64,000 nucleotides of DNA, taken from contig JACJVW010000001.1 in the NCBI GenBank assembly GCA_020637435.1, forward strand, positions 433,060 to 497,059, written 5' to 3'. The notes beneath the pieces are model-generated. The model did not search any database. It was not told the DNA's origin and saw only the letters and a list, made by a program, of their open reading frames with translations. Made by a program: the position numbers and the translations under genes. The number at the start of each line of letters is the position of its first letter. Position 1 is the stretch's first letter. This document shows, one piece after another, positions 1 to 64,000 of the stretch. The stretch comes from Candidatus Woesearchaeota archaeon. GTDB taxonomy: Archaea > Nanobdellota > Nanobdellia > Woesearchaeales > JACJVW01.

Positions 1-995
1 AGCCAGTTTCTATTGTAATGGTCCAAAGGCGGGTTGATCTCACCGGCAATCAGCATATTCGCGTCAAAGTATTGTCGTACTCGCCCGACGTCCATCCAGA
101 AACCTGCTTCGATGAGCTGAGCACCCTCGACTCGATGGTCACTGAAATCCCAGGCATAGACATCCATACCATCTCTGATTGCTTGAGGGATGATATCAAA
201 TCCAAAATCCCGTAGACTGTACAAAGCAGGATTGTCAATGACCTGTTCCTTTGAACCCATAGTCTTCGAAGCATCTCGCTCAAGCGCCGTTTTCAAAGCG
301 GCAGTCTTGAATGCATAGTTGCCCATCGATGCGAGGCACTTCCCCTCAAGATTAGGGTCATTATGAGGATTGGGAATAGGCGTGGGTCGCTCTGGTTTTT
401 CTTCAAAACCAATAATCCGGTTGTCTTCATTGACTACCAGTACACCATATGCACCGGCTGCCTCTTCTATAGATACTAATTTTGCGCAGACAGTAAGGTC
501 AGCTTGCTTGTGGACATGAGCCCGCTTAAGCTCACGTACATCCATAAAATAGACATGGTCACCTGCAAGTACATAGACATTTTCAGGCGCCCACTCATCT
601 ATAAACTCAATATTCTGCTCGACAGCGTTGGCGGTTCCGACATAACCTATCTTCTCTAGGCCAGGTTTCTCCTCGCTTTGAAGGATCTCGAATGTTCTTA
701 CTCCTTTAATTTCTGGAATCAGCCTAGACCAAGTTTCATTGAGGTAATTTCTGATTGACCTGGCTTTGTACTGAGTCATAACACCGATCTTATCGATACC
801 AGAATTGAATACATTATTTAGAGCATAATCGATTATGCGAAACTTTCCTGCAAAGGGTACAACTGGTTTGCCCCTCCAGTCCGTAAGTTCATAGAGGCGG
901 GAACCCCGCCCTCCTGCAAGGATTAATCCTACATCTTTACTCGTGTCTTTGTAGTCGCAATGACATGCATTCACAGTCGTTTCTAATGATACCAT
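1..995 (-). CDS. glgC: Glucose-1-phosphate adenylyltransferase (ADP-glucose pyrophosphorylase), C-terminus runs off the window start
   Basis: Reverse-complement translation from the ATG at 993-995 gives MVSLETTVNACHCDYKDTSKDVGLILAGGRGSRLYELTDWRGKPVVPFAGKFRIIDYALNNVFNSGIDKIGVMTQYKARSI..., the classic GlgC N-terminal nucleotide-binding signature (GGxGxRL, KPAVPF, RIIDF-like). The frame stays open to position 1, so the gene is truncated. A TATA-like tttatata at 1026-1033 sits about 30 nt upstream. Confidence 0.8.
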   Translation of the reverse strand, partial: MVSLETTVNACHCDYKDTSKDVGLILAGGRGSRLYELTDWRGKPVVPFAGKFRIIDYALNNVFNSGIDKIGVMTQYKARSIRNYLNETWSRLIPEIKGVRTFEILQSEEKPGLEKIGYVGTANAVEQNIEFIDEWAPENVYVLAGDHVYFMDVRELKRAHVHKQADLTVCAKLVSIEEAAGAYGVLVVNEDNRIIGFEEKPERPTPIPNPHNDPNLEGKCLASMGNYAFKTAALKTALERDASKTMGSKEQVIDNPALYSLRDFGFDIIPQAIRDGMDVYAWDFSDHRVEGAQLIEAGFWMDVGRVRQYFDANMLIAGEINPPLDHYNRNW

Positions 996-1086
996 TATTA
1001 TCAATCCCATGCAGTTTAAGGGTCATTTATATACTTTGTCGGAGAAATGCAGAATTTTAGAAGTAATCTTGACGCAACACCAGTTT

Positions 1087-3003
1087 TTAATGTCGGATCG
1101 TAACATTGATGACTTCAGGCTGTGCCCGAAGATTCTTGACGACAGTGTCCAGGATAGTGATGTCTGGTTCCTCAACCTCAAGGAAGATATTGAACAGATG
1201 CTCCTTGCCATGCCTGGTGTTTACGTTCCTGATCACCAGACGATTGTGCACAAAATAATCCAATACTTTAGTCAGGATACCTTCCTTATCCTCAAGCGTT
1301 ATGATAACCAGCATGCGCCGCCGGGGGATCTTCTTCCATTTGATAGGGATCTCCTTACCACCTTGGATGGAAAAGACATTGGCGCAATCTTTCCTGTGCA
1401 CAGTCACCTTCTTATCCTTGGTCTGGTATGCGACGATTGCGTCACCAGCCTCAGGCGAGCAGCATTTTGAGACCTTAAGCTGACCAAGGCGCTTATCATA
1501 GTCCAAAAGGTCAGGAACATGAGGCTCACCGAACAATGACTCTGCATCATGTTTAGTATCAGCCTCTATCGATATGCCAAGCTCACCGCGAATCTTGCTC
1601 TTGGCTTTTGTACTGACGACAAAGTTCAGCCACTGCCTTGATGGTTTGGCATTCTTTGAAGTGATGATCTCAACAACCTCTCCAGGCTTAAGCACGGTAT
1701 TAAGCGCGACCGCTTTACCGTTCACAAGAGCTTTAGAACAATGATTGCCTACCGCAGTATGTACCTCATACGCAAAATCGATAGGTGTTGCACCCTCTCG
1801 AAGCGTTATCGGATCCCCTTTAGGAGTGAAGACTACGATCTCATCCTCAAAAAGGTCAAGTTTCAGCGTCTCGATAAAATCTTGGGCATTCTCACTGTGC
1901 CGCCCCCATTCCAGGATCTGCTTCAACCACGAAATCTTCTGGTCAAACTTCTTGTCCCTATCTGTACCATGGTAACGCCAGTGCGCAGCGACTCCATCCT
2001 CTGCGAAATGATGCTGCTCCTCCGTTCTGATCTGCACCTCGATTATCTTGTTCAACGGTCCTTCAAGGCCAGTGTGCAAACTCTGATACCCGTTACCCTT
2101 AGGATTAGCAATGTAATCCTTGAATCGTCGAGGTATCGGCTTCCAAAGCTCATGAACGATACCAAGTGCCGTGTAGCAATCCTTGATATTCTTCACAAGT
2201 ATTCTGATTGCGATAAGGTCATAGATCTCATCGATGTCAAGATTCTTCTTGATCATCTTCTTGTAGATGCTCATAAAATATTTTGCACGCCCGGTGACCA
2301 GGGCATTCACCCCTTTCTTCTCAAGAGCCCCTTTGATTCGGTTGATGATCTCCTCCGTCGTCTGTTCCCGTTCAGCACGTTTCTGGTTGATCCGTTTTTT
2401 AAGATACTGGTACACTTCAGGTTGCAGATACCTAAGGGAAAGATCTTCAAGCTCACCCTGTATCCAACCCATGCCAAGCTTGTGCGCTATAGGAGCGTAT
2501 ATATCAAGTGTCTCCTGAGCGATACGTTGTCGTTTCTCAGGCCTAAATGTGCTGAGCGTCTGCATATTGTTCAGCCGGTCAGCAAGCTTCACAAGCATAA
2601 TCCTGATATCTTTGGTCGTTGCAAGCAATACCTTGCGCAAGTTCTCAGCGGTGTAATCTTCCTTCGTCTCAAAATGCACTTTATCGATCTTAGTAAGACC
2701 ATCGACGATGCCTGCAACATCAGCTCCAAATTCCTTCTCGATATCCTTGATAGTCCAGGACGTCTCTTCAACCACATCATGCAGCAATGCCGCGCTAAGT
2801 GTAGCGCTCCCCGCTTTAAGTTTCATAAGAATTTCAGCGACCCCAAGAGGATGGATAAAATACGGGTCACCCGTAGAACGTTTCTGGTCTTTGTGCGCCT
2901 CTTTGCTAACCTCGTAAGCCCTGCGAAGCATCTTAAGGTCAGGGCTCGGATTGTACTCCTTGACCCTCCCCAAAAACTCCTCACACGTCATCATCTGCGC
3001 CAT
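1087..3003 (-). CDS. Bifunctional (p)ppGpp synthetase/hydrolase, long RelA/SpoT homologue (HD, synthetase, TGS and ACT-like regions), 638 aa
   Basis: The N-terminus MAQMMTCEEFLGRVKEYNPSPDLKMLRRAYEVSKEAHKDQKRSTGDPYFIHPLGVAEIL matches the HD hydrolase domain. Downstream RelA/SpoT synthetase-like and TGS-like (GDVVEIIT-like) segments follow. A TATA-like atttttaaaa lies at 3032-3041, about 30 nt upstream. Confidence 0.85.
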   Translation of the reverse strand: MAQMMTCEEFLGRVKEYNPSPDLKMLRRAYEVSKEAHKDQKRSTGDPYFIHPLGVAEILMKLKAGSATLSAALLHDVVEETSWTIKDIEKEFGADVAGIVDGLTKIDKVHFETKEDYTAENLRKVLLATTKDIRIMLVKLADRLNNMQTLSTFRPEKRQRIAQETLDIYAPIAHKLGMGWIQGELEDLSLRYLQPEVYQYLKKRINQKRAEREQTTEEIINRIKGALEKKGVNALVTGRAKYFMSIYKKMIKKNLDIDEIYDLIAIRILVKNIKDCYTALGIVHELWKPIPRRFKDYIANPKGNGYQSLHTGLEGPLNKIIEVQIRTEEQHHFAEDGVAAHWRYHGTDRDKKFDQKISWLKQILEWGRHSENAQDFIETLKLDLFEDEIVVFTPKGDPITLREGATPIDFAYEVHTAVGNHCSKALVNGKAVALNTVLKPGEVVEIITSKNAKPSRQWLNFVVSTKAKSKIRGELGISIEADTKHDAESLFGEPHVPDLLDYDKRLGQLKVSKCCSPEAGDAIVAYQTKDKKVTVHRKDCANVFSIQGGKEIPIKWKKIPRRRMLVIITLEDKEGILTKVLDYFVHNRLVIRNVNTRHGKEHLFNIFLEVEEPDITILDTVVKNLRAQPEVINVTIRH

Positions 3004-3146
3004 ACAGACTACTAATATCCCGATATTTTTAAAACTCTCCTTTATAAGGCATATTGGGTGCAGTACAATGGAGCTATGTGTCTAAAGGATAGGGAACCAA
3101 TTAATGCTTTGTTCAGGCGAACAATTTGCCCACAGGGCTCATACTT

Positions 3147-3230
3147 CCGTACTATTGCTTCTTTCTCTTTCAAAACATCATACCTGAGAAACAATCTAAT
3201 TAACGTACACTAAAAGAGAAAGAAGTACGG
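3147..3230. repeat. Long imperfect inverted repeat (hairpin) immediately 3' of the tRNA on the minus strand
   Basis: Arm 3147-3170 ccgtactattgcttctttctcttt is the reverse complement of arm 3213-3230 aaagagaaagaagtacgg apart from a 6-nt bulge. That gives a 6 bp plus 12 bp stem with a 42-nt loop. Confidence 0.6.
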
Positions 3231-3359
3231 GCCTGATGGGATTCGAACCCACGGTCTACAGCTCTCTTTCACCCGGCAGAGTGTAAATGCCCTGCATATG
3301 GTATAGAAGGCTGTCGCCCTATATGCCCAATTTGGATTTCCAGGCTAGGCTACAGGCCC
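3228..3359 (-). tRNA. tRNA-Arg(TCT), about 132 nt, with a predicted anticodon-loop intron (~40 nt after position 37) and a second insertion or intron in the D-loop
   Basis: Minus-strand sequence GGGCCTG TA GCCT AGCCTGG...GGGC G ACAGC CTTCTA [TACCATATGCAGGGCATTTACACTCTGCCGGGTGAAAGAG] A GCTGT AGACC GTGGG TTCGAAT CCCAT CAGGCCC. The acceptor stem GGGCCTG/CAGGCCC, the T-arm GTGGG-TTCGAAT-CCCAT and the anticodon stem ACAGC/GCTGT with loop C-U-UCU-A are all present. The anticodon TCT gives Arg. The overlength D region implies a second intron. Confidence 0.7.
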
Positions 3360-3386
3360 ATATAAGCAATCTGTGTTCCAAAGCGG

Positions 3387-3394
3387 TTTATAAA
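3387..3394 (-). promoter_or_regulatory. TATA box (tttataaa) about 28 nt upstream of the tRNA 5' end
   Basis: The palindromic TTTATAAA lies at the position expected for an archaeal TBP/TFB promoter relative to the tRNA start at 3359. Confidence 0.55.
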
Positions 3395-3476
3395 TATTTC
3401 TGGCAGAGTAGTATGTCCATAGGTGAAGCACAGATTCAGCCCTAGAGATTACACAGAGAGTCAACATGTTGTTGGA

Positions 3477-4124
3477 TCAAATTTGATTTCTATTTCGGTG
3501 TGACAGGTAAAGAATAAGCAAACCCGGTATGATACTTGTCCAAATATGACCAAAGACAACCAGTAGAAAAAAGACAAAAGGATCATATATAGTCTGTTCA
3601 GCCTTCACCCAGAAAAAACCATGTACAAAATTGATATTCTTCTCCGGTGGCGAAACAAGATAAGTAATCGTAAAAACTAAAACCGATTCAAAAAATGCCC
3701 AAATCCCAACGTCCCACGAAAATTTTCGTATCCGTAGTATACAGTAGAGTGTCAAAGGCACAAAAAAAACATGACTAAGTGAGAGGAGATTTCTGATAAA
3801 CGGCCTCCCCTCTTCAAATAAGTATAGTGAATTCCCTGATAAACCAAATCCAAAAGCAAGATAGAGCAGCAGATCAAGCATCCACCACAATTGATACGTT
3901 GCGACCAGAACAAACTGCATACTCACCAGTTTCCAGTTCCTCCGCAGCAGCCCGATACCTGTTAGCAAGAGTACAATCCTGCAAAGGTACATAAGATTGA
4001 CCGCATCTGTATACAACAGTGTAACTACAACGTCAACAGCCCAAAAGAGGATGAAAAAATAACCTATCCACGCTAAGGCATCCCATTTCTTTGGAATGAA
4101 AATATTGAGCAATCTATGTAGCAT
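3477..4124 (-). CDS. Polytopic membrane protein of unknown function (215 aa, about 6 predicted TM helices)
   Basis: Long ORF with several hydrophobic 20-residue stretches (FFILFWAVDVVVTLLY, IVLLLTGIGLL, FVLVATYQLWWMLDLLLYLAFGF and others). No recognisable catalytic motif. Confidence 0.55.
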   Translation of the reverse strand: MLHRLLNIFIPKKWDALAWIGYFFILFWAVDVVVTLLYTDAVNLMYLCRIVLLLTGIGLLRRNWKLVSMQFVLVATYQLWWMLDLLLYLAFGFGLSGNSLYLFEEGRPFIRNLLSLSHVFFVPLTLYCILRIRKFSWDVGIWAFFESVLVFTITYLVSPPEKNINFVHGFFWVKAEQTIYDPFVFFLLVVFGHIWTSIIPGLLILYLSHRNRNQI

Positions 4125-4233
4125 ATACAGACTACCTGCTCCTGAGGTTTATTATACTTTTCTTGAACAGTATCAAGATAAAAAAGGATTACCGTTCAAA
4201 ACCAATAAATAATCCGCCAAAAACCATCAACCA

Positions 4234-5022
4234 ATGGCAAGCCTGCAAACAGAGCATTTCGACCTCGCCCTCACCCTTCGGTCAGGACAGTTCTTCCACT
4301 TCATCGAAGAAGACGGCTGGTTCTATGTCCACCACAAAGACCGAATAATCAAGATTCGTCAGGACCGCAACAAGCTCATGTACCATGGTGCAACGAACAA
4401 AACAATCACTCACTTCCTCTCACTTGACAAAGACCTGACCAACATCAAAAGGAAGTGCAAAACAGGAATTGAAAAAAAGGCCTTCGAGCGCTTCGGCAAA
4501 CTTCGATTGCTCCGCCAGGATCCTTGGCACGCGAGCATCACCTTCATCTGTTCATCCTGCGCCAACATGGCAAAGATTAGAAAGAATATTTTCCTCATCT
4601 CAGAAAAATTCGGCGCTCAGACCAAGCAGCACAGCAAATCATTCTACCTATTCCCAGAAAAAGGCGACCTGACTTGCGAATCAACTCTGCGTTCATGCGC
4701 CACTGGCTACCGCGCCCCGTTCATTGCAGCATTTAACACCAGCTCAACCACATCCCTACAAAACCTAGACTATAGCACCGCAAAAGAACAGCTCATGCAG
4801 TACCCCGGCATCGGCTCAAAAGTAGCTGACTGCATTCTCCTCTTCGGCTATGGTTTTGGCGAAAGCTTTCCACTCGACATCTGGATGCGCCGCATCATGC
4901 AGCGCAAGCTCGGCAACATATCCGATAAAGAAATTCTCAACTACGCAGCACACACCTACAGAAAGGACGCAGGCTACATCCAGCAGTACCTCTACATGTA
5001 TGCCATAGAAAACCATAAATAA
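4234..5022 (+). CDS. ogg: 8-oxoguanine DNA glycosylase / HhH-GPD family N-glycosylase-DNA lyase (262 aa)
   Basis: The N-terminus LALTLRSGQFFHF is the Ogg-type motif. A C-terminal helix-hairpin-helix and Gly/Pro-rich loop with catalytic Asp is present (QLMQYPGIGSKVADCILLFGYGFGESFPLDIWMRR). Confidence 0.75.
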   Translation: MASLQTEHFDLALTLRSGQFFHFIEEDGWFYVHHKDRIIKIRQDRNKLMYHGATNKTITHFLSLDKDLTNIKRKCKTGIEKKAFERFGKLRLLRQDPWHASITFICSSCANMAKIRKNIFLISEKFGAQTKQHSKSFYLFPEKGDLTCESTLRSCATGYRAPFIAAFNTSSTTSLQNLDYSTAKEQLMQYPGIGSKVADCILLFGYGFGESFPLDIWMRRIMQRKLGNISDKEILNYAAHTYRKDAGYIQQYLYMYAIENHK

Positions 5023-5044
5023 AGCAGGGCTCCCATGCACCGTC

Positions 5045-5665
5045 ATGAAAGCACTAGTAGTACTCAGCGGAGGCATCACTCAGGACGGCCTTTTGGAGTG
5101 GACAAAAAATCGATGTGATAAAGCAGTAGAACTCTACACCGGAAACGAGCTCATCATCACATCAAGTGCATACACACCGCACAAACCCCCGTTCCTAAAT
5201 GATGGCAACCCCATCACAGAAGCGCGCCAGATGGCTGACTACATCTTAAGCAAAGGCGTGAAACCTGAACACATGCGCATCGAAGCATTTTCATTAGACA
5301 CCCTTGGCAACGCCATCTTCACCAGACAGCTCATCACCGAACCAGAACAGGTGCATGACCTGACCATCATCACCTCAAGCTTTCACATGCCCCGCTCAAA
5401 ACTCATCTTCGACTACGTCTTCAGCCTCCAACCAGTAGGTAAGTACAATCTCCAATATGTAGAAGTCAGTGACGGCGAACAAAACCAAAAAGCCATAAAA
5501 GCAAGAAGCGTAAAAGAACAGGAACGCATCGAACGCTTCAAAAAAACCATGGCAATAAACCAGGATTTAAAATCACTCATAACCTGGCTCTTCACCATCC
5601 ATAACGCATACAACTACGACCTCATCTATGAGAAATACGACAAGATTCTCGAAGACAGCTATTAG
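5045..5665 (+). CDS. DUF218 (YdcF/SanA/ElyC-like) domain protein, 206 aa
   Basis: MKALVVLSGGITQDG...ITEARQMADYIL...LDTLGNAIFTRQL...IITSSFHMPRSKLIF matches the conserved DUF218 pattern (VVLGGG..., E...S.nT.eNa, VTs.fHm.Ra). Confidence 0.7.
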   Translation: MKALVVLSGGITQDGLLEWTKNRCDKAVELYTGNELIITSSAYTPHKPPFLNDGNPITEARQMADYILSKGVKPEHMRIEAFSLDTLGNAIFTRQLITEPEQVHDLTIITSSFHMPRSKLIFDYVFSLQPVGKYNLQYVEVSDGEQNQKAIKARSVKEQERIERFKKTMAINQDLKSLITWLFTIHNAYNYDLIYEKYDKILEDSY

Positions 5666-6024
5666 GTAAGCGTCTTCACTAGCTCTTCCAGCCGAGGTTC
5701 TAGTGCGCTATTGTAGCAGACGATAGGTATTTCATAAGCAAGCGCCAGTTTGATCTCCTGCTCCATACCTTTTGAGATCACCGGACCGCAGAGCCAGACC
5801 TCATCCATCGTCCTGCGCTCAAAATGCTCCCGATTGGCAAGCATCCCAAGCTCCCGTTCCTCAACCAGATGGTCATCCAGATATTGCAGAGCGACAAGAT
5901 AAGGCGCGAACGGAATGATATCATCATTGTCCATATGCACATCCCGACATATCTCAAGGATATGTCGGACATTTCGTTCAACATTGCCGCTCACCTGATG
6001 AGCGATATATACAAGCTTACCCAT
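5662..6024 (-). CDS. Hypothetical protein, 120 aa, possibly a nucleoside-2-deoxyribosyltransferase-like Rossmann fold
   Basis: The ORF overlaps the upstream stop by 4 nt. A KLVYIAHQVSG N-terminal strand-loop suggests a flavodoxin-like fold, with no strong motif. Confidence 0.4.
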   Translation of the reverse strand: MGKLVYIAHQVSGNVERNVRHILEICRDVHMDNDDIIPFAPYLVALQYLDDHLVEERELGMLANREHFERRTMDEVWLCGPVISKGMEQEIKLALAYEIPIVCYNSALEPRLEELVKTLT

Positions 6025-6132
6025 AAGAAAAGAAAGAGTTCACAGATTTATATGCCTAACCGATGTCCAATGTAAAAGAGACAAAAAGGATATGGGTATC
6101 ATAGTCGACTCTGTGTTTGAAAAAAGAGAGAA

Positions 6133-6882
6133 TCAATAATAATATTCAGCCTTGATGACCTTTTCAGTCAGCTTCATGTAATCCTTAGCGCCGTTGCAGC
6201 TCTTTGCATACTCAAAGATAGTCGTACCTTTTCCAGGCGCCTCCTTAAGTTTACTGTTCACACGGATAGGTTGGCTGACCAGGTCTGAGAATCCTTTCTT
6301 GATCTCTCCAAGAACCTGGATACTGGACTTGATGCGTTTATCATACATCGTCGGGATAACCATAGTTATCTGCAGATTATGACCAAACAATTCATTAATC
6401 TCATCGATGGTCGATTGCATCTTCTTAAGCGCATCTAGTGCAAGATACTCAGTTGCGACAGGGATGAATGCTTCGTGAGCATACAAAAGTGCGTTCTGGT
6501 TCAGTAGACTTATGCTTGGAGGACAATCGACGATAACATAGTCATACCGGGTTATGCTTTGCAGAGCGCGCTTTAGCACAGTCTCTCTGCTTGACACGCC
6601 AGCAAGGATCATCTCTGCCTCAGAAAGCTTGCTGTTGCTGGGGATAATATGCAGAAACTCAGTCACATGCTGAATCGCGTCTTCCGGATCCTCCCCGTTG
6701 ACAAGCACATCATACATCGTCTTATCAGCAGGTAAGCAGAAATGAGTATTGATATTACCTTGAGGATCAAGGTCGATGACCAAAACCTTCTTATTCTTCT
6801 TCGCAAGGCCAGCGGCCAGGCTTATCGTCGTCGTGGTCTTGCCCACTCCACCTTTTTGATTAATGACACAAATCTTCCTCAT
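6133..6882 (-). CDS. parA: ParA/MinD-family P-loop ATPase (Soj-like), 249 aa
   Basis: The deviant Walker A MRKICVINQKGGVGKTTTTISLAAGLAKKNKKVLVIDLDPQGN is diagnostic. No parB or other partner is adjacent. Confidence 0.85.
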   Translation of the reverse strand: MRKICVINQKGGVGKTTTTISLAAGLAKKNKKVLVIDLDPQGNINTHFCLPADKTMYDVLVNGEDPEDAIQHVTEFLHIIPSNSKLSEAEMILAGVSSRETVLKRALQSITRYDYVIVDCPPSISLLNQNALLYAHEAFIPVATEYLALDALKKMQSTIDEINELFGHNLQITMVIPTMYDKRIKSSIQVLGEIKKGFSDLVSQPIRVNSKLKEAPGKGTTIFEYAKSCNGAKDYMKLTEKVIKAEYYY

Positions 6883-7118
6883 CGTTCACCCCTGTCAGCA
6901 AAGTGAGCGAATGCACAATATGAAGATTATTATACAAGGAAGTTTGTTATGGACTTCGGTAAGAGCCAAGAAGTGTCCAACCACTGTATAATAATGGAGC
7001 ATTCGCGAGCTTTGCTGGTGATGTGCACGTAAAAGCACGTACATTCCGTAGAAAGTAACTTAAATATAAAGATATTGGTTTCGTATCACTCACGAGTAAG
7101 AATAAACTATCGAAAATA

Positions 7119-7826
7119 ATGGCAAGAAAAACCAAAGAGAAATGGAAGACCTACGGCAATGTATTCGATGAGTTCACGCTCCGCAATTTGTTCCAGCTAT
7201 CGTCTAGAGGGTTTTTCGAAGAGCTACAAAGCCCGATCAAGATTGGCAAGGAAGCCAACATCTTCACCGCTGTCACCAAAGACAGCACGACAGTCATCGT
7301 CAAGATCTACCGTCTCGAGACCTGCGACTTCAACCGCATGCTGGATTACATCAAGACTGACCAGCGCTACGTCAACATAAGAAGATCGCGAAGGAAAATT
7401 ATCTTTGCTTGGACGCAAAGGGAGTTTCGAAACATCATCAAAGCCCGGGAGGCAGGCGTCAAAGTCCCTACCCCTTACATCTTTAAGGACAATATCCTCG
7501 TCATGGAGCAGATAGGCAGTCCAAAACCAGCACCTCAACTAAAGGAAGCATATCCCGAAGAGCCAGAAGCGTTCTATCAGACGACTATCGACTACATGCG
7601 CATGATGTACCTGCACGGACTCATCCATGGTGACCTTTCACAATTCAACATCTTAAACGACAACGACAATCCGGTATTCATAGATTTCTCTCAAGGCCTT
7701 ACTACCGAAAGCCATGGATGGCAGGACTATCTTAGGCGTGACATCAAAAACGTCGCCAACTTCTTCAAAAAACTCGGCATCGACTCCGATCAGGATGACC
7801 TCTACACCCAGATTACCCATAAGTGA
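7119..7826 (+). CDS. rio1: RIO-type serine/threonine protein kinase (Rio1-like), 235 aa
   Basis: GKEANIFTAV matches the RIO ATP-binding loop. LIHGDLSQFNIL matches the catalytic loop and IDFSQGL the metal-binding loop. Confidence 0.8.
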   Translation: MARKTKEKWKTYGNVFDEFTLRNLFQLSSRGFFEELQSPIKIGKEANIFTAVTKDSTTVIVKIYRLETCDFNRMLDYIKTDQRYVNIRRSRRKIIFAWTQREFRNIIKAREAGVKVPTPYIFKDNILVMEQIGSPKPAPQLKEAYPEEPEAFYQTTIDYMRMMYLHGLIHGDLSQFNILNDNDNPVFIDFSQGLTTESHGWQDYLRRDIKNVANFFKKLGIDSDQDDLYTQITHK

Positions 7827-7859
7827 ACATTATTATACCCACATAATTTCTCCTTCATC

Positions 7860-8109
7860 TATGAGCAATAAATTTACAACAGGCAAAAAAATAGGCTCTG
7901 AGATGCTTGAAGATATACTCAATGATTTCAATCTTCGGCCCTTAAAACTTCCAAAAGAGATTCATGCGCAAAGATATTTCACTATGCTCGATAATTTTTA
8001 CATACCTGAATTTATGGGATTTGTCTACGGACTTTCCTATACCTCAGCTTGCCACCCTGTTGAAACATACAAATTTCTGACAAGAGACAAGAGTACCTCT
8101 CATATATAG
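7860..8109 (+). CDS. Small hypothetical protein (83 aa)
   Basis: Internal Met of track ORF 7714..8109 immediately after the rio1 stop. No recognisable motif. Confidence 0.25.
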
Positions 8110-8239
8110 CCAAACTCAATCAAAAAATCCAGAGACATTCTATGAGTACCCATCAATATTGATTTGTCCTTAAACGGGACCATCTTTTTTCTAAGACCAA
8201 ACCAAAAACTTTTTAAACATCTGAACCCCCAAATCAATC

Positions 8240-8465
8240 TGATTTTCAGAAATATATGTTAAAATTTAGAAGATCAATCAGAAATCAGAAATTTGGGCCC
8301 ATCAATGAAAAAGAATCTTCAGATTTACGAAAATACAATCTTAATTTCTAAAGAAATATCTGAGATTTATAGAAATAATCTGATTTTCAGAAATTTTAAC
8401 GATGATTCAGAATTTTGCGCAGATTACTCCTTAAATTCAGAGCAAAATTCTGAAATTCAGAAACA
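8240..8465. promoter_or_regulatory. Cluster of at least 5 exact TCAGAAAT octamers plus degenerate and inverted copies, upstream of the abrB-like and giant-gene operon
   Basis: TCAGAAAT occurs at 8246-8253, 8278-8285, 8285-8292 (tandem) and 8387-8394. Variants ttcagaatttt at 8406-8416, ttcagag from about 8447, inverted ttctgaa at 8449-8455 and ttcagaaac at 8456-8464 end at the ATG of the AbrB-like gene. Confidence 0.6.
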
Positions 8466-8755
8466 TGAAGAAGTATCCAAAAATAGTGCAATGTGACAAG
8501 CGAGGTCAGATAGTCATACCTAAAGACCTCCGAAATGAGCTCGGCATAGAAGAAGGCACTGGTTTTTGGATGTATGCAATCACCGATGAAGGTATTCTGC
8601 TCAAGAAGGTCGAAAACCCTGAGCTTGGGGAACACACCGACATGCTCCATGAGCTCAATGACAAAGCAGACAAGATAGATCTCTCACGTGAGAATCTTGG
8701 ACAGTCCATCGAGGAATACAAGAAGAAGAGGCAGGGCAACCTGGATGTAATATGA
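8465..8755 (+). CDS. AbrB/SpoVT/MazE-family swapped-hairpin DNA-binding protein (96 aa)
   Basis: KRGQIVIPKDLRNELGIEEGTGFWMY is the AbrB-type N-terminal beta-barrel motif, followed by an acidic C-terminal tail. Its stop overlaps the giant ORF start by 4 nt (ATGA at 8752-8755). Confidence 0.75.
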   Translation: MKKYPKIVQCDKRGQIVIPKDLRNELGIEEGTGFWMYAITDEGILLKKVENPELGEHTDMLHELNDKADKIDLSRENLGQSIEEYKKKRQGNLDVI

Positions 8756-11700
8756 GGGGGCGCACGATACTTGGTTGGTGTATGATACTTTTCGTGCTAG
8801 CTTTAAGCCTCAGCGCTTCTGCCCAGGAGCTTACTCACACCCAAGTCGAGATCGGCAAACCGGTCACCTGGAAGAAAGTCGTTTCAGACGTACCTGCAGA
8901 CGGCACGCTCAATGTCTATGTTGACAAAGATGCCCGGGACGTCAGAGTGGATGGAAGATCTGACATCACTATCAAAGAAGCTTCGATATGGGACACCTTC
9001 GTCCAAAGCTTTGGCTCAGTGACAGGTTTTGCAGTAAGCGAAGCAGGTACTGAGATCGAGTTTGAAGCGAAAGAAGGTGACGCATACACTATTGTCTACG
9101 AAACAGAAGCACCTAAAGTCTACGAATCACAAAAACAAAAGGACGATAAGCTCATCAAAGAGGTAACCATCTCCTCAGACTATCATTATACTGACATCCT
9201 TAGTTACACAGACATTCCGGAAGTGGAAGCAGAGCAAATCAAACTCTACCATAAACAGGGTGGCATCTTCTTCAAAAATAAAATAGACATCACTTCCGAT
9301 GAATCTTACCGGGTAGAATTCATGGATACCAACGGCAATGGACTTATTGACCGTGTAAAATGGGTAACGCCCCACCTTTCCACCCAGGAATTCGAAGTGG
9401 AAATCACAGTCCTTAACGTTCAGAGCTATCCGCTCATAGGTGGCAACTGGACTATCCGGTTTACTACCGCAGGTACCGCAGACCTCGCTATAAGTGCCTA
9501 CATGGGTACAACCTATGGTGAGACGCTGCCGGATGACCTGTGGCCTATTGAACTTCGTTGCGATGATACTCCGTTGGCCCCTATCTTCAACGGAACTCAT
9601 GTCGTCTATGAGGACTTCTCCTGTGATGGTGTCGCCTACCACACAGTGAAGGTCCTCACAGGCGGTAAACATTACCAGGAATTGACCTTCGGCGATGCGA
9701 CAGCGCATGCACAAAACGATGCGGGCACCGTCACGCTCTCATTCCACCATGCGGCAGGATGTAGTGGCCCCTCCACGATAACATCCTCCTCACGGGCGAA
9801 TGAGAGTGATAGTATTTACATCCTGGTTTCTTATTCGAATGATGAGAACGGCGCTGAGAATACGATAGTGGACATTACAGGCTATGTATCTGGCTGTTCT
9901 CTGGCTTCACCCGGTAATTGCTTCGGCGATGACACGCCTGCTGCGAGCACATCATCCTGCTTCCTAAGCAATTTCCCCATTCCAACAGGCCTGAGTGATT
10001 CTGAATCTGTTACAGTATCTGTCCAGAATAGCACTGGTTCCGTTGCAACAACATCCTCTACGCTCTATATCAATCATGCCCCAGGTGTCGCGGTCGCAAT
10101 CACCCCTGCAAGTCCCCTCATAGGTGAGCAGATCACTTGCACCGGAACCGTAACAGACACGGATGCAGGAGACTCTTTTACAGCAAGCTATCTCTTCGAT
10201 GTGATGGGTTCAATTGTCGACAGCGGCAGTGTGGTCTGTTCAGGAACAACCTGTACCGCCACCTGGACTTCCTCAGGGGTCAATGATGGCGACACCATAA
10301 CCTGCAATATGACGGCAATGGACAGTAATGGACTTACTAGTCCTCAGGTCGCGTCATCTGCTGCCACATTCACCACAATAAGCATCAGTCCAACTTCAGC
10401 AAGTATAGAACGTATGGGTACGCAGACCTTCACGGTCTCTGGTAGTACAGCAACTCCTTTTACCTGGAACCTTTCGGGAACTCCCGTGAATGGTTCAGCA
10501 TTCAATCCCGCAAACCCTACTACCTCGTCTGCGACAGTACAGGGACTGGAAGTGGGTTCCTATGTAGTTAATGTAACTGACAACAACGGTGCATGGACCA
10601 CAGCCACATTGACTGTCACTGACACGAACGCTCCAGCGCCTGCAACGAATGTTGTCGCGGCCGACACTCCTGGCGACCAGGGGGATAATATCACGATAAC
10701 CTGGAGCATCTCTACCGATGACGGCCAGGGAGACAATGATGTAGCCAACTATTCTGTCCTAAGGTCGACCAGCCCTACATCAGGATTTGCTGCCGTTTCT
10801 GGAGCGCTTCCCCCAGGCACAGAGATTTTTGTCGACACAACAGTCCTCCCTGATGTCAGCTATTATTACCGGGTCAGGACCATGGACATCAGTGGCAATT
10901 TTGTCGATTCTGATATCTCCGGACCTGTCAATCTCAACGGCCAGCCCATCATGCAGGAGATAATCTATTACCCGTTAAGTCCGTCTGCCCAGGATAATAT
11001 AACCTTTGTAGCATTCGCGACAGATACCGACAACGAGACGGTGACGATGAACTACACGGTAGAAGTCACTGCCTTTGACGGAGGTACTAACTATCAGGAA
11101 AGCGGAGAGGCCTGGTGCTTCTTCCTTGGTCACGGCATGAGTCAATATGGTACGACATATGCAGAGCCGACAACTGAATGTACGGTAACACTAGCATCCA
11201 GCCACTTCACCAAAGCGGACAAAGTGACTATCACTTTCACCCCTCATGACGGACAGGAGGCAGGAGACCCGCTCTCGCTAAATGGATTCATCGTTATCAA
11301 CAACAGCAGGCCAAACGCATCCAATGTATTTGTCTCGCCGATAAATCCTAACCAGTCCTCTGTGCTCAGCTGTAATTATACGTTCACCGACTTCGATGGA
11401 GACATGGAGAATACGTCCCAGGCTCGTTTCAGATGGTACATCAATAATGAAGGACTCAACGACTTTGTACTTGTGCCTGGCTACACCAGCCGGACAATTT
11501 CAGGAATCTTCGACAAAGACGACATTATCAAATGTGCAGTACAGGTCAAAGACATTGATTCCAGTTGGTTAAAACAACCTCTATACGCATCCGCATATGC
11601 TACATCAACAGAGATCACAATAAAAGACAATGCGATCCCTCAGATCATAGATTACTGGATCTCTGCAAATAACACTAACCCTGCGGCACCAGGAGATGAC

Positions 11701-14700
11701 ATCTACTTCAATGTAAGCTGGGTCGACTACGAAGACCCAAGCGACCAGGCTAGGATGTACGTCTGTGACGCATGGGAAGATATTGAGAATCAGTACGATG
11801 GTGGAACCTCTGAGATCTTCTTTGGTGATGATACAGCAAATGCTGATCAAGAAGTAAGACTCTATACGAACGAGACTGGCCAGTACGTCTACACCCTGGC
11901 AATCAAACCTACAAAATTCATCGAAAACTCCTTTACTACATACAGTCCAGGCTCCACCGTCACCGCAGGAGATGTCTTCGTAGGCTCAGCACTCCTCGAC
12001 TTCCCTCCTTATTACACTTATTATGATGCTGACCACAGCGACACATATACCCTCGGTGAGTCCATTATATGGGATAATCAGTCCATGGGAACGAACAAGA
12101 CATACAACGCGCAATACGACGTAGTCATCTACGGTGATGAAGTGGTTGATGGCAGTTCTCTAGTCAGGTTCAACGAGAGCAATATCCACACCTTTTATGA
12201 CTCAGACAGCAGCGGGACTTACACTACAGGAGATGACATCTACCTTGACAGCGGTGCAACCCCTAATCAGGTTGATGCAGGCGATGTAAGGGTAAGTATA
12301 GTCTCCAACCGGCCCTCTGCGGAGACACTTTCAACCTCCTTCATTTACGACATCATCGTCCGTGAAGTGGACAATATCGGTGATACGACCGGTCTAGTCA
12401 TAGCAAGGGACAATGACAATACCTTCACCCTTGGAAAATACAACTATTTTGTCCCGCAGTATAATGCTCAACCACTTCCTGGAAAATATCTCATGTTCAC
12501 CATCTGCATAGATGTTGATAACGACGATACTTGCGACTCAGATTCGGACAATTTCAATGATATGGTCTTTTTCAAAGCAGATCCCGCACCAGGAGCAGGT
12601 TATCAGGCGTACAATGGAACGGGCTCAGTGCACTACAACCCGGATATCAGGTTCAACTATGGTGCAAGCGAAAGCCCAGGTTGTGCGGGAGCAACCTACT
12701 GCAGCACTCCCAATTCTCCTCTCAACGATATTTCCTGCACCTATGAAGCGGTCTTCGAAAATTCGTGGAACAACACAGTCAATCTCAAGGTCTGTGATGA
12801 GCACGATGCTTGCTCTGTCAACAGAGTAGCAAACTTCTTTGTGAATCACATCCCTATAATTTCAGATCTTACCATAAACAGCAGTATAGACGGTGTCAAT
12901 ATTGACGCAGTCAATAATTTCAGCACTAGCAGGAACCTTATATGTAATTACACTGCTTCAGACAGTGACCCGCAAGGCAATACTATCGGCTTAAGCAGCG
13001 TCATCTGGTTTAAGAAAAGCCAGAGCGCAAGTGTCTTCCAGCGTGCGATAGTCCCAAACAGCACTTTACTCGCGAACAGTAATACCGAACCAGGAGACCA
13101 GTGGATCTGCCAGATCACGGTGCATGATGATTTTGATAATTCGCTAGGGACCAACTCATCTCCTGTAACGATCCTAAGTGCGCAGGGTGACGAACTGACC
13201 ATCCTATCAGTTTTTGATGATTCCTCCTTGACCGCACCTGTACTGTTGGATGAAGACGTTACCATCGAGGTCTCCTTCCTCTACACGGGAACCGATGATG
13301 TCAAAGTCTATGTCTGCAACTCTTCGTCCATAACCTCGGGTGGCTGCCTTGATCACACCTACGCAGCCACGGATTTCGTCTCGGACAACCCGATCAATGT
13401 AAGCTGGGAGGCAGATGCTCCTGGAACACACAGATACTACGTCAAGGTCTGTGATGAGTCATTCAGATGTTCAGCGGTGGTAGGGACGTCTACTGAATAC
13501 AATTACACCGTCAATCAGCGTCCTATTGTCAACTCAACGCTCCTTACGACGTATACTGGTTCGACCAACTACACAGACGCTGACCCCCTCAACTGTACCT
13601 ACATAGGCAACGACCAGGATAGCATAGGTACGGGACTAAACGCGACCTACACCTGGTTCCTCAGAAGATCAGGAGGGGCGTTCCAAAAGATTGCATTACC
13701 TCCGACAACCGCAACGATCGCAGAATCACAGACTATTCTCGGCGATGTATGGATCTGCCAGGTTGACCTTTCAGATGGTTACCATAGCGCGGATGCGCTC
13801 AACAGCAGCCCCGCATTCATTCAGAGCCTAAGTACGGGAATTATCGGCATAACTGATGTGAACGATACAGTAGGCAGTGTCGTTGAGCTCGGAGATTCCA
13901 TCGACATCGACGTCTACTGGCAGTCTGCTACCGGCGATAACGCAAAGGCATTTATCTGCAATTCCACGAGAGTGCTCGCAAGCGGTTGTCTTGATGGTAC
14001 CATTATGGAGACGAGTTATACCTCAGCAAATCCTATCTCTGCATCCATCACTCCGACAATAGGGGGGTTGCAGTATTATTATGCCATGGTCTGTGATACC
14101 TCCTGGAACTGCTCATATGTCCAAAGCTTTGACAGCAAAGGCAATAGGTTGAATTACACGGCAAACACCCCCCCTGTCATCGGATATGTTACCGTCAACA
14201 CGACTACTGACGGACTTACCCCGGACGGTCTGCAGAATTACACGGTGGACACACACCTGATCTGCAATTTCTCCATCTCGGACCCGGACATGCTTTCTGA
14301 ACCAAGTTTTGAGATTGCATGGTACAAAAATGGCCAGAAAGTAAATTTCCCTTCAGTCACTGCGATTTCAAAATGGAATACGCAGGGAGGCGAACTATGG
14401 AGTTGTGGGGTCACTCCTATAGACGAATACGGAACTTATCCGGAAATGATTTCACAAAGTGTATTCATCACGGGCATCTCTAATGAAATTGTAGTAGTTG
14501 AGAATATCACTGCTAACTACAATGAGAGCAACCCTCTACTCAATGGACAAGCTGTAACCTTCAACCTAAAGGCGATGAGCCTCAACAGCGTCTCCTGGTT
14601 CGCATACATATGTAATACCTCAAACATAGACGTCACAGGCTGCTGGGATGACCAATTCGCAACAATATCGACTGCAACAGAGGAATCCACAGCATCCTAC

Positions 14701-17700
14701 ACCACAGTCTACGAAGATCACGGAGTGATACCTTATTATGTACTGATCTGTGATACCACGTTCAACTGTTCACAGGTACAGGGAGTTGACACTGCCCTTA
14801 ATTTCACGGTTAACCATCGCCCAGTCCTTACTTATGTGCGGTTGAACACGACAGATCTTACATCAAACTTCACCAGTGACCGCAATCTGATCTGTCAGTT
14901 ATCTTACAATGACCCTTACAGCTACAACAATGGCTACAACATTTCATACACATGGTACAGGAATGGCATCCTGCAGGCATACCCTAGTAGCATGGATGTG
15001 CTCTCCAACACACAGACACAGACGGACGATGAGTGGTACTGTGAAGCTCAGGTCAGCGACGGCTATCATTCAAGTGATGTGGTTGCCGCGGCATTTGTCA
15101 ATATCAGTGACTACGCGCCAGGTTCCGTCTGGATAACGAACTTGACGACAAACAGTAATTCCAGCTCTTACCTCAGGTACCCTTCCAATGTTACCTTTAA
15201 TATTACCTGGAACTCGACAGAGATTCTTGATGTGCGGGCATTTATCTGCAGCAATAGCAGTATCGGCCCTTCTGGATGTCTCCAGACTACTATCGCCCAA
15301 AGCGGATACACCCGCAGTAATCCGATAGAATTGACCTACCTAACAACCAATAATGAATCAGGACCTACTGACTACTATGTGAAGCTCTGTGACACCTCCT
15401 TCAATTGTTCAGGAGTCGCAGGCATTAGTATACCTCAATACTACTACATCAATCAACCCCCTATTGAGACCGCTGTCTGGATGAACACGACAGACGGAAC
15501 AGACAATTTCACCAGTGACAGGAACATCATCTGTAGATATACTGCTATGGACCGGGACGATGTAAATGCGAGCGACCCACTTATACCTGAATATTATTGG
15601 TGGGTGGGATCTACCGATGACAATATGGAGTTGGTGGAAACAAGCACAAGCACACAAGTACTGACAAACAACAACTATGAACCTGGTTACTATGTACAAT
15701 GCGGCGTTCGCACTTCCGATGGGATGCACTTTGGAGACGGAACTTTCAGCCAGGCACAACAGATAAGCACCGAAGTAGTAGAAGGGATAGTTATCTCAAA
15801 TGTCACCCACAACTCGCCAACAGAGACGCCGGTGACCGAAGGCAACGTTATCCTATTCTCCATCGACTGGTACAGCAGCTACGGCCTTCCTGTAAGAGCA
15901 CACATCTGCAGCTCACCAGACTTCAACTACAGTGGCTGCTATAACACTACTCTTGCTGCATCAGGTGGTTTCTCAAGCACAAACCCGCTCATAGTAAGCA
16001 TGGCCACTAATGGATCGGAGCCGACCATACAGAACTACTGGGCAAGGATCTGTGACAACAGTTACAACTGTTCAGAGCCGTTCCCTGAAGCAGGAATAAA
16101 TCTGAATGTATCCGTCAACCACCGACCTAATGCGGTGAATGTGACTGTCAGACAATTTGATCAGTACAGTACTACGGGATTGCTCATCTGCAACTACTCT
16201 TTTAATGACACGGATATGGACCCGGAGAACGCAACTTTAGCTACATTCCTCTGGTACACAGTAACCAACAGCGTCAAATCCCTTATACCAGGACAGAACG
16301 AAAGGTTCCTCGAGGACGCGTTCAGTTATGGAGATGAGATAACCTGTAGCGCAAGAGTCGCAGACAACCATTCAGTCAGCGACAATCAGTTCAGAGATGC
16401 CAATAATACCATAAGATTCAGCGCGATACCACCTAAACCCGTCCTTTGGAATATGCCCTTTGCAGTATCTGCAGCAACAGGTAATAGGATGATAGGGTAT
16501 TTCGGTATACCTAACGTCAATTACTCAGTCCACCTGCGGCAGGAATTCAATGTGACAACGCCCGTCACCAACACAACCTCTACGGATAGCAGGTACTTCG
16601 GTTTCGCTTTCCCGGTCTACAAGGCTGCCAATAAATCTGCGTTCGTCATAGTTCACCGCGACGATCTTGACCTGTTCCAGACTGGAAGATACATCTCCTA
16701 CGACAACCATAACCGGACATACTTTGCACGATACAGGATAACAGGCAACGAAGATCTCTTCGACGATACTTACAAGGTATTTACTTCGCCTGCACTGGAG
16801 CACAATATTACCTCCTCGACCGCGATTTTCGTCTACAACAGTACCTATCCTTCAGGATGGTTCAATATGTCATTGCCATCCTTATTCGTAGGTGAAAATA
16901 CCATCAGGATCAGGGGACTGTCATCCTATGGCAATGGACCTTACCTGAATCAGACCCTCTACCTTGATCTGGAGAACCCGACCATAAACATATCCAAAAT
17001 AGGCAACTACAGTTTCAGCCACATGTCGACCATCTACTGGTCCGTCTATGACAATATCTCCCTTAAAGACATGCTCCTCCAGGTTTCTAACAGTTCAGAA
17101 ATAGTCAACTACACACTCTACGATTACAACTTCAATGACACTGACACTCAGATAGTCTGCGATGGCAATCTGACAGACCAGGACTGCCGGGTGGAGATCT
17201 ACCTCAATAATAATACCCTGCACAACCTCACATTCACAGTCACTGACAGTTCAGGAAGAAGCACGACTGAAGTACGCTATGACTACGTCGTCAATACCTC
17301 AGTGCTCCCGGTCATACTTGTCTACCAGGGTTTCATAGATGATGCTCTTGACGAGCACATCCCCGCGACCATCGCTACCAATACAACATTCACCGCAAAC
17401 TGGACCTCTGATGCACATGCCATAACACGTTACTACGAAGTCAAGATAGTAGAATATGAAGGAGACCTTCTTGTCAAAGACATGACCAACTGGACTGAAG
17501 TTGGCAAAGAGAGAAATTGGACTGCGACCGTGCCTGCACGAAACCAGTATATCTACAAATTCCATGTAAGGTCTCTATACCAGGATCTAAGCTACAGCGA
17601 AGAATTTGTCAGTGAGGGCATGTTTTATTTCGTGGATGAAGCTCCGGTCTGCATTGATTGTGTCAGATTTGTAGGCACAGATAACGGCGGGCAGACATTC

Positions 17701-20700
17701 ACAAATTCACCAGACACCATGAAAGTGGCTTGGAACTTCACAAGCGAAGCTCCTATAACTCGCTACAGGTACGCGATAGGAAAAGTAAAGTACCCTTCGC
17801 CTGGCTACAACTCTCATGCGTACAGCAACGACTATCTCAATGATGAGATAACGATAATTAAGACCATGACCGAAGGTGATCAGTATTACGCCGCTGTCAG
17901 AGCGATGAACGAGAATGGCATCTGGAGCCCCTGGTCAATAACCTTGGGCAATCTTACCGTTGACTTGACAGCTCCACAGGGTGGTTCAATAACATACCCA
18001 ACAGGATTGGTCTCTACAAACTTCTCGGTATCCTACAACGACGGGTATGACGACATCAGCGGAATTAAGTCAAGAGTACTCTATCGTGCTACCGCTCAGT
18101 TGATCAATGGGCAGTGCCAGGGATTGTATGTCTACTACCCTGTCAACAGTACCATCATACCGGGGTCAGGAAGCTACACACAGGTCATAGGCAATGGTCT
18201 TTGTTATCGGTACAAGTACATGGTCACAGACTATGTGAACAACACAGCATCATACTTCAAGGGAGAACCGTACGATGTGAAGACAGACACTACCCCTCCC
18301 AATAGTTTCAGTGTCGTCCTGAACAATGGATATTACATCACCTCATCATCAACCTTCACCGTTGACTGGACAGACAGCGCAGATGCACAGTCAGGACTCT
18401 CTCATTACAGCTACATCATCACTGAGGATGACAAGCAGATAGGCAACTGGACTAACATTACAGTTGGCAACACAACAGTGACATTTGCTCAGGTAACCCT
18501 GCCAGATCCGAGGCACCAGGCAAGCTACAGAGTTATCGTAGTTGCTCACAGCAGGAACGGTCTGACGACCCAAGTCACAAGCAATGCTGTCGCATACATA
18601 GATATTGCACCTCCATCCCCTCTTGAGCTGCTGCAGTTTGAGAATCAGACAAATATCACTACTGATAATCTTGTTGATCAGGTGAACAACAATATGACCA
18701 ATATCACCTTCCGGGGTGAGAATGGTATCAGTTGTGTCGCTTCCGTCTACCCCATAGACTATGAGATGTACGATGTATCAAAAACATACCTGACTAACTG
18801 CTCAACGGCAAACGACAATGTAACATGCAGATTCAATACGACAGAGACAGCATACTACACAAGATACATCGTCTGCAGTGACTACGCAGGCAATATGCAA
18901 TTTGTAGATGATGCTCTCAATATTACTTGGAAAGTCGATTTCATAGGTCCTGACATCAATATGACGACCAGTATACAGGGCGAAGTGCTTGGCGAGATGA
19001 TTCTGTTCAACCTTAGTATTACAGACCTCACCGCTGTCGACACAGTCATCTATGAGATAGTAAACGCGACCAGCATGTCGCAGATATTTGACTCAGGTAA
19101 ACTGACCGGTGATGAGATTTACAGCCTACTGTGGAACAGCACTGAATACTTCGCAGGTCAGACCGAACTGCTTACTATCATAATTACAGCAAATGACACA
19201 AATGGTTTCATCCAGAAATTGTTCACAAACTTCACAGTCGATAACACAAGACCTGTCATCAATATTGTCAGTCCTAATCTCAACAACAGATTCTTCAACC
19301 AGAATTTCACGCTTGATGTGCGGGTAAGAAATCCCTTCTACAACACCTCGCTTGGGATCTACAGTATGAATGGCACAAAGATGCATAGCCTGTATAATGT
19401 AAGCAATGTGCTCAGATCAAGCTATGATTATGCAGGACTTGTCGCAACAGACAGCTGGCCTGATGGAAACTACACCATAAGGGTTAATGCTTCAGGAGTA
19501 AGCAATTCCATGAATAAGAGTCTGACCATATATCTTGACAGGACCGCACCATCTCACCTCCCTATTGTCAATCCAAAAGGTCCCGTCTACAATGATGCCT
19601 CAGTGCTCCTTTGGTCGTATTGGCCTATAGAATACAACTTTGTGGCTAACACCTGCGACATAGAAGAAGTACTTATCCAGCACAATGCTACCGGCACCAT
19701 GACCAACTATACAGTAGGGGCTACAGGCTACAATTTCAGTGTAATCATACCGCCTAGCCAGTTAGACAATCACGAGCAGATAGCATGGCTTGTGCATGCA
19801 AAAGATTTCAGCGGAAACTGGAACACAACTGAGCTAAAGACATTCACAGTATCCAACAGGGCTCCCTATCTGTCTCTGGTAATACCTGACCAGGACTGGC
19901 CCGTCAACATCAACAATTCTCCTGTTGAAGCAGCAATACATCTTATCGACCCCGACCAGGACACTCTTACTTTCAGCATCATCCAGCTTCCCGAGAAATC
20001 AAAGATATATGATGAATTGAACAATCCTTCGACCATAAGTGCGAATGACGGTGAATATGATGCGGTAACCTTCCTTGTGGCAAAGAACGCCAACGGAACT
20101 GCGCTTGAAAAGGCGACGACCAACATGCTTGGCAACCCTACATTTGAAGAGGGCAATATGACCTATTTGAATTCCTGGCAGGTCGTAGGTGAACCGCAGA
20201 AGAACTGGACGCTCAATATTGAAGGTAACTACAGTGTTATTGTCAATAGGAATCACTACTACATGCAGACTGTGCCGGTAACCCCTAACACAGAATACAC
20301 CTTGAGCGCGACCATGAGGTCAGTCAGTGGTACTACTCACGGCAGATTGCATGTTGATTGGCTCGATAGCACCCAGCAATACCTCGGTACCTGCCTCATC
20401 TGTGGGCTAGGTAATACTTGTGCCTTTACGCCTGAATTAACCGTGACACCGGAAAGAAAGTCTGCAAATATGACCAGTCCTTCCGGTGCGGTGTACGCTA
20501 GGATCTATGTTGACGCACAGAACAGCAGTTATACTGTAGTAGATGATATGCAATTCGAGAAAAGTAGCTTCGCTACATCCTTCGTCAATGGATCCAGAGC
20601 TGCAACATATATCGAGTATGATATTAGTTCGCACTACAATGATTCAGCGGGAACGATAGGATTCTGGTTCAGACCTTTCTGGAATACCTCATCAGATGAA

Positions 20701-23700
20701 GACCATCTGCTGCTGCAGATGTCAGCGGATTTCGCATTGTATGCTACCAAAGAAGAGAATGACTACATGCTCAGGCTAGGCGATTCCTCTACGTATACAG
20801 AAATGAATATTACTGGCTGGAATACTGATGACTGGCACTACCTGACTATAACTTATGCATCGACCATATCATGGCTCTATGTTGACGGAAATCTTATAGG
20901 AAGTTCATACAGCGATCCGAACAGTGTTACTACGTTGTATCTTGGTAAAGCCGCATCAGATTCCATCTACGCTAACGGAATATTCGACGATCTCATCTTC
21001 ATAGGAAAGACCTATAACGCGACACAGGTCCTACAGCTCAACACGAGCGGACCTGTGCTTTCATCTCCTAACATCAATTATACGATGAACTCCAGTAACG
21101 CAGTCATTTTCTATTCCTTCGACTACAACTGGTCCGGCAGTGAAGCCGCGTACATAACTGCAGATGATGGTTACGCTATTGCGGGAAGCAACGTCTTTGG
21201 ACTGACCGTCAATCCGCTCAATATAGCACCCGTCATAGCCCCTATTCCAAACCAGACTACTTGGGACAATCAGACGTGGTCCTATACGATAAACGCGACA
21301 GACGCAGACAACCATCCTCTCACCTACGTGGTAAATGCGAGCTGGATCGAGATCAACGAGAGCGGATACATGACATTCAATCAGTCACCTCTACTTAGAG
21401 GCCACTATGGTTTGAAGCTGACGGTCTGCGATAACCAGGATGAGATCAATAGCTGTGTCAATCAGACTTTTAATCTCACGATACTCTATACAGACATGGA
21501 CAGCGATGGAATCTCAGACACCTTTGATTTCATCACAGGCAATGAGACAGGAATAGTCACAAATATACCGATCACGATGATAATCGTGAACTCCAGCTAT
21601 TTCGACAATTCGACTAACACCACTTTCTTCCTTCCTGGTTCGACCAATATTAGCCAGTATTACGGAGGACTGGTGCACATTACTCTCAAGAACAGTAGCC
21701 ATGACTTTGTGGACTTTGATTTCATACTCAATGCAACATCCATCCTTGATCTCGGCAGCATAGTTATTGAAGTGAATAATGCGAACATGAGCGCGATAAG
21801 CGTAAGTGGCCTGATACTTCCAGTAAATATGACCAAGGCAGTACATCTGCAGAAGTATAACACTACCATCATGTCTGTATGCATCAAAGATAATGCGACC
21901 ACCAATATATCAGCAATATCAGTCAACTGCACCGCAGCCGATGAGATTCTCGTGCCTTGCGACAACCAGAACTATTCAGGTTACTTCTGCGAAGACAGGA
22001 ATACCACCTACAGAGTCTCTGGTCTCAACCATTCCGCAGTAAAAGAGCAGGCTGGCTGCACAGACAAAGACGGAGACGGCTACTTCTTTGGAAGTCTGTG
22101 CATAAGTTCGCCGTTGGATTGTCAGGATACTGATCAGAACAGATACCCTGGAGCTACTGATATCTGTGGAAACGGAATCGATGAAGATTGTTCAGGCGCT
22201 GACAAGAAGTGCTCAAGTAGCAGTTCAGGCGGAGGAGGGGGCGGAAGCCGGGGCGGAAGCTCAGGTTTCATCTCAAATAAGAAACAGTGCGAAGATGGCA
22301 AAGACAATGATGGAGACGGTCTTATCGACTTGCAGGACAACGGTTGCACAAAAGAGACAGATGACGATGAGAGCGACGAATGTGTCGAGAACTGGGTCTG
22401 TGGAAACTGGAATCTTTGTGTCGACGGAAAACAGACCAGATCCTGCTATGACACAAGTGAATGCAATACCTACTATGTCAGGCCGCACATGCTGCAGAGC
22501 TGTGAATACACGCCAAAAGTGATTGAGAAAGAGGTCACCTCATGTACTGATTATTCACAGAACTATGGAGAGACAGACGTAGACTGTGGCGGAGACTGCA
22601 AAGCATGCGGACTAGGCAAGAAATGCCTCTCAAATATTGACTGCGACTCTGGTTATTGTGATAGCCTGACCAAAATATGTTCAGAGCTGCTTACGGAACC
22701 TGTCCTGCCTACCTGTTCAGACATGATACAAAACCAAGGGGAAGAAGATGTTGATTGTGGTGGACCATGTGATTCCTGCAAGACTGAAAGTGCATTCTTC
22801 CAGTGGATACTCATGTTCGTCGTAGTGCTCGGTCTTCTCGGTATAGTCGCGGGAATCGCTCTGGCCGGACTGGAAAGCCGCCCAAGAAAAGAAGAACCCT
22901 TCACTGCTGAATCCCTCAAAGCGGCAGCTGAGGATACGGAAGGAAGGATATTCCTTGAATACTACAAAGGCACAGACAAAGAAAAGATCCTTCGCATAGG
23001 CAAAGCCCTTGGCATACCGAAGAAGAGAGTTGAAGACATACTGCACCTCTCCGAGTATGCCCTGCTCATGCTCAAAAGAGGTATAAGTAAAGATGTTATT
23101 GAGAGCAAACTGCTTTCAAGAGGCTGGCCAAAAGAACTCATCGAGCTCTTCTTCATCCACAACTTCATATTCAATGACCTTATGAAGAATAAGTCTATCA
23201 TCTACAAGAAGATAGAAGACAAACGTGCTGAAGGAAAGAGTGATGAGCTGATCGCCATCGAACTTAAAGAGGAAGGGTGGCCGGAAGACGTGGTCACCAT
23301 GGCTTTACTCTTTGAAGAGCATAAAGACACTCCAAAGGAACAGCCTGCGGAAGACCTGGTAGCGGATGAAATGAGCATCCTGCTGGAATTGCATAAGGGA
23401 GCTACACCGGCATCGATCAAATCGATGCTTGCTGAAAAGGGCTGGAAACCCGAAATCATCGACTCTCTTGCAAAACTTGAAGAATCCATAAGGTTGCCGC
23501 TCTCCCGCGGTACAGAACCGGATGAGATAATCAGACAGTTCACCTCCCAGGGTTGGCCTATGGAACTCATCGAGTTTGAGATACTCCTGCAGGATATCGA
23601 AATACGTGTACTTCATGCGATGAAGAACAATATTCCTGTTGAGCAGCTCATCCAGAGTCTGAAAAAAGAAGGTTATCCGGAGAATATGGTCAGGGAAGTC

Positions 23701-23988
23701 CTACAAGCCCATAGAGACACGGACCTGCAGCAGCCAAAACAGGACGAACATATTGTCGCGCTCGAACAGATCTTCCGACTCCTTAAGGAAGGGAAGACCG
23801 CTCAGGAGATTTCTGACTACGCCCAGAAGAAACGATGGCCGAAGAACATTATGTACCAGGCAATAAACACTGAGAAGTATATCAAAGAGATGCGATCGAA
23901 GGGAAATTCAGACGAGAGCATCAGGTTTGAGCTAAAGAAGATGGGTTGGCCCGAAGACCTCAGCGAAAAACTTCTAAGACAGGTCTGA
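8752..23988 (+). CDS. Giant secreted surface protein (5078 aa). It has a signal peptide, an N-terminal module shared with giant 2, Ig-like domains, about 7 tandem ~215-aa Cys-containing repeats, a CBM-like domain, a LamG/ConA-like domain, a cadherin-like domain, MopE-type Cys-rich metal-binding motifs, a Gly/Ser linker, one TM helix, and a cytoplasmic tail of 7 GWP repeats
   Basis: Single uninterrupted ORF. The signal peptide is MRGRTILGWCMILFVLALSLSASA. Repeated ICNYTASDSDP...GDQWICQITVHDD units alternate with YYVKVCDESFRCSAV units between roughly 11.3 and 16.2 kb. GNPTFEEGNMTYLNSWQVVG is CBM-like. WHYLTITYASTISWLYVDGNLIG...FDDLIFIG is LamG-like. IAPVIAPIPNQTTWDNQTWSYTINATDADNHPLTYVV is a cadherin/dystroglycan-type domain. 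CQDTDQNRYPGATDICGNGIDEDCSG is MopE-like. A SSSSGGGGGGSRGGSSG linker precedes the TM helix FFQWILMFVVVLGLLGIVAGIALAGL and a 380-aa cytoplasmic repeat tail. N-x-S/T sequons are extremely frequent. Confidence 0.9.
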   Translation: MRGRTILGWCMILFVLALSLSASAQELTHTQVEIGKPVTWKKVVSDVPADGTLNVYVDKDARDVRVDGRSDITIKEASIWDTFVQSFGSVTGFAVSEAGTEIEFEAKEGDAYTIVYETEAPKVYESQKQKDDKLIKEVTISSDYHYTDILSYTDIPEVEAEQIKLYHKQGGIFFKNKIDITSDESYRVEFMDTNGNGLIDRVKWVTPHLSTQEFEVEITVLNVQSYPLIGGNWTIRFTTAGTADLAISAYMGTTYGETLPDDLWPIELRCDDTPLAPIFNGTHVVYEDFSCDGVAYHTVKVLTGGKHYQELTFGDATAHAQNDAGTVTLSFHHAAGCSGPSTITSSSRANESDSIYILVSYSNDENGAENTIVDITGYVSGCSLASPGNCFGDDTPAASTSSCFLSNFPIPTGLSDSESVTVSVQNSTGSVATTSSTLYINHAPGVAVAITPASPLIGEQITCTGTVTDTDAGDSFTASYLFDVMGSIVDSGSVVCSGTTCTATWTSSGVNDGDTITCNMTAMDSNGLTSPQVASSAATFTTISISPTSASIERMGTQTFTVSGSTATPFTWNLSGTPVNGSAFNPANPTTSSATVQGLEVGSYVVNVTDNNGAWTTATLTVTDTNAPAPATNVVAADTPGDQGDNITITWSISTDDGQGDNDVANYSVLRSTSPTSGFAAVSGALPPGTEIFVDTTVLPDVSYYYRVRTMDISGNFVDSDISGPVNLNGQPIMQEIIYYPLSPSAQDNITFVAFATDTDNETVTMNYTVEVTAFDGGTNYQESGEAWCFFLGHGMSQYGTTYAEPTTECTVTLASSHFTKADKVTITFTPHDGQEAGDPLSLNGFIVINNSRPNASNVFVSPINPNQSSVLSCNYTFTDFDGDMENTSQARFRWYINNEGLNDFVLVPGYTSRTISGIFDKDDIIKCAVQVKDIDSSWLKQPLYASAYATSTEITIKDNAIPQIIDYWISANNTNPAAPGDDIYFNVSWVDYEDPSDQARMYVCDAWEDIENQYDGGTSEIFFGDDTANADQEVRLYTNETGQYVYTLAIKPTKFIENSFTTYSPGSTVTAGDVFVGSALLDFPPYYTYYDADHSDTYTLGESIIWDNQSMGTNKTYNAQYDVVIYGDEVVDGSSLVRFNESNIHTFYDSDSSGTYTTGDDIYLDSGATPNQVDAGDVRVSIVSNRPSAETLSTSFIYDIIVREVDNIGDTTGLVIARDNDNTFTLGKYNYFVPQYNAQPLPGKYLMFTICIDVDNDDTCDSDSDNFNDMVFFKADPAPGAGYQAYNGTGSVHYNPDIRFNYGASESPGCAGATYCSTPNSPLNDISCTYEAVFENSWNNTVNLKVCDEHDACSVNRVANFFVNHIPIISDLTINSSIDGVNIDAVNNFSTSRNLICNYTASDSDPQGNTIGLSSVIWFKKSQSASVFQRAIVPNSTLLANSNTEPGDQWICQITVHDDFDNSLGTNSSPVTILSAQGDELTILSVFDDSSLTAPVLLDEDVTIEVSFLYTGTDDVKVYVCNSSSITSGGCLDHTYAATDFVSDNPINVSWEADAPGTHRYYVKVCDESFRCSAVVGTSTEYNYTVNQRPIVNSTLLTTYTGSTNYTDADPLNCTYIGNDQDSIGTGLNATYTWFLRRSGGAFQKIALPPTTATIAESQTILGDVWICQVDLSDGYHSADALNSSPAFIQSLSTGIIGITDVNDTVGSVVELGDSIDIDVYWQSATGDNAKAFICNSTRVLASGCLDGTIMETSYTSANPISASITPTIGGLQYYYAMVCDTSWNCSYVQSFDSKGNRLNYTANTPPVIGYVTVNTTTDGLTPDGLQNYTVDTHLICNFSISDPDMLSEPSFEIAWYKNGQKVNFPSVTAISKWNTQGGELWSCGVTPIDEYGTYPEMISQSVFITGISNEIVVVENITANYNESNPLLNGQAVTFNLKAMSLNSVSWFAYICNTSNIDVTGCWDDQFATISTATEESTASYTTVYEDHGVIPYYVLICDTTFNCSQVQGVDTALNFTVNHRPVLTYVRLNTTDLTSNFTSDRNLICQLSYNDPYSYNNGYNISYTWYRNGILQAYPSSMDVLSNTQTQTDDEWYCEAQVSDGYHSSDVVAAAFVNISDYAPGSVWITNLTTNSNSSSYLRYPSNVTFNITWNSTEILDVRAFICSNSSIGPSGCLQTTIAQSGYTRSNPIELTYLTTNNESGPTDYYVKLCDTSFNCSGVAGISIPQYYYINQPPIETAVWMNTTDGTDNFTSDRNIICRYTAMDRDDVNASDPLIPEYYWWVGSTDDNMELVETSTSTQVLTNNNYEPGYYVQCGVRTSDGMHFGDGTFSQAQQISTEVVEGIVISNVTHNSPTETPVTEGNVILFSIDWYSSYGLPVRAHICSSPDFNYSGCYNTTLAASGGFSSTNPLIVSMATNGSEPTIQNYWARICDNSYNCSEPFPEAGINLNVSVNHRPNAVNVTVRQFDQYSTTGLLICNYSFNDTDMDPENATLATFLWYTVTNSVKSLIPGQNERFLEDAFSYGDEITCSARVADNHSVSDNQFRDANNTIRFSAIPPKPVLWNMPFAVSAATGNRMIGYFGIPNVNYSVHLRQEFNVTTPVTNTTSTDSRYFGFAFPVYKAANKSAFVIVHRDDLDLFQTGRYISYDNHNRTYFARYRITGNEDLFDDTYKVFTSPALEHNITSSTAIFVYNSTYPSGWFNMSLPSLFVGENTIRIRGLSSYGNGPYLNQTLYLDLENPTINISKIGNYSFSHMSTIYWSVYDNISLKDMLLQVSNSSEIVNYTLYDYNFNDTDTQIVCDGNLTDQDCRVEIYLNNNTLHNLTFTVTDSSGRSTTEVRYDYVVNTSVLPVILVYQGFIDDALDEHIPATIATNTTFTANWTSDAHAITRYYEVKIVEYEGDLLVKDMTNWTEVGKERNWTATVPARNQYIYKFHVRSLYQDLSYSEEFVSEGMFYFVDEAPVCIDCVRFVGTDNGGQTFTNSPDTMKVAWNFTSEAPITRYRYAIGKVKYPSPGYNSHAYSNDYLNDEITIIKTMTEGDQYYAAVRAMNENGIWSPWSITLGNLTVDLTAPQGGSITYPTGLVSTNFSVSYNDGYDDISGIKSRVLYRATAQLINGQCQGLYVYYPVNSTIIPGSGSYTQVIGNGLCYRYKYMVTDYVNNTASYFKGEPYDVKTDTTPPNSFSVVLNNGYYITSSSTFTVDWTDSADAQSGLSHYSYIITEDDKQIGNWTNITVGNTTVTFAQVTLPDPRHQASYRVIVVAHSRNGLTTQVTSNAVAYIDIAPPSPLELLQFENQTNITTDNLVDQVNNNMTNITFRGENGISCVASVYPIDYEMYDVSKTYLTNCSTANDNVTCRFNTTETAYYTRYIVCSDYAGNMQFVDDALNITWKVDFIGPDINMTTSIQGEVLGEMILFNLSITDLTAVDTVIYEIVNATSMSQIFDSGKLTGDEIYSLLWNSTEYFAGQTELLTIIITANDTNGFIQKLFTNFTVDNTRPVINIVSPNLNNRFFNQNFTLDVRVRNPFYNTSLGIYSMNGTKMHSLYNVSNVLRSSYDYAGLVATDSWPDGNYTIRVNASGVSNSMNKSLTIYLDRTAPSHLPIVNPKGPVYNDASVLLWSYWPIEYNFVANTCDIEEVLIQHNATGTMTNYTVGATGYNFSVIIPPSQLDNHEQIAWLVHAKDFSGNWNTTELKTFTVSNRAPYLSLVIPDQDWPVNINNSPVEAAIHLIDPDQDTLTFSIIQLPEKSKIYDELNNPSTISANDGEYDAVTFLVAKNANGTALEKATTNMLGNPTFEEGNMTYLNSWQVVGEPQKNWTLNIEGNYSVIVNRNHYYMQTVPVTPNTEYTLSATMRSVSGTTHGRLHVDWLDSTQQYLGTCLICGLGNTCAFTPELTVTPERKSANMTSPSGAVYARIYVDAQNSSYTVVDDMQFEKSSFATSFVNGSRAATYIEYDISSHYNDSAGTIGFWFRPFWNTSSDEDHLLLQMSADFALYATKEENDYMLRLGDSSTYTEMNITGWNTDDWHYLTITYASTISWLYVDGNLIGSSYSDPNSVTTLYLGKAASDSIYANGIFDDLIFIGKTYNATQVLQLNTSGPVLSSPNINYTMNSSNAVIFYSFDYNWSGSEAAYITADDGYAIAGSNVFGLTVNPLNIAPVIAPIPNQTTWDNQTWSYTINATDADNHPLTYVVNASWIEINESGYMTFNQSPLLRGHYGLKLTVCDNQDEINSCVNQTFNLTILYTDMDSDGISDTFDFITGNETGIVTNIPITMIIVNSSYFDNSTNTTFFLPGSTNISQYYGGLVHITLKNSSHDFVDFDFILNATSILDLGSIVIEVNNANMSAISVSGLILPVNMTKAVHLQKYNTTIMSVCIKDNATTNISAISVNCTAADEILVPCDNQNYSGYFCEDRNTTYRVSGLNHSAVKEQAGCTDKDGDGYFFGSLCISSPLDCQDTDQNRYPGATDICGNGIDEDCSGADKKCSSSSSGGGGGGSRGGSSGFISNKKQCEDGKDNDGDGLIDLQDNGCTKETDDDESDECVENWVCGNWNLCVDGKQTRSCYDTSECNTYYVRPHMLQSCEYTPKVIEKEVTSCTDYSQNYGETDVDCGGDCKACGLGKKCLSNIDCDSGYCDSLTKICSELLTEPVLPTCSDMIQNQGEEDVDCGGPCDSCKTESAFFQWILMFVVVLGLLGIVAGIALAGLESRPRKEEPFTAESLKAAAEDTEGRIFLEYYKGTDKEKILRIGKALGIPKKRVEDILHLSEYALLMLKRGISKDVIESKLLSRGWPKELIELFFIHNFIFNDLMKNKSIIYKKIEDKRAEGKSDELIAIELKEEGWPEDVVTMALLFEEHKDTPKEQPAEDLVADEMSILLELHKGATPASIKSMLAEKGWKPEIIDSLAKLEESIRLPLSRGTEPDEIIRQFTSQGWPMELIEFEILLQDIEIRVLHAMKNNIPVEQLIQSLKKEGYPENMVREVLQAHRDTDLQQPKQDEHIVALEQIFRLLKEGKTAQEISDYAQKKRWPKNIMYQAINTEKYIKEMRSKGNSDESIRFELKKMGWPEDLSEKLLRQV

Positions 23989-24015
23989 TTCTAATCAATT
24001 ATTTTTATTAACAGT

Positions 24016-24321
24016 CTAATCAAACTTTCTAGCGGTATATAGACCAAGGTATAAGACTAGAAGCAGTGCGAAACCGTACACAGCCGTTTGTGATCTGTAT
24101 TCTTCTGGTTTCTCTGTCGTTTTGACCTTCTCCAGACAAAGTTCGACAGGTTCACATGCGTGCCCGTCATCCATAGAGCAGCACACTGCACCATACGCAC
24201 AGTCAGCATCAGATGTGCAGACACAGTCCTCACAACCGACAACTAGCCCGGTTATCGAACCGCTCAGCAAGTACGCAACAACCATAAGCGCACCAAACCA
24301 TCCTATCCAGAATGCCTTCAT
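24016..24321 (-). CDS. Small Cys-rich membrane protein (101 aa) with an N-terminal TM or signal helix, a CxxC/CC-rich ectodomain and a C-terminal TM helix
   Basis: MKAFWIGWFGALMVVAYLLSGSI... CEDCVCTSDADCAYGAVCCSMDDGHACEPVELC ...AVYGFALLLVLYLGLY. The gene is convergent with the giant gene and a TATA-like taatattatta lies upstream. Confidence 0.5.
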   Translation of the reverse strand: MKAFWIGWFGALMVVAYLLSGSITGLVVGCEDCVCTSDADCAYGAVCCSMDDGHACEPVELCLEKVKTTEKPEEYRSQTAVYGFALLLVLYLGLYTARKFD

Positions 24322-24562
24322 ACAAGCATACTACTCACTTACCCTATAATAATATTATGGATTCACTGCCCGACAAAGCCATATCGTTCAGAGAACTTCA
24401 AAACCAGTGGCAGTGACACCTGCCTCCTCTGAAGAAGACTTAGGCAGCATTGGAGAAGGAAGTTAACGTAGTCTAAGAGGGTACATTGTGTACGCACTTT
24501 GCAGTACCCTCCATTTCAGCCCATAGTAAGCTTTTTAAAATACACCAGAACCTTGTAGAAGC

Positions 24563-25183
24563 ATGGCTGAGTACTCCCATGAACTAAAAATACCAAAAGA
24601 ACGCATTGCTGTCCTTATTGGGAAATCTGGAGAAGAGAAGAAAAAGCTTGAAGAAGTGACCAAGACCAAGCTTAATGTCGACTCTACTGAAGGGGATGTC
24701 ACCATATCTGGAGATGATCCTATCACCTTATTCTCAGCCAGAGAGATGATCAAAGCTATAGGACGCGGCTTCAACCCAGAAATAGCTATACTTTTGCTTA
24801 AACAGGACTATGCTTTCGAGCTTATCAATATCCAGGATTATGCCAAGACCAAGAACGATGCTATACGGCTCAAAGGACGAGTTATCGGAAGTGAAGGAAA
24901 ATCCCGCAGAGTTATCGAGAGTCTCTGTGAAGTCTATATTTCTGTATATGGTAAGACTATAGGGATCGTAGGTGAGCTCGGCATGGTATCCATCGCCCGG
25001 CGTGCGATAGAATCATTGCTTTCAGGTAGCCCCCACGCCAATGTATATAGATGGCTGGAAAGGCAGAGACGAGAGGTCAGGCGGACCGAACTTGAAGGCC
25101 CGATAGAACTAAAAGAGGAAGTTAGAGATGGTGCAGACGACATTGGGGAAGAAGACCCCGGAGACACAGACAAAAGCTCATGA
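24563..25183 (+). CDS. KH-domain RNA-binding protein, archaeal Dim2/Pno1 homologue (two type-I KH domains)
   Basis: [22 protein letters not shown] carries the first KH GXXG loop and [17 protein letters not shown] the second. A TATA-like ttttaaaa at 24533-24540 sits about 27 nt upstream. Confidence 0.75.
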
Positions 25184-26825
25184 ACTTGCTGGTAAGCAGC
25201 GTGAGATTGGAGTCGCAGAATTCTTTTCGCGAAACAGACATCTGTTAGGTTTCGATAACAAAAGAAAAGCATTGATGACGACCGTCAAAGAGGCGGTCGA
25301 TAACTCACTGGACGCCTGTGAAGAGGCTAACGTCCTTCCTGAGATAATAGTCGATATCATCGAGATGAATAAAGATCGTTACCGGGTCATCATCGAAGAC
25401 AACGGTCCAGGCATCGTCAAGGCACAAGTAGGTAATATTTTCGCAAAACTACTCTATGGTTCTAAATTCCATAGACTAAAACAGTCCCGCGGACAGCAGG
25501 GTATCGGTATCTCCGCATCTGTCATGTATGCACAGCTGACCACAGGAAGACCTGCGAAGATCACCACAAAGATTGGAAAGGATCACGAAGCACAATTCTA
25601 CAAATTACGCATAGACACCAAGACAAACAAACCTGACATTGAAGAAGAGAAGACAGTCGAGTGGGATAAAGACCAGGGCACTCGTATCGAAGTCGACCTT
25701 GAAGCATCCTACATAGGCGGAGGTCAGTCTGTCGATGAATATCTGCGTGAGACCGCTATCACAAATCCGCACGCGACCATCATCTATACCAACCCAAAAG
25801 CGGAACAGATTATCTTCCCAAGGGTCATAGACCACATACCACATGAGGCGCAAGAGATCCAACCGCACCCGTATGGTGTGGAGCTTGGCATTCTTATCGA
25901 GATGCTCGGCAAATCAGAATGCAAGACTCTGCAGCAATTCCTGACCACTGAATTCTCAAAGGTGTCTGCGACCATCGCAAAACAGATCTGCGAGAACGGA
26001 GCGGTCCTGCCGACCACAAGACCGAAAGATCTCTCAAGAGAGAGCGTTGAGCAACTCCTTGAAGGCATCAAGAAGACAAAGATCCAGGCACCATCTACCG
26101 ATTGCCTCTCACCTATCGGCCAAGAAGCTTTTGAGAAAGGTCTAAAGAAAGAGATCAATGCTGAATTCTACGCCTCTTCGACCAGACCCCCCCAGGTGTA
26201 TAGGGGAAATCCCTTCATCATCGAAGTAGGCCTAGCGTACGGAGGGCAGCAGCCAGGTGATGCACCTATCAGGCTGATGCGTTACGCTAACCGGGTCCCT
26301 CTGCTCTATCAGCAGGGTGCATGCGGCGTCACCAAAGCGATCACCGGATTGACTTGGAGAACCTACGGGCTTAATCAGAGCAAGGGCAATCTTCCTGTAG
26401 GTCCGCTCACTCTTGCGGTCCATATCGCGAGCGTCTGGGTCCCTTTCACTTCAGAATCCAAAGAGGCAGTGGCCCATTATCCTGAGATCATCAAGGAGAT
26501 CAAGCTCGGTATCCAGGAAGTGGGAAGAAAGCTTGCTATGTATGTACGTAAAAAAAAGCGTATCCTTGATGAGGGTAAGAAACGGGGCTATATCGAAAAA
26601 TACATACCCCATGTCCAGGACGCGCTTGTTCAGTTGCTGGATCTCAAAGATACTGATAAAGAGATCATCGCTGAGAACCTCACAGTGATTCTCGAAGAAT
26701 CCAGAGGAAAACTTGAAGACATGAAGTTCGATCCGACGAAGAACGAAGATTACGACGAAGATTTTGCCAAGATAGGCAGGGATGAACCTGAAGAAGACGA
26801 AGAGTCTGAGGAGGATGAAGAATGA
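25128..26825 (+). CDS. top6B: DNA topoisomerase VI subunit B (GHKL ATPase), with an acidic C-terminal tail
   Basis: [36 protein letters not shown] and IEDNGPGI form the Bergerat ATP-binding fold, followed by H2TH and transducer regions. The C-terminal [12 protein letters not shown] stop overlaps the top6A start (ATGA). The 5' end overlaps the aDim2 gene in another frame, so the true start may be an internal Met. Confidence 0.85.
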
Positions 26826-27928
26826 AACCTAAAGACGATCAATCCACAAAAGTGGTCCTGGACAAGATCCACGATATCTCCGAAGACGTTTTTAAGTCAA
26901 TCGAAAAGAAGAAGCAACCTTCAGTCGAATCACCGCTGCGTTCATTGGCTAATGTCGATTACAATCAGGATCAGGGGTATTTCGCGATAAAAGGGAAGAT
27001 GAAGAAGCGTACGCTGACGGCATCAACGATCAAGAGTTTCGCCCAAACTCTACTTATGATGGGCGAGTCCAAAAAGATTGTAGAATCCGATGATATCGCG
27101 ACAAAAAGGGAGATGTACTACATCTCCAAGAATTGGGGAGACGCCCGATTTAAAGAACAGCCAGAATCGGATGCGGTCATGGACGACATGGAAGCCATGA
27201 TGATGCTCAATAGAGAACAACTTGGTTTCATCCCCGAAGAAAAAGGCGGACACGTCGCAGGAGAACTGACAGTAATCGACCATGACAGTGAGACCGGACA
27301 GCAGATAGAGATTGACTGTACAAAATTCGGTTCAGGTGCGTATTCAATCCCTAGTTCAGTTGAGCACCTCCAGTTCAAGACCAAAGCAAAATTCATCCTC
27401 GCTATAGAGACATCGGGTATGTTCGAGCGTCTCAACAAGCACAAATACTGGAAATCTTCAAGTTCAGTCCTCATCGCGATGGGAGGGGTTCCGACCCGGG
27501 CGTGCAGAAGATTTATCAGGAAGCTTAGCGATGACATGAAGATCCCGGTCTACGTCTTTACGGATGGTGACCCGTATGGATTCCTTAACATCTACAGAAC
27601 TCTTAAAGTGGGTTCAGGAAACGCTGCGCACATCAACGAATTCTTCTGCGTGCCGCAGGCAAAGTTCATAGGGATAACTCCAGACGATATCATCAATTAC
27701 AAACTGCCTACGCATCCTCTAAAAGAGGTCGACGTCAAACGTATAAAAGACGGTATCAAGAATGACCCCTTCGTCATCCATTATAAAGAATGGCAAAAAG
27801 CATTGCAGGAAATGACTAAGATGAAGAAGAGGGCGGAGCAGCAGGCCCTTGCCAAGCACGGACTCAACTTCGTCATCAGCGACTACCTTCCGCAGAAGAT
27901 AAAAGATCCTTCAACCTGGCTACCGTAG
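26822..27928 (+). CDS. top6A: DNA topoisomerase VI subunit A (Spo11 family; winged-helix plus Toprim)
   Basis: Toprim motifs [14 protein letters not shown] (E) and [12 protein letters not shown] (DxD) are present. The size (368 aa) and the position directly after top6B fit. Confidence 0.85.
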
Positions 27929-28483
27929 ATCCTTGTACATGCTATGCGGCTGGAATCCGATACCTAGCTTGTTGCCCAGATACATCTGTCGTATCCGGCC
28001 AAGCTTTTCATAGCCCATGTACCTCCAAAAATCAGGATTCCGATTCTTGTTGATGAGCACAGTAAGTCCAAGTTCTCCTGCAAGCTCCTCTCTGGCCTCG
28101 ACCAAAGCTCTGCCGTAGCCTTGACCGCGCAATCTAGGATGGACAAAAATAGTCTCATTAAAAGAGTACCCGTGCTGCACGTCTAATTCAAGATGCATGT
28201 CTAATGATGCATTGCAGTAGTCCACGATGATGATGCGTTCTCCTTGTACCTGTAAAGTTGGACCTTCAGGTAGTCTTGAAAGGATAATACGCCTGATAAG
28301 ATTATGCATAAAAGCAAAGAGATACTTCTGTCTATGTAAACATTTATGAAAACCAAAGTATTCATGTACACTTCCCACTGGACAATCTGCCAGAAAAGTT
28401 ATTTTATCCAATCCAGGAACTACCAATAGGTGAAACGCAATGATACAGCATTTTGACGTAGGAGAGGCGATGGTCAATGGCAT
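27920..28483 (-). CDS. GNAT-family N-acetyltransferase (acetyl-CoA-binding C-terminal half recognisable; true start may be an internal Met)
   Basis: IFVHPRLRGQGYGRALVEAREELAGELGLTVLI matches GNAT motif A (Q/RxxGxG/A). The N-terminal 60 aa of the ORF look non-protein-like. Confidence 0.55.
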   Translation of the reverse strand: MPLTIASPTSKCCIIAFHLLVVPGLDKITFLADCPVGSVHEYFGFHKCLHRQKYLFAFMHNLIRRIILSRLPEGPTLQVQGERIIIVDYCNASLDMHLELDVQHGYSFNETIFVHPRLRGQGYGRALVEAREELAGELGLTVLINKNRNPDFWRYMGYEKLGRIRQMYLGNKLGIGFQPHSMYKDLR

Positions 28484-28781
28484 CGTCTACAATGAAGATA
28501 TCATCATCGATGATGAACAGGTCACGGAATGGATACGGGATGAGACTAACATCATCAAAGAACAAGACATCTCCGAGATACTCGAGAAAAAGCCTGATAC
28601 TATCATCTTCGGTACCGGCACAGAAGAATCCTTGATTCTCCCTGAGAACGGACGTGATGAGATAGAAGCTATGGGGATCGATGTCATCACCGCAGCGACG
28701 GACAAAGCAGTCGACCTTTACAACGAGCTTTCACGAAACAAGCGAAAAAAAATCGTCGCTTGCCTCTACCTGGGTTGCTGA
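28440..28781 (+). CDS. Mth938-like domain protein (DUF498), 113 aa
   Basis: PDTIIFGTGTEESLILPENGRDEIEAMGIDVITAATDKAVDLYNELSRNKRKKIVACLYLGC follows the Mth938-domain pattern (GtG..., T..A...yN.L..EgR...A.lHlTC). Confidence 0.55.
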   Translation: MIQHFDVGEAMVNGIVYNEDIIIDDEQVTEWIRDETNIIKEQDISEILEKKPDTIIFGTGTEESLILPENGRDEIEAMGIDVITAATDKAVDLYNELSRNKRKKIVACLYLGC

Positions 28782-29053
28782 TGGAAGACGACGAGCTCAT
28801 CAAGAAGTCTGCAAAAAAATATCTCGCAATCCTTCATCAGATCCTCCCAAATGCAAAAGTCAACTTGATAGGAGAAGATGAATTCCAGTTCGCCCCGACA
28901 GTTCAGATTCTGGTCGAGACTGACAATGTCAAAAACGCATACGCCAGACTCAAGTCCTTCGGTTTCACCATGAGCTCCGAAGTCACTGACGAATGCTACG
29001 CGACTTCTGAACAGTACAAAGTAAAATGTGAGCTCCATATAATCAAAAAATGA
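28760..29053 (+). CDS. Hypothetical protein (97 aa)
   Basis: ORF overlapping both neighbours (22 nt upstream, 4 nt downstream). No motif recognised. Confidence 0.3.
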   Translation: MPLPGLLMEDDELIKKSAKKYLAILHQILPNAKVNLIGEDEFQFAPTVQILVETDNVKNAYARLKSFGFTMSSEVTDECYATSEQYKVKCELHIIKK

Positions 29054-29802
29054 AGACAATCACAAAAAAAGAGATTCGACTTCCAAGAAAAAAAACCGAT
29101 GCAAAAAAAGGCGATGCAGGCAGAGTGCTCATCATAAGTGGTTCCGAATACTACGTAGGTGCCCCCTTTCTAGCGGCCATGGCAGCACTTCGCACCGGTT
29201 GCGATTGGGTAACTGTTGCCGCCCCTGAAAAAGTGGCATGGGCCATCAATACCATGTCCCCTGACATCATTACCATAAAACTCAAGGGCACCCACATCAC
29301 GAACGCTCACAGAACAACCCTTCAGGATCTCATCAAAAAACACGATGCTATTCTCATAGGCCCCGGCATCGGAACCAAAAACACCACCTCATACCTCATA
29401 AAAAACCTACTGAAATATGGAAAAGCCCCTTTTGTTCTTGACGCAGATGCTATAAAACTCATACAAGGCACAACACTCAAAGACACAGTACTAACACCGA
29501 ACCAAAACGAATTCAAACTCCTCACTGCGGACCCGATAAAAAACAACATTATTATCCAAAAAGGCCCGATCGACATCATCCACACCCCTCTAACACTGTA
29601 CAAGAATACAACAGGTGTGCCACGCATGGCCATAGCCGGAACAGGAGACGTGTTAGCAGGTTGCGTTGCCTCCTGGGTAGCACAAGGCCTTAACCAGGAA
29701 CAGGCAGCGATCAATGCTGTATATCTTGTTGGGAAAGCCGGAGAGGAAGCAGCTAAAGACGATAGCAGATTCATAGCAAGCGACATCCTTTACTACCTCT
29801 AG
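29050..29802 (+). CDS. ADP-dependent NAD(P)H-hydrate dehydratase (YjeF C-terminal / Nnr2 carbohydrate-kinase fold)
   Basis: KKGDAGRVLIISGSEYYVGAPFLAAMAALRTGCDWVTVAAP, GPGIGT, LDADAI and AIAGTGDVLAG are the conserved YjeF-C motifs. Confidence 0.75.
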   Translation: MKTITKKEIRLPRKKTDAKKGDAGRVLIISGSEYYVGAPFLAAMAALRTGCDWVTVAAPEKVAWAINTMSPDIITIKLKGTHITNAHRTTLQDLIKKHDAILIGPGIGTKNTTSYLIKNLLKYGKAPFVLDADAIKLIQGTTLKDTVLTPNQNEFKLLTADPIKNNIIIQKGPIDIIHTPLTLYKNTTGVPRMAIAGTGDVLAGCVASWVAQGLNQEQAAINAVYLVGKAGEEAAKDDSRFIASDILYYL

Positions 29803-29905
29803 AAAGAAGATTTGTAGCTACAGCCCCTATGAAGGGAAAATTATGCACCCAAACCTTTATAAAATAATCCCGTTTCTACCAGAAATGTTCTATAGGTGAG
29901 CATGA

Positions 29906-30307
29906 ATGAGTGGAGAAAAGACATTAAAATCCATCGGAACCCTCAACAAGGGCAATTACGTTATCATTGATGGTGTTGCGAGCATCGTCGGAGACACATC
30001 AACATCACGACCAGGAAAGCATGGTCACGCTAAAGTAAGGATGGAAGCTACAGGCATCCTCGACGGCAAGAAGCGGGTCATCGTCATGCCCGGTCACGAC
30101 AACATCGAAGTCCCTATCATCGAGAAGAAGACCGCACAGGTCCTCTCCATCTCCGGTGAAACGGCGAATGTCATGGATGCTGATAGCTATGAGACATTCG
30201 ATCTGCAGATCCCGGAAGACCTCAAAGACAAATGTGTCGAAGGATGCAATGTACTTTACTGGATCATCCTTGAAGACAAAGTCATGAAACAGGTCAAATC
30301 AGAATAA
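29906..30307 (+). CDS. eif5a: Translation initiation factor 5A (aIF5A)
   Basis: STSRPGKHGHAKVRMEATGI contains the hypusine loop (GKHGHAK). The size (133 aa) is correct. Confidence 0.9.
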   Translation: MSGEKTLKSIGTLNKGNYVIIDGVASIVGDTSTSRPGKHGHAKVRMEATGILDGKKRVIVMPGHDNIEVPIIEKKTAQVLSISGETANVMDADSYETFDLQIPEDLKDKCVEGCNVLYWIILEDKVMKQVKSE

Positions 30308-30318
30308 AGTGATATAGT

Positions 30319-30480
30319 ATGGCTAAATTTCCAGAAGCTGAAGCAAGACTCCTAAAGAGGAAGTTCGTCTGCAGAAAATGCAAGAGCTCTATTAGCACAT
30401 CCAATATGTTGGTGCTGCAAAAGAAAGTGAAATGCAGAAAATGCGGATCCCCTGAACTTCGTCCGGTCAGAAAGAAATGA
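30319..30480 (+). CDS. rpl40e: Ribosomal protein L40e (53 aa, C4 zinc ribbon), not in the ORF track because it is under 60 aa
   Basis: MAKFPEAEARLLKRKFVCRKCKSSISTSNMLVLQKKVKCRKCGSPELRPVRKK closely matches the archaeal L40e consensus. The stop overlaps the GlyRS start (ATGA). Confidence 0.8.
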   Translation: MAKFPEAEARLLKRKFVCRKCKSSISTSNMLVLQKKVKCRKCGSPELRPVRKK

Positions 30481-31976
30481 TTCCCATCGATGAGATGGCC
30501 ACCTTCTGTAAGAAGAAGGGCTTCGTGTATCCCAGTGCGGAGATATACAACGGCATCTCCGGTTTCTTTGATTTTGGCGCGCTTGGTGTTGAACTGAAGA
30601 ACAATATCAAGCAGGCATGGTGGCAGTTCACCGTCAGGTCTAGAGACAATGTCGTAGGCCAGGACGGCAGCATCATCACCAATCCAAAAGTGTGGAAAGC
30701 CTCAGGGCATGTCGACAATTTCGCGGACTTGATCCTGACAACAAAAAAATCGCGCACGAAATTAAGGGCTGACCATTTCATTGAGGACGAACTTAAGATT
30801 CCTGCCGACGGACTGAGCGCAAAAGATATCCAGGAACTTATCGACACGAACAAGCTCACCTACAAAGGAGAGGAGTTCGAAGAGATAAGAGATTTCAACC
30901 TTATGTTCCAGACAAACGTAGGCGCCTCGAACGACAAAGAGGCTACAGCCTACCTCAGGCCGGAGACCTGCCAGAGTATCTTCCCCAATTTCCGTTTGAT
31001 CCAGGAACACAACCGGCTCAAAGTACCATTCGGTATCGCGCAGATTGGTAAAGCCTTCAGAAACGAGATATCTCCAAGGGATTTTCTTTTCCGTTCACGT
31101 GAATTTGAACAGATGGAGCTTGAATTCTTTACTGACCCGCAAGAGAAGACTTGTCCGGCTCTCACAGATGTGCACAAGAACACAACGTTTCAGTTCCTTT
31201 CAGCTCAAGAGCAGGACGCTGGCACAAACAAGATGGAAACAGTATCCATCCAGAAGCTTCTGGACAAAGAGAAGCTCACCGAATGGCATGCCTACTGGCT
31301 AAGCGAGTACTACAACTGGTATACCAAAACCCTCAGTATAAAATCGGAAAATCTACGGATACGTGAACATGTCAAGACTGAGCTTTCACATTACTCCTCA
31401 GCAACATTCGACATAGACTATAATTTCCCCTTTGGTTTCAAAGAAGTGCATGGCTCAGCCAACCGGGGAAGCTTTGATCTTTCCCAGCACGAGAAAGAAT
31501 CCAAGACTAACATGACCTATTTTGATGAAGCCGAACAGAGGAAATACATCCCCTCGGTAATTGAACCTTCACAGGGTCTTGACCGACTGTTCCTGCTTAT
31601 GCTCTATGACGCGTACGATGATGATAATGAACGCGGAAACATTGTGCTCAAACTGACAAAGTCCGTAGTGCCGATCCAGTGCGCAGTCTTCCCCTTGCTT
31701 GGAAAAGAACATCTCATGGCCAAAGCCACCGAAATCTACAAGGACTTACAGCAAGAATTCACCTGCACTTTCGACAAATCAGGATCAATCGGAAGAAGGT
31801 ACGCCAGACAGGACGAACTAGGCACGCCATTCTGTATCACCGTCGATTTTGATACTCTGGAGAACGACGACGTTACCATCCGTGATCGGGACTCCACGAA
31901 ACAGGTACGCGTACCTGTAGCAGAGCTTAAAGAACGTCTCAGAAATCTCCTTAAAGAAAACATCGAGTTCTCATAA
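30477..31976 (+). CDS. glyS: Glycyl-tRNA synthetase, archaeal/eukaryotic alpha2 type (class II)
   Basis: FVYPSAEIYNGISGFFDFGALGVELKNNIKQAWW at the N-terminus, class II motifs (FRNEISPRDFLFRSREFEQMELEFF) and a C-terminal anticodon-binding domain. Confidence 0.85.
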   Translation: MIPIDEMATFCKKKGFVYPSAEIYNGISGFFDFGALGVELKNNIKQAWWQFTVRSRDNVVGQDGSIITNPKVWKASGHVDNFADLILTTKKSRTKLRADHFIEDELKIPADGLSAKDIQELIDTNKLTYKGEEFEEIRDFNLMFQTNVGASNDKEATAYLRPETCQSIFPNFRLIQEHNRLKVPFGIAQIGKAFRNEISPRDFLFRSREFEQMELEFFTDPQEKTCPALTDVHKNTTFQFLSAQEQDAGTNKMETVSIQKLLDKEKLTEWHAYWLSEYYNWYTKTLSIKSENLRIREHVKTELSHYSSATFDIDYNFPFGFKEVHGSANRGSFDLSQHEKESKTNMTYFDEAEQRKYIPSVIEPSQGLDRLFLLMLYDAYDDDNERGNIVLKLTKSVVPIQCAVFPLLGKEHLMAKATEIYKDLQQEFTCTFDKSGSIGRRYARQDELGTPFCITVDFDTLENDDVTIRDRDSTKQVRVPVAELKERLRNLLKENIEFS

Positions 31977-32900
31977 TCGTACATAAGTGCCAGTGATAGT
32001 TTGACAATACATATCCCGAAGAATATGGGGAGTGTTGCCATTGGCTATAAGCAGAGGAATATTCGATGCGATTCTTGCTGCTCCTGCTTTTGAAGCCATC
32101 CCACCCTTACCATTAGGTGTCTGTTCGTTGACAACTTGCGCATTGAAATAGTCCAGGTTATCGATATGTTCAATGACCTGCTTGGTACCTGCTTCATATT
32201 TGGCCCTGTCATAGACACCATCGACTGATGTGAGAATGACCAAAAGATCTGCTAAGAACGCGTTGGCTGCGTATGCAGCAAGCGCATCGTTATCCCCGAA
32301 ACTTATCTCTTCTATCGCAAGCGTATCATTTTCGTTCATGATAGGAATAACATTGTGTTCCTTGTGAAGCAATGCTTCCATAGTCTGTTTTAGACGGTAA
32401 TGACGCTCAAGTTTTCCGTTAAGCAATTGGATGAACGGCTGCATAAGTTCCCTATCCGCTTCATCAAGGTCCGTAGTACTCACCGGTCGATCAGGGGTAT
32501 ACGTAGCGATATATTCTGAGATAGGAAAAAGCTGATGGACACGTTTAGGTATCTGCTTCGCATAGGAAAGCACATCTAGATCCCCTCTGGTCACAAGGAT
32601 AGGGGCGGCATGCAGATTATACGACGCAAGCGCAGACTCATACATCTGTGCAAGCGGTATCTGACCGACAGCCGCAAGCGCCTGATTTCGTGCCATACCT
32701 TCTGCCATATGCAGCGATGTCACCATCTTACCGTTCTTGATAGCGCCGCTGGAGACCACCACAATATCCTTTCCGTCCGCCTTCAGTCCTGCGATATCTT
32801 CGGCATAGCACTGGATGTTCGTCTGATTCACAAGATCAGAACCTATTTTGACGATGATCCTTTCAGCATCTCTTGCAATCTCTTCAAGCATGAACCTCAA
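31971..32900 (-). CDS. proB: Amino-acid-kinase family protein, most like glutamate 5-kinase (ProB) without a PUA domain
   Basis: Ordered motifs IIVKIGS, VVVSSGAI, AAVGQ, GDNDALAAYAA, LLVILTSVDGVYD and GKGGMASKAGAA match the ProB-type carbamate/amino-acid kinase fold. No proA is adjacent. Confidence 0.6.
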   Translation of the reverse strand: MRFMLEEIARDAERIIVKIGSDLVNQTNIQCYAEDIAGLKADGKDIVVVSSGAIKNGKMVTSLHMAEGMARNQALAAVGQIPLAQMYESALASYNLHAAPILVTRGDLDVLSYAKQIPKRVHQLFPISEYIATYTPDRPVSTTDLDEADRELMQPFIQLLNGKLERHYRLKQTMEALLHKEHNVIPIMNENDTLAIEEISFGDNDALAAYAANAFLADLLVILTSVDGVYDRAKYEAGTKQVIEHIDNLDYFNAQVVNEQTPNGKGGMASKAGAARIASNIPLLIANGNTPHILRDMYCQTITGTYVRL

Positions 32901-33081
32901 GAAACATAATAAGGTTTTTAATCCTTATTCATCGATTCATCCATATCAAGAGGTGTGCTTCATTATGTGCAACCAGAACAAAGAACTCCCTAAGGGAATG
33001 TGAACACAAGTGAGACGGTTTAATAATCTTTTGTTTGCTTCGAACACCATGTTCCTATCTATACATTTCTGACAAAAAACT

Positions 33082-33089
33082 TTTATAAA
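33082..33089 (+). promoter_or_regulatory. TATA box (tttataaa) preceded by an A-rich BRE-like stretch, about 30 nt upstream of the pyrG ATG
   Basis: gacaaaaaacTTTTATAAAcacc, with the ATG at 33115. The spacing implies a leaderless or very short-leader mRNA. Confidence 0.55.
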
Positions 33090-33114
33090 CACCTGGAGCA
33101 AGGAGAATCCTTGG

Positions 33115-34737
33115 ATGTCCTACGCAAAATTCATCATAGTCACCGGCGGTGTCCTTTCCGGCCTTGGAAAGGGGATCATATCTGCTTCTATCGCAAGACT
33201 GCTCTCATCCAGCAACAGAATAGTCACAATAAAGTGTGACGGGTATCTAAACGTCGATCCTGGAACCATGAACCCTATCGAGCACGGAGAAGTTTTTGTG
33301 CTTGACGACGGCGGCGAAGTGGACCTTGATTTCGGACACTATGAGCGTTTCCTTAATATCGACGCAAAATTCACCTGGAATCTGACTTCAGGAAAGATTT
33401 TCAAAGAAATAATCGACAAAGAACGCAAAGGAGATTACCTAGGCAAGACCGTCCAGATGATTCCCCACGTCACGGACCTCATCAAGAGCAAATTCTTTCA
33501 GATAGCAAAATCTGAAGATGCGGACATTGTGCTTATCGAGATGGGAGGTACCATAGGGGATATGGAGATGATGCTCTTCAATGAAGCTGCACGACAGCTC
33601 AAGATGGACGTTGGCGCAGACAATATCCTCTACGTGCACCTGACTTATGTCCCAGAACTGGAATGCGTAGGCGAACAAAAGTCAAAACCCACGCAGCAGA
33701 GCACAGAACTGCTTAGAAAGATAGGCATACAGCCGAACATAATCATCGGCAGATCAAGAAGGATGCTAGACGATGACATAAAAGAAAAGATTGCGCTCTT
33801 CTCAAACATCGACAAAGCTCATGTCGTCTCTGACCCGGACATTCAGACAGTCTATGAATTGCCGCTCATCTTCCAAAAAGAAGGCTTGCCCTATCTGCTT
33901 CGAAATATGCTCAAAGTCAAGGACAAGGCAAACCTCACAAAGTGGTCCAGACTCGTCTCCGCGATAAAGAATCCAAAACATGAAGTGACGATAGCTATCT
34001 GCGGAAAGTATACAAAATTGCATGATTCTTATCTTAGCATAAGTGAAGCGCTCGTGCATGCAGGCGCGCACTATGAGACCAAAGTCCACCTCAAATGGTT
34101 GGAGACAACAGACATTGAGAACGGCAGACGTACTGTCGAGGAGTCCCTCAAAGGCATCGACGGAGTCATCGTACCGGGAGGCTTTGGCAGCAGAGGTACA
34201 GAAGGAAAGATAGAGGTCATCCGCTACGCACGAGAGAATAAGATTCCTTTCCTCGGGATCTGTCTGGGTTTCCAGTTGGCAGTCATAGAGTTCGCAAGAA
34301 ACGTCTGTGGACTCAAGAAGGCGAATAGTACAGAGATTGCGGACACACCAGAACCCGTCATATGCCTCCTGCCCGAACAGATGAAGGTGGAGACAAAAGG
34401 CGGGACCATGCGTCTTGGCGGAAGGGATATAAGGATATCAAAAGATTCTCAGGCATACAAGATCTACAATGCAGAATCCATCAGAGAACGATTTAGGCAT
34501 AGATACGAAGTGAATCCTGAGTATGTTGAGACACTCGAAAAGAAAGGTATAGTCTTTAGCGGAACAACCCCTGATAAAAGCATCATGCAGATAATGGAAC
34601 TGCCGGACCACCCTTGCTACGTATCCGGCCAGTATCATCCTGAACTTTCTTCAAGACTTGAACGGCCGGCACCGCTCTTCCTTAATCTGGTGAAAGCTGC
34701 AAGATCATTTGCCGAACACCGTTCGCGCACGAACTGA
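33115..34737 (+). CDS. pyrG: CTP synthase (amidoligase plus class I glutamine amidotransferase)
   Basis: MSYAKFIIVTGGVLSGLGKGIISASIARLL is the canonical PyrG N-terminus. The GATase triad region GICLGFQ is present. Confidence 0.9.
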   Translation: MSYAKFIIVTGGVLSGLGKGIISASIARLLSSSNRIVTIKCDGYLNVDPGTMNPIEHGEVFVLDDGGEVDLDFGHYERFLNIDAKFTWNLTSGKIFKEIIDKERKGDYLGKTVQMIPHVTDLIKSKFFQIAKSEDADIVLIEMGGTIGDMEMMLFNEAARQLKMDVGADNILYVHLTYVPELECVGEQKSKPTQQSTELLRKIGIQPNIIIGRSRRMLDDDIKEKIALFSNIDKAHVVSDPDIQTVYELPLIFQKEGLPYLLRNMLKVKDKANLTKWSRLVSAIKNPKHEVTIAICGKYTKLHDSYLSISEALVHAGAHYETKVHLKWLETTDIENGRRTVEESLKGIDGVIVPGGFGSRGTEGKIEVIRYARENKIPFLGICLGFQLAVIEFARNVCGLKKANSTEIADTPEPVICLLPEQMKVETKGGTMRLGGRDIRISKDSQAYKIYNAESIRERFRHRYEVNPEYVETLEKKGIVFSGTTPDKSIMQIMELPDHPCYVSGQYHPELSSRLERPAPLFLNLVKAARSFAEHRSRTN

Positions 34738-35605
34738 ACTGCTCTTTCTCTAGATCAGTCATGCTTAGCTCGATGATCGCATCAACCCCTTTTTTGCCAA
34801 GCCTTACCGGAACCCCTACAAACACGCCTTCTTCACCATACTCACCTTCAAGTAGGACACTGCACGGAAGTACCTCTTTAGAATCCTTGATGATGGCGCG
34901 AACCATATCGAGAACAGCGACAGCAGGTGCATAGTACGCACTGCCTGTCTTAAGAAGCCCTACTATCTCGGCACCTCCTTGTTGCGTCCGTTCAACAAGA
35001 GCTGCGATCTGTTTCGTTGAGAGCACTTGACTAAGAGGTTGATTTCTAATCGTGCAGTGAGAGATGAGCGGCACCATCAGGTCACCGTGACTGCCAAGTA
35101 CCATGGCATCTACATCGCTAAAACTGCAACAGGCTTCCTTCGCCAGGAAAGTCTTGAATCTTAGTGTATCTAGGACACCAGCCATACCGATGACCCTTTC
35201 CTTCGGTAGACGGCTGACCTGATGTGCGATATGCACCATCACATCAAGAGGATTGGACACGATGATTAGGATGGGATTCTCGGTGTGATGCATCACTTGA
35301 GGAACTATGCTTTTCATGATACCTGCATTTGTAAAGACCAGGTCATCTCTGCTCATGCCGGGCTTCCGCGGCACACCTGCGGTGATGACGACAATATCCG
35401 CTCCCCTAAGCGCTGCATAATCATCCCCGCCCTTCACGATAACTTCGGTCCCTAAACTTGGTACGGCCTGCTGGATATCGAGTGCTTTACCCGCTGCCAT
35501 GTCGCCCGAGATATCGACTAGAGCGATATCTCCAAGTCCCTGTAATGCTGCGTAGAACGCCACCGTACTACCTACATTACCTGCTCCCACCACACCTATC
35601 TTCAT
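34682..35605 (-). CDS. mdh: Malate/L-lactate dehydrogenase (LDH/MDH family), 307 aa
   Basis: MKIGVVGAGNVGSTVAFYAA Rossmann motif, ITAGVPRKPGMSRDDL substrate loop and catalytic His region. The 3' end overlaps pyrG convergently by 56 nt. Confidence 0.85.
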   Translation of the reverse strand: MKIGVVGAGNVGSTVAFYAALQGLGDIALVDISGDMAAGKALDIQQAVPSLGTEVIVKGGDDYAALRGADIVVITAGVPRKPGMSRDDLVFTNAGIMKSIVPQVMHHTENPILIIVSNPLDVMVHIAHQVSRLPKERVIGMAGVLDTLRFKTFLAKEACCSFSDVDAMVLGSHGDLMVPLISHCTIRNQPLSQVLSTKQIAALVERTQQGGAEIVGLLKTGSAYYAPAVAVLDMVRAIIKDSKEVLPCSVLLEGEYGEEGVFVGVPVRLGKKGVDAIIELSMTDLEKEQFSSCANGVRQMILQLSPD

Positions 35606-36798
35606 GAAAGATCACCTATCGCTTTTGCAATATTCCCGAATAATCGGGGAAGTTTTTTTTTACTTGCACCTGAGAATGCGACCCTTATCTGATCACCTAA
35701 CCGCACCACTCCCGTGTCATAAGCTTCGAGCAGGCGTAGGCGCACCTTCTCCGCATCCACAGGAGGGCTTACGCACATAAAATATCCTGAGTTAAAAGGA
35801 AGTGTTGTTAGCCCATACTGATTGACAAGTTGCCTTACAAGCACATAGCGTTCCCGCATCGTATCGAACGCCTTTTGTTTGTCCGCTGCATAGCTGCCGT
35901 CCTTGTACGCTTCGACAAGGAGGCTCTGGCTAAGTTGACTCGCGTTGGACACTGTCCCGCGCACCACTGCTGCTGCCTTATCCTCAAGCGCAGCATAATC
36001 AATATTCTGGCCACCAAAACTTATGAAGCCGACTCGAAGTCCCCAGGCAAGATCCTCTTTGGTAGCTCCATCTATCTTGACCGCAAGAAGGTTTACATGC
36101 GCATCCGCAAGGATACTGAACATGCTCTGCGTAAACGTGTCTTCGAAAAACAATTCAAAATAAGCATCATCACAGAGCACCACCACATCATTGCCTCGTT
36201 CTGCCGACGCCACGAGCACATCTTTGATGGCATATGCAATCTCTCTTGAGGGCGAATAGCCTGTTGGATTATGAGGAAAATTGAGAAGTACTATCTGTTT
36301 ACCCGTTTGCTTCTGTAGAACAGCAGCAAGTCCGGCGACATTGAATGCGCTATCATCAAAAAGAGGGTAAGTCTTGATCTTAGCTCCATACACATCTCCA
36401 AGTGCCAGATCATAATTATCCCAGTAATGGTCCGGAAGGATGACCTGGTCGCCCTCATCGCAGAACAGATAACCGGCGATGCTCACCCCATGCGTCAAGC
36501 CTGCAGTGACTACAGGATTGCTAAAGTCTCCAAGACTTGGATTCTTCAAGCGGATGTGCTCCTTCCAAAGCTTTCGAAGTTCAGGGTTGCCGTAACTTGA
36601 TGCGTACGAGAATACATCCTTTGCGGCCATATCAATCTTATTGCCTATGGCTCCAAGGTGCATCGGTGCGCCGTCATCTGTGAGGGCGATACCTGCGGTT
36701 GCGTTGATAGTCATATCCTTCGCCTCTGCGATCTGAGATATCAGACCCTTCTTTGGAAATTGAATATCCTTGCCTCGTCTTGAAAGAAATCGTTCCAT
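35602..36798 (-). CDS. Class I/II PLP-dependent aminotransferase (about 398 aa from Met at 36798)
   Basis: NFPHNPTGYSPS and the KxxxxxGxRVGF PLP-lysine region. The start is placed at MERFLSRRG because a TATA-like ttttaaata (about 36820-36828) sits about 25 nt upstream, which the longer track ORF would engulf. Confidence 0.7.
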   Translation of the reverse strand: MERFLSRRGKDIQFPKKGLISQIAEAKDMTINATAGIALTDDGAPMHLGAIGNKIDMAAKDVFSYASSYGNPELRKLWKEHIRLKNPSLGDFSNPVVTAGLTHGVSIAGYLFCDEGDQVILPDHYWDNYDLALGDVYGAKIKTYPLFDDSAFNVAGLAAVLQKQTGKQIVLLNFPHNPTGYSPSREIAYAIKDVLVASAERGNDVVVLCDDAYFELFFEDTFTQSMFSILADAHVNLLAVKIDGATKEDLAWGLRVGFISFGGQNIDYAALEDKAAAVVRGTVSNASQLSQSLLVEAYKDGSYAADKQKAFDTMRERYVLVRQLVNQYGLTTLPFNSGYFMCVSPPVDAEKVRLRLLEAYDTGVVRLGDQIRVAFSGASKKKLPRLFGNIAKAIGDLS

Positions 36799-37028
36799 GC
36801 TACAAACATAACATATAATTCTATTTAAAATGCACCTACGGTTGCACAAACTAAAAAAGACGCAACTCAATGAATTGAGCTGCACTAAGTATGTACAGCA
36901 GCACCTAGAGGGGAATGATGAAAAACTAGCATACCTTAATCCGGCAGAATTGTCCCTACAGGCCTCAGAGCGTAAAAATCCAAGGAGAAAGCTTTATAAA
37001 CCAACTTGGGTTTCTCCGCAGTACAGGT

Positions 37029-37347
37029 GTTAGAGAGCATGAAAATACCTAAACTAATGAACAGATACTGCCCGAAGTGCAAAAAGCACACGGAGCACAA
37101 AGTCGAACAGGCGAAGAAAAGGACTGCTAGTTCACTCTCCTATGGTTCTAAGTACAGAGCTCGAGACAGAGGCTCAGCACGAGGTACAGGTAACCTCGGA
37201 CGTTACTCAAAACCAGCCATCAGTAAATTCAAGATGACCGGTGCCAAGGTCTCCAAGAAGACTGATCTCAGATACGTCTGCAAAGAGTGCAAGAAGACGC
37301 ATATGCAGAATAAAGGTATCCGAGCTAAACGAGTAGAGTTTATCTAA
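37029..37347 (+). CDS. rpl44e: Ribosomal protein L44e (eL42), C4 zinc-binding
   Basis: MKIPKLMNRYCPKCKKHTEHKV...KTDLRYVCKECKKTHMQNKGIRAKRVEF matches L44e. TATA tttataaa at 36992-36999 lies about 33 nt upstream of this Met rather than the upstream in-frame Met. Confidence 0.8.
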
Positions 37348-37381
37348 GCATTTTTTATACTTATTAATCCCTTTCTGACGT

Positions 37382-38149
37382 ATGCGAATACACATACTCA
37401 ATAGTCTAGTCGCCATAGTTGTGTTATGCTATATTTTTTTCGGCCTCTTCATAACGCTCAACCAGTCGGGTATGATCTACTACCCGGACAGAACAGACTT
37501 TCGAACATGTCCAGGATTCTTCGACTATGAAAAACATGCATACAACACGACCAGATATTACCAAAAGTCGGGCGATGAAAACTATGTAGTGTTTTTCCAT
37601 GGAAACGCAGGTTCCGCATGTGACAGAGCTGAGTTGCGGCCCATCCTGGAAAAAGAAAACAACACCGTCATCTTCGTCGAATATGCCGGCTATTCAGCAG
37701 ATGAGGCCAGACCTTCAGCAGCAGCTATACTCCAAAACGCAAGAGACATAGTACAGGTCATTCCTGACCACGCTGACATAACAGTCATAGGAGAAAGCAT
37801 TGGTACCGGACCTGCATCCTACTTTGCCAGTATCAGGAGTACTCAAAAGATCATCCTTCGCTCTCCTTTCCACGATCTGCGAGAACTTGTGCAGAAAAAA
37901 TTCCCCCTCTACCCCGTATCATTGCTACTTAAAGAACATTACCCCAATACCGAGTGGTTGGCATCCTCAGATGCGGATATCCTCATAATACATGGTTCAG
38001 CAGACATCGTCATCCCGATGACCTCTTCACAAAAGATAAAAGATCTGCTACCTACCAAGAATATCACCTATGTGACTATTGTGGGAGCCGGACACAACGA
38101 CATATATCTCTTCTCAAAAACAAGAGAATCCATACACAGATTCATCTGA
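37382..38149 (+). CDS. Membrane-anchored alpha/beta-hydrolase fold protein (255 aa)
   Basis: N-terminal TM helix (LNSLVAIVVLCYIFFGLFITL), then VVFFHGNAGSA, a nucleophile-elbow-like GESIGTG and a C-terminal GAGHND. Confidence 0.65.
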   Translation: MRIHILNSLVAIVVLCYIFFGLFITLNQSGMIYYPDRTDFRTCPGFFDYEKHAYNTTRYYQKSGDENYVVFFHGNAGSACDRAELRPILEKENNTVIFVEYAGYSADEARPSAAAILQNARDIVQVIPDHADITVIGESIGTGPASYFASIRSTQKIILRSPFHDLRELVQKKFPLYPVSLLLKEHYPNTEWLASSDADILIIHGSADIVIPMTSSQKIKDLLPTKNITYVTIVGAGHNDIYLFSKTRESIHRFI

Positions 38150-38177
38150 ATGATACGGTGATGACAGAACCATACGC

Positions 38178-38714
38178 TCAATCCGAAGAGAAATATCCTG
38201 CCAGGACTTCTCCAAAGTGCACACAGTTACGCAGCGGGATACTATAATGATCACGCTCCACCAGTGTAGGTGGAAGATCCTTAAGCGATGAACGAAGGAC
38301 CATAGGATCATACACATCAGGCAGCATAAAACTATACCGTTCAGCAGTTTTCTTGACATCAACAGTCCGTTGAGGAGTTATGCTGCATATTTCATCGATA
38401 AATCCTACCGTGATCTCATCCCCTTTTCTAAACGCATAATCTGCGTGAACTCCCAAACCCTCCGAGTAGGAAAAGCGCCCGAACACAGCAAGATCATCAG
38501 TCCATGCAAGATCGCCAAAATAGGGATTCACCAATCGGTCAAGCATACTAAGCCTCAGATAGGAAAATTCTCCGTCTGTTTGCGGCAGATCAAGATGTGA
38601 CAGTATACTGCCCACTTCAGGTTGAGTTGCGGTGATAGTGAATACATGGTTTTCCCCTGGTAAAAAACGTGTCTGAATAGCAGAAATTACTTTGTCTAAA
38701 GGTTGTTTCTTCAT
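38178..38714 (-). CDS. Hypothetical protein (178 aa)
   Basis: Clean ORF between flanking genes. No motif recognised. Confidence 0.4.
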   Translation of the reverse strand: MKKQPLDKVISAIQTRFLPGENHVFTITATQPEVGSILSHLDLPQTDGEFSYLRLSMLDRLVNPYFGDLAWTDDLAVFGRFSYSEGLGVHADYAFRKGDEITVGFIDEICSITPQRTVDVKKTAERYSFMLPDVYDPMVLRSSLKDLPPTLVERDHYSIPLRNCVHFGEVLAGYFSSD

Positions 38715-38758
38715 ATTGCCAAGAAAGAACTAAGTTGTACTTATAAAAATAAATGAAT

Positions 38759-39022
38759 TTAGATAATATCTTCTTCGCTAATTACCATGAAGTCGCCCAT
38801 AGCGATAACAGCACTGAATGGGATCAGTACATTTCCTTCCTTATCCTTCTCCAGTTCAAGCTTGTCCGCATACTGAGTCGGATTTGTAAGTACGATATGG
38901 ATCAGTTCACCAGAGCGAGTCTCGAAGATAACATCTCCTACCTCACCGAACCGTTTACCTGCCTTGCTGACCACCGTTTTTCCGATGATCTGCTTCGAGA
39001 ATTTCTTATCATCATCAGCCAT
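38759..39022 (-). CDS. PRC-barrel domain protein (about 87 aa from Met at 39022; the track ORF extends to 39145)
   Basis: KQIIGKTVVSKAGKRFGEVGDVIFETRSGELIHIVL...GNVLIPFSAVIAMGDFMVISEE is a typical PRC-barrel. The N-terminal 40 aa of the longer ORF are Cys/Ser-rich and unlikely to be coding. Confidence 0.5.
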   Translation of the reverse strand: MADDDKKFSKQIIGKTVVSKAGKRFGEVGDVIFETRSGELIHIVLTNPTQYADKLELEKDKEGNVLIPFSAVIAMGDFMVISEEDII

Positions 39023-39304
39023 AAATATCCTCTCCGGAGATATACCCCTACTGAAACAGGACAAGCCTATCCCGTATTTAAAGGTTACGTTTGCCCCATA
39101 AGAAAGAAATCCAGCCAGGAGGCAGGATGTACGACAATAAGACAATATTCATTCGTTCGCTAATGGGATCCACAGCGAGACTTTCGGACACTGTTAAACG
39201 ACTGAAGATTGTGAGCATCCTGCCGCCAAAAACCAGATGAACCAATATCTCAACCCTGCCACCCTTTGACAACAATTATAACCCCTCCCCACTTTTTCCA
39301 AACT

Positions 39305-39847
39305 ATGAAAATCGCAATTATCTCAGACATCCATGATAACCGTCATAATCTCTTCAAGGCCTTCGGCATCATGAAGAAGGAACGATGCGACGAACTCATC
39401 TGCCTCGGAGACATGGGTTCAGGCTACATTCCAAAATGCTTTGCAGAACTCACCATCCCGGTCTTCGGAATATGGGGTAACAACGACGGCGAGAAATTTA
39501 AGACCATGCAGGCCACCTGCAACACCCGATTCGACATGGCTGAAGCGACATACGGGGACATCACCAGAGACAGCCGAAGGCTCTTCCTCACCCACTATCC
39601 TGACCTCATAGAACCCACTGCAAAGAGTGGCCTCTATGATGCCGTCTTCTATGGCCACACCCACCTCTTCAAAGAAGAGCAGGTGGGCAACACCCTCGTT
39701 GTCAACCCAGGAGAGCTTGCAGCAGCAAGAACAGGTAAAGCCACCTTCGTCATCTACAACACCTCAACAAACACCATAGAAAAAAAAGAGATTCACGATG
39801 CACTCAGCATGCGCACTGAGTACATTGAACAGGTTAAAAAAAATTGA
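39305..39847 (+). CDS. Calcineurin-like metallophosphoesterase (YfcE/MJ0936 family), about 180 aa
   Basis: MKIAIISDIHDN, CLGDMGS, GNNDGE and YGHTH are the four metal-ligand motifs. The start is taken at Met 39305 rather than the upstream in-frame Met. Confidence 0.75.
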   Translation: MKIAIISDIHDNRHNLFKAFGIMKKERCDELICLGDMGSGYIPKCFAELTIPVFGIWGNNDGEKFKTMQATCNTRFDMAEATYGDITRDSRRLFLTHYPDLIEPTAKSGLYDAVFYGHTHLFKEEQVGNTLVVNPGELAAARTGKATFVIYNTSTNTIEKKEIHDALSMRTEYIEQVKKN

Positions 39848-42523
39848 TCAACGAAGCTCGGCAATGATGTCGCCTAACTTCTCGAAGCCTTGGCCAAATG
39901 CGGTCCAGTTACCGCTTCGCATTGCTGCAAGCACCTCGTCATAGTATGCGTTCGCAAGCTCACCAAGGTTCTCGCTGCCGTCAAGCACAACTTTGCTTTC
40001 CGTCTTTCTCTGAGTACCAAACAGCACAGACAACGCCTCATCAAGCGTCTCTTCCATGACTACCTGCTCACCATCAGACACAATGACCCGTTTCAATTGC
40101 GGAAGTTCACCTGTTACAGCTTCTATATACAAAGGCTCAATATAGATTAGACTATTGCCTATAGGTATGACCAACAGATTACCACGTGTGACCGAAGAAC
40201 CCTGCTGTGACCAGAGTGTGAGCTGCTGGCTTATCTCAGAATCCTGGTCGATCATCGCTTCGATCTGCAAAGGACCATACACCAGCGTATCCTTGGGGAA
40301 TTGATATAGGATAAGCTCACCGTACGCATCTCCATCATTCCTTCCAGCGAACCATGCGACCATATTGTCCTTGCGGATAGGCGTAAACGTGGACATGATG
40401 ACGAACTCTTCTGCATCCTCACCAGGAAGTTGCATGATGACATAGTACGGGTCTACACGGACTTCTTTACCTGTGCCGTAGATCTCAGTAGGGATCTCCC
40501 ATGCATCCTCTTTATTGTAGAAAACTTTGGGATCCTCCATATGATAGATGGTGTACACTGACCTTTGGATATTGAAGAGGTCTTCAGGATATCGCAGATG
40601 TGCTCGAAGCCCCTCATCCATCTGGCTCATAGGTTTAAACAAGCCGGGGAAGATGCTCTTATACGTCTGCAGGATTGGGTCAGATTCGTCGATGACATAA
40701 TAATCAACAGTACCGTCATAGGCATTGATCACTACCTTGACAGGATTTCGGATATAATTTATCGTGTTGATCTTCTCAGAGTAAGGGAACGCTCCGCTTG
40801 TCGTAAATCCGTCAAGTACCCAGTAGAGATGGCCGTCTTCCAGGACCATATAGGGGTCGCTGTCAAACTCAAGGAACGGTGTGAGTTTCTGTACCCGGTC
40901 TGTGATGCTTCGGAAATACATGATCTTGCTCTCATCCGTCACATCAGAGGTGAGCAGCACTTTAAGGTCTCTGAAATAGATGGCATAGATGAGTTTCTTG
41001 CCAAAGCTATCCAGAGTTACACCGCCTTTTCCGTCATACTGCACATACTCATTCGAGTTTCCTTTTGGAAAGTCAAATTCAGGTGTTCCTGTGTTCACCA
41101 GCACGTATGAATCCTGCCGTTCACCATAGTAGATACGTGGCTGTTCGACTGCAAGTTCCTCGTGCTTTGAGATAGGCGGAATATCCTTGATCAGATAATT
41201 AGGTAAACCTTCTTTCGTAACTTCGTTAACAGGGCTCATCACGATACCAAAACCATGCGTATACACCATATGCAAGTTAACCCACGTCTGCGCGTTGGAG
41301 GTTATCTGAGCCTGGTCAAGTTCACGCGGAGCGATCATGACCTGTGTGTACTTCTCATCGATAGTATACCGATCGATATCGATACCGCTCAGGTCGTAGT
41401 ATAGTCGTATCTCCTGCGTCTGCTTATAAGTCTGCGTCAGGGGACGCCAGTCAAGAAGGCGGACATTGTCTATAGTATTTTTTGCGCCATCGATGTCATC
41501 CTTAAGCGCAAGATCAAGTGAAGGGATCTCCTCAACCTTCACATCATCAAGTCCATAAGCCTCTTTTGTGAACTCAATATTGTGCTTCAAGTAGGGCTCC
41601 TCAAGATTAATCTCGTTCGGACTCACCCGCACCGCCTGGAACACGCCTTTGATAAGTGTAGGTCCGATAAGTCCAACGAGTAAATAAGCGATAAGCACGA
41701 AAGCGAAAACATGTCGTTTCTGGATCTTCTGCTTTTTCACAAAAGTCCAGAAGAAGACCATTATTCCTGATGCGACAGCCAGTCCGATAAGCACCTTGAG
41801 CAAAGGGAAGAGGACGACGATATCACTGTAACCTGGACCGACAAAAAGCCCCTCATCCAAGTACATGACAGTAAATATGGAAAGGTAGTGCTTAAACCCA
41901 AGCAGGCCAAAAAGGAATAGCGCAAGAACACCCATATGGTGAAGTGCGCTGCTCTTAAGCAAAGACACCATATACGCGAAACTAAGATTTGGCCCCTCTT
42001 CGCCGTACTGCTGCTGCATCACTGACGTGATGAAAGATTGAAGATATTCGAAAAGCACGACGATTGCAGTCACGATGATCGCTGCCACTGCGAATTCCCA
42101 GATGAATTGCAGATAAGGCAACGTGAAGAAGTAAAATGAGATATCTTTGTTGAAGATTGGATCATTCATACCATAAGGTACCTGATGGACAAACTCCTGG
42201 ACCGTTAGCCAGTTGCCAAACGCGAGCATGCCAAACGCCAAACCGAACAGTGCCACGATGCCGAACTTGACTGCAAGAGGTATGCGCGAACGACGTACCC
42301 CTCCAATCCTGTGGGCTATGTACAGATTGATCGCCGCAAAGACGAAGAACACCGCAAAACCTTGGAGGAACAGCGATACCTTTGTTGTCAGTAACGTCAT
42401 GAAAACGCTCTCATAACCAAGAGCGGTAAACCAATGATAGTGGACCAGTACGGGCACTACGACGAACAATGCTATAAGTAGCGTTCCAAGTATGATGTAG
42501 TTCAATATTCTGCCGGCATTCAT
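39848..42523 (-). CDS. UPF0182-family large membrane protein (891 aa; N-terminal multi-TM region plus a large extracytoplasmic domain)
   Basis: The size, 7 or more N-terminal TM helices, and the FTALGYESVF motif near the first helices are typical of COG1615/UPF0182. Confidence 0.6.
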   Translation of the reverse strand: MNAGRILNYIILGTLLIALFVVVPVLVHYHWFTALGYESVFMTLLTTKVSLFLQGFAVFFVFAAINLYIAHRIGGVRRSRIPLAVKFGIVALFGLAFGMLAFGNWLTVQEFVHQVPYGMNDPIFNKDISFYFFTLPYLQFIWEFAVAAIIVTAIVVLFEYLQSFITSVMQQQYGEEGPNLSFAYMVSLLKSSALHHMGVLALFLFGLLGFKHYLSIFTVMYLDEGLFVGPGYSDIVVLFPLLKVLIGLAVASGIMVFFWTFVKKQKIQKRHVFAFVLIAYLLVGLIGPTLIKGVFQAVRVSPNEINLEEPYLKHNIEFTKEAYGLDDVKVEEIPSLDLALKDDIDGAKNTIDNVRLLDWRPLTQTYKQTQEIRLYYDLSGIDIDRYTIDEKYTQVMIAPRELDQAQITSNAQTWVNLHMVYTHGFGIVMSPVNEVTKEGLPNYLIKDIPPISKHEELAVEQPRIYYGERQDSYVLVNTGTPEFDFPKGNSNEYVQYDGKGGVTLDSFGKKLIYAIYFRDLKVLLTSDVTDESKIMYFRSITDRVQKLTPFLEFDSDPYMVLEDGHLYWVLDGFTTSGAFPYSEKINTINYIRNPVKVVINAYDGTVDYYVIDESDPILQTYKSIFPGLFKPMSQMDEGLRAHLRYPEDLFNIQRSVYTIYHMEDPKVFYNKEDAWEIPTEIYGTGKEVRVDPYYVIMQLPGEDAEEFVIMSTFTPIRKDNMVAWFAGRNDGDAYGELILYQFPKDTLVYGPLQIEAMIDQDSEISQQLTLWSQQGSSVTRGNLLVIPIGNSLIYIEPLYIEAVTGELPQLKRVIVSDGEQVVMEETLDEALSVLFGTQRKTESKVVLDGSENLGELANAYYDEVLAAMRSGNWTAFGQGFEKLGDIIAELR

Positions 42524-42622
42524 AGAAATATGTGAAATCCAGACCAGCTATAAATCTTATTAAAAATGACAGCTGCACATGTTAACAGTTCCAGAAATAA
42601 TAGGATAATCGCTCAGTAACCT

Positions 42623-42630
42623 TTAAATAA
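42623..42630 (+). promoter_or_regulatory. TATA box (tttaaata) about 27 nt upstream of the PAN ATG
   Basis: ccTTTAAATAactcc, with the ATG at 42653. Confidence 0.5.
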
Positions 42631-42652
42631 CTCCAAGATTTTTCACAAGGCC

Positions 42653-43798
42653 ATGACCACCAAAGATTCTGAGAAAGTCGATAACATCATCTACAGTTAT
42701 GCGACTGACATCTCACAGCTGGAAGAAGAGAATCGCATCCTAAAAGAGACCCTTGAAAGTATGAAGAGTGAACTCTCCAGGCTAAAAAGGACACCGCTTA
42801 TGGTATGCGAGGTTAAAGAGCTTCTTGGCCAGCAGGCGATCATCAGGATCCCGAACGGTAATTCATTCTTCGTGGAGGTTTCTGAAGAGTGTGATAATCT
42901 TACAGTGGGAGACACCGTCCTTACTGAACAGAAAAATCTCACCATCCTAAAGAAGATCAATGCGACAAAGAATTTCGATGTCGACAAATTTGTTATCATC
43001 GACAAACCCGACATTGACTGGAAAGATATAGGTGGTCTTTCAGACAAAGTCGATCAGATAAAAGAAGTCATCGAGCTTCCACTTAAGAAACCGAAACTAC
43101 TCGAAAAAGTAGGTATCAAACCACCAAAAGGTATCCTTCTTTATGGACCTCCCGGAACAGGTAAGACATTACTTGCTAAAGCAGTTGCAAAAAGCACAAA
43201 CGCAACCTTCATCCAGATTGTAGGTTCAGAGCTTGTGCAGAAATTCATAGGAGAAGGAGCTAAGCTCGTCAAAGAGATTTTCCAGCTAGCAAAAGAGAAT
43301 GCGCCATCCATCATCTTCATCGATGAGATAGACGCGCTTGCAGCTACTCGTATGGACATCGGCACATCTGGTGAACGTGAAGTCCAGCGAACCTTCATGC
43401 AGCTCCTTGCCGAGATAGACGGCTTCAAGAGTTTAAGCAACGTCAAGATAATTGGTTGCACCAACCGAAAAGACATCCTGGATCCAGCCATAACCAGGCC
43501 AGGAAGACTTGATCGACTTATCCATGTACCAAATCCTGATTTAGGCGGTGTAAGGGAGATTTTCAAGATCCATACCAAATCCATGAATACTGACATCAAA
43601 AACCTCGACAAGATAGTCAAGAACATGGAGGGATTCTCTGGCGCCGAGATCCACGCAGTCTGCACTGAAGCAGGTTACTGTGCCATCCGCGACAATCGTA
43701 CCAAAGTCAGCAACAAAGACTTCCTTGATGCCATCCAAAAGATAAAAGACATGGAAGCTACTGAGGACTCCCAAGACTATCTGTCTATCTTTGGATAA
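42653..43798 (+). CDS. pan: Proteasome-activating nucleotidase (AAA+ ATPase, Rpt-like)
   Basis: N-terminal coiled coil, OB-fold segment, Walker A GILLYGPPGTGKTLLAKAVA, Walker B IIFIDEIDA and second region of homology. Total 381 aa. Confidence 0.85.
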   Translation: MTTKDSEKVDNIIYSYATDISQLEEENRILKETLESMKSELSRLKRTPLMVCEVKELLGQQAIIRIPNGNSFFVEVSEECDNLTVGDTVLTEQKNLTILKKINATKNFDVDKFVIIDKPDIDWKDIGGLSDKVDQIKEVIELPLKKPKLLEKVGIKPPKGILLYGPPGTGKTLLAKAVAKSTNATFIQIVGSELVQKFIGEGAKLVKEIFQLAKENAPSIIFIDEIDALAATRMDIGTSGEREVQRTFMQLLAEIDGFKSLSNVKIIGCTNRKDILDPAITRPGRLDRLIHVPNPDLGGVREIFKIHTKSMNTDIKNLDKIVKNMEGFSGAEIHAVCTEAGYCAIRDNRTKVSNKDFLDAIQKIKDMEATEDSQDYLSIFG

Positions 43799-44006
43799 AC
43801 CTTAGGAATACATTAAAATTCTTTCAAAAGAAGTGCACTCGGCAGTTACTTCCGTTTATCATCTCCAGTTGTCGTGGATCAGCGGGTGTTCACTTCCTCA
43901 TCGTGCATAACCCGATAAGTTATACGTATTTATAATTGTATTCTTCCAGGCAGTTTCCAAAAAAACATCATCCTAAGACCTTCTCACCCAGAATCCAATA
44001 GCAAAG

Positions 44007-44014
44007 TTTATAAA
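44007..44014 (+). promoter_or_regulatory. TATA box (tttataaa) upstream of the archaellin gene
   Basis: aaagTTTATAAActagg. A gagaggtga Shine-Dalgarno-like element lies at 44056-44064. Confidence 0.5.
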
Positions 44015-44015
44015 C

Positions 44016-44027
44016 TAGGAATTCCGA
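44016..44027 (+). repeat. 12-nt direct repeat TAGGAATTCCGA, copy 1 (copy 2 at 44991-45002), flanking the archaellin and small-membrane-protein cassette
   Basis: Exact 12-mer with a GAATTC palindromic core found twice, 975 bp apart. The chance expectation in 64 kb is about 0.004. Confidence 0.6.
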
Positions 44028-44052
44028 ATCAGTAACGGGGAATTTCACGAGT

Positions 44053-44676
44053 GTGAGAGGTGAATCTATTTTGAATAAAAAAGCAGAAATGGGTATAGGT
44101 ACCTTGATTATATTTATCGCATTACTTCTGGTAGCAGCAGTCGCCGCTGGCGTCCTTATACAGACAACAGGATCTATGCAGGAAAAAGCATTGACGACCG
44201 GTGATCAGGCCAAAGCGCAGATAGCTACCAACGCATTGACAATAGAAGTCTCCGCGACTGATGGACAATCCGGTGAACTAAGTTATTTCACCCAAATCAT
44301 GAAACTTGCGCCCGGTTCAGACGAGATCAAACTTGACCAGGCTATCCTGACCGTAAGTACATACACAAGATCAGCAACGCTAACCTATGCAGGAGCTGGT
44401 GCTTTGTTGGAGAGAAACACAAGTGACGGTTTCTACACAAATGGTACTGCAGGAAAAGGTAATTATTCTGTAGAATACCTGCAACAAGGCAACAACTGGA
44501 TTGAAGGCAACCTCCAAAGAGGAGATGTTATCAAGATATACTTCGAAGCCCCAGTCAATGTTAGTGAAGACGAAAAGGTAAGGATAAACTTCATTCCAAA
44601 AATCGGAACACCTACACTTACTGAGTTCATAACCCCAGAGGTTATCTCAACTGAAAGAGTGTATCTGTACCCGTAA
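44053..44676 (+). CDS. flaB: Archaellin (archaeal flagellin FlaB-like) with a class III (type IV pilin-like) signal peptide; alternative TTG start at 44071
   Basis: KAEMGIGTLIIFIALLLVAAVAAGVLIQT matches the archaellin N-terminal consensus ([26 protein letters not shown]). The track start at 44053 is GTG. The TTG at 44071 follows the RBS more closely. Confidence 0.8.
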   Translation: MRGESILNKKAEMGIGTLIIFIALLLVAAVAAGVLIQTTGSMQEKALTTGDQAKAQIATNALTIEVSATDGQSGELSYFTQIMKLAPGSDEIKLDQAILTVSTYTRSATLTYAGAGALLERNTSDGFYTNGTAGKGNYSVEYLQQGNNWIEGNLQRGDVIKIYFEAPVNVSEDEKVRINFIPKIGTPTLTEFITPEVISTERVYLYP

Positions 44677-44691
44677 AAAGAGGTGTAATAC

Positions 44692-44907
44692 ATGGCAACA
44701 AGGGTAAAATCTCACGTGCTTGAGAAGATTATTTCAGCCATGATGATTGTCTTTGGTATTTCAGCCATAGTCATTTTTGGAGTAAACTTCGGTAGTCCGA
44801 ACGTGAACCCTGGAGAACTGGCTATCATCGAGATACTGCTCATCATCGTGCTCGCAATTCTCGCACAGACCGTAATCCTCATCAGGATCTACGACAAACA
44901 GGCATAA
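44692..44907 (+). CDS. Small two-TM membrane protein (71 aa)
   Basis: Two hydrophobic helices (IISAMMIVFGISAIVIFGV and LAIIEILLIIVLAILAQTVILI). The ORF follows archaellin after 15 nt. Confidence 0.45.
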   Translation: MATRVKSHVLEKIISAMMIVFGISAIVIFGVNFGSPNVNPGELAIIEILLIIVLAILAQTVILIRIYDKQA

Positions 44908-44990
44908 GCCTTTATTTTTTCATATACTTCTTATTTGGTTCACTAGACTACACATCAAGAAGCGAACCCATCAACAGAATCATGTAGATG

Positions 44991-45002
44991 TAGGAATTCC
45001 GA
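44991..45002 (+). repeat. 12-nt direct repeat TAGGAATTCCGA, copy 2
   Basis: See copy 1 at 44016-44027. Confidence 0.6.
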
Positions 45003-45380
45003 CAATGTGCGGACCCACAAACACAACATAAAGACCACCAGTACAATTCAAGAACCACACCCTAATGACCTCCACCTTTCCAAAAAAGATATCTTTCTGT
45101 CAAAGGCATAGATCTATAGAATAATCAGAATTAAAGCGAGACGACAAAGTCCTATTGCCAGCTTGAACCGACCATTGATCTTGATTAAAAAAAGCATACA
45201 TTTGGGGTAATTAATAGTGCAAGGACACACTGATTTTAGTAAGCAATAGAGATACAATAGAAAAAGCTCCTTAAAGGTAATTTGTGCTGAAGAAATAATT
45301 TATGATGAGTACGTTCAGGCAATGAGATACTGAAGACATCTTATGTCAAAAAGAAGTAGAAAAAAAGGGTTTAAAAAAAT

Positions 45381-46100
45381 TTATTCAATAGCTAGGAAAA
45401 CCCAGTACTGCCTGACTCCGCCATTAGAGGTAGGAACCATGACCTGATAGTCGACGGTTTCACCATTGAAGGAAGTCTTTCCAGACTGATTGATGAACCC
45501 TACATACACAACTGCGCTTGCAGTATAGGTAAGTGCTGTGTCCCAGTCAGCCTGAGCGGATTCATTGTTAGTCTGTACAGCCCAGGTTGCGCCTGAAGCG
45601 ATTCCAGCTGCGTGACCTGTGAAGTTGATCACTGGGTGAGCAGGAGCTGCGGAGAAAGTCTCAGTGATATTATCACTTGCAGCGCCAAGTCCAAGCTGGT
45701 TGTTTTCCTGCTGTAGCTGTGCTACGTTGGAATCTAGACCGTCTAGTGTTGGCCATGCCACAGTCGACTCATTAGAGAAGAATATGTGACCGGTCACAGT
45801 ATTGTCTGGGCTCCAGGTATAAGCTGCATTTGATGATGCATCCTGAAGGACTAGATTTCCTGACACGCTTCCGTAGAAGATCTGCCAGTTGTCTGTCTGT
45901 AGCGGAGCAGTAGCGTTTAGGTAAGTAAAGTTACCGCCGCTTGCGTTCACTCCTGTAGCTGCTGTTGCACCGCCTGTATAAGTTTCACCTGGACCTATGG
46001 TCAGAGTAGCTCCGTCAGGTGTTCCGGGCGCAGCAAATACACTCATAGCTGCAACCAGAAGTGCGACGGCCACCAAAGTTAATTCTTTTGCAAATCTCAT
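45381..46100 (-). CDS. Secreted or cell-surface protein (about 240 aa) with a signal peptide and many N-glycosylation sequons
   Basis: From Met 46100: MRFAKELTLVAVALLVAAMSVFAAPG signal peptide, then a Thr/Gly/Asn-rich domain with 8 or more N-x-S/T sites. The 25 codons upstream in the track ORF are unlikely to be coding. Confidence 0.55.
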   Translation of the reverse strand: MRFAKELTLVAVALLVAAMSVFAAPGTPDGATLTIGPGETYTGGATAATGVNASGGNFTYLNATAPLQTDNWQIFYGSVSGNLVLQDASSNAAYTWSPDNTVTGHIFFSNESTVAWPTLDGLDSNVAQLQQENNQLGLGAASDNITETFSAAPAHPVINFTGHAAGIASGATWAVQTNNESAQADWDTALTYTASAVVYVGFINQSGKTSFNGETVDYQVMVPTSNGGVRQYWVFLAIE

Positions 46101-46189
46101 GATGTTACACCTCTTCATATACGATTTTATTAATATCACCATAAAGGTATTTAGTATCCTTTTATGTATACTCATATATAAATGTTTCC

Positions 46190-46440
46190 CATCCCCCCTC
46201 TTATTACCGGTTATACTAAATTTTTAGTAATTATAGTTAATTTCATGTGTTAATCATTATTTATTTACTTTTTTAGTAAATATAATACAATATAATTTTT
46301 TCTTCCTTTTATTTTATATTTATAGTATAATTAATTATAGAGAATTTCAAAACAATCTAGAAAACCAATAACATAACTTTATAAAGTAACAAATCAAAAT
46401 TTTCCATAGTTTATTTCATTTTTTTTAGTAATTTACGAAG
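46190..46440. promoter_or_regulatory. Extremely AT-rich ~250-bp intergenic region with 3 copies of TTTTTAGTAA, upstream of the recombinase-like gene and giant gene 2
   Basis: aaaTTTTTAGTAAtta, ctTTTTTAGTAAata and tttTTTTTAGTAAttta lie in a region estimated by eye at over 80% A+T. Confidence 0.5.
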
Positions 46441-46450
46441 AGCTGTACGG

Positions 46451-47008
46451 ATGGGAGAAATCAGCTACCTGGAAGAAGCTACAATAAAGAGAGTCATAAC
46501 TAGTGTCCAGAACTCCCGCGACCAGCTGATGATACTCCTTCTCTACGAACTTGGATGCAGCCTCAAGGAATTGCTCAACATCAGGCTCAGAGACATTGAT
46601 CTTGAAAAAGAACAGATTTCTATCACTTCCACATCCGGTACGAGCAGACAAGTCAGAGACAGCCTGATTAGCGCTCCCACAAAGGAACGTATAAGAAACT
46701 ATATAAACGCCAATAACCTTGAAAATCGTAAGACCGCATACCTGTTTACATCCTCCCACAACAGGCAGATGACCTTGCGAAGAGCGACCCAGATTCTCTC
46801 TTCTTCATTGGAATCACAGGGCTTAGGAGACCTTAGTCCGCAAGTGATAAAATATTCACATATTGTGAACGCCTACCGGAGAAATGTACCCATCAGTCTT
46901 ATAAGAGAACAGGTAGGTCTGACCAAAGAAAGACTCATTTCGATCCTATTGAGTATTGATGAGCCGAACGTCGGTTCGTACAAAGAGTTCCTGGAGGGGG
47001 TGCTCTGA
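46451..47008 (+). CDS. Tyrosine-recombinase (phage-integrase family) catalytic-domain-only protein, 185 aa, without a core-binding N-domain. The canonical C-terminal Tyr is not at the expected spacing
   Basis: Colinear with the XerC/D catalytic domain: RDQLMILLLYELGCSLKELLNIRLRDIDLEKEQISI (Arg-I region), KTAYLFTSSHNRQMTLRRATQIL, and LSPQVIKYSHIVNAYRR (HxxR region, with K in place of the first R). In LGHxxxxTTxxYTH the Tyr is replaced by LISILLSI. The stop overlaps the ATG of giant gene 2 by 1 nt. Confidence 0.55.
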   Translation: MGEISYLEEATIKRVITSVQNSRDQLMILLLYELGCSLKELLNIRLRDIDLEKEQISITSTSGTSRQVRDSLISAPTKERIRNYINANNLENRKTAYLFTSSHNRQMTLRRATQILSSSLESQGLGDLSPQVIKYSHIVNAYRRNVPISLIREQVGLTKERLISILLSIDEPNVGSYKEFLEGVL

Positions 47009-50000
47009 TGCGAAAAAGAGGTAACAATAAGACCCTCACGGTCATTTTGTTAGCTTTGCTTCTGACGATATTCACTATTTCTGCAGCTCCAAACATTGAC
47101 ATCAGGATCGACATGGCCACGGAGAACCGAAGCGTCGGCGATACTGTCCAGATAGGCATCTCCACCTACATCAATAATGTCATTGTACTTTCTTTGCCCG
47201 CCAAGGTATTCATCTCAGGCCCGGAAGGCTCATCCGAACTGGCGACCAGCGATACATTCAGAGGATTGCGCATAGGAAACTTCACTCCAACCCGTGCAGG
47301 AACATATACCATCACGGCCCAGGTCATCATCAATGGCCAACCGTATGAACAGTCAGACGAGGTCGAAGTGGCACAGCCACCTTATGCGTTCACCACAGAA
47401 TACCTGGTGAACGGTACTCTGCTACAGGCTCATATCACACAACCTGCAGACCGCACAGTAAGGATAAATCTGATCAGGGAATCGCAGATAATACCTTTAT
47501 GTGAAGCCGAGTGTGCCGCTGACTGCACATTTTCCTGCCCGCTCCCAGAACTAGACAGTGCCATCATACACCTGCAGACGCAGATTGACGCAGAACCGTA
47601 CCTCTACAGCACAACAGATATCGTAACTGCAGCTATGAAGAGTATCGAATGTGAATTCGTCGCCCCGAAATACGGACTCTACACAACAATACAACTCCCA
47701 CAAGAAGACCTTCTCGAAGCCTACATCACTGGCGACCGAACAGAGCAGATAACTGATGGAACGTTTACGACAGACGCACCCGGTGCATACACCCTAATGA
47801 TGCTGTATCTACAGGACAACACAACTGTTTCCTGCAGCAAGGACTTCACGGTCAGCGCTGACGGTGACGAAGCTCGTCTAAACTTGATCGATGACTATTT
47901 TGATCCTATCTACGCAAAGACCTATACCCTCTATAATATCGAAAAAGAAGGACATGCAAACATCTGCGATGAAGCATGGTATATTGATGATACAACGGTA
48001 CAGACCATCTCGTTTCCGGCCAACCTCTCCAGAGGTCAGCTCCTCTGCAAATCAGCTCCTGCCAATATGAGCAAGGCCGATGCTGAAACGTATGTAACCT
48101 TCCTTCGAAGCGGAGCCGCGACATTCTTCAACGTAGGCTTCAGCTCATTTGAATCGTACGCCTACATCCTCAAAGACTCAGTTGCGAAGGAGATACTTGG
48201 CCCCTACAACAAGACCATACATACGCAGAACTTCACCACCATAATCGGTCCGCCTGCTCTGTATGCGGTAGTGCACAAGAATATGGCAGAGTCGGAAACT
48301 GACTTAAGCGTGGGACCGGTACTGGTCATCCCAATGGAAGAGAATGCTTCCATAAGCTACATCAATGGCACTACCCTATTCATCCGGGAAAAGACAGCCC
48401 TGCAAAGAGAAGACATCTTCCAAAGCCAGGGAGTAAGATTTGTCCAAGAGTTGCAGCTAAAACCAAGGGAAGACACCATCACAGAGACAGACAAGCAGAT
48501 ACTCAGTGATGCGCAGACGATCGAACTCATCAGTCCAGAACTAAAGAAGATACATCTGCCCGCAGGCATCATACCCAAGGAGACTCCTCATGGCATGTAC
48601 ATGCTTCACGAGATCTTCTATGGCAACGCAAGCAGAGTAAGCAGGATAACTATCATAGGGACTGAAGCCAATCTGAGCATCAGCGAAGGCAAACAGAAGA
48701 ACGCGACAAAAGGCGATACAGTAAGATTCGTACATACGATCGTCAACTCGATAAGGGACGGTTCAGCCATCATTGAGGTGCAGATAGGAGACACTGCTGC
48801 GCAGGTAAGCGTAAACGTCATCGAAGGATCCATCGAAGTCCCCATCACTGATACGAACAACAACGGCATACCTGACTTAGGCATCATGTTGCCAGGAGAG
48901 GATAAAGAGATCCTGATTACAGCCATCGTCCCTAAGAATGCAAGCGCAGGAAATCACACTATCCCTATCACTGTGCAAGACCTGCAGCGAAGCATTGGAA
49001 ACACGGTCTATGATCTCATCCACGTAGAAGCTGACCTCTTCGAACCAGTCTACAGCAACGACCTTGACCTCTACGCTATCGAAGAGCATGAAGGACAATT
49101 GCAGATCCTTATTCAGAATAATTTCATGGATGAAAAAGAGGCTCAATTGACGTTGCACATAGGCAACAATAGCATTGTCGAGAATATAATCGTCCCAAAA
49201 GACAGCACATTCATGTTCACTTATCCTGTCGAGGATCTCTCCTCCAATGAGAAGATCGAAGCGGTGCTGACTGCATTTGGCGAATCGAACAAGAACAACA
49301 ACCAAAGAACATTCCTGCGTGCTCAGAGATGGACAGAAGACAGAAGTTATAGGAAGACATTGTACCTCACTGAGAAAGAGCATCAGGACCATGAACAGTA
49401 CAGATTCCGTGCATCTGCAGCTCGTGACGGCATGGATCTCTCATCCATCCGCCTTACCTACGCAACAGACACAACAGAAGGTATAGGTTATGCGTATCCA
49501 CTATTTTCTATCACCGCATACGATGAGAAGCAGGTCGACCTCATCATAGAGTTGAGTATGCTACCCAAGAACACGGTAGTTCCGTTATACATCTATTACG
49601 ATAAATCCGAAGCATCAATCCCCCCAAATACAAGCGCTCACCTGCCAGAGATCATCATCGACAACACCAATCGTACGGTGCAGATGAATGGGAGATGGGG
49701 TTCCGACTACGTCTCAAGAGAATACTATGGTTCAGGTTATCTTCATGATTTCGCAAGAGGCAAAGGAGAAAAATCTGTCATCTATGGCTTACAGGTACCT
49801 AAGTCCGACTATGAAGTCTACATGACGTATCCGACAGACCCTACGTTCTCAAAGCATGTACCTGTCTCAATAACAGGCACAGAGGGTACCCAGACTATCT
49901 ATATTGATCAAGACAGACGTCCACAGGATTGGACTTACCTTGGAGTATATGCCCTTGACAGCAACAGTCAGATTACTATCTCAAACGCAAAGACAGAAGG

Positions 50001-53000
50001 CCTCGTCGTAGCTGACGCATTCCGTCTTGTCCAAGTAGGGAGCTATGAACGATTCTCTGACGAAGAGAAATGGTTCATACCTGTACAAAAAAAGACCGAA
50101 TATATCTCTATCTTCGAAAACTCAACCCTCAAAATCAATACAACAGATATGACCAATATTACGGTGACCACCTCGATGCAGACAAACTACACCCTGGAGG
50201 AGAATAGCGTACTACTTGCTCCAATCTCAGATTTGACGGTGATGGTGCGAGGCAAAGTATGCAAAGTAAGTTGTTCATACAAAGAAAATACTTATGTCAT
50301 AGAAGTCATCAGGAAACAGTCACTTCTGCTCAAACCCTTCCCTTCGGTAAAGAAAGGCCAGGACGAGACAGAGGTACTCAATCTCTCTGCCTATCTGAGA
50401 CCCACAACACGCTTGCAGATAACAAATTCGACCATCAATGCATCCCTAAAAGAAAAAGTACTACACCTTGGACCCTCACCCGCCGGAGTCCATCGGATAA
50501 TTTTAATCGCGACAGATACCAATGTCACAGAACAGCTGCCGGCTTTGCTGGTGCAAGTCGCCCCTAAAGACACAGAGCAGACCATACAGGGCCACGCAGA
50601 GATAGGTCACCCGGTGCAATGGAAGAAGATAGTCATCAACGACACCACACAATTGCCTGTAGACGCAGCCAATATACGGGTAAACAACGGTAGCTCTTAC
50701 AGCTTTAGAGTGGACGAAAGGATCATAGATGCTCAGGAGATGGAGAAAGCAAAGGAAGATCGTGAGATTCTCAAAAAACTTAAAGCTTTCGAAGAGGAGA
50801 AACAGAACAGTAATTTCATAAGAGCGATGAGCATCAGCGTACAGAGTCTTGCTGCGCAGACACAAGTCCAGACAGACATAGACCTTACAAAAGTGCAGAA
50901 TACCACACTAGTGATGGAAGAGAATGCTACCTCATACATCATCGAATACACCACCCCCGCTCCAGACATTGCGATAAGGAGTGAAAGTGAAAAAGACTTC
51001 ACAAAGAAAAAAGATATTGTCGTCTTCAGTAATGTCACTTTCCACTACTACAATGTCACCTCCTACACTGATGTGGATGAATCCCTACCGGAACAGCTCC
51101 ACCTCTATTGGCATCGCCAGGAAGGTTCAGTCGATATCATCCATGACCCTCGATTGAAGGAACTTTTGGATGTGCAGCTCATCGACACAAATGCCAACGG
51201 ACTCATCGACAAAGTCCAGTGGCTCACCCCTCAACTTTCAGAACAGAATTTCTCGCTTGAGATAGACCTCACCATCCTCAATCTCCAGAGTTATCCGACC
51301 CTCTACAAGAATTGGACCGTCCTCTTCAACACTACTGGAACTGCCAACCTGACTATTTACACCCTCAACACCAGCTGGTCTGAATTCTACAACGACCTCT
51401 CCTCAACGCATGATGACCTCACCTTCCTCGATGTCAGATGTGGTGCCACCAGTAGATACGATGAGATCATCCTTCTGTTGGAGAATGGAAGTCAAAAATC
51501 TATTACAACAGTTGCTCCTACCGACCAGTTCGTAGTTGATGGCCTAAGAGTAGCTGATTGGAACTGCTCACAGACGGCAAGATGGGACAACCAGATTATC
51601 ACCACCGGTGTGCACATCCAGCGGTTTGAGTTCGGTAACGACATCCTGTATGCACGCAACTATGGTTTCCTTCTCTTTGAAACATTTGAATCCTATGCGA
51701 ACAACACAAATGCAACCGACTGGATAGACTATACTGACGACAGCCCGGTTACGCAGGGTGAGACCGCATTGACCTACGACAACGGCACGACGACCTCCAT
51801 AGTCATAGCCGCGGCCGCTGAAGAGTTCACAGAATACAACGGAACAGGAGCTCTGGCTTGGCATAGTTACGAAGTGAAAGGTGAACTTTGGATAGAGGGT
51901 AATACAAGTGGTAACTACGAGATCAATATCTATGCGTACAGCGATTTCAACGCGCCAGTTTCAAGAGACTATTATTCCCTGGAATTTATTCCATCCTACA
52001 CAGGAGGATTCAGGCTAAATGGCGACTCCAACACTTTCGTCATCAACAATCCAACCATCAACACCAGTGTCACCCCTCAATTTAACGTAACCTACTCTTT
52101 CAGATTCCTGGTCATGAACAATGGTGCGAACCGTGATCTTTACGCGATGATGTGGAAATCTAACGAGACAGAACCTTCATCATGGCAAGCACAGGCAAGA
52201 GATGTCCTGGCAGCAAACTCAGCGGGCACCATAGCATTCTCAGTCGCAAACGCCAAAGTGCACTTCGACAATATCATCGTGCAGAATGCGACCAGCATCC
52301 CGCAGATAACGATCATATCGCCACCTTACGGACCGCATGATGTCATAGACAATCTCTATTTCAACGTCAGCGTCGATAAGGACGCTGCAAACTGTAATGT
52401 CACTATCAATACGACATCCTACAATATGTCCCAGTGGAACACGACCCATTGGTATATGAACGTCACGCTCGGTGTCTATGGTACGCTTCCTGTTACCTTT
52501 TACTGTGAAGATGACTTTGGCAACAGCGGAAACAAATCGACTACCATCAGGCTCGGAACAAGTGCAATAACCATCCTTGCGCCGCTCAATGAGACGACAA
52601 CCGACTATACTCCATTGCTCAATGTCACCCTCAACGACACTTATGATGTATGGTACAGTCTTGACTATGGTGCGAACAGTTCCATAATACCTTCAGTGGA
52701 CAATTTCACCACCATCCTTGGCCCACTCAATCAGAGCCAGCACCTCATCTATGTTTACATTAATGACTCTGGTGTTATCGACTACACCTATGTGTACTTC
52801 TCCATAGATGTCCCGGTACCCAACGCCACCATGACGCTCTATGATGAAGGGATCAACCCCAGCGCCGCTGATGACCCTCTTGTAGACATTAAACTGCAAT
52901 CAATCTATGCGTACACCTACAGATATTCCTGCAACACAACAGCATGGACAGAATGGAGAACATGGACAGGTAATGGTTGTAGCGGTACCTGTGATTGGTA

Positions 53001-56000
53001 TGTCAATTTCAACCTCACCAACGCAAGCCTTGGCTGCAATGTGTCCGACGGTCCTAAATGGGTATACGCAGAGGTCCGTAACTACTTCAATGAGACAGGA
53101 TATGCCAATGACTCCATCAACATAGACCTAAGTCCGCCAAGGATAAACTTGACAACACCGCTGAATTATTCTCTTGCAACAACGCAAAAAGTAACCTTCG
53201 GTGTTAATGCATCAGACCACTACAGCAGCGTGCAGTACTGTCAGCTCTATGTTAATGGGTCTATCTGCGGAGGACTCATCTCCCCAATAGTAGATGATGT
53301 GATAAAAAATGTTACCAAGAACATCACGACCGACTGCAACTTTGTCGGAACAGGAGAGTATGTATGGAGAATGTACTGTAGGGATGACACCAACAGTCAC
53401 TGGTCAAACTACAGCGAGTACAGGACCTTGTTCGTGGATGTGGATGGCCCGGTCATCAACGCATCGTTAAGTACAAATAAGATAGGTTTCAATCAAAGCA
53501 TCCTCATCAACGCGACCATCACCGAACAATACAGCAATATCAGCAATGTCAGTGCTAATATCACCTATCCAAACGGAACTTCAAGACTATTTGCGATGAG
53601 CAATACTTCCTCCACAGATTATTACTACTACTTCACAGACACCTGGGGCGGAGGTTTATACCAGGTCCGCGTCCGCGCGAATGACACCGCCGGATGGAAA
53701 ACCACCTCGTCAGTGAAGCGATTCAATGTCAGCGTAAACGCATCAGTCTACATACGCACAGAACTCGGCATCTATGCACCGGGCATGCAGGTCAACCTGA
53801 CACAAAGGATGCCCGGTTGGATAGATGAGAATTGGTTATACCGATTACCCTTGGCAGTAACAGAAGAAAGCGGCACCGACCTGATACAGCACCAGATCAG
53901 GATAACATTGAACACTTCCGCGCTCATCACTGAAGGCAAAATGAATGCAGACTGTTCAGACATACGGTTCGGTACAGACAATGCATCATCCCTCTACTTC
54001 TGGCTGGAATCAGGATGTAACACCGACTACACCACTTATTGGGTGAAGATGGATGAGCTCGATGCGCTTGACACCAAAGCATTATACATGTACTATGGCA
54101 ATCCAACTGCGACGAACGCATCTAACGGTACAAGGGTATTCCAATGGTTCGATGACATGGAAACCTTCACCGGTTGGGTAGCAGAAGGCACAGGTAGCGT
54201 AGCCCAAAGCACGGCAAATGTCTACGAAAGGGCATACGCTCAGATTAAACAGACCAATTGCGATCCTGCAGGAGGTTCCAAGAATCTGGGTTTCACCCTC
54301 AACAGGACCAACTGGCTAGTGGAGTTCCATAGATACAGGGGTAGTGGTGACATCGCCTCATGTACAGTAGATAGGACTGGCGTTGAGACCGCAGCAGACA
54401 ACGGGTACAGCGGCGCCTTCCAGCACGGCGGTGGCTCGGACATATGGGTCGACCGAAGGACAGGCGGCGGTGCAACTGTTCTGGACAGTTCAAGCATCAT
54501 AGATATACTCGACACCTGGCATATTTCCCAGCTGCTGCTCACAGATGACGAGATAAGGCATGTCATTCTTGATACCAACTACACCATCGTGGAACAGACA
54601 CAGGCGATTGATACAACCTATACAACATTCGACCAGGTAGCTATCCGCGGTGGACGCCCATACTATATCGACATGATTAAGATTAGGAAATATGCAAGCG
54701 CAGAACCTACATTTACTATAGGAAGCGAACAGGGCGTCTTCGAAAACAGATCCCAGGTAAGTGGATCCGACAATTTCACCGCCTATTACTACCTCAGTGT
54801 CTATAATGAATCAGGAGGAAGCTTCCTCCTGGACAAGCACGTAGTAGAGTTCCTGGCAAACACGACTGAGCCGCTCCTGTTGCTTAACCCTATGTGGCTT
54901 GGTTACGGAGCATGGAATACCGGAGCATACTATGACGGCGTCTATCAGGCAAGAGCTACGCTTACCGACCCGAACAACAATACCCTTATCAACGAAGACG
55001 GAGAACTCCTTGAATCAAGATTCAACTTCACCATAGACAGGTATCCCGATATACTTGGCGCAGGCATCACTCCTACGTTCAACGGATGGGGAGAGTCCTT
55101 TACCTTGCAGGCAAATGTAACGTATCCGCTTCCTATAAATAGGGTCTGGGCCAACATCACCTGGGCTAACGGATCAGTACAGGTAGTCAATCTTCCTTTA
55201 GCAGAAGACATAACCTACGAAGCCACATTGACAGATATCTGGGATACCGGCCTGCACAGCATCCTCTTCGCATCAAACAATTCTGCAGGATATACTTCCA
55301 CTGAGGGTCCGTATGGATTCTCTATAAACGGCAACTCATCCATCACGCTTGCGACCGTCAAAGACCTGTACTACCCAAACAAAGTCATCGAGATTACTTC
55401 CCCCTACCAGTGGTGGAACACGTCATGGAGATACAGAGTCATCATCAACCTTGACCAAAAAGGCTATGACAGAGATGATATCTGGATGCGCCACAACATC
55501 AACATATCTGACATACTTGCTTCCTCGGGTGTAAGTGGAACACTCGATTACAATTCTCTTAGATTGGTCGAGTACACTGCCCAGGGTGGTGCAGCCACCT
55601 ACAATGGTACGCTGACCGATGATACGAAGTATCTCGTCCCCTTCGAAGTTGACCAACTCAAGGATTATGACAGTCTATACAACGCCAAGATCCATCTTGA
55701 ATGGATAGCGAACGGCACTACCGAATCTGCGATTTCCAGACAGTGGGCATTGTACTTCGAGATAGACGAGTCCAACACCGGTGTATTTTACAGTATTGAA
55801 CGACCGACTGAGTTCATAGGCTATCCTGGAACGACAAGTGAACACCTCTTCGCAGAAGTCTATGGTGATGGTACCTTTGGTGCTGAGACACTGATAGTGG
55901 ACCTCTTGGGTGATAACCAGATGTATGGAAGTGACCCTGTAGCAGATTTCGACAATGACGGAGATTTTGACATCCTTGTAGGTTACAGCGAAGATACAGG

Positions 56001-59000
56001 TCCCATTTTTGACTACCGTCTCTACGAGCAGATATTTGACAGTCCGCTTACCTTCATCAGCCAAGGTGTCATCTTCGACGGCCTAAACAATCAGTACTTT
56101 GAGGACTCGGTGACGGGTGACTGGAACGATGACGGATGGATGGATACTATCCTCGCTACAGACACTAACCGTCTATATGTCCTCCTCAATAACAAGACAG
56201 GCGGTTTCGAGCTTGGACCAGCCCTTTTTGGAGACCCCAACACCCGTGGCAAAGACGTGGGAGATTTCAACGAAGACGGATTGCAGGACTTCGCCTACAT
56301 GGAATCAGCAGGTATCCTCTATATTTACTTCTCAAATGGAGACGGAACATTCAGGATATACCAGGAAGGGTTCAGCAAATCTGCCCAGGCATGGTCCAAT
56401 TGCCTCGCCGTAGCTGACTTCGATAATGATGGTCATGATGACATAGTAGCAGGCGACAACAATGAGATATATTTCCTACAAGGTAATGGTCTGGGCAACT
56501 TCACAAGCCTGGGCAATGTGCTTAATATGGGGGCCACAAACTATGTTTCGTGCGACAATATTGATGCGGACAGAGACGGTAACCAGGACCTGGTCTTCTC
56601 CCTCTATGGTGAACAGCAACAAGACTACTACAAAGGTTACGGAAATGAGACTTTCACCTATTTCTCAACTTTCGGTAATCAGCAATCGATGGGTATAGAA
56701 GCCCCCGCATATCTTCCTACTGTAATATCACACTCGTCAAGAGCAGAAAAATATGCAAATTCCACAACACAGTCAAGGATCCTAAATACAGGAGCGGCCC
56801 CATTCAAAGGCTATCTCTTCACGCAGATAAGATTCTGGAATAGTTCAGATGTAGTCTGGGAACCTATCGCAACCATAATCAACGAATCAAATGCCTCTAC
56901 TGCAAGAGAGGTAGGCCGTGCATCTGCACTGAACATCAAAGATGCGTTCGACTCGTACAGTCGTTGGAATGTATCGAGTAATAAACTAGGTCAGTACCAA
57001 GTCGTCGTAGAATTCAGGCACCTTAATGGCAGCATTCATGTTATGGACGACGGAACTATGCTCAATATGACCTACAATTTCTCCGTAGAGCTTGATACCC
57101 TGGGACCCGACATACAGGAACTAAGGAAGAATCCATCTACAACGGGCTTTGGCCAGGAAGTTATCATTGAAGCCGTTCTTGAAGATGAAGGCAATGGAGT
57201 AGATAGTGCATGGATGAACATAACACGTCCGGACAATGTGTCTGCAATGTTCAACCTGACACAGATATCGACCAGCTTGTGGAGATACACCTACAATGAC
57301 ACCTGGATTTGGGGCAATTACAGCATCCAGTTCTACACCAACGACACTGGCGGTTACAATTCATCACTAAACTCATCCTTCTTTGTAAGAGGTTCAGTAC
57401 TCATGAACGCTACTACCGAGCAGCTTATCTACAATCCAAATCAGACGGTAAGGCTTACCAGCTCATTCAGCTGGTGGAACCAGACCTGGCACTACCGGGT
57501 ACCACTCATCATGGAATCAGCTGATTTCAACAGGTACAAATCGATCGTAGGTGGATACCTCAACTTTACGGAAAAACTTGCAGAATTGGATTGCGGCGCG
57601 ACCGCATGCTCAGGAGAGTTCATCAACAGCAGCTTGCGTGTCATAGAATATGGCACGGATGGTCAACCCATCATATATAACAGCAGCAAGACTGGGCAGG
57701 AAGCGTATACGATACCCTTCCTCTTTGACTATGAAGCCGGATACCAACGCATAACAAATGCATATGCAGACATCAGATTCAATGCTCCAGGCTTGACTGA
57801 CAGAGACGAAGAAAGGTACTTCATGATCTATTTCGATATCCTTGAGTTTGGCAGTAAGGCCATCTCCCAAAGGACAGATACGCTCATGCCCTCAGATGGA
57901 AGCATATTCTCCTTCATAGCGGTAAGTGATGATGATAATGATGTGTATGTCATAGAGAATTATCAGAATGGCACATGGGGTATCATCGATGACATAGGAG
58001 AGCCTTCAGGCACCAACAACCGCCGAGCCATCATCCAGGGAGATTTCGACAACGATGGTGATGAGGATATCATACTGGGAGTGCCGCAGAATGGTTTCGA
58101 AGTGTATTTCTACAATCATACGACTCCGGGAACCTTCGTAAATGAAGGGGTTATCGCAAACATAACTGATGGAAGCAGCGCAATCTCCATGGGTGGTGCA
58201 GTCGGTGACTTCAACGGCGACGGAAACCTGGACTTCGCCATGTCACCCAATGATATCTATTTTGATGTCTTCTTCGGCGACGGAAAAGCACAATTCATAC
58301 TTGACGCAACATACAATATCTGTGGAGCTAACGACGCCCGTGGGCAGGATGCAGCTGACGTGGATCTTGACGGTGACATAGACATAATTGCAGCTTGTAC
58401 GGGAAACCCTGATCTCTACATTTTGACCAACGATGGAACAGGAACATTCCTTGCTACCAGCCTTACCGTGACAAATGTGCTCAACGACCCTTACGGTCTT
58501 GCGGTTGCGGACTTCGACAACGACACCCTGCCAGACATAGTCGCATCCTACGGCGATACCGACACCATGTATTTTTACAAAGGTAACGGCGATGGAACAT
58601 TTAACAATGGCGGTGCGCTATCGATAACGACACAGGGTTCGTTCTATCCGGGGCTCGATGCATTCGATTTCGACAATGACGGCCTACAGGACCTTGTTGC
58701 TGCTGGCCGATTCCCAAACAATATCTACTACTTCAAAGGTGACGGCGATGGAACATTCACCTACATCAAGAGCATTGGCACAACAAGCGATGATACCTAT
58801 ACCGTGTCCGCGCCTATGGGTACAATCCCTTCATCCTTCAGAACATTGACTACAGAAGAGACGACCAACGTCACGACGCTCTCAAGTATCGTCAACGAGG
58901 GATCAACAGACCTCGGCGGATACCTCTGGGTAGGCATAGACTATCATAATGGCAGTGAATGGTCGCTCAATGACACCATCATTAATGACTTATCCATGTA

Positions 59001-62000
59001 CAATATGACGACCATAGCTCCAGGTGGACTACTTCTGATAAAAGACAGAGTGGAAAAAGCAGGCAATTGGTTCACAAACAGTAGCACCTATGGGTGGTAC
59101 AGATACAGGATCGAGCTCAGGGATATCTACGATAATCTCATCATCGGTGACAATGGTTCCGTTTGGTCAACCACAGCCCAGATCGCATTGAACACGACAG
59201 CGAACTTCTCGCTTGAACCCGATCTTGACGGACCGGATATCCTCTCCTTCGCTGTCAGTCCAAATACCACAGGTTATGGTGATACAGTCACCATTTCAGC
59301 ATTCCTAAGCGACCCCTCAGGTGTCAACAATGCGACAGTAAACTTGACATATCCCAATGGTACAGTGAAAACGCTGCAGCTCATAAATATTTCCAGCTAT
59401 CAGTGGCAGTATGTCTTTAATGATACCTGGAAACGTGGAACGCACAACTTCTCCCTAATCGCTGAAGATATCTACACCAATATCAATACTCAAAACACGA
59501 GCCTCGATATCCTCTCCAACCTTAGCATAGAGATTGCTACCTTGCAAGATACCTATCTGCCCGATCAGCTCGTTACGCTGACCAGTCCATTCTCGTGGTG
59601 GAACAGCACATGGACCTATCGTAAACAGGTTACTATGACTGCACAATCGTACCCTCGGCATAACGCTTACATTAAGCAGATCGTCAACCTGACCTATGAG
59701 CTTGAACAATTGGGCGTTACAGGAACCTTCGAGAACCAGAGCATACGGATAGTTGAATATAATGCCGTCACGGGTGAACCTAAGATATTCAACGGTTCAG
59801 CAAGTGAAAAGTACATAGTGCCGTACAAGCTTACTCTCAACAGCACGCACGATAGCATCAGTAATGCGGTGGTAGCCCTTGAATGGAATGCAAATGCGAC
59901 CACAGAAGCCAATCAGCAAAGAACATACTTCATCTACTATGACATACAGGAAAATTCTCAGAAGCCTGCAACAACATACCTAAGCACCGTCTACAACAGT
60001 CCATGCACAGAAGACTACGTCATCACCGGCGATGTGAACGGAGACCTTTACTATTTAAGATCCTACAGGAATGGGACCTTTGGTCCGCAATCATGGGTAG
60101 GCGATGATGACAGCAACAACTGGGGTATCGGAATCGCTGACTTCGACAACGATGGTGACTGTGACTTCGTCACCGGCGGCAATGATGGTTTCATTGACTA
60201 CTATGAAAAGACCGGTTCAGGAAATTCCTTCTCCGCTACAACGAACCTGCACTTTTTCAACGATGGGGGATACGGTATGGACATAGCCGTCGCTGACTAC
60301 GATAACGATGGTAACTATGACTTTGTAATCTCAGGCAACAACAATGTATTCACTGTTTTCCTTGGTGATGGGGACGGTACATTCACCTCATCTACCTTCA
60401 CAGGCTACGTCGAAGAAGGACGCGGTAAAGATGCCGGTGACATGAACAGAGACGGGTTCATGGACTTTGTCGCAGGCTATGACCTCGGTATGATTTTTGT
60501 CTACTACGGCAATGGAGACGGCACCTTCAATGAATCGGACATCAACTGGGACATAGGTAATACGGCATACGGAATCTCGGTAGCTGACCTTGACAAAGAT
60601 GGCAATCTTGATATCTGTGCTGCACAGAGCAACGGACAGATAAGATGCAGGTTCGGTGATGGTCAGGGTAACTTTGGAAATGAGATCATCACCGGCGCAG
60701 ATCCCGGAGACTACGCTCCGATGGATGCATGGGACATCAACCTTGACGGCTACATCGATATAGTTGCAAATTTCTATAGTAGTGAACAAGTCTTCGTCTA
60801 CTTCGGCAACGGAACAGGCTATCTTACCGCATCGGCATACAACCCGGTAGGTACAGCCATCGGCACGAACAGGATGGGTATCGCTGGCCCACTCATCAAA
60901 GACCCTGAATCTACAGTAACGTACCAAAGCGAGCTCAATGCAGAGAGTCCACTAAAGTCACGAGTACTCAATACTGGTTCCACATCATCAGGTTCATACA
61001 CTTTCATCACCATAGAATACTTCAACACTACAACCGGAACGTGGAACCACACGGCACACATAGTCAATGATCTTCAGAGCTACAGCATGAATAACCCTCT
61101 CGGCATCGGCGGATTGCTAAATTTGCAGGCAGAGTTCGCGACAGCTGGAGCCTGGAATACTTCTAGTTATACCAATGGTACATATCGCGTCCATGCTGAG
61201 CTTCGAAACTTGTACAATGAGACCCTCCATAACGACGATGGTTCAGCTGTCAATATAACCTACAACTTTACGCTTAAATATGACACAGACCCACCTGCAG
61301 TAGAATATCTAAACATCAATCCAGCAGAGACTGGATTCGGAAGCGACGTCATCGTGACCATAGACCTTGATGACGAAACAGGTGTCCACAATGTCTCTGC
61401 GAACATCACGTATCCAAACGGCACTCAATTCAGAGGGGATTTCGCTAAAAGGACGACAAAAAGATGGTCTTTCACCGCATCAGACCATTGGATTGTAGGC
61501 ACCTACAATGTCAGCATAAATTATAATGATACGCTTGGCTTTGCCAATCAGACCAACACCAGTTATCTCATCAATACGAGTATCAATCTGACCATCGCTA
61601 CAGAGCGCAACACGTACTTCGGAAATGAATCAGTTACATTGACCAGTCCATTTGTGTGGTGGAATACGTCCTGGAACTACAGGAACACCTTTACGGTCGA
61701 TCCAAGCCCTGCAGTCAGGCATGATGTCTATGTGCAGAAAATGTTCAACTTTACCGACCTGCTTACCCAGCTTGGCGGCAACGGTATCTTCGACCTAAAT
61801 TCCATACGCATAGTCCAGTACAACAGCGATGGCACGCCCAAAGTATTCAACGCATCCAGAAGCGGCGATGACAGATATAACATACCAGTCTCGTTTGCAC
61901 AGGCTTCCGGGTTCCACACCCAGACCAATGCGTATGGCAAGGTTGAGTTCATAATCAATGGTACGCTGACAGCGAACACGCAAAAGACCTATGCGATCTA

Positions 62001-64000
62001 CTTCGACCGCGAAGAGAACGGTATTAAACCGGTCACATATCTTAGCTACAATGAACCTGAAGAGTTCTACATAGTGTCCAACGACAATGGAAATGTCTAC
62101 CAGCTCCTTCACAACGGAGGTACGAGCTTCGATAGTCCGGTCATCGTCATCGACCTTCCGGGAACTGCAGATGAATCTGCACGAGGTGTAGGCGTTGCCG
62201 ACTTTGATCATGACGGAGACTATGACATAGTTATAGGTGGAGACAATGCGGGAAGTTACGCTCAATTTTATCTCTACAGGAACAATGGAGATGGTTCTTT
62301 CACGCCAATCTGGACTTCAGCCCCAGAGTTCGTCAATGCATTGATAACTCCTATAGGCGTAGGTGACTTCGATGGAGATGGTTACTTCGATTTCTCCGTG
62401 GGAGGAAATAATGATAATCTCCTCGTCTATTTCAACGAGAATGGTACAACCTTCACAAGGACGAAAATTGGAACATCCAACGTGGACCCCAACACTAGAG
62501 GCAAAGACGCTGGCGACATTGATGGTGACGGATTCGACGACCTTATATATGTGGAAAACTCTGACAATGTCTATATCTACTTCTCCAATCAGGACAGAAC
62601 TTTCAGCAGGTCTGCCCTTGACGCTGACGCGATACCGGCCGACCCCTACTGCATAGCGGTAGCGGATTACGACAACGATAACCTTCTCGATATTCTCATC
62701 TCAGGAAACAATGGTGACATATACTGGTACAGAGGTAACCTTACAGGGTCGCTTGGCTACTTTGACAATGATGTGTACACCGGTACTGATGTCAATAATT
62801 ACCAGGGTTGCGACAACTATGACTTCGATGATGATGGCAATATGGACTTCATCATGTCCAGATGGAACAGCGATGAAACATGGTACTATAGGGGAGACGG
62901 AAACGGCGGATTTACAGGTACAATGCTTGGTGACAGTTCTGATGGCATAAATGACGCTATGGGTGCGGCAGCTCCGGACAGGCACGAAGGAAGCATGACC
63001 CTTGCGTCACCAGAAGAGAAGTTCTCATCTACTACTGCATCAAAAGCGCAAGATATCATAGACACACGGTCTAATCTGTATGTCTACATGAGCGTCCAGA
63101 GATGGAATTCATCAGATTCGATATGGGAGAATACGACCTCCATCGTCAACAGCACCTACAACACGATATTCGCAGGAAGCCTTCTCGACCTCAGTTCACT
63201 CTGGCAGGCAGCAGGAGCATGGAATACAACGAGCAGTCCGGAAGGATGGTACCGAGCCTATGTAGCGCTACGTGATCCAGGAAACAAGACCCTTCTCAAC
63301 TATGATGGTAAAGCTCTAAACGCTTCTTACAACTTCAGCATCTCTACTGATAACGTAGGTCCTTCGTACACGAACTTCCTGGCATTCCCCGACCCTGCAG
63401 GTTATACAAACAATATCACAGTCCGGATAGACGCTCAGGATGAGACAGGTATCGGTTCTCTATGGGCAAACATAACCTTCCCCAATGGCACCGTATTGAC
63501 CAAAAATATGACACCGGTAACTGCCGCAAGGTACACAACCTGGTTCAACCAGACCTGGCGATATGGAAGCTACAAGATAGAAGTGTTCGGAAATGATTCC
63601 AATGGCTTCCAGAGCAACACATCCAAGATTATTGTTGTAGCAGCAAATGCGACTTTCTCCACCTTGCTCAACAAACAGCTCTTCTATCCCAACGAGTCCG
63701 TAGTCTTAAGCGGCACCTTGAACAATGGTCAGTATGCTAACTTCACCTATTATCTCAAGATGGGTATTGAGTACTACAATACGACCGACTGGGTCTTGAT
63801 TGATATGGTTGTCAATGAGACCACACCAAGGAAATTAAACGTCACCAAGACCCTGAATCTGGGAGCCGTCTGGAACGCGGCCGGAGCATGGAACACTTCC
63901 CTCAATAAATCGGGCACCTACAGACTTTTCACCAGATTGACAGATGGTGCACAGTATAATGGTACCGAACTTTACCTCCAGCAGATAAACACAACTCAGA
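47008..64000 (+). CDS. Second giant secreted surface protein, more than 5660 aa, open at the window end. It has a signal peptide, an internal module homologous to the giant-1 N-terminus, Ig-like domains, and 5 or more mega-repeats of about 690 aa each (Ig-like 'NITYPNGT', DUF2341 'WWNxSWxYR', ConA-like, FG-GAP beta-propeller)
   Basis: Read through by hand in frame 1 from the ATG at 47008 to position 63999 without a stop, and absent from the ORF track, which lists only closed ORFs. The signal peptide is MRKRGNNKTLTVILLALLLTIFTISAAP. DUF2341-like motifs include WLYRLPLAV...DIRFGTDN...YMYYGNP, ITSPYQWWNTSWRYR, LTSSFSWWNQTWHYR, LTSPFSWWNSTWTYR and LTSPFVWWNTSWNYR. Many FG-GAP repeats are present (VADFDNDGDFDILVG, VGDFNEDGLQDFAY, VADFDNDGHDDIVAG and others). 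Confidence 0.85.
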   Translation, partial: MRKRGNNKTLTVILLALLLTIFTISAAPNIDIRIDMATENRSVGDTVQIGISTYINNVIVLSLPAKVFISGPEGSSELATSDTFRGLRIGNFTPTRAGTYTITAQVIINGQPYEQSDEVEVAQPPYAFTTEYLVNGTLLQAHITQPADRTVRINLIRESQIIPLCEAECAADCTFSCPLPELDSAIIHLQTQIDAEPYLYSTTDIVTAAMKSIECEFVAPKYGLYTTIQLPQEDLLEAYITGDRTEQITDGTFTTDAPGAYTLMMLYLQDNTTVSCSKDFTVSADGDEARLNLIDDYFDPIYAKTYTLYNIEKEGHANICDEAWYIDDTTVQTISFPANLSRGQLLCKSAPANMSKADAETYVTFLRSGAATFFNVGFSSFESYAYILKDSVAKEILGPYNKTIHTQNFTTIIGPPALYAVVHKNMAESETDLSVGPVLVIPMEENASISYINGTTLFIREKTALQREDIFQSQGVRFVQELQLKPREDTITETDKQILSDAQTIELISPELKKIHLPAGIIPKETPHGMYMLHEIFYGNASRVSRITIIGTEANLSISEGKQKNATKGDTVRFVHTIVNSIRDGSAIIEVQIGDTAAQVSVNVIEGSIEVPITDTNNNGIPDLGIMLPGEDKEILITAIVPKNASAGNHTIPITVQDLQRSIGNTVYDLIHVEADLFEPVYSNDLDLYAIEEHEGQLQILIQNNFMDEKEAQLTLHIGNNSIVENIIVPKDSTFMFTYPVEDLSSNEKIEAVLTAFGESNKNNNQRTFLRAQRWTEDRSYRKTLYLTEKEHQDHEQYRFRASAARDGMDLSSIRLTYATDTTEGIGYAYPLFSITAYDEKQVDLIIELSMLPKNTVVPLYIYYDKSEASIPPNTSAHLPEIIIDNTNRTVQMNGRWGSDYVSREYYGSGYLHDFARGKGEKSVIYGLQVPKSDYEVYMTYPTDPTFSKHVPVSITGTEGTQTIYIDQDRRPQDWTYLGVYALDSNSQITISNAKTEGLVVADAFRLVQVGSYERFSDEEKWFIPVQKKTEYISIFENSTLKINTTDMTNITVTTSMQTNYTLEENSVLLAPISDLTVMVRGKVCKVSCSYKENTYVIEVIRKQSLLLKPFPSVKKGQDETEVLNLSAYLRPTTRLQITNSTINASLKEKVLHLGPSPAGVHRIILIATDTNVTEQLPALLVQVAPKDTEQTIQGHAEIGHPVQWKKIVINDTTQLPVDAANIRVNNGSSYSFRVDERIIDAQEMEKAKEDREILKKLKAFEEEKQNSNFIRAMSISVQSLAAQTQVQTDIDLTKVQNTTLVMEENATSYIIEYTTPAPDIAIRSESEKDFTKKKDIVVFSNVTFHYYNVTSYTDVDESLPEQLHLYWHRQEGSVDIIHDPRLKELLDVQLIDTNANGLIDKVQWLTPQLSEQNFSLEIDLTILNLQSYPTLYKNWTVLFNTTGTANLTIYTLNTSWSEFYNDLSSTHDDLTFLDVRCGATSRYDEIILLLENGSQKSITTVAPTDQFVVDGLRVADWNCSQTARWDNQIITTGVHIQRFEFGNDILYARNYGFLLFETFESYANNTNATDWIDYTDDSPVTQGETALTYDNGTTTSIVIAAAAEEFTEYNGTGALAWHSYEVKGELWIEGNTSGNYEINIYAYSDFNAPVSRDYYSLEFIPSYTGGFRLNGDSNTFVINNPTINTSVTPQFNVTYSFRFLVMNNGANRDLYAMMWKSNETEPSSWQAQARDVLAANSAGTIAFSVANAKVHFDNIIVQNATSIPQITIISPPYGPHDVIDNLYFNVSVDKDAANCNVTINTTSYNMSQWNTTHWYMNVTLGVYGTLPVTFYCEDDFGNSGNKSTTIRLGTSAITILAPLNETTTDYTPLLNVTLNDTYDVWYSLDYGANSSIIPSVDNFTTILGPLNQSQHLIYVYINDSGVIDYTYVYFSIDVPVPNATMTLYDEGINPSAADDPLVDIKLQSIYAYTYRYSCNTTAWTEWRTWTGNGCSGTCDWYVNFNLTNASLGCNVSDGPKWVYAEVRNYFNETGYANDSINIDLSPPRINLTTPLNYSLATTQKVTFGVNASDHYSSVQYCQLYVNGSICGGLISPIVDDVIKNVTKNITTDCNFVGTGEYVWRMYCRDDTNSHWSNYSEYRTLFVDVDGPVINASLSTNKIGFNQSILINATITEQYSNISNVSANITYPNGTSRLFAMSNTSSTDYYYYFTDTWGGGLYQVRVRANDTAGWKTTSSVKRFNVSVNASVYIRTELGIYAPGMQVNLTQRMPGWIDENWLYRLPLAVTEESGTDLIQHQIRITLNTSALITEGKMNADCSDIRFGTDNASSLYFWLESGCNTDYTTYWVKMDELDALDTKALYMYYGNPTATNASNGTRVFQWFDDMETFTGWVAEGTGSVAQSTANVYERAYAQIKQTNCDPAGGSKNLGFTLNRTNWLVEFHRYRGSGDIASCTVDRTGVETAADNGYSGAFQHGGGSDIWVDRRTGGGATVLDSSSIIDILDTWHISQLLLTDDEIRHVILDTNYTIVEQTQAIDTTYTTFDQVAIRGGRPYYIDMIKIRKYASAEPTFTIGSEQGVFENRSQVSGSDNFTAYYYLSVYNESGGSFLLDKHVVEFLANTTEPLLLLNPMWLGYGAWNTGAYYDGVYQARATLTDPNNNTLINEDGELLESRFNFTIDRYPDILGAGITPTFNGWGESFTLQANVTYPLPINRVWANITWANGSVQVVNLPLAEDITYEATLTDIWDTGLHSILFASNNSAGYTSTEGPYGFSINGNSSITLATVKDLYYPNKVIEITSPYQWWNTSWRYRVIINLDQKGYDRDDIWMRHNINISDILASSGVSGTLDYNSLRLVEYTAQGGAATYNGTLTDDTKYLVPFEVDQLKDYDSLYNAKIHLEWIANGTTESAISRQWALYFEIDESNTGVFYSIERPTEFIGYPGTTSEHLFAEVYGDGTFGAETLIVDLLGDNQMYGSDPVADFDNDGDFDILVGYSEDTGPIFDYRLYEQIFDSPLTFISQGVIFDGLNNQYFEDSVTGDWNDDGWMDTILATDTNRLYVLLNNKTGGFELGPALFGDPNTRGKDVGDFNEDGLQDFAYMESAGILYIYFSNGDGTFRIYQEGFSKSAQAWSNCLAVADFDNDGHDDIVAGDNNEIYFLQGNGLGNFTSLGNVLNMGATNYVSCDNIDADRDGNQDLVFSLYGEQQQDYYKGYGNETFTYFSTFGNQQSMGIEAPAYLPTVISHSSRAEKYANSTTQSRILNTGAAPFKGYLFTQIRFWNSSDVVWEPIATIINESNASTAREVGRASALNIKDAFDSYSRWNVSSNKLGQYQVVVEFRHLNGSIHVMDDGTMLNMTYNFSVELDTLGPDIQELRKNPSTTGFGQEVIIEAVLEDEGNGVDSAWMNITRPDNVSAMFNLTQISTSLWRYTYNDTWIWGNYSIQFYTNDTGGYNSSLNSSFFVRGSVLMNATTEQLIYNPNQTVRLTSSFSWWNQTWHYRVPLIMESADFNRYKSIVGGYLNFTEKLAELDCGATACSGEFINSSLRVIEYGTDGQPIIYNSSKTGQEAYTIPFLFDYEAGYQRITNAYADIRFNAPGLTDRDEERYFMIYFDILEFGSKAISQRTDTLMPSDGSIFSFIAVSDDDNDVYVIENYQNGTWGIIDDIGEPSGTNNRRAIIQGDFDNDGDEDIILGVPQNGFEVYFYNHTTPGTFVNEGVIANITDGSSAISMGGAVGDFNGDGNLDFAMSPNDIYFDVFFGDGKAQFILDATYNICGANDARGQDAADVDLDGDIDIIAACTGNPDLYILTNDGTGTFLATSLTVTNVLNDPYGLAVADFDNDTLPDIVASYGDTDTMYFYKGNGDGTFNNGGALSITTQGSFYPGLDAFDFDNDGLQDLVAAGRFPNNIYYFKGDGDGTFTYIKSIGTTSDDTYTVSAPMGTIPSSFRTLTTEETTNVTTLSSIVNEGSTDLGGYLWVGIDYHNGSEWSLNDTIINDLSMYNMTTIAPGGLLLIKDRVEKAGNWFTNSSTYGWYRYRIELRDIYDNLIIGDNGSVWSTTAQIALNTTANFSLEPDLDGPDILSFAVSPNTTGYGDTVTISAFLSDPSGVNNATVNLTYPNGTVKTLQLINISSYQWQYVFNDTWKRGTHNFSLIAEDIYTNINTQNTSLDILSNLSIEIATLQDTYLPDQLVTLTSPFSWWNSTWTYRKQVTMTAQSYPRHNAYIKQIVNLTYELEQLGVTGTFENQSIRIVEYNAVTGEPKIFNGSASEKYIVPYKLTLNSTHDSISNAVVALEWNANATTEANQQRTYFIYYDIQENSQKPATTYLSTVYNSPCTEDYVITGDVNGDLYYLRSYRNGTFGPQSWVGDDDSNNWGIGIADFDNDGDCDFVTGGNDGFIDYYEKTGSGNSFSATTNLHFFNDGGYGMDIAVADYDNDGNYDFVISGNNNVFTVFLGDGDGTFTSSTFTGYVEEGRGKDAGDMNRDGFMDFVAGYDLGMIFVYYGNGDGTFNESDINWDIGNTAYGISVADLDKDGNLDICAAQSNGQIRCRFGDGQGNFGNEIITGADPGDYAPMDAWDINLDGYIDIVANFYSSEQVFVYFGNGTGYLTASAYNPVGTAIGTNRMGIAGPLIKDPESTVTYQSELNAESPLKSRVLNTGSTSSGSYTFITIEYFNTTTGTWNHTAHIVNDLQSYSMNNPLGIGGLLNLQAEFATAGAWNTSSYTNGTYRVHAELRNLYNETLHNDDGSAVNITYNFTLKYDTDPPAVEYLNINPAETGFGSDVIVTIDLDDETGVHNVSANITYPNGTQFRGDFAKRTTKRWSFTASDHWIVGTYNVSINYNDTLGFANQTNTSYLINTSINLTIATERNTYFGNESVTLTSPFVWWNTSWNYRNTFTVDPSPAVRHDVYVQKMFNFTDLLTQLGGNGIFDLNSIRIVQYNSDGTPKVFNASRSGDDRYNIPVSFAQASGFHTQTNAYGKVEFIINGTLTANTQKTYAIYFDREENGIKPVTYLSYNEPEEFYIVSNDNGNVYQLLHNGGTSFDSPVIVIDLPGTADESARGVGVADFDHDGDYDIVIGGDNAGSYAQFYLYRNNGDGSFTPIWTSAPEFVNALITPIGVGDFDGDGYFDFSVGGNNDNLLVYFNENGTTFTRTKIGTSNVDPNTRGKDAGDIDGDGFDDLIYVENSDNVYIYFSNQDRTFSRSALDADAIPADPYCIAVADYDNDNLLDILISGNNGDIYWYRGNLTGSLGYFDNDVYTGTDVNNYQGCDNYDFDDDGNMDFIMSRWNSDETWYYRGDGNGGFTGTMLGDSSDGINDAMGAAAPDRHEGSMTLASPEEKFSSTTASKAQDIIDTRSNLYVYMSVQRWNSSDSIWENTTSIVNSTYNTIFAGSLLDLSSLWQAAGAWNTTSSPEGWYRAYVALRDPGNKTLLNYDGKALNASYNFSISTDNVGPSYTNFLAFPDPAGYTNNITVRIDAQDETGIGSLWANITFPNGTVLTKNMTPVTAARYTTWFNQTWRYGSYKIEVFGNDSNGFQSNTSKIIVVAANATFSTLLNKQLFYPNESVVLSGTLNNGQYANFTYYLKMGIEYYNTTDWVLIDMVVNETTPRKLNVTKTLNLGAVWNAAGAWNTSLNKSGTYRLFTRLTDGAQYNGTELYLQQINTTQ

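Follow-up and report, generated by a model that had tools for sequence, protein, structure and literature searches.

When a long RelA/SpoT homologue (RSH) and a GlgC-like gene lie side by side in an otherwise archaeal setting, do they represent bacterial stress and storage functions that were acquired by horizontal transfer, or does the organism possess genuine alarmone signalling? This question is raised by one end of a 64,000-nucleotide stretch of a Candidatus Woesearchaeota archaeon assembly (GCA_020637435.1, JACJVW010000001.1:433060-497059), hereafter called the window. The original prediction, which leaned towards acquisition, started from the premise that archaea mostly lack (p)ppGpp metabolism. 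That premise agrees with the classical view, in which archaea have neither long RSHs nor (p)ppGpp (PMC3153485; PMC8646023), although an exception among DPANN archaea has already been published (PMC8407392). The features of the locus are collected in Table 1.

Table 1. Features at the RSH and GlgC-like locus, in window coordinates
Feature	Position	Strand	Basis and remarks
GlgC-like NDP-glucose pyrophosphorylase, N-terminal 336 aa of 457	3..1010	-	ORF; NTP_transferase 2.3e-47
RSH-GlgC spacer, 76 bp	1011..1086	-	sequence reading
Long RSH, Rel-type bifunctional (p)ppGpp synthetase/hydrolase (predicted)	1087..3003	-	ORF, Pfam, TIGR00691
ACT/RRM domain	1099..1302	-	residues 568-635; PF13291 ACT_4, 32.8 bits vs cut-off 27
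Zinc-finger/RIS domain	1336..1476	-	residues ~510-556; alignment, PF28438 RelA_RIS precomputed
Helical (AH) domain remnant	1477..1584	-	residues ~474-509; ~33 aa, poorly conserved
TGS domain	1660..1839	-	residues 389-448; Pfam TGS
SYNTH domain	1966..2292	-	residues 238-346; RelA_SpoT
HD (hydrolase) domain	2470..2919	-	residues 29-178; HD_4
TATA-box-like TTTTAAAAATAT	3023..3034	-	20-31 nt upstream of RSH start codon; sequence reading
tRNA-Arg(UCU) with two inserts	3228..3359	-	Rfam, and ARAGORN after insert removal

Domain architecture and conserved residues of the RSH protein

The RSH open reading frame encodes a protein of 638 aa that is identical (100%) to NCBI MCB9362265.1, which is already deposited and annotated. 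Pfam searches identify HD_4 (1.9e-46), RelA_SpoT (5.4e-41), TGS (7.9e-22) and ACT_4 (1.2e-07) domains, and the protein scores 675.1 bits against the spoT_relA family TIGR00691, well above its cut-off of 499.2. With a zinc finger between the TGS and ACT domains, this is the long multi-domain RSH that had been predicted. The equivalog cut-offs for SpoT (NF008303, 563.8 vs 947) and RelA (NF008124, 391.5 vs 728) are both missed, and by these scores the protein is Rel-like and orthologous to neither proteobacterial RelA nor SpoT. An AF2 model (pLDDT 83.9) has as its top structural matches B. subtilis Rel (6yxa), RelA on the 70S ribosome (5iqr) and SpoT (7qpr). Homology scores in the window, whether for the RSH, the GlgC-like protein or their context, are far beyond what chance would be expected to give.

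In the HD domain, residues H51, H75, D76, E79 and D142 supply the metal-binding His/Asp positions and the catalytic acidic pair and are invariant among 120 sequences of the RSH subfamily, with H75 and D76 being the aligned counterparts of B. subtilis Rel H77 and D78; position 80, a glutamate in the window protein, is aspartate or glutamate across the subfamily. The window protein alone carries N145, where the other sequences of this set have histidine (DRLHNM to DRLNNM). Conserved in the SYNTH domain are G238-R-A-K241, D262, R267, the R-F-K295-D296 (RXKD) motif, Y306, H310, E322 and Q324, among which D262, E322, K295 and D296 do not vary in the 120 sequences. D262 and E322 align with the catalytic D264 and E324 of B. 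subtilis Rel, in which the D264G substitution yields a synthesis-dead enzyme (PMC7797070).

The conservation extends to the regulatory half of the protein. H415 of the TGS domain, likewise invariant in the 120 sequences, corresponds to the histidine through which the 3′-CCA end of tRNA is sensed, H420 in B. subtilis Rel and H432 in E. coli RelA (PMC7797070). The zinc-finger/RIS segment aligns with the C-terminal part of chain I in PDB 8fr8, its residues C514, C515, H536, C540 and W556 being invariant in the subfamily, and the ACT/RRM residues adopt a beta-alpha-beta-beta-alpha-beta fold in the AF2 model. This pattern of invariance, as read from the alignment, shows purifying selection in the subfamily, acting on the two active sites as well as on the residues expected to contact tRNA and the ribosome. 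The window RSH most likely makes and degrades (p)ppGpp, and with the hydrolase and synthetase sites conserved in the window protein, and catalytic and regulatory residues invariant across the subfamily, genuine alarmone signalling, which the original prediction had named as its alternative, is the better supported of the two options. [quoted passage not shown]

Relatives of the RSH gene and its probable route of acquisition

The closest relatives of the window RSH are hundreds of proteins of about 630-650 aa that share 50-64% identity with it, those with names all deriving from Nanoarchaeota/Woesearchaeota MAGs. Among the best 120 matches (50-64% identical, 614-680 aa), every named one belongs to the Nanobdellota, Nanoarchaeia, Nanoarchaeota or Woesearchaeota, and some of the short-form RSHs of a second group are likewise labelled Nanoarchaeota or Nanoarchaeia; the majority of metagenomic homologues are without a taxon name, and the taxonomy of many short forms is drawn from the named minority and from the gene contexts. 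Each homologue context that was checked is archaeal and partly syntenic with the window. The contig designated L004 shares the window order of giant protein, MazE-like, RIO1, ParA and RSH, with synteny stopping right at the 3′ side of the RSH, and L090 has KH, Top6B and Top6A followed by RSH; in L006 the context comprises LonB, Kae1 and Cdc6, and in L093 NAC, Sec61-beta and Cdc6. No RSH neighbour is conserved across these contexts, a deoxyhypusine synthase gene lying upstream in L004 and L088 only. On the same contigs, identities are 61-63% for the RSH, 68.5% for RIO1, 68.7% for ParA, 68% for KH, 69% for Top6B and 78% for Top6A; by these values the divergence of the RSH is close to that of Topo VI, RIO1 and ParA.

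A profile search over genome contigs with the RSH alignment returned only bacterial loci among the matches listed (at least 600), and these were reused as the bacterial reference. In a distance-based neighbour-joining (NJ) tree with limited bacterial sampling, 120 DPANN-type and 80 bacterial sequences are cleanly split, with a stem of 0.20 and support in 50 of 50 bootstraps. The split recurs in 29 of 30 bootstraps when 86 short-linker and 70 long-linker sequences are compared by the same method with the linker columns left out. Mean distance is 1.01 between DPANN-type and bacterial sequences and 0.79 among the sampled bacteria, and by both score and distance the nearest bacterial RSHs are those of Firmicutes. 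In the NJ tree, the DPANN clan attaches basally to all of the bacteria sampled, and midpoint rooting places the root on the DPANN stem, so that neither nesting inside Bacteria nor the direction of transfer is given by the trees.

By these comparisons, the window RSH belongs to a DPANN short-linker subfamily that forms one archaeal clan apart from bacteria, and it is not a local acquisition. The bacterial origin put forward in the original prediction is thereby divided: local transfer is refuted by the position of the RSH within an archaeal clan, but an ultimately bacterial source is still the most economical account of both genes. We propose that a DPANN ancestor took up the RSH of this subfamily from Bacteria in the distant past, Firmicutes Rel being the most similar by score, and that it has been passed on vertically since.

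Alternatively, the long RSH might date back to the ancestor that Archaea and Bacteria last shared, with every other archaeal lineage having since lost it, a history compatible with the reciprocal monophyly of DPANN-type and bacterial RSHs in the NJ tree and with the midpoint root on the DPANN stem. However, a 2011 survey recorded long RSHs in 36 of 41 bacterial phyla and in no archaeon (PMC3153485), and archaeal long RSHs have since been reported only in some DPANN lineages (PMC8407392), so that such a heritage would require many losses. Furthermore, the DPANN-bacteria distance is only modestly above that among bacteria, and the window protein is 46% identical to B. subtilis Rel (6yxa) over 477 columns of a structural alignment, values that fit a lineage diverging inside the bacterial radiation and carrying a long stem. 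We consider descent from the common ancestor improbable, and favour ancient entry from Bacteria.

The GlgC-like neighbour and the archaeal setting

The GlgC-like gene runs past the start of the window from its ATG, and is complete on the source contig (L001 11994-13367, 457 aa). Its best NCBIfam families are all glucose-1-phosphate adenylyltransferases, although the full-length protein misses the curated GlgC cut-offs (TIGR02091, 311.8 vs 424.9; NF001947, 338.5 vs 470). Fold matches comprise PF00483, Hexapep_GlmU and LbH, the latter part being a C-terminal left-handed beta-helix. In the alignment to the best PDB match (5w5r, deposited as glucose-1-phosphate adenylyltransferase), the motifs LAGGRGSRL, GDH, EKP and W-x-DVG are kept; we take the corresponding GlgC motifs (GGxGxRL, GDH, EKP, WxDVG) to be catalytic. 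The protein probably makes NDP-glucose for alpha-glucan or glycan synthesis, and no GlgA, GlgB or GlgP gene was found in the 74 kb covered. The sole archaeal example met in our literature search, the NDP-sugar pyrophosphorylase of Haloarcula japonica, is specific for GDP-glucose (PMC11046441).

Among 5.8 billion proteins searched, the non-self matches of the GlgC-like protein share 37-42% identity, and all that are named come from bacteria (Gamma- and Zetaproteobacteria and other Pseudomonadota); two top matches were located in bacterial contexts, and the same search, with taxa taken from the named matches, found no close archaeal relative. By identity, this gene is nearest to proteobacterial GlgC, at about 40%. 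By its matches, it is a separate, lineage-specific orphan of bacterial (proteobacterial-like) type.

The two genes are arranged head-to-tail on the same strand, 76 bp apart, and the original prediction of a GlgC beside the RSH holds, the best families of the neighbour all being GlgC. An A/T-rich, TATA-like TATATAAAT lies in the spacer 15-23 nt upstream of the GlgC-like ATG; the gene may be either co-transcribed with the RSH or served by a putative promoter of its own. Upstream of the RSH, TTTTAAAAATAT would fit a putative archaeal promoter, with little or no leader. In none of six relatives (L002, L004, L006, L088, L089 and L090) does a GlgC gene adjoin the RSH, which rules out a conserved RSH-GlgC module, and the adjacency in the window is incidental.

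Could the two genes nevertheless have arrived together and recently, as a small island of stress and storage functions donated by a single bacterium? Their close spacing on one strand, the typically bacterial character of both families and the end of synteny with L004 at the 3′ side of the RSH are what such a transfer would leave behind. Against this, the nearest RSH relatives are archaeal and syntenic, the RSH co-diverges with core genes, the nearest bacteria differ between the two (Firmicutes for RSH, Proteobacteria for GlgC), the pair recurs in none of the six relatives, and both genes have host-like codon usage and GC. The jointly acquired stress and storage pair of the original prediction is accordingly not upheld, and we regard recent co-transfer as very improbable.

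The window belongs to a DPANN archaeon from the Nanoarchaeota/Woesearchaeota radiation (Nanobdellota in GTDB); the host is of the tiny, symbiotic type. Archaeal neighbours include Topo VI B and A, aIF5A, archaellin, RIO1, a KH/Dim2-like protein and a PAN-like AAA protein. On the contig, SecD/F and a type IV pilus-like ATPase lie beyond the GlgC-like gene, and the other flank of the pair holds the tRNA with inserts, RIO1 and Topo VI. The RSH occurs on three contigs with reportedly much the same gene neighbourhood, in keeping with the archaeal context originally described. Both genes have a GC content of 0.47 and a codon usage inside the host range; the composition check thus rules out a recent transfer or chimera as judged by composition. 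These findings also bear on an assembly or binning artefact, in which a bacterial fragment would have been joined to an archaeal contig, as the metagenomic source and a GlgC-like gene without archaeal relatives might suggest. The recurrence of the RSH with mostly the same neighbours on three contigs, the archaeal genes on both sides of the pair, the host-like composition and the A/T-rich TATA-like elements upstream of both genes all argue against it; such an artefact, with which the original prediction could have been overturned, is the least probable of the explanations considered.

The nearby intron-containing tRNA that had been predicted is present, although hard to detect: neither ARAGORN with default settings nor Rfam at its gathering threshold reports a tRNA at the locus, an Rfam scan by E-value (28.3 bits vs a gathering score of 29 at 3228-3328, E = 0.0021) with manual excision of the inserts being the only route that recovered it, and the calls of ARAGORN in intron mode (a tRNA-Stop with a 1396-nt intron and a tRNA-Val) were rejected as spurious. 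One insert, of 40 nt (42 nt in the Rfam match), occupies the anticodon loop at window 3264-3303, following position 37; the D-arm holds another, of ~13-21 nt with ambiguous boundaries (about 3323-3343). Removing both in silico restores the cloverleaf and anticodon, and ARAGORN then calls tRNA-Arg(TCT). In the predicted fold, the anticodon stem is prolonged into the insert with small bulges, and a canonical 3-4-3 bulge-helix-bulge (BHB) motif is not evident.

Overall, we find it highly probable that the locus encodes a bifunctional DPANN Rel of ancient bacterial origin that has since been inherited vertically, together with a separate GlgC-like gene whose adjacency is incidental. Among the observations that count against this account are the H145N change that only the window protein has in its hydrolase motif and the scores of the GlgC-like protein below curated cut-offs.

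The shortened Helical domain and comparison with known systems

The linker between the TGS domain and the zinc finger is bimodal in length, at 28-42 aa in 86 DPANN-type sequences vs 101-131 aa in 70 bacterial ones, and about 81 alignment columns, all after window residue 492-498, are occupied in bacteria only. PF19296 (RelA_AH_RIS) is listed for the bacterial matches and for none of the short forms, and the window RSH lacks the full-length Helical domain (~110 aa) that this family describes; the AF2 model has low pLDDT at residues 480-492 within the remnant. The best explanation of these alignments is that the subfamily has lost ~75 residues, roughly three quarters of the Helical domain. The TGS domain of B. 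subtilis Rel does not on its own give stable binding of tRNA, and specific binding requires the Helical domain (PMC7797070), so that a ~33-aa remnant may not support the bacterial mechanism.

We suggest that the subfamily, having given up these residues, keeps the CCA-reading TGS histidine, the zinc finger and the ACT/RRM domain as a working sensor. Starvation would be sensed via deacylated tRNA, probably on an archaeal ribosome with altered geometry, and sensing would determine whether the enzyme adopts its hydrolase or its synthetase state. This picture of an archaeal Rel of single origin, vertically inherited, catalytically intact, bereft of about three quarters of its Helical domain and re-fitted for uncharged tRNA on archaeal ribosomes is put forward only tentatively. 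The reduced linker could also point to a SpoT-like mode off the ribosome, with control by metabolites or partner proteins through TGS/ACT or with mainly hydrolase activity, and the full-length model does align with full-length SpoT (7qpr; TM ~0.5). Yet none of the 120 sequences varies at H415 or at the zinc-finger Cys/His residues, whose counterparts in bacterial RelA/Rel contact tRNA and the ribosome, nor at the synthetase residues, and a SpoT-like mode seems to us unlikely, if well within consideration. Should the archaeal Rel sense uncharged tRNA as proposed, a genuine (p)ppGpp stringent response would run in part of the Archaea.

That DPANN archaea have RelA/SpoT, with an inferred bacterial origin, was published in 2021, and this gene is already annotated; the shortened linker is possibly the sole new point of our findings. 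The window nevertheless offers a concrete, well-assembled DPANN exception that belongs to a conserved archaeal subfamily and is not a stray gene. One clonable 638-aa protein makes it testable whether archaea mount a stringent response and whether a bacterial sensor operates on an archaeal ribosome, and the shortened Helical domain supplies a specific structural hypothesis. The GlgC-like neighbour adds little, being another cross-domain orphan. It shares NTP_transferase and left-handed beta-helix domains with the bacterial proteins of 5w5r/3brk and 5l6s (deposited as glucose-1-phosphate adenylyltransferase, and presumably the A. tumefaciens and E. coli GlgC), but differs in its ~40% identity, its scores below cut-offs and its extra insertions.

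Among previously described archaeal systems, the small RSHs (divRel SAS, and Mesh1-L and pbcSpo SAH, in Methanosarcinales and Natronomonas), attributed to horizontal transfer from Bacteria (Atkinson et al., 2011, PMC3153485), are sporadic single-domain proteins, whereas the window RSH is multi-domain and part of a large, vertically inherited archaeal clan. A named archaeal long-RSH subfamily was not found in the accessible parts of the RSH classification papers, where the 13 long-RSH subfamilies are not itemised. The RelA/SpoT genes reported in 41.7% of Woesearchaeota and 19% of Nanoarchaeota genomes, with a predicted bacterial origin (Li et al., 2021, PMC8407392), are the same phenomenon as the window RSH; the accessible portion of that paper gives presence and inferred origin only, without mention of domain architecture, a short Helical domain, residue conservation or synteny.

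The long RSH architecture is also that of E. coli RelA and SpoT, the gamma/beta-proteobacterial paralogues, which are among the structural matches (RelA 5iqr and 5kpv; SpoT 7qpr). In contrast to E. coli RelA, the window RSH has an intact HD site and RXKD, the basic motif of bifunctional enzymes, in place of the acidic EXDD of RelA. The closest counterparts are the bacterial bifunctional Rel enzymes (B. subtilis Rel, 6yxa; Streptococcus equisimilis RelSeq, 1vj7), which have the same domain order (HD, SYNTH, TGS, helical linker, zinc finger, ACT/RRM) and have in common with it the hydrolase H/D, the synthetase D/E, RXKD and the TGS histidine, the B. subtilis protein matching residues 3-472 with 491 bits. 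Unlike them, the window RSH is archaeal, has a Helical domain of ~33 rather than ~110 aa without PF19296, and falls in a clan separate from the 80-150 bacterial sequences compared; its ribosome would be archaeal.

The RSH gene and its surroundings

The long RelA/SpoT homologue (RSH) in the window contains HD_4, RelA_SpoT, TGS and ACT_4 domains (Pfam) and scores 675 bits against the NCBIfam model TIGR00691 (spoT_relA; cut-off 499), falling below the cut-offs of the NCBIfam equivalog models for proteobacterial SpoT and RelA. The original prediction had placed this gene beside GlgC in an archaeal context, and this description holds: the top NCBIfam models for the neighbouring protein are glucose-1-phosphate adenylyltransferases throughout, and the window is otherwise plainly archaeal, encoding topoisomerase VI B and A, aIF5A, archaellin, RIO1 kinase, a KH/Dim2-like protein and a PAN-like AAA ATPase. 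An assembly artefact, raised earlier as a possible chimeric contig, is made very unlikely by the occurrence of the identical RSH on three contigs (two of them reported with mostly the same neighbours as the third, L001; the NCBI contig is 782 kb), by the archaeal genes flanking the pair on either side, and by host-range composition. GC content is 0.473 in RSH and 0.466 in its GlgC-like neighbour; the codon-usage distances of both lie within the range of 28 neighbouring genes, so that neither gene stands out in the compositional comparison proposed for recognizing acquired genes.

The tRNA noticed beside the two genes as intron-containing proved to be real, though hard to detect. It was missed by ARAGORN and by Rfam at the gathering threshold; an Rfam scan by E-value recovered it at 28.3 bits, with 42 extra nt in the anticodon loop. 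ARAGORN called tRNA-Arg(TCT) once two inserts had been taken out, one of 40 nt following position 37 and one of ~13-21 nt within the D-arm. The boundaries of the D-arm insert are ambiguous, with GGGC present twice, and no canonical bulge-helix-bulge motif was seen in this tRNA. Elsewhere in the window, the pairing of a MazE/AbrB-like ORF with a giant ORF is conserved, since the same pair recurs in L004, the locus of an RSH relative, where the giant protein has 4040 aa.

Features of the window and of two loci of RSH relatives
Feature	Position	Strand	Remarks
GlgC-like ORF	starts 1010, runs past window start	-	76 bases downstream of RSH, same strand
RSH ORF, 638 aa	1087-3003	-	ORF reading
H145N codon of RSH	2569-2571	-	DRLHNM hydrolase motif
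tRNA-Arg(UCU)	3228-3359	-	two insertions
215-aa ORF	3477-4124	-	no Pfam match; hydrophobic by eye, putative membrane role
DUF218 and DUF7768	5045-6024	+ and -	tail to tail, between OGG-like glycosylase and ParA
MazE/AbrB-like ORF, 96 aa	8465-8755	+	end overlaps giant ORF start by 4 nt
Giant ORF, 5078 aa	8752-23988	+	weak Cu-binding_MopE match
KH/Dim2-like, Top6B, Top6A cluster	24563-27928	+	kept in L090 (1440-4806); KH and Top6B ORFs of the window overlap by 56 nt
UPF0182-family protein, 891 aa	39848-42523	-	Pfam 908 bits (very strong)
Phage-integrase-family ORF, 185 aa	46451-47008	+	apparent fragment; ends just within 5' region of second giant ORF
Second giant ORF, >5679 aa	46963->64000	+	continues past window end
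Deoxyhypusine synthase, L004	4898-5836		divergently adjacent to RSH; not in window
Deoxyhypusine synthase, L088	794-1708		divergently adjacent to RSH; not in window

Both active sites, whose residues had been singled out as bearing on activity, are conserved throughout the subfamily. Residues H51, H75, D76, E79 and D142 of the hydrolase, R239, K241, D262, R267, K295, D296, Y306, H310, E322 and Q324 of the synthetase, H415 of the TGS domain, and C514, C515, H536 and C540 of the zinc finger are invariant among 120 subfamily members. By alignment, H75/D76 correspond to H77/D78 of B. subtilis Rel, D262 to D264, E322 to E324, and H415 to H420; in that enzyme, synthesis is lost in D264G and the CCA end of tRNA is no longer recognized by H420E (PMC7797070). 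An AlphaFold2 model of the window RSH (pLDDT 83.9, pTM 0.77), with low-confidence stretches confined to residues 338-345 and 480-492, matches B. subtilis Rel, ribosome-bound RelA and full-length SpoT. The synthetase domain carries an R-F-K-D motif of the basic type, which is typical of bifunctional RSH enzymes. The protein, already deposited and annotated as MCB9362265.1, is most likely a bifunctional Rel that makes and degrades (p)ppGpp. The H145N substitution is peculiar to the window RSH, histidine being present in the other 28 members of a first alignment and in 90% or more of the sequences when 120 are aligned, and it might tune hydrolase activity.

Inheritance and origin of the archaeal RSH subfamily

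In a search of 5.8 billion proteins, the best 120 matches to the RSH share 50-64% identity with it and measure 614-680 aa, and all those with legible organism names belong to Nanobdellota, Nanoarchaeia, Nanoarchaeota or Woesearchaeota archaea. The gene contexts of the homologues examined are archaeal as well. L004 shares the order of the window (giant protein, MazE-like, RIO1, ParA, then RSH), and in L090 the order is KH, Top6B, Top6A, then RSH; the contexts include LonB, TrmB, Kae1 and Cdc6 in L006, and NAC, Sec61-beta, ribosomal protein S2 and Cdc6 in L093, from a second group of short forms. The KH-Top6B-Top6A cluster lies directly upstream of RSH in L090 and ~21 kb from it in the window, indicating rearrangement around a common gene set. 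For deoxyhypusine synthase, an association with RSH cannot be claimed from only two loci. On shared contigs, identity to the window proteins is 61-63% for RSH versus 68-78% for RIO1, ParA, KH, Top6B and Top6A; RSH has thus kept pace with core genes in its divergence, which is what vertical descent in this lineage predicts. It is an old DPANN gene that has been passed on vertically, and this history favours genuine alarmone signalling, the second of the two explanations originally offered.

A bacterial reference set of at least 80 long RSHs was drawn from a scan of species-representative genomes, with best-segment identities of 36-52% and surrounding stop-free frames of ~700 aa or more. In a neighbour-joining tree, 120 DPANN-type and 80 bacterial RSHs separated cleanly (stem 0.20, bootstraps 50/50). 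When 1.84 billion cluster representatives were searched, 38,377 relatives came up; the forms with a 31-44-aa linker all grouped beside the root. When 86 short-linker and 70 long-linker RSHs were put into one tree, from which the linker columns were left out, the split was recovered in 29 of 30 bootstraps. In these trees the DPANN RSHs stand apart from the sampled bacterial sequences and do not show the nesting within bacterial clades that had been expected for horizontal acquisition. The nearest bacterial RSHs by score or distance are from Firmicutes (Lachnospiraceae, Syntrophomonadaceae, Halanaerobiales, Mitsuokella and Fimadaptatus). Because midpoint rooting places the root on the stem of the DPANN clan, the trees do not settle the donor or the direction of transfer. 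A direction from bacteria to DPANN is instead indicated by the distribution of long RSHs, which in a 2011 survey were present in 36 of 41 bacterial phyla but in no archaeon (PMC3153485), and which have since been reported for some DPANN lineages only (PMC8407392).

The GlgC-like gene

On L001, the source contig, the full-length GlgC-like gene encodes 457 aa. The protein keeps the LAGGRGSRL, GDH, EKP and W-x-DVG motifs, and its top PDB match is 5w5r, deposited as a glucose-1-phosphate adenylyltransferase; its scores remain under the NCBIfam cut-offs for that enzyme (338 versus 470, and 312 versus 425). One 100% identical fragment aside, the best matches are 37-42% identical, and those that are named are all bacterial (Gammaproteobacteria, Zetaproteobacteria and other Pseudomonadota). 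Two top matches lie in bacterial contexts, one with G6PD, glucokinase and FolC as neighbours and the other with MalQ, glycogen phosphorylase and Lnt. Given these bacterial matches at ~40% and the absence of a GlgC neighbour from all six loci of RSH relatives (L002, L004, L006, L088, L089 and L090), the gene is a bacterial-type, lineage-specific orphan whose position beside RSH is incidental. A bacterial-type origin is likely for both genes, but the idea of a co-acquired pair fails. The only archaeal example that we found in the literature, the NDP-sugar pyrophosphorylase of Haloarcula japonica, is GDP-glucose-specific, and the glycogen synthases of DPANN are of an uncharacterised GT3 type (PMC11046441). 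No glycogen synthase was seen within the 74 kb examined.

The shortened Helical domain and relation to known systems

RelA/SpoT in DPANN archaea is a known phenomenon, of which the window RSH is a well-documented new example. In Li et al. (2021, PMC8407392), RelA/SpoT frequencies in genomes are given as 69% for Diapherotrites, 41.7% for Woesearchaeota, 21.3% for Pacearchaeota and 19% for Nanoarchaeota, and a bacterial origin is predicted; the literature searched yielded no further papers tying (p)ppGpp to DPANN lineages. Only for the clan structure and for the shortening of the Helical domain could we find no earlier description.

The linker between the TGS and zinc-finger domains is strictly bimodal, spanning 28-42 aa in 86 short forms and 101-131 aa in 70 long forms. 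About 81 columns are absent from the short forms, all of them after residue 492-498 and between these two domains, and Pfam PF19296 (RelA_AH_RIS) is listed for bacterial matches but for no short form. In the DPANN subfamily, what is left of the Helical domain is a stretch of ~33 residues with poor conservation. The DPANN RSH might either dock with altered geometry on archaeal ribosomes and tRNA or be regulated in a SpoT-like manner, off the ribosome; we tentatively favour tRNA-linked sensing, because the TGS histidine and the Cys/His residues of the zinc finger are invariant. For B. subtilis Rel, stable tRNA binding is not seen with the TGS domain on its own, whereas a TGS-Helical fragment is a specific binder (PMC7797070). 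Compared with bacterial Rel, the DPANN subfamily has kept the histidine that reads the CCA end and the zinc finger that contacts the ribosome, whereas the Helical domain is mostly gone.

Follow-up and report, generated by a model that had tools for sequence, protein, structure and literature searches.

Two introns, one of them in the D-loop, in a tRNA-Arg(UCU) gene of a Woesearchaeota-type DPANN archaeon

The locus at 3228–3359 of the window, i.e., of the whole stretch of 64,000 nt that was analyzed, raises the question of whether 132 nt can encode a single tRNA and, if so, what becomes of the nucleotides that do not fit a cloverleaf. The sequence-only reading had proposed a tRNA-Arg(TCT) with two introns, one in the anticodon loop and one in the D-loop. 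It was confirmed that the 132-nt tRNA-Arg(UCU) gene on the minus strand (3359..3228) is real and that it is interrupted by two introns. With a probability of about 0.93, we regard the gene as functional, encoding tRNA-Arg(UCU) in a Woesearchaeota-type DPANN archaeon and containing two protein-spliced introns of the bulge-helix-bulge (BHB) type.

The precursor (3359..3228, minus strand, 132 nt) reads GGGCCTGTAGCCTAGCCTGG[AAATCCAAATTGGGCAT]ATAGGGCGACAGCCTTCTA[TACCATATGCAGGGCATTTACACTCTGCCGGGTGAAAGAG]AGCTGTAGACCGTGGGTTCGAATCCCATCAGGCCCG, with brackets around the introns. Exon 1 (pre-tRNA positions 1–20; 3340..3359, minus strand) comprises the 5' acceptor strand GGGCCTG, TA, the 5' strand of the D-stem (GCCT) and the D-loop segment AGCCTGG up to G19, and is identical or near-identical in orthologs. 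Intron 1 (positions 21–37; 3323..3339, minus strand) is an insert of 17 nt (AAAUCCAAAUUGGGCAU) in the D-loop after G19, delimited by a BHB scan, orthologs and covariation. Exon 2 (positions 38–56; 3304..3322, minus strand), also conserved in orthologs, provides ATA of the D-loop, the 3' strand of the D-stem (GGGC), G26, the 5' strand of the anticodon stem (ACAGC) and the loop positions C32-U33-U34C35U36-A37 (CTTCTA in the gene). Intron 2 (positions 57–96; 3264..3303, minus strand), of 40 nt, lies at the canonical 37/38 site and was assigned by the insertion in the Rfam alignment, the ARAGORN intron call i(40,40), a shared AAAG and folding energies. Exon 3 (positions 97–132; 3228..3263, minus strand) contains A38, the 3' strand of the anticodon stem (GCTGT), the variable loop AGACC, the T-arm GTGGG-TTCGAAT-CCCAT, the 3' acceptor strand CAGGCCC and the discriminator G. 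CCA is not encoded at the 3' end of the gene.

In-silico splicing joined the exons of 20, 19 and 36 nt to a mature tRNA of 75 nt. All stems are intact, i.e., the acceptor stem with 7 bp, the T-arm, the anticodon stem ACAGC/GCTGT and the D-stem GCCT/GGGC. With both inserts removed, ARAGORN reported a textbook 75-nt tRNA-Arg(tct), in which the acceptor stem has 7 bp, the D-stem 4 bp, the D-loop 10 nt (AGCCUGGAUA) and the anticodon stem 5 bp; the anticodon loop is CUUCUAA, the variable loop has 5 nt and the T-loop is UUCGAAU. Removal of the D-loop insert alone yielded a tRNA-Arg(tct) with a 40-nt intron, i(40,40). The sequence-only reading had named the right anticodon, gene limits (3228–3359, about 132 nt; the minus strand is a refinement) and intron sites, and in-silico splicing at these sites restored the cloverleaf. 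Its 75-nt mature species equals the computed product, and its insert of about 40 nt after position 37 is exactly 40 nt after A37; the insert in the D region also stood, at 17 nt one nucleotide shorter than the estimate of about 18 nt. In the sense of Sugahara et al. [quoted passage not shown] A split or permuted tRNA gene was rejected, as 132 nt encompass all three exons as one contiguous, colinear unit, and self-splicing group I or group II introns were rejected because 17 and 40 nt are much less than such introns require. No Rfam family except tRNA matched between positions 3100 and 3500 at E < 1, and no ribozyme intron family attained the gathering score anywhere in the window.

The gene escapes standard tRNA finders. 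ARAGORN with default settings called no tRNA in the whole window, and its intron mode called none in the gene region. At the gathering threshold, Rfam gave no match in the whole window; 28.3 bits were obtained for its tRNA model in E-value mode, with the cut-off at 29, and the alignment bridged an insertion of 42 nt in the anticodon loop. In this alignment, the 5' acceptor strand was wrong and the D-arm was missing, and it was used as a pointer only. The 5' acceptor strand was misassigned because the model was unable to bridge the D-loop insert. The T-loop motif GGTTCRAATCC matched the window once, in the tRNA-Arg(UCU) gene, and the search with this motif revealed no further hidden tRNA in the window. 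Since default ARAGORN and Rfam both miss the gene, an annotation of this genome might record no tRNA-Arg(UCU), which decodes AGA and AGG, and such a miss would feed the common impression of incomplete DPANN tRNA sets. It has been cautioned that DPANN tRNA sets are under-predicted owing to hidden disrupted genes (PMC5829648). The chief value of the finding is, thus, practical and concerns annotation.

The precursor was scanned for BHB motifs, defined by an outer helix h, a central helix H of 4 bp, two 3-nt bulges, each cut between nucleotides 2 and 3, and an inner helix h'. The best BHB in the whole precursor corresponds exactly to the D-loop intron and is of the strict hBHBh' type. Its central helix GCCU(15–18):GGGC has 4/4 pairs, the bulges are GG|A and AU|A, h has 4 bp and h' has 3 bp. 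Both the intron and exon 2 start with A, which makes the junction ambiguous by 1 nt from sequence alone; the cut after G19 (GG|A) was placed by BHB geometry. Per 128,000 start positions, the window contains about 130 BHBs with H=4, h>=4 and h'>=3. Even against this background, a BHB on the sole junction that restores a normal 10-nt D-loop is not due to chance. The outer helix uses the 5' strand of the D-stem, with the register shifted by one, so that the D-arm folds properly only once intron 1 has been removed.

The D-loop junction could be compared across 31 distinct genes in which an intron occupies this D-loop site, the window gene included. At the identical junction, the full 4-bp central helix was found in 25/31 genes and the strict hBHBh' motif in 21/31, and the bulges GG|N and AA|A are conserved. 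Pairs were counted on an alignment of the junction regions in fixed register (A1). In A1, 86.8% of the cells were in standard pairs as compared to 72.9% after shuffling (0/500 shuffles as high), and the covariation score of 0.436 exceeded that of shuffled sequences (0.169) and of slid partners (at most 0.143). All three inner-helix pairs in A1 change on both sides. Moreover, exon C16 was matched by intron G in 18 genes and by A in none, while exon U16 was matched by G in two and by A in nine (Fisher p = 5e-6). Thus, the BHB helices covary strongly across the 31 distinct genes, and the window gene is a clear DPANN case of a strict BHB intron in a tRNA D-loop with strong comparative support.

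At the 37/38 site, the BHB is relaxed. Its outer helix, the 5-bp anticodon stem, is good and the 3' bulge AG|A is well formed; the central helix CUUC:AAAG has three pairs and a C35·A mismatch, and the inner helix is 1 nt out of register. The AAAG variant of the central helix was present in 6/33 distinct 37/38 introns, namely in the window gene and in five other orthologs, and a 4/4 central helix was present in 19/33. An in-register inner helix is missing from the 37/38 introns of several orthologs. The recurrence of AAAG, the proportion with 4/4 pairs and the out-of-register inner helices indicate that relaxed 37/38 motifs are normal in this group. BHB motifs at the junctions and recovery by a tRNA finder had been put forward with the sequence-only reading as checks. 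The former were found in strict form at the D-loop and only in relaxed form at 37/38, and ARAGORN returned nothing on the intact gene by default and Arg(tct) once the D-loop intron had been removed.

Folding of the precursor gave an MFE of −55.0 kcal/mol for a non-BHB structure vs. −47.1 kcal/mol with the D-loop BHB and −41.1 kcal/mol with both BHBs. This modeled thermodynamic preference counts against the BHB reading, if weakly; it was given little weight, since covariation and the enzyme both argue for the BHB conformer. A second BHB-like element was noticed inside the 40-nt intron (3255–3287, minus strand; pre-tRNA 73–105), with a CUCU/AGAG central helix and an outer helix of 6 bp (UUUACA/UGUAGA) in competition with the anticodon stem. 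It was rejected as a real splice motif, as its excision would destroy the anticodon stem, and is probably a chance occurrence or an alternative precursor fold.

Judged by sequence comparison, orthologs in related archaea settle the two-intron reading. One set was obtained from contigs encoding RelA/SpoT homologs about 60% identical to the one adjoining the window's tRNA; the same tRNA lies beside the gene. Two loci syntenic by RelA/SpoT (L008, L010) harbor an intronless tRNA-Arg(tct), called directly by ARAGORN. A third syntenic locus (L006) contains introns at both the D-loop and the 37/38 site, of about 40 nt and 15 nt, whose sequences are unrelated to those of the window. A second set comprised 27 loci from a pattern scan of one genome per species. 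These were retrieved with a second, looser pattern; the first one, GCTGTAGNNNNNGGGTTCGAATCCCNNNNNGGCCC, had given 0 matches in the genome collection, though several loci of the looser scan appear to fit GCTGTAGNNNNNGGGTTCGAATCCCNNNNNGGCCC. Intronless genes were found at L013, L018, L019, L022, L030, L031 and L035, and those of L030 and L035 match the spliced product of the window gene at 73/75 positions, with two differences. A 37/38 intron alone is present in L016, L023, L024, L026, L029 and L032, and both D-loop and 37/38 introns in L020, L021, L027, L033, L034 and L036. The strict BHB of the L033 D-loop intron is shifted by 2 nt downstream relative to the usual site. The genes of L011, L012 and L037 have an anticodon-stem intron, an insert of about 20–33 nt within the 5' strand of the stem.

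A metagenome scan that required a D-loop insert added 28 more loci as a third set. In 11/28 of these (L038, L039, L045, L051–L056, L061 and L063), the T-loop is also interrupted, by an insert of about 30–115 nt, typically with GAAAG at its end, before TCCC. Together with the D-loop and 37/38 inserts, this amounts to three introns per gene in those loci, the third being putative. Introns vary freely at the same sites while the exons are conserved, as in L006, L020, L021, L034, L036 and the metagenome loci, and the D-loop site is occupied in 30 other distinct genes by unrelated introns of 16–46 nt. The recovered tRNA-Arg(UCU) genes thus have 0, 1, 2 or 3 introns; among the 27 genome loci, the versions with 0, 1 and 2 introns have near-identical exons.

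The exon/intron boundaries, the D-loop BHB, the covariation and the presence or absence of introns among orthologs were established directly, while the enzymes and the order of cleavage are taken from established archaeal tRNA splicing (PMC4090602, PMC5829648) and transcription is likewise deduced. An A/T-rich box AAATATTTATAAAC (3386..3399, minus strand) precedes the mature 5' end by 26 nt, and in L006, L008 and L010 the same box precedes the orthologous genes by 23–26 nt; it is likely an archaeal TATA/BRE promoter element. The pyrimidine/T-rich tract TTCTTTCTCTTTT just past the gene (3212..3224, minus strand) likely represents an archaeal oligo-T terminator. Transcription, probably from the conserved A/T box, would yield a precursor made up of a short leader and about 132 nt. 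EndA, the splicing endonuclease of archaea, would then cut within both 3-nt bulges of each BHB, releasing 17 nt by cuts at GG|A and AU|A in the D-loop and 40 nt by cuts at UA|U and AG|A at the 37/38 site. An RtcB-type ligase is predicted to join the three exons to the 75-nt tRNA, with CCA added after exon joining. No EndA or RtcB gene was found within the 64-kb window, and no tRNA_int_endo domain was detected among the 26 window ORFs scanned.

Other explanations of the locus have to be weighed against two spliced introns. If the gene were a tRNA pseudogene in decay, with two insertions accumulated and processing to a functional tRNA lost, its omission by ARAGORN and by Rfam at the gathering score, the relaxed 37/38 BHB and the gene order near the tRNA, which is rearranged relative to relatives, would be accounted for. 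However, no stem is broken, and the exons have remained 73/75 identical to those of intronless orthologs, compared to an identity of only about 60% for the adjacent RelA/SpoT protein. The promoter-like box has been conserved, the relaxed AAAG variant was found again in five other orthologs, and the inserts are located exactly where 30 other distinct genes have BHB introns with compensatory changes. Decay is, therefore, considered very improbable.

Retention of the 17-nt insert in the mature tRNA as an enlarged D-arm, with the 37/38 insert as the only intron, appears no more probable than decay. Orthologs carry inserts of 16–46 nt at this position in which only the BHB core is conserved, many lack the insert altogether, and the strict BHB with its 3-nt bulges sits exactly at the junction; the covariation supports the BHB helices. 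A retained insert would be suited by the stable extended hairpin of the MFE fold, in which GCCUAG(10–15) pairs with UUGGGC of the insert. A different tRNA was proposed by ARAGORN at lowered thresholds (-i -ps95), namely a tRNA-Val(TAC) whose intron has 43 nt and whose variable arm is long, a model seen only below the default threshold. Its D-stem has only two paired positions, one of them a G-U wobble, its anticodon stem contains an A/C mismatch, and a long extra arm is atypical for Val. Since the orthologs, intronless ones included, are all Arg(TCT), this is the least probable of the alternatives. A functional tRNA-Arg(UCU) gene with two protein-spliced BHB introns, thus, remains the preferred reading.

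The neighbors of the gene in the window are archaeal and include RIO1 kinase, topoisomerase VI A and B, a PAN-like AAA ATPase and an archaeal flagellin/pilin. The RelA/SpoT protein adjoining the tRNA is 100% identical to NCBI MCB9362265.1, and among the matches listed its closest homologs are, where an organism is named, from Woesearchaeota, Nanoarchaeota or Nanobdellota. The host was accordingly placed among the uncultured DPANN archaea. It is a full-length long RelA/SpoT homolog of 638 aa (1087–3003, minus strand) with HD, RelA_SpoT, TGS and ACT domains, for which at least 8,000 candidate homologs were found at E <= 1e-30. Matches in named DPANN relatives suggest that (p)ppGpp metabolism is widespread in the group. 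Directly upstream of the tRNA, an ORF of 215 aa (3477–4124, minus strand) has no Pfam domain and a single database match, a 148-aa protein with 99% identity across 68% of the query; the ORF might be an orphan gene, or might not be a gene. As one match provides no usable relatives for a synteny anchor, RelA/SpoT was used instead.

The region 3228–7826 is rearranged relative to L008 and L010. In these relatives the tRNA is divergent from RelA/SpoT, and genes for deoxyhypusine synthase and an Orn/Arg decarboxylase lie between the tRNA and ParA/RIO1; in the window the two are co-oriented, and OGG, DUF218, DUF7768 and the orphan ORF occupy this interval. Elsewhere in the window, a giant ORF of 5,078 aa (8752–23988, plus strand) has a weak Cu-binding_MopE hit as its sole precomputed Pfam match. 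Frame 1 is open from 46960 to the window end at 64000 (plus strand; at least 5,679 codons) and is probably a second giant protein gene that runs past the window; its start is overlapped by a 185-aa ORF with a phage-integrase domain (46451–47008). This DPANN-type tRNA-Arg(UCU) was also found in several third-party-annotated MAG records titled 'uncultured Methanosarcinales archaeon' (L011, L012, L020, L022, L024, L027, L030, L033 and L034). RIO1 and ParA of L022 are 68–69% identical to those of the window, a level equal to that of a Woesearchaeota-labelled MAG. On these sequence grounds, the Methanosarcinales labels on those records look wrong.

Beyond the single gene, tRNA-Arg(UCU) of Woesearchaeota-type DPANN archaea might represent a lineage-wide polymorphic intron series (D-loop after G19, anticodon stem, 37/38 and T-loop) with zero to three introns per gene, in which the D-loop intron would be old and homologous and would have been repeatedly lost and remodeled. 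The odds for this proposal are considered about even. The old and homologous origin is suggested by the conserved GG|N ... AA|A bulges and the covarying central helix of the D-loop intron. The many relaxed-BHB junctions would imply a broad in vivo specificity of the poorly characterized DPANN endonuclease, for which an alpha4 form with an L3 loop has been reported. If true, the series would be a natural set in which to follow how tRNA introns are gained and lost outside Thermoproteales. A tRNA family with zero to three introns offers material for questions of intron turnover and endonuclease specificity. In the literature searched, no description of this tRNA-Arg(UCU) intron series (D-loop, anticodon stem, 37/38, T-loop) was found, which is absence of evidence only.

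For Crenarchaeota and Nanoarchaeota, there is good documentation of multi-intron tRNAs and of tRNA introns at non-canonical sites such as 20/21, 22/23, 25/26, 56/57 and 59/60 (PMC4090602), and tRNA-Pro(UGG) of Pyrobaculum islandicum is interrupted by introns at 25/26, 37/38 and 56/57 (Sugahara et al. 2007, cited in PMC4090602). Like these multi-intron tRNAs of Thermoproteales and Crenarchaeota, with two to three BHB introns per gene, the genes described here have introns at non-canonical sites in the D and T regions, and intron content varies between related species. Unlike them, the host belongs to DPANN and not to TACK, and the endonuclease would be expected to differ: DPANN EndA types are alpha4 with an L3 loop, alpha2beta2 or epsilon2, while the crenarchaeal enzyme is alpha2beta2 with a CSL (PMC5829648).

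The pre-tRNA-Glu(UUC) of Methanopyrus kandleri has a D-loop (20b/21) and a 37/38 intron, which are cleaved in vitro (Kaneta et al. 2018, PMC5829648). The window gene resembles it in combining a short D-loop intron with a 37/38 intron in a single colinear gene, with removal by the endonuclease there and its predicted removal here. The two differ in tRNA identity and phylum, and the D-loop sites are 1–2 nt apart (after G19 here, 20b/21 there). Furthermore, BHB strictness is reversed, as in M. kandleri the D-loop motif is relaxed (HBh') and the canonical one strict, whereas in the window gene the D-loop motif is strict and the canonical one relaxed. Within DPANN, disrupted tRNA genes are substrates of the epsilon2 EndA of ARMAN-2 (Fujishima et al. 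2011, PMC3239211), and a survey including one Woesearchaeota genome linked L3-loop endonucleases to increased tRNA gene disruption (PMC5829648). With these genes, the window gene shares the superphylum, non-canonical and multiple introns and relaxed BHBs. Our understanding of how such introns work is not changed, and the gene is ordinary for archaeal tRNA biology. Multi-intron tRNAs with a D-loop intron have already been described in Thermoproteales, for M. kandleri tRNA-Glu and in DPANN, and the window gene fits that picture.

Follow-up and report, generated by a model that had tools for sequence, protein, structure and literature searches.

We analysed a 64-kb stretch of DNA, called the window here, in which a gene for a small AbrB-like protein directly precedes a gene for a giant surface protein and follows a putative promoter that carries a cluster of short palindromes. 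The locus comprises the following features.

8202..8218, + strand: putative archaeal core promoter, read from the sequence, with an A-rich BRE-like element at 8202-8209 and a TATA-like box, TTTTAAAC, at 8211-8218
8220..8461, unstranded: putative operator array on a 10/20-bp lattice, with 13 TCTGA/TCAGA half-sites, some of them joined in three full palindromes
8238..8250, unstranded: putative operator O1, TCTGATTTTCAGA, an exact palindrome over the predicted transcription start
8278..8292, + strand: tandem half-sites, TCAGAAATCAGAAAT, 40 bp from the O1 centre
8379..8391, unstranded: putative operator O2, TCTGATTTTCAGA, 141 bp from O1
8449..8461, unstranded: putative operator O3, TCTGAAATTCAGA, ending 3 nt ahead of the start codon
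8465..8755, + strand: AbrB-like gene, 96 aa, with an ATG start and a TGA stop at 8753-8755
8752..8755, + strand: ATGA stop/start overlap, a putative translational coupling junction; the same overlap is found in 42 of 60 orthologous loci
8752..23988, + strand: open reading frame of 5078 aa for a giant surface protein with type-I membrane topology (signal peptide and TM helix)
22882..23985, + strand: cytoplasmic tail of the giant protein, with about eight repeats of G.s.eeI...L...GWP.e.I, weakly RecX-HTH-like

The 96-aa protein was compared with profile and structure collections. It matched Pfam PF04014 MazE_antitoxin over residues 11-51 (30.9 bits against a curated cut-off of 24.7, E = 2.6e-7) and the NCBIfam AbrB domain TIGR01439 (39.6 bits against a curated cut-off of 28.3, E = 3e-10), and a family profile search of the PDB returned SpoVT-N (2ro5, E = 2.3e-5) and AbrB-N (1z0r and 2k1n, E about 1e-4). 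Only residues 7-50 were aligned in that search, in which residues 51-96 had no PDB match. An AF2 monomer model of low confidence (pLDDT 61), used for secondary structure and a weak fold check only, gave a beta-beta-alpha-beta-beta arrangement followed by two helices, with strands at 9-10, 16-17, 34-40 and 43-49 and a helix at 20-26. The top Foldseek matches of this model all had the AbrB fold (AbrB, SpoVT, a Sulfolobus AbrB-like protein and MazE), at E values of only 0.02-0.5. The predicted N-terminal swapped-hairpin DNA-binding domain covers roughly residues 5-50, and the C-terminal domain has helices at 58-66 and 75-88 and a conserved GNLDVI end. By the PF04014, TIGR01439 and SpoVT/AbrB matches, the 96-aa protein is a member of the AbrB/MazE swapped-hairpin family, as the initial annotation had proposed. 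We found 496 homologues at E ≤ 1e-3; among the 120 of these that were listed, nearly all were 95-98 aa long and 55-82% identical. Two other assignments were rejected: the HgcAB-associated AbrB-like protein HgcC (NF040962) scored 30.2 bits against an equivalog cut-off of 70 and aligned over residues 7-36 only, and the NCBIfam match PRK08577 fell far under its cut-off. PADLOC returned no match for the AbrB-like protein, and a scan of viral contigs with the family alignment found no relatives, so that nothing there points to a viral or mobile origin.

The ATG at 8752 is the earliest possible start in the frame of the giant gene and leads into a typical signal peptide, MRGRTILGWCMILFVLALSLSASA. 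The predicted protein is laid out as a signal peptide (aa 1-25), an ectodomain of about 4650 aa, a TM helix (aa 4682-4706, nt 22795-22869) and a cytoplasmic tail (aa 4711-5078). Its Pfam matches were confined to Laminin_G_3, CBM_4_9 and MopE domains, with nothing at E ≤ 0.01 in the N-terminal 2500 aa. The tail repeats matched RecX_HTH1 with a summed E of 6e-7, no single stretch being significant. In a PADLOC search of the tail and the first 1000 aa, nothing toxin-like appeared; the lone match was a weak one in the tail (CARF3--CARF, E = 0.003), and a defence-system reading was dropped. The product had been described earlier as a giant adhesin and not a toxin. A secreted, membrane-anchored protein with no toxin domain in the regions scanned agrees with the second part of this description, whereas the word adhesin reflects domain content alone. 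The window holds a second giant gene, at which the same system was ruled out, as palindromes are absent there and the gene upstream is a short integrase-family ORF.

The TGA of the regulator gene (8753-8755) and the ATG of the giant gene (8752) share the ATGA at 8752-8755, which confirms that the small gene ends 4 nt into the start of the large one. Other gene pairs of the window overlap in the same way (26822/26825 and 35602/35605), so the overlap alone is ordinary and no more than chance; the signal is its conservation across species. The five homologues that were checked first all had the 4-nt overlap, with a gene of 1993 to >6500 aa, in differing neighbourhoods. The conservation set consisted of 61 orthologous loci from Woesearchaeota and Nanoarchaeota genomes, and most partner counts were made over 60. 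Regulator identity across these loci was 55-69%, a partner gene lay at -3 to +30 nt from the regulator in 52/60 loci, an N-terminal signal peptide or membrane anchor was present in 51/60 partners, and the ATGA overlap was missing in 18/60 loci. Partners ranged in size from 216 to >6500 aa, and 34 of them, counted across the 61-locus set, exceeded 1000 aa. Over alignments of >1000 aa, the giant protein and its counterparts in L005, L006 and L007 were 30-38% identical, and the giant partners compared were at best 30-38% identical to it or to one another. Domains of the homologous partners were FG-GAP, PKD, Cadherin and Big; a GWP-type tail motif also ended the partners in L001, L005 and L039, and many partners had no such tail. 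Conservation of the pair in related genomes had been suggested as a check of the initial annotation, and it was borne out: the pair and its 4-nt overlap are kept across dozens of species, and the pairing persists in >50 species-level genomes while the flanking genes vary. Six loci (L037, L045, L047, L052, L058 and L068) retain the regulator and the operators with no surface-protein gene downstream, so the regulator may have a role that extends beyond the giant gene or can be separated from it. The regulator family appears to be vertically conserved across an archaeal order.

In the window, 19 nt separate the TATA-like box from the first palindrome downstream of it. L007, L008, L012, L017, L065 and L066 share this arrangement and have canonical cgaaaca-TTTATATA boxes, whereas the box of the window is non-canonical. 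The predicted start implies a 5' leader of about 220 nt, which is long for an archaeon. The cluster of TCAGAAAT noted earlier in this region is real (four exact copies in 8246-8394; 11 in the window against 3.9 expected), and TCAGAAAT is half of a 13-bp palindrome, TCTGA-N3-TCAGA. Between 8200 and 8464 there are 13 half-sites against 0.66 expected (Poisson P ~4e-13), the maximum for any other 265-nt stretch being 4, and the implied site centres in 8220..8461 are nearly all in phase modulo 10. Three N3 palindromes, all at this promoter, and one N4 copy at 36732 were found in the 64-kb window, against 0.32 expected for the N3-4 pattern. A further TATA-like element, TTTATAGA, at 8366-8373, 5 nt upstream of O2, could be a second promoter. 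A reading as phase variation by DNA inversion was rejected, as the promoter has no long inverted repeats on either side and every site is itself a palindrome on the 20-bp lattice.

Across the orthologous loci, exact TCTGA-N3-TCAGA was present in 67 copies in 20.3 kb of upstream DNA and in 4 copies in 970 kb of background, an approximately 800-fold enrichment at promoters, and the density of PWM matches was 6.1 per kb in upstream DNA, compared with 0.015 per kb outside it. When one mismatch was allowed, 57/58 loci had a site. The distance between adjacent sites was within 1 bp of a multiple of 20 in 50 of 54 cases (P ~1e-36) and within 1 bp of a multiple of 10 in 53 of 54. The first site followed the TATA box by 6-10 nt in 26 loci and by 16-20 nt in 16, a bimodal distribution, and archaeal repressors act at sites in this TATA-proximal position. 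Many loci also had a palindrome or a TCAGA-N3-TCAGA repeat 13-40 nt ahead of the start codon. The palindrome is sharply defined and, in the 64-kb window and the ~970 kb of related individual loci covered, confined to the regulator's own promoter. These results support TCTGA-N3-TCAGA as a putative conserved palindromic operator array over the core promoter.

We consider it likely that the 96-aa protein is an AbrB-type DNA-binding autoregulator whose gene and the giant surface-protein gene make up a single conserved two-gene operon in Woesearchaeota. The locus is best read as an operon that represses itself, built like a toxin-antitoxin system but with a surface protein as its cargo; in it the small protein is most likely a dedicated self-regulating repressor of costly surface proteins. 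Transcription would start about 20 nt downstream of the BRE/TATA element. Dimers or tetramers of the AbrB-like protein would occupy the 13-bp palindromes TCTGA-W3-TCAGA, the first of them either right on the start site or in the interval that separates it from the TATA box, and more copies and half-sites would follow on a ~20-bp lattice (two helical turns), usually ending no more than a few tens of nt short of the start codon. Cooperative filling of one DNA face would then block RNA polymerase recruitment and repress the operon. We infer binding of the motif by the 96-aa protein from sequence, and it is site position only that suggests repression, and not activation, upon binding. The two genes are predicted to be co-transcribed and translationally coupled: ribosomes ending the regulator at its overlapping stop would re-initiate on the giant gene, so that regulator output would track giant-gene expression and provide negative feedback on a very costly product. 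The layout would be that of a type II toxin-antitoxin locus with the toxin slot taken by a secreted, membrane-anchored surface protein. The initial annotation had suggested a dedicated switch for surface-protein expression; the operator array over the core promoter speaks for the dedicated control, whereas the geometry of the sites points to negative feedback repression rather than a bistable switch.

The palindromes might instead be a real operator bound by another factor encoded elsewhere, with the AbrB-like protein a co-transcribed passenger, for example a chromatin or nucleoid protein. The Sulfolobus AbrB-like proteins 5itj and 5itm, deposited as 'histone-like protein', would fit such a role, as would the persistence of the regulator without a surface gene in six loci. 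At those six loci, however, the operators accompany the AbrB gene and not the surface gene. The motif and the AbrB gene occur together in 57 of the 58 loci, with the motif essentially absent from the surrounding 970 kb, and wherever the motif occurs, the predicted DNA-binding core D-x-RGQIVIPKD-x-R shows essentially no variation. L057 is the sole orthologue with a change in the invariant lysine (K20I) and also the sole one without an operator. A G33A clade carries variant half-sites (Fisher P = 2.6e-5, confounded by shared ancestry), and the co-variation between protein and motif consists of this one clade and that one locus. Palindromes of the same geometry also stand at the promoters of related antitoxins: the outgroup homologues closest to the family are AbrB antitoxins paired with PIN_3 or ParE toxins (28-45% identity), with GTAAGA-N3-TCTTAC palindromes adjoining their own start codons, and a bacterial AbrB-PIN_3 pair has TCAGA/TCTGA arrays. 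We regard binding by another factor as unlikely and favour recognition of the array by the 96-aa protein itself.

These outgroup relatives are genuine AbrB-PIN and AbrB-ParE antitoxins, so the analogy with antitoxins drawn in the initial annotation fits. It also bears on a second alternative, in which the small protein would serve mainly as an antitoxin, immunity factor or escort that binds the giant protein, for example through the RecX-like repeats of its cytoplasmic tail or on the nascent chain, and would bind DNA only secondarily. The locus shares with AbrB-type type II antitoxins (VapB-like/PIN_3, AbrB-ParE and MazE) a GQIVIPKD(I/V)R core and a helical C-terminal tail, a small upstream gene with a 4-7-nt overlap into its downstream neighbour, and, adjoining its own start codon, a palindrome of 13-15 bp that has inner GA/TC and a 3-bp spacer; autorepression by the antitoxin is the textbook mechanism of such loci. 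The 370-aa cytoplasmic tail of the giant protein would also be within reach of a cytoplasmic protein. Of the hallmarks of a type II system, the upstream overlapping gene and the palindrome in its own promoter are present here, and a small cytoplasmic toxin (PIN, MazF, ParE or Doc) downstream is absent: the downstream product is a secreted surface protein of 216 to >6500 aa, whereas toxins of these systems have about 90-140 aa. The half-site is TCTGA rather than the GTAAGA of the antitoxins, with several operators on a 20-bp lattice rather than one, and toxin-antitoxin loci are usually patchy and mobile, unlike a vertically conserved regulator family. Further evidence argues against action on the giant protein. 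The scanned regions contain no toxin or defence domain, and the partners differ widely in length, many of them without the GWP tail. The 48-aa orthologues in L065 and L066 consist of the N-domain only and still keep both operators and the giant partner in the absence of the C-terminal domain, and orphan regulators exist. Immunity genes of polymorphic toxins, moreover, normally lie downstream and not upstream. Action of this kind seems to us quite improbable.

A third alternative is action at the RNA level, in which short UCUGA...UCAGA hairpins in the long 5' leader, and not a DNA operator, would govern stability or translation. A 5-bp hairpin is possible at each palindrome, one site usually lies near the start codon, and the leader of the window folds somewhat better than shuffled sequences (z = -2.1; 7/200 shuffles as good), which is a weak signal and one that the repeated complementary half-sites predict. 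However, the first site often lies 6-10 nt past the TATA box, which places it upstream of the transcript. The common variants TCTTAtttTCAGA and the direct repeat TCAGAaatTCAGA break complementarity without compensation, the sequence being conserved and not the pairing, and a spacing quantised at 20 bp is a property of the DNA helix. A scan of 7800-8900 against Rfam at E ≤ 1 gave only a chance snoRNA match (E = 0.91) and no known RNA element. Control through leader hairpins is, in our judgement, very improbable. Ordinary adjacency without meaning could appeal to the 4-nt overlaps of other window gene pairs and to the very large size of the PF04014 family, both ATGA overlaps and AbrB-family genes being common, but it is scarcely credible for a pair kept in that many species-level genomes with varied flanks and such a strongly enriched promoter motif.

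The preferred reading, an AbrB-type autorepressor in an operon with its surface-protein gene, was set against known systems. The best sequence and fold matches, over residues 7-50, were to the AbrB/SpoVT N-domain of B. subtilis (1z0r, 2k1n, 1yfb, 2ro5 and 9a4b), and the modelled AbrB chain 9a4b_A also has 96 residues. AbrB is a tetrameric protein that regulates its own gene and combines an N-terminal swapped-hairpin DNA-binding domain with a multimerisation domain of about 45 aa at the C-terminus; it is monocistronic and controls a large regulon through loosely defined sites. The C-terminal half of the present protein has no detectable similarity to that of AbrB and does not class as an AbrB-C homologue. 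In contrast to the global AbrB regulon, one sharp palindrome is found here, essentially only at the regulator's own promoter within the window and the ~970 kb, and the gene lies in an operon with a surface-protein gene in an archaeal (DPANN) lineage. The Sulfolobus Sso7c4-type proteins (5itj, 5itm and 2l66) and C68 and C56 of SSV/pSSVx are likewise archaeal, small and of the AbrB fold, but the similarity is weak (E ~0.2) and they have only about 50 aa; their database entries call them histone-like or viral/plasmid proteins, and neither a specific operator array nor a coupled surface-protein gene goes with them. A functional analogy, the transcriptional control of very large surface proteins, exists with MgrA, which controls giant staphylococcal surface proteins (PMC6548404), and with Fis and c-di-GMP, which control LapA (PMC9180339). 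Both are bacterial systems of unrelated regulator families, in which the regulator is encoded outside the operon of the surface protein and translational coupling is absent.

A full-text literature search of incomplete coverage returned no published account of an AbrB-giant surface-protein pairing, and the literature found to mention both DPANN and AbrB concerned ordinary antitoxins. Most Woesearchaeota and other DPANN archaea have yet to be cultivated; they are tiny and probably depend on a host. Their giant surface proteins are prime candidates for cell-cell contact, and to our knowledge nothing is known of how these proteins are controlled. A bolder extension, which we hold to be a long shot, is that an antitoxin was domesticated into a lineage-wide master regulator of DPANN host-contact proteins and retains the feedback mode of a toxin-antitoxin system. 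Its C-terminal helices would be titrated by the RecX-like GWP tail of the giant protein, and promoter occupancy would report the amount of surface protein that is correctly inserted or engaged, forming an outside-in signalling loop. At the level of the operon, the locus provides a concrete, widely conserved candidate regulator-operator pair, namely the 96-aa protein and the 13-bp palindrome that recurs on a 20-bp lattice across the core promoter, and the motif offers a search handle for surface-protein operons in metagenomes. The giant cargo gene occupies about 2% of a small genome, and the operon logic of toxin-antitoxin loci, with a small autoregulator first, an overlapping cargo gene and promoter palindromes, would here be reused for a cargo that is not a toxin.

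The window belongs to a DPANN archaeon of the Woesearchaeota lineage, and the features considered here are as follows.

7119-7826, neighbouring archaeal RIO1 kinase gene
8211-8218, TATA-like box TTTTAAAC, followed by 19 nt and then palindrome O1
8238-8250, 8379-8391 and 8449-8461, palindromes O1, O2 and O3 (putative operators)
8465-8755, + strand, AbrB-like regulator gene, 96 aa, TGA stop at 8753-8755
8752-23988, + strand, giant gene, 5078 aa
Giant protein aa 1-25, signal peptide
Giant protein ectodomain, about 4650 aa, rich in Thr/Ser/Asn/Asp, with 101 Cys, 175 N-X-S/T sequons, and Laminin_G_3, CBM_4_9 and MopE-type domains
Giant protein aa 4682-4706, single transmembrane helix
Giant protein aa 4711-5078 (window 22882-23985), cytoplasmic tail of 370 aa with about eight 'GWP' repeats
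24563-25183, neighbouring gene for the universal archaeal KH protein arCOG04150

The 96-aa protein was 100% identical to the NCBI entry 'AbrB/MazE/SpoVT family DNA-binding domain-containing protein [Candidatus Woesearchaeota archaeon]' and exceeded the curated thresholds of both PF04014 and TIGR01439. By these sequence criteria it belongs to the AbrB/MazE/SpoVT superfamily, and the initial annotation had described it correctly as a swapped-hairpin AbrB/MazE-type protein. The family profile matched SpoVT and AbrB N-domains, and a low-confidence AF2 model (pLDDT 61) showed a beta-beta-alpha-beta-beta fold with two C-terminal helices, its top Foldseek matches all being AbrB-fold proteins. There were 496 homologues at E<=1e-3; among the 120 listed, nearly all were 95-98 aa long and 55-82% identical over their full length, and those named came from Woesearchaeota/Nanoarchaeota. 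Residues 1-48 were nearly invariant across homologues, the DNA-binding core D-x-RGQIVIPKD-x-R was essentially invariant, and the C-terminal signature Y-KK-K-GNLDVI was kept. In AbrB, the C-terminal domain serves oligomerisation; the two-helix domain here probably mediates oligomerisation or else senses a signal, and it is dispensable in one clade with 48-aa orthologues.

The regulator TGA overlaps the ATG at 8752, the first start possible in the giant frame, which is followed by the signal peptide; the 4-nt ATGA overlap of the two genes was thus confirmed. By itself this overlap is unremarkable, because other gene pairs in the window overlap likewise. Conservation of the pair, named in the initial annotation as a check, was borne out across related loci with differing flanks. 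All five homologues on long contigs, which were checked first, showed a 4-nt overlap into the next gene (1993, >3334, 3293, 2352 and >3334 aa), flanked respectively by MCM; pyrBI/pyrE/pyrF; RIO1...KH, as in the window; unknown genes; and TopoVI/LAGLIDADG. A scan with one genome per species yielded 58 more orthologous loci, and pair statistics were calculated over 61 loci. The ATGA overlap was present in 42/60, the next gene lay at -3 to +30 nt in 52/60, and the partner N-terminus carried a hydrophobic signal or anchor in 51/60, with a type II anchor in one more. Partners exceeded 1000 aa in 34 loci, many being cut off by the 10-kb flank, and the 22 complete partners below 1000 aa were mostly smaller secreted proteins, some in small clusters. 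Several giant partners were homologous: those of the window, L005, L006 and L007 were 30-38% identical over extended regions, and that of L001 about 25%, a conservation far below that of the regulator. The gene pair is virtually certain to be real and conserved.

The signal peptide, transmembrane helix and domains provide good support for the partner being a surface protein, and homologous partners contained FG-GAP, PKD, Cadherin, Big and He_PIG domains. In the regions scanned, neither a toxin nor a defence domain turned up. The initial annotation had called the partner a giant adhesin, not a toxin; the surface protein and the lack of a toxin domain in the scanned regions stood, and its domain content suggests that it may be an adhesin. 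The tail repeats (35-45 aa, G.s.eeI...L...GWP.e.I) were weakly RecX three-helix-like (RecX_HTH1 summed E 6e-7), and the tail could be a docking platform. The GWP motif is likewise present at the end of the L001 and L005 partner proteins and of the L039 mini-partner (257 aa). A second giant gene (ATG 47008, region 46451-64000, at least 5660 aa), also with a signal peptide, runs off the window end. It is preceded by a 185-aa Phage_integrase-family ORF (46451-47008; Pfam E 1e-13) with a 1-nt TGATG overlap and by a Shine-Dalgarno-like stretch, GGAGGGGGTG, and no TCTGA-N3-TCAGA sites were found at this gene. As a small gene overlaps each giant gene, both window giants are coupled to an upstream DNA-binding-type gene, the families being different.

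Several loci departed from the common layout. In L027, L031 and L034, an AlbA_2-like gene was inserted at the regulator/partner junction; it encodes about 460 aa directly after the regulator and is AlbA_2/Schlafen-like by its N-terminal motif. Beside it, L027 retained a 47-aa relic of the giant protein, from its N-terminus and signal peptide, suggesting that a mobile element disrupted the partner gene. In six loci, a non-coding hairpin element and then a TrmI-like gene came after the regulator, and the surface gene was missing. In L037, L047, L052 and L068, 1-3 copies of this conserved element (GTTCTTTTTAAA...TTAAAAAGAAC, then CATTCG.ATTCCGCC, then the TrmI-like methyltransferase gene) replaced the surface gene right after the AbrB stop; candidate explanations for the element are a small RNA, a MITE and a deletion scar. 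The RIO1 and arCOG04150 KH genes were adjacent in many Woesearchaeota loci (L027, L029, L041, L020, L022), and the 15.5-kb AbrB-giant module sits between them in the window and in L005/L012, suggesting that the module was inserted into this conserved pair long ago. In L008-L010 and L025, RIO1 lay just upstream of the module, and the KH gene was not detected within the stretch fetched. An 82-aa ORF (7861-8109) between RIO1 and the operator region had no Pfam/NCBIfam match; none of the related loci contained a counterpart, and the ORF is possibly spurious. Among the Woesearchaeota-type contigs (L008, L011, L013, L047 and others), many were titled 'uncultured Methanosarcinales archaeon' and one 'Alphaproteobacteria bacterium'; the MAGs concerned have probably been mislabelled or mis-binned.

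The upstream TCAGAAAT cluster reported in the initial annotation proved to consist of half-sites of a conserved palindrome array. TCAGAAAT forms the right-hand half-site of TCTGA-N3-TCAGA, a 13-bp palindrome whose extended consensus reads wwwT-TCTGA-WWW-TCAGA-Awww, and 13 half-sites (ten besides the palindromes) occurred in 265 nt upstream of the regulator, compared to 0.66 expected. Within 64 kb, exact N3 palindromes occurred only at 8238, 8379 and 8449, against an expectation of 0.32 for the N3-4 pattern. Over 58 loci, 67 exact palindromes were found in 20.3 kb of upstream sequence compared to 4 in 970 kb elsewhere, an about 800-fold enrichment, the upstream region being limited to 350 nt and one of the four background copies being a promoter site just outside that limit. 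With up to one mismatch allowed, 57/58 loci had one site or more. At L047 position 12610, a rare exact palindrome lies outside the AbrB promoter, intergenic, 2.6 kb downstream of the regulator and beside a TATA-like box; it could mark a second regulated promoter.

Adjacent-site centre distances were 20/21, 40/41, 60/61, 79/80, 100-102, 120/121, 140/141 and 160 bp; 50 of 54 deviated by no more than 1 bp from a multiple of 20 (P about 1e-36, uniform model), and 53 of 54 met the same tolerance for multiples of 10, indicating that the sites share one side of the helix. A consensus BRE/TATA (cgaaaca-TTTATATA or TTTAAATA) preceded the first site in 44/60 loci, at 6-10 nt in 26 and 16-20 nt in 16, the window belonging to the second class. 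Archaeal TATA boxes are centred near -26, so the first site would lie between TATA and the start site or on the start site, where bound archaeal repressors block RNA polymerase recruitment. The start codon usually had a further site nearby, in many cases no more than about 40 nt away, and O3 ends 3 nt ahead of the regulator ATG. The motif is very likely a protein-binding DNA operator.

Judging from sequence, we consider it quite likely that the AbrB-like protein itself binds the palindrome. Motif and AbrB gene occurred together in 57/58 loci, the motif being essentially confined to the AbrB promoter, and where the surface gene was missing (six loci), the regulator still had its operators. L065 and L066, whose 48-aa regulators comprise the N-domain only, kept the TATA-plus-19-nt operator and the start-proximal operator, with the giant gene 11-18 nt downstream, indicating that the module core is N-domain, operator and surface gene. 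K20I, a change in the otherwise invariant IPKD motif, was unique to the L057 regulator (6676-6966), which was also the only orthologue without a palindromic operator; its upstream region had just separated half-sites. A G33A clade carried the variant half-sites TCTTAyttTCAGA and TCAGAaatTCAGA (Fisher P 2.6e-5, confounded by shared ancestry). The nearest outgroup homologues (28-45% identity) were antitoxins with downstream PIN_3 or ParE toxin genes, and GTAAGA-N3-TCTTAC palindromes of the same geometry and inner GA/TC lay beside their own start codons. AbrB-type antitoxins typically autorepress via such palindromes. In the bacterial outgroup locus L081 (Selenomonadales bacterium), an array, TCAGAaaaTCAGAaatTCTGAtttTCTGA, precedes the antitoxin gene of an AbrB-PIN_3 toxin-antitoxin (TA) pair upstream of 9992; it has the TCAGA/TCTGA half-sites of the archaeal family in a different arrangement. 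Binding of the motif by another factor is unlikely.

A TA-like or chaperone-like protein-protein pair as the primary function of the module is improbable: no toxin domain was found in the regions scanned, the partners are highly variable, and tail-less orthologues and orphan regulators exist. Palindrome repeats acting as RNA hairpins are very improbable, as some sites lie upstream of the transcript, variants are non-compensatory, spacing is quantised at 20 bp, there is no Rfam match and the leader fold reached only z = -2.1. Coincidental adjacency is scarcely credible, being contradicted by conservation.

An autorepressed bicistronic operon is a reasonably likely overall model. AbrB-like oligomers would occupy the phased operators, which extend from the core promoter across the leader, and we hold with moderate confidence that the effect of putative operator occupancy is repression. 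Termination-reinitiation at the ATGA would tie giant-gene translation to that of the regulator, the net outcome being negative feedback on the giant gene, which makes up roughly 2% of a genome that, judged by its 782-kb contig, is probably only about 1 Mb.

Assignment to AbrB sensu stricto was rejected (no C-domain homology, no global degenerate regulon, gene in an operon). A TA system was likewise rejected, as the toxin that defines one was absent from the regions scanned; the module would nonetheless work like the autoregulating part of such an operon. A full-text literature search of incomplete coverage returned no description of the AbrB/surface-gene pairing or the motif, which are provisionally regarded as newly described; the protein family and regulatory logic are already familiar. 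The module offers a regulator-operator pair that is conserved, sharply defined and amenable to tests in vitro, and it concerns the genes that are least understood in this uncultivated lineage of archaea.

Follow-up and report, generated by a model that had tools for sequence, protein, structure and literature searches.

A phased palindrome array between promoter and start codon of an abrB-like/giant-gene operon in Woesearchaeota: a probable autoregulatory operator

Archaeal regulators of the Lrp type, Ss-LrpB among them, control their own genes through regularly spaced palindromic boxes that lie on one helical face and overlap or follow the TATA box. More generally, archaeal repressors that occupy sites downstream of TATA block the recruitment of RNA polymerase. 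In bacteria, the MraZ boxes were reportedly described by Eraso and colleagues in 2014 as direct repeats with a period of ~10 bp. MraZ is an AbrB-fold regulator encoded by the first gene of its own operon; phased repeats lie in its own promoter, and in a small genome this is sometimes the only occurrence of the motif (PMC8475190). The sites of the Bacillus AbrB and Abh proteins, mapped by ChIP-chip, consist of pairs of 5-bp motifs in inverted or tandem orientation with A/T-rich spacers; several tetramers cover more than 40 bp, and the usual outcome of binding is repression (PMC3025583). Sso7c4, a characterised archaeal relative of AbrB, is described as a chromatin-type protein (PMC3159460). Our search of the literature found no publication that links Woesearchaeota with AbrB or that defines an operator for an archaeal AbrB-family protein.

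Here we analyse a 64-kb stretch of DNA from a Candidatus Woesearchaeota archaeon (64,000 nucleotides, referred to below as the window), in which an abrB-like gene and a giant gene are preceded by a dense array of short repeats. We read positions 8200-8464 as the promoter and phased operator array of the abrB-giant operon, most likely bound by the AbrB-like protein and autoregulatory, and we put the probability of this sequence-based reading at roughly 60%. By analogy, the array most likely belongs to a known kind, namely the autoregulatory operator array of an AbrB-fold regulator that heads its operon, with the Bacillus AbrB/Abh sites and the MraZ boxes as its closest analogues. It stands out for its strict 20-bp phasing, the reach of the array from start site to start codon, the conservation across the lineage and the giant gene as cargo. 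The first-pass annotation of this DNA had proposed an iterated operator or binding-site array with the adjacent AbrB-like protein as candidate binder, a proposal strongly supported by conserved placement, position relative to promoter and start codon, helical phasing, linkage to abrB and a Bacillus-like build.

The intergenic gap that contains the array (8110-8464) is 355 bp long and has a GC content of 29%. Upstream of it lie a RIO1 kinase gene (7119-7826) and an 82-aa ORF (7861-8109), the latter without a family match and dissimilar to the ORF found at the same place in one relative (L001). A ParA/MinD-family gene (6133-6882), syntenic in relatives, lies two genes upstream of the array. Six consecutive T residues (8185-8190, + strand) can be read from the sequence past the RIO1 gene and the ORF of 82 aa. 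It is likely to be an archaeal oligo-T terminator that closes the upstream transcription unit, a role that we assume from what is general in archaeal termination.

The predicted promoter of the operon is a BRE/TATA-like element on the + strand in which AACCAAAAAC is followed by TTTTTAAA (8200-8217). This block is conserved in the closest relative, L156. Transcription is predicted to start near 8240, and the first palindrome of the array begins 28 nt after the TATA box. Two other candidate promoters were rejected. The sequence TTTATAGA at 8366, before the second palindrome, is not conserved in L156 and was therefore dropped. A proximal, leaderless promoter just before the ATG was set aside on the ground that the spacing of TATA is inconsistent across loci.

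The octamer TCAGAAAT had initially been taken as the repeating unit. The true unit is instead a 13-bp palindrome, TCTGA-W3-TCAGA, with a 20-bp period, and the octamer is the right half of this palindrome together with its A-rich flank. Each unit is composed of two TCWGA pentamers, 8 bp apart from centre to centre. Exact TCTGA-W3-TCAGA occurs three times in the window (8238, 8379 and 8449), every time in the upstream region of abrB. A repeat finder located the 18-mer AATCTGATTTTCAGAAAT in two exact copies (8236 and 8377) and the related ATTCTGAAATTCAGAAAC in one (8447), and the 13-bp palindrome is contained in all three.

Palindrome 1, TCTGATTTTCAGA (8238-8250, within the 18-mer 8236-8253), is promoter-proximal and coincides with the predicted start of transcription; L156 preserves it without change. 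Palindrome 2 has the same sequence (8379-8391, within the 18-mer 8377-8394) and lies 141 bp past palindrome 1. Palindrome 3, TCTGAAATTCAGA (8449-8461), is found 70 bp, or 3.5 periods, past palindrome 2 and ends 3 nt before the ATG. The stretch between palindromes 1 and 2 (8258-8378) is occupied by decayed inner units in the 20-bp register, comprising TTAGA at 8266, the tandem TCAGAAATCAGAAAT at 8278-8292, TCAGA at 8319 and TCTGA at 8359. Further half-sites (8399-8441) follow palindrome 2, with TCAGA at 8407, gCAGA at 8419-8423 and TCAGA at 8437. Counted from 8238, the 20-bp register provides ~11 slots. Perfect palindromes fill slots 1 and 8, a single half-site is retained in most of the rest, and palindrome 3 is offset from the register by half a period. 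When assigned by hand, 12 of the 13 window pentamers lie within 1-2 bp of registers r and r+8, and a stricter automated register score places 9 of the 13.

No other palindrome cluster was found in the 64-kb window. Sites with at most one mismatch occur elsewhere only at 23523 and 38672, and both look like single, chance matches. A CRISPR array or a minisatellite was considered and rejected, given units of 13 bp on a 20-bp period that are mostly decayed and TRF output for the array region consisting of only two 2.4-copy micro-arrays, one of them AATCAGA x2.4.

Five exact copies of TCAGAAAT had been counted within 8240-8465. The repeat cluster is there, with four copies rather than five (8246, 8278, 8285 and 8387, all on the + strand). 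The supposed fifth is likely to be either TCAGAAAC at 8457-8464, a near-copy that abuts the ATG at 8465, or an exact minus-strand copy at 8073-8080, outside that interval. As stated earlier, the array extends to the AbrB start codon and ends there. Over the whole window TCAGAAAT occurs exactly 11 times versus 3.9 expected, and 79 times if one mismatch is allowed, with 11 of these 79 falling within 8246-8464.

The local null model consisted of 5000 dinucleotide-preserving shuffles of the intergenic region 8110-8464. In the real sequence of this region TCAGAAAT occurs 4 times versus a shuffle mean of 0.08, the pentamer TCWGA 13 times versus 1.85, and TCTGA-N3-TCAGA 3 times versus 0.00. The observed count was not attained by any of the 5000 shuffles for any of these three motifs. 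The claim that the array is far denser than chance is thus borne out at the level of local composition.

Conservation was assessed in 63 loci (353 kb in total) from other Woesearchaeota/Nanoarchaeota genomes, with one genome per species. These loci contain 77 exact palindromes. For 71 of them, the orthologous AbrB gene (96 aa) follows at a distance of no more than 400 nt. At least one exact palindrome is present in 48 of the 63 loci and at least two in 23. The 15 loci that lack an exact palindrome mostly hold forms with one or two mismatches, such as TCAGA-AAT-TCAGA, TCTGA-ATA-TCCGA and TCTGA-ATA-TAAGA. The spacer is composed of A/T only in 70 of the 71 upstream palindromes (AAA in 17, ATA in 15, TTT in 14, with other A/T triplets in the rest) and is TTG in the remaining one. 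A tandem variant, TCAGA-W3-TCAGA, is present in L020, L026, L031 and L042. The mean density of TCWGA upstream of abrB is 4.5 per 250 nt versus 0.4 in shuffles, and the window is extreme among the loci, with 13 pentamers per 250 nt versus a median of 5.

The leaders of the different loci cannot be aligned apart from the motifs. This divergence extends to L156, whose AbrB protein is 82% identical to that of the window and in whose diverged leader the promoter block CAAACCAAAAACT(T/A)TTTAAA remains intact. Three intact TCTGATTTTCAGA palindromes are also found in the L156 leader, and the first two are 140 bp apart versus 141 bp in the window.

The position of the array relative to the promoter and the gene is also conserved. 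A simple pattern, TTTAWATA, was used to recognise TATA boxes and matched 33 loci (an example box is cgaaagGTTTATATA). In 26 of these 33 loci the first palindrome is found 13-28 nt after the first T of the BRE/TATA box. The centre of an archaeal TATA box usually lies near -26/-27, and the first palindrome would therefore either cover the start point or fall in the interval that separates it from TATA. At the other end, in ~23 loci, 2-15 nt separate the last palindrome from the ATG.

Distances between copies of TCAGA, pooled over the loci, peak at 20 bp (36 pairs), 40/41 (36 pairs), 60/61 (33 pairs), 80/81 (19 pairs), 100/101, 120/121 and 140/141, with almost no pairs between the peaks. The spans from first to last palindrome follow the same series (40, 61, 80, 100, 121, 141 and 160 bp), the value for the window being 141+70. 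The fit to a register was scored in the 42 loci that have four or more pentamers: with a period of 20.1 bp, registers r and r+8 account for 209 of their 227 pentamers, versus 134 under the null. A unit repeat of 20 bp corresponds to two turns of the DNA helix, so that all sites would face the same side of it. The array would thus represent a clean natural case of helical phasing in an operator.

Two loci with a rearranged gene order, L027 and L030, bear on the linkage between sites and gene. In both, the order is a large ORF, abrB, two palindromes and the next gene. Here abrB is fused to the end of the large upstream ORF without an upstream gap, and the palindrome pair, with a spacing of 103 bp, is found just 3' of abrB, one member directly after a TATA-like box. 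The sites therefore stay beside abrB in these rearranged loci. A metagenome search by DNA motif alone, for two palindromes 60-81 bp apart, recovered an abrB homologue in 12 of the 80 loci listed, and in these the array is always upstream of the gene, with spans of ~60-64 or 80 bp. The other 68 of the 80 loci listed are not beside abrB, and those that were read are tandem repeats of a longer unit that contains the palindrome. The palindrome pair alone is therefore not diagnostic.

The abrB-like gene (8465-8755, + strand) encodes a 96-aa protein with an N-terminal SpoVT/AbrB swapped-hairpin DNA-binding domain and two C-terminal helices. An NCBI entry for a Woesearchaeota AbrB/MazE/SpoVT-family protein matches it at 100% identity. 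It scores 30.9 bits against PF04014 (cut-off 24.7), its best Pfam match being the MazE_antitoxin family, and 39.6 against TIGR01439 of NCBIfam (cut-off 28.3). A profile search of the PDB matched residues 7-50 to SpoVT (2ro5, E=1.5e-5) and AbrB (1z0r, E=1.7e-4). The domain spans ~50 residues of beta-alpha-beta-beta structure with a conserved G(R/Q)xVIPKxxR segment; in the AF2 model, strands are assigned to residues 6-10, 33-40 and 43-48 and a helix to residues 20-26. The AlphaFold monomer model as a whole is poor (pLDDT 62), which would be expected of a swapped-hairpin dimer. We found 496 homologues, nearly all of 96-98 aa and with ~55-82% identity among the matches listed. The N-terminal 48 residues are near-invariant across the family, and throughout the lineage abrB occurs as a conserved single-copy orthologue in syntenic position.

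The giant ORF (8752-23988, + strand) encodes 5078 aa with a signal-peptide-like N terminus and overlaps the abrB stop codon by 4 nt (ATGA). Pfam identifies only a Laminin_G_3 domain and a MopE-type metal-binding motif in this protein. The nearest relatives share the gene order ParA/MinD (minus strand), RIO1, a gap of ~320-365 bp, abrB and giant ORF. A large ORF downstream of abrB matched the giant protein of the window in 28 of the 47 relatives compared. In ~27 of the 63 loci, abrB shares a 4-nt overlap with an ORF that stays open to the locus end and measures at least ~560-1000 aa, and a long open ORF follows abrB at any offset in ~35 of the 63. From this overlap, a single mRNA is expected to encode both AbrB and the giant protein, and we regard abrB and the giant gene as one conserved operon with the giant ORF as the presumed regulated cargo of the array.

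The similarity to the Bacillus subtilis AbrB/Abh operators (TNCCA-W4-TGGNA and TGGNA pairs) lies in a regulator with an AbrB N-domain, pentamer pairs with A/T spacing and long, multi-unit footprints. Paired pentamers with an A/T-only spacer, the architecture of AbrB-type operators, are what is found here, and both inverted (TCTGA..TCAGA) and tandem (TCAGA..TCAGA) pairs occur, as in Bacillus. The pentamer itself is different, being TCWGA with a 3-bp spacer versus TGGNA with 4-5 bp. Moreover, the motif is sharply defined and near-invariant, whereas that of Bacillus AbrB is notoriously loose, and the strict 20-bp period over up to ~11 slots is a further difference. The array described here is combined with an archaeal BRE/TATA promoter and is apparently local to one operon, whereas Bacillus AbrB is a global regulator, and the C-terminal half of the 96-aa protein is unrelated by sequence to Bacillus AbrB/Abh.

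With the MraZ boxes upstream of dcw (mraZ-mraW-fts), the locus shares a small AbrB-fold regulator that heads an operon and phased repeats in the promoter region of that regulator. MraZ nevertheless has two AbrB-like domains per chain, is bacterial and has cell-division genes as its cargo rather than a giant secreted protein. Resemblance to the MazE/AbrB-fold type II antitoxins extends to the MazE_antitoxin Pfam match, the 4-nt overlap with the next gene and palindromes in the gene's own promoter. In contrast to such antitoxins, however, the partner is a secreted protein of 5078 aa with lectin-like and metal-binding-motif matches and not a small toxin, and the gene is syntenic rather than patchy or mobile. 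Since there is no adjacent small toxin gene, and since abrB is a conserved orthologue within a conserved ParA-RIO1-abrB-giant synteny, we rejected a type II toxin-antitoxin module. The operators of Ss-LrpB are similar in having phased palindromic boxes at or after TATA on one helical face. They differ in that the protein is of the HTH + RAM type and not an AbrB swapped hairpin; the array of the window has a shorter, 20-bp period and more units, and it reaches the start codon.

We infer the AbrB-like protein as binder, the stoichiometry of binding and the sign of regulation. In the mechanism that we propose, the BRE/TATA element at ~8200-8217 would fire rightward from ~8240, with the site array extending from there to the start codon. 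The outermost units, on the predicted transcription start and beside the ATG, are perfect, with decayed half-sites as the inner units. One symmetric N-domain dimer of the 96-aa AbrB-family protein would bind each pentamer, each palindrome would be occupied by a dimer of dimers, and the protein would pack cooperatively along the phased array. Occupancy between TATA and the start point would block the recruitment of RNA polymerase, a mode of repression argued from the location of the sites downstream of TATA. The site at the start codon might serve as an added roadblock or as the anchor of a loop. The predicted outcome is negative autoregulation of abrB together with the translationally coupled giant secreted protein; with both on one mRNA, such an autoregulatory loop would restrain the expression of a very costly gene.

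A more far-reaching version, which we regard as speculative and rather doubtful, is that the AbrB-like protein polymerises cooperatively on the 20-bp array, nucleating at the two perfect end palindromes and filling the decayed slots. The resulting nucleoprotein filament would be an all-or-none switch for the operon of a giant, probably host-contacting, surface protein. It would operate lineage-wide in Woesearchaeota (Nanoarchaeia), and its threshold would be set by how many slots an array contains. From the strand bias of the lone half-sites described below, the same repeats might in addition be recognised once more in the leader RNA.

Uncultivated DPANN archaea such as Woesearchaeota encode giant surface proteins and possess very few regulators. 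For related lineages, a part in contact with the host cell has been proposed for proteins of this sort (PMC10266531). The combination of a 96-aa protein, a 13-bp site and a 20-bp spacing rule, all conserved across at least 60 species, offers a testable handle on their control. Within the literature found, no earlier archaeal regulator of the AbrB family has a defined operator, and this protein would be the first.

That regulatory sites are conserved in front of a conserved gene does not reveal which protein reads them, and the array might be a DNA operator read by a different sequence-specific factor encoded elsewhere, with the AbrB-like gene just the first of the genes it regulates. A Woesearchaeota-like array, L148, fits this explanation in preceding a TrmI-like methyltransferase gene on a contig without abrB; the factor that reads the array can therefore act away from abrB and need not be AbrB. 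The gene after the L030 array is also a class I methyltransferase, and from these two cases the factor may have a few other targets. We nonetheless consider a different factor unlikely. Across the 63 loci, L027 and L030 included, abrB is the only gene of a DNA-binding type that stays beside the sites, and 64 kb of the window hold a single abrB gene and a single site cluster. In addition, the paired-pentamer build matches known AbrB-family sites, and the motif and the DNA-binding half of the protein vary equally little. A role at the level of RNA seems improbable, somewhat more so than a different DNA-binding factor. It would have the phased UCAGA(AA) motifs or small hairpins in a 5' leader of ~225 nt control the translation or stability of the abrB-giant mRNA through an RNA-binding protein or a structure. 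It is suggested by the location of the array in the stretch from predicted start site to ATG, where it is probably transcribed, and by the strand bias of the lone half-sites, in which TCAGA is favoured on the coding strand by 112:42. This bias exceeds the A:T ratio of only 1.26 and is not predicted by a fully symmetric binder. The last palindrome, which abuts the start codon, could mask initiation. The leader also folds somewhat better than its shuffles (MFE z = -2.09, with 7 of 200 shuffles as good). A 5-bp stem with a 3-nt loop would be weak, however, and both the two-fold symmetry of the unit and a period of two DNA helical turns point to recognition as DNA. In some loci, moreover, the first palindrome lies 13-18 nt after TATA, which is upstream of the start and so would be untranscribed, and the leaders are unalignable outside the motifs. 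Rfam gave no match at the gathering score in the whole window, and at E<=1 in 8100-8560 only a chance match to snoR117, with 18 bits versus a gathering score of 42. With this Rfam result and a fold z of only -2.09, a known structured RNA was rejected; no tRNA was found in the window.

The 20-bp period, the A/T-rich sequence (29% GC) and the nearby, syntenic ParA/MinD-family gene would also suit an element of replication or partition, be it iterons, origin repeats or a centromere-like site. Plasmid iterons typically have a period of 20-22 bp and likewise occur as repeats of ~20 bp in A/T-rich regions. Such an element is nevertheless very improbable here. Cumulative GC skew is monotonic across 1-64 kb, without a turning point at 8 kb, and the neighbours of the array are the RIO1 kinase gene and abrB rather than an Orc1/Cdc6 or Rep gene. 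The repeats are always between the BRE/TATA box and the abrB ATG, and in rearranged loci they follow abrB, not ParA. Unlike iterons, they are palindromic units that decay inward and keep a set place relative to promoter and start codon. A/T richness and the short tandem stretch AATCAGA x2.4 could also point to non-functional, low-complexity DNA produced by slippage or left by a mobile element, an explanation that is hardly credible. Against it stand the strict phasing, the enrichment far above local shuffles and, in dozens of species, the recurrence of the palindrome at the matching syntenic position within leaders that cannot be aligned elsewhere, a conservation that in practice refutes it.

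The first-pass annotation had also noted a low-complexity ORF at 8293-8496 and called it spurious. The ORF is present, and no leader ORF is conserved among the relatives; it is therefore taken to be spurious, as it had been. A small leader peptide was considered and rejected on similar grounds. ORFs of 31 and 63 aa are present in the window and others in L006-L008, but many loci have no ORF of at least 18 aa and the sequences are unconserved. For annotation, this means that ORFs called within the abrB leader are spurious. In a locus of the same species (L157), a 63-aa version of the 8293-8496 ORF has been annotated by public gene callers.

It had further been suggested that the same motif be sought upstream of other giant genes. 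The window contains a second giant gene, starting from 47008, and the motif is absent there; the palindrome is not a general mark of giant genes. The region upstream of this second gene (46176-46450) carries a different repeat, TTTTTAGTAA, in three copies.

The abrB-giant operon of the window is flanked by a RIO1 kinase gene (7119-7826) and a gene for a KH-domain, Pno1/Dim2-like protein (24563-25183), and the adjacency of RIO1 and abrB is kept in relatives. RIO1 and KH-domain (Pno1/Dim2-like) genes are frequent neighbors in archaea, which makes the 15.5-kb operon look as if it had been inserted between the two long ago.

A second giant ORF of at least 5664 aa (47008-64000) is still open at the end of the window. 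It is preceded by a gene for a 185-aa Phage_integrase-family protein (46451-47008), to which it is coupled by a TGATG overlap; the presence of a small upstream gene coupled to the giant ORF is common to both giant ORFs of the window. Upstream of the Phage_integrase-family gene lies a 275-bp, very A/T-rich stretch (within 46176-47010), and TTTTTAGTAA is found in this region as three exact copies (at 46221, 46270, and 46422) against an expectation of 0.06. With this gene and these copies before the second giant ORF, the two giant genes of the window differ both in the small DNA-binding-type gene that leads each of them and in their repeat motif.

The repeats of the abrB leader show a strand preference. 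In the upstream regions of the abrB loci of 63 relatives, taken together with window positions 8238-8464, lone half-sites on the coding strand occur as TCAGA and TCTGA in a ratio of 112:42, a bias that exceeds what the A:T ratio of 1.26 accounts for. In decayed palindromes from the same regions, the right half is better preserved than the left.

A 63-aa ORF (8305-8496; also 8293-8496) spans the array and overlaps the start of abrB, and has been publicly called as a gene in two loci of the same species (L157 and L158, 841-1032). Conservation of this ORF was looked for among the relatives and was not found, and the gene call should be regarded as false. An 82-aa ORF following RIO1 (7861-8109) had no match in Pfam or NCBIfam and did not resemble the 77-aa ORF that occupies this position in a related locus, L001. 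TCAGAAAT occurs within the 82-aa ORF on the minus strand (8073-8080).

Two relatives' loci are rearranged (L027, 3291-3515; L030, 3291-3498). In both, abrB shares 4 nt with a large ORF (at least 984-993 aa), and the stretch downstream of abrB and before the next gene holds two palindromes at a distance of 103 bp. In L030 this next gene encodes a class I methyltransferase. A similar, Woesearchaeota-like array precedes a TrmI-like methyltransferase gene, with abrB not nearby, in a further locus, L148. Metagenome contig Ga0307508_10317894 (L132) carries at its end, in positions 1-150, about seven copies of a 20-bp tandem repeat (consensus TCTGAAATTCAGATTGACAT) with small variations. This 1.1-kb contig is unrelated, and abrB was not detected on it. 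The palindrome and 20-bp period of this repeat are identical to those of the abrB arrays.

Two other relatives (L019, about 2810-2930; L028, about 200-330) share a conserved ORF of ∼40 aa (MRR...HEYS..Y..E.G.YEWGC.M*) that comes after the last palindrome of the array and before abrB, and that may be an extra small gene within the operon. In both loci this ORF is followed by a Shine-Dalgarno-like GGAGGTG box.
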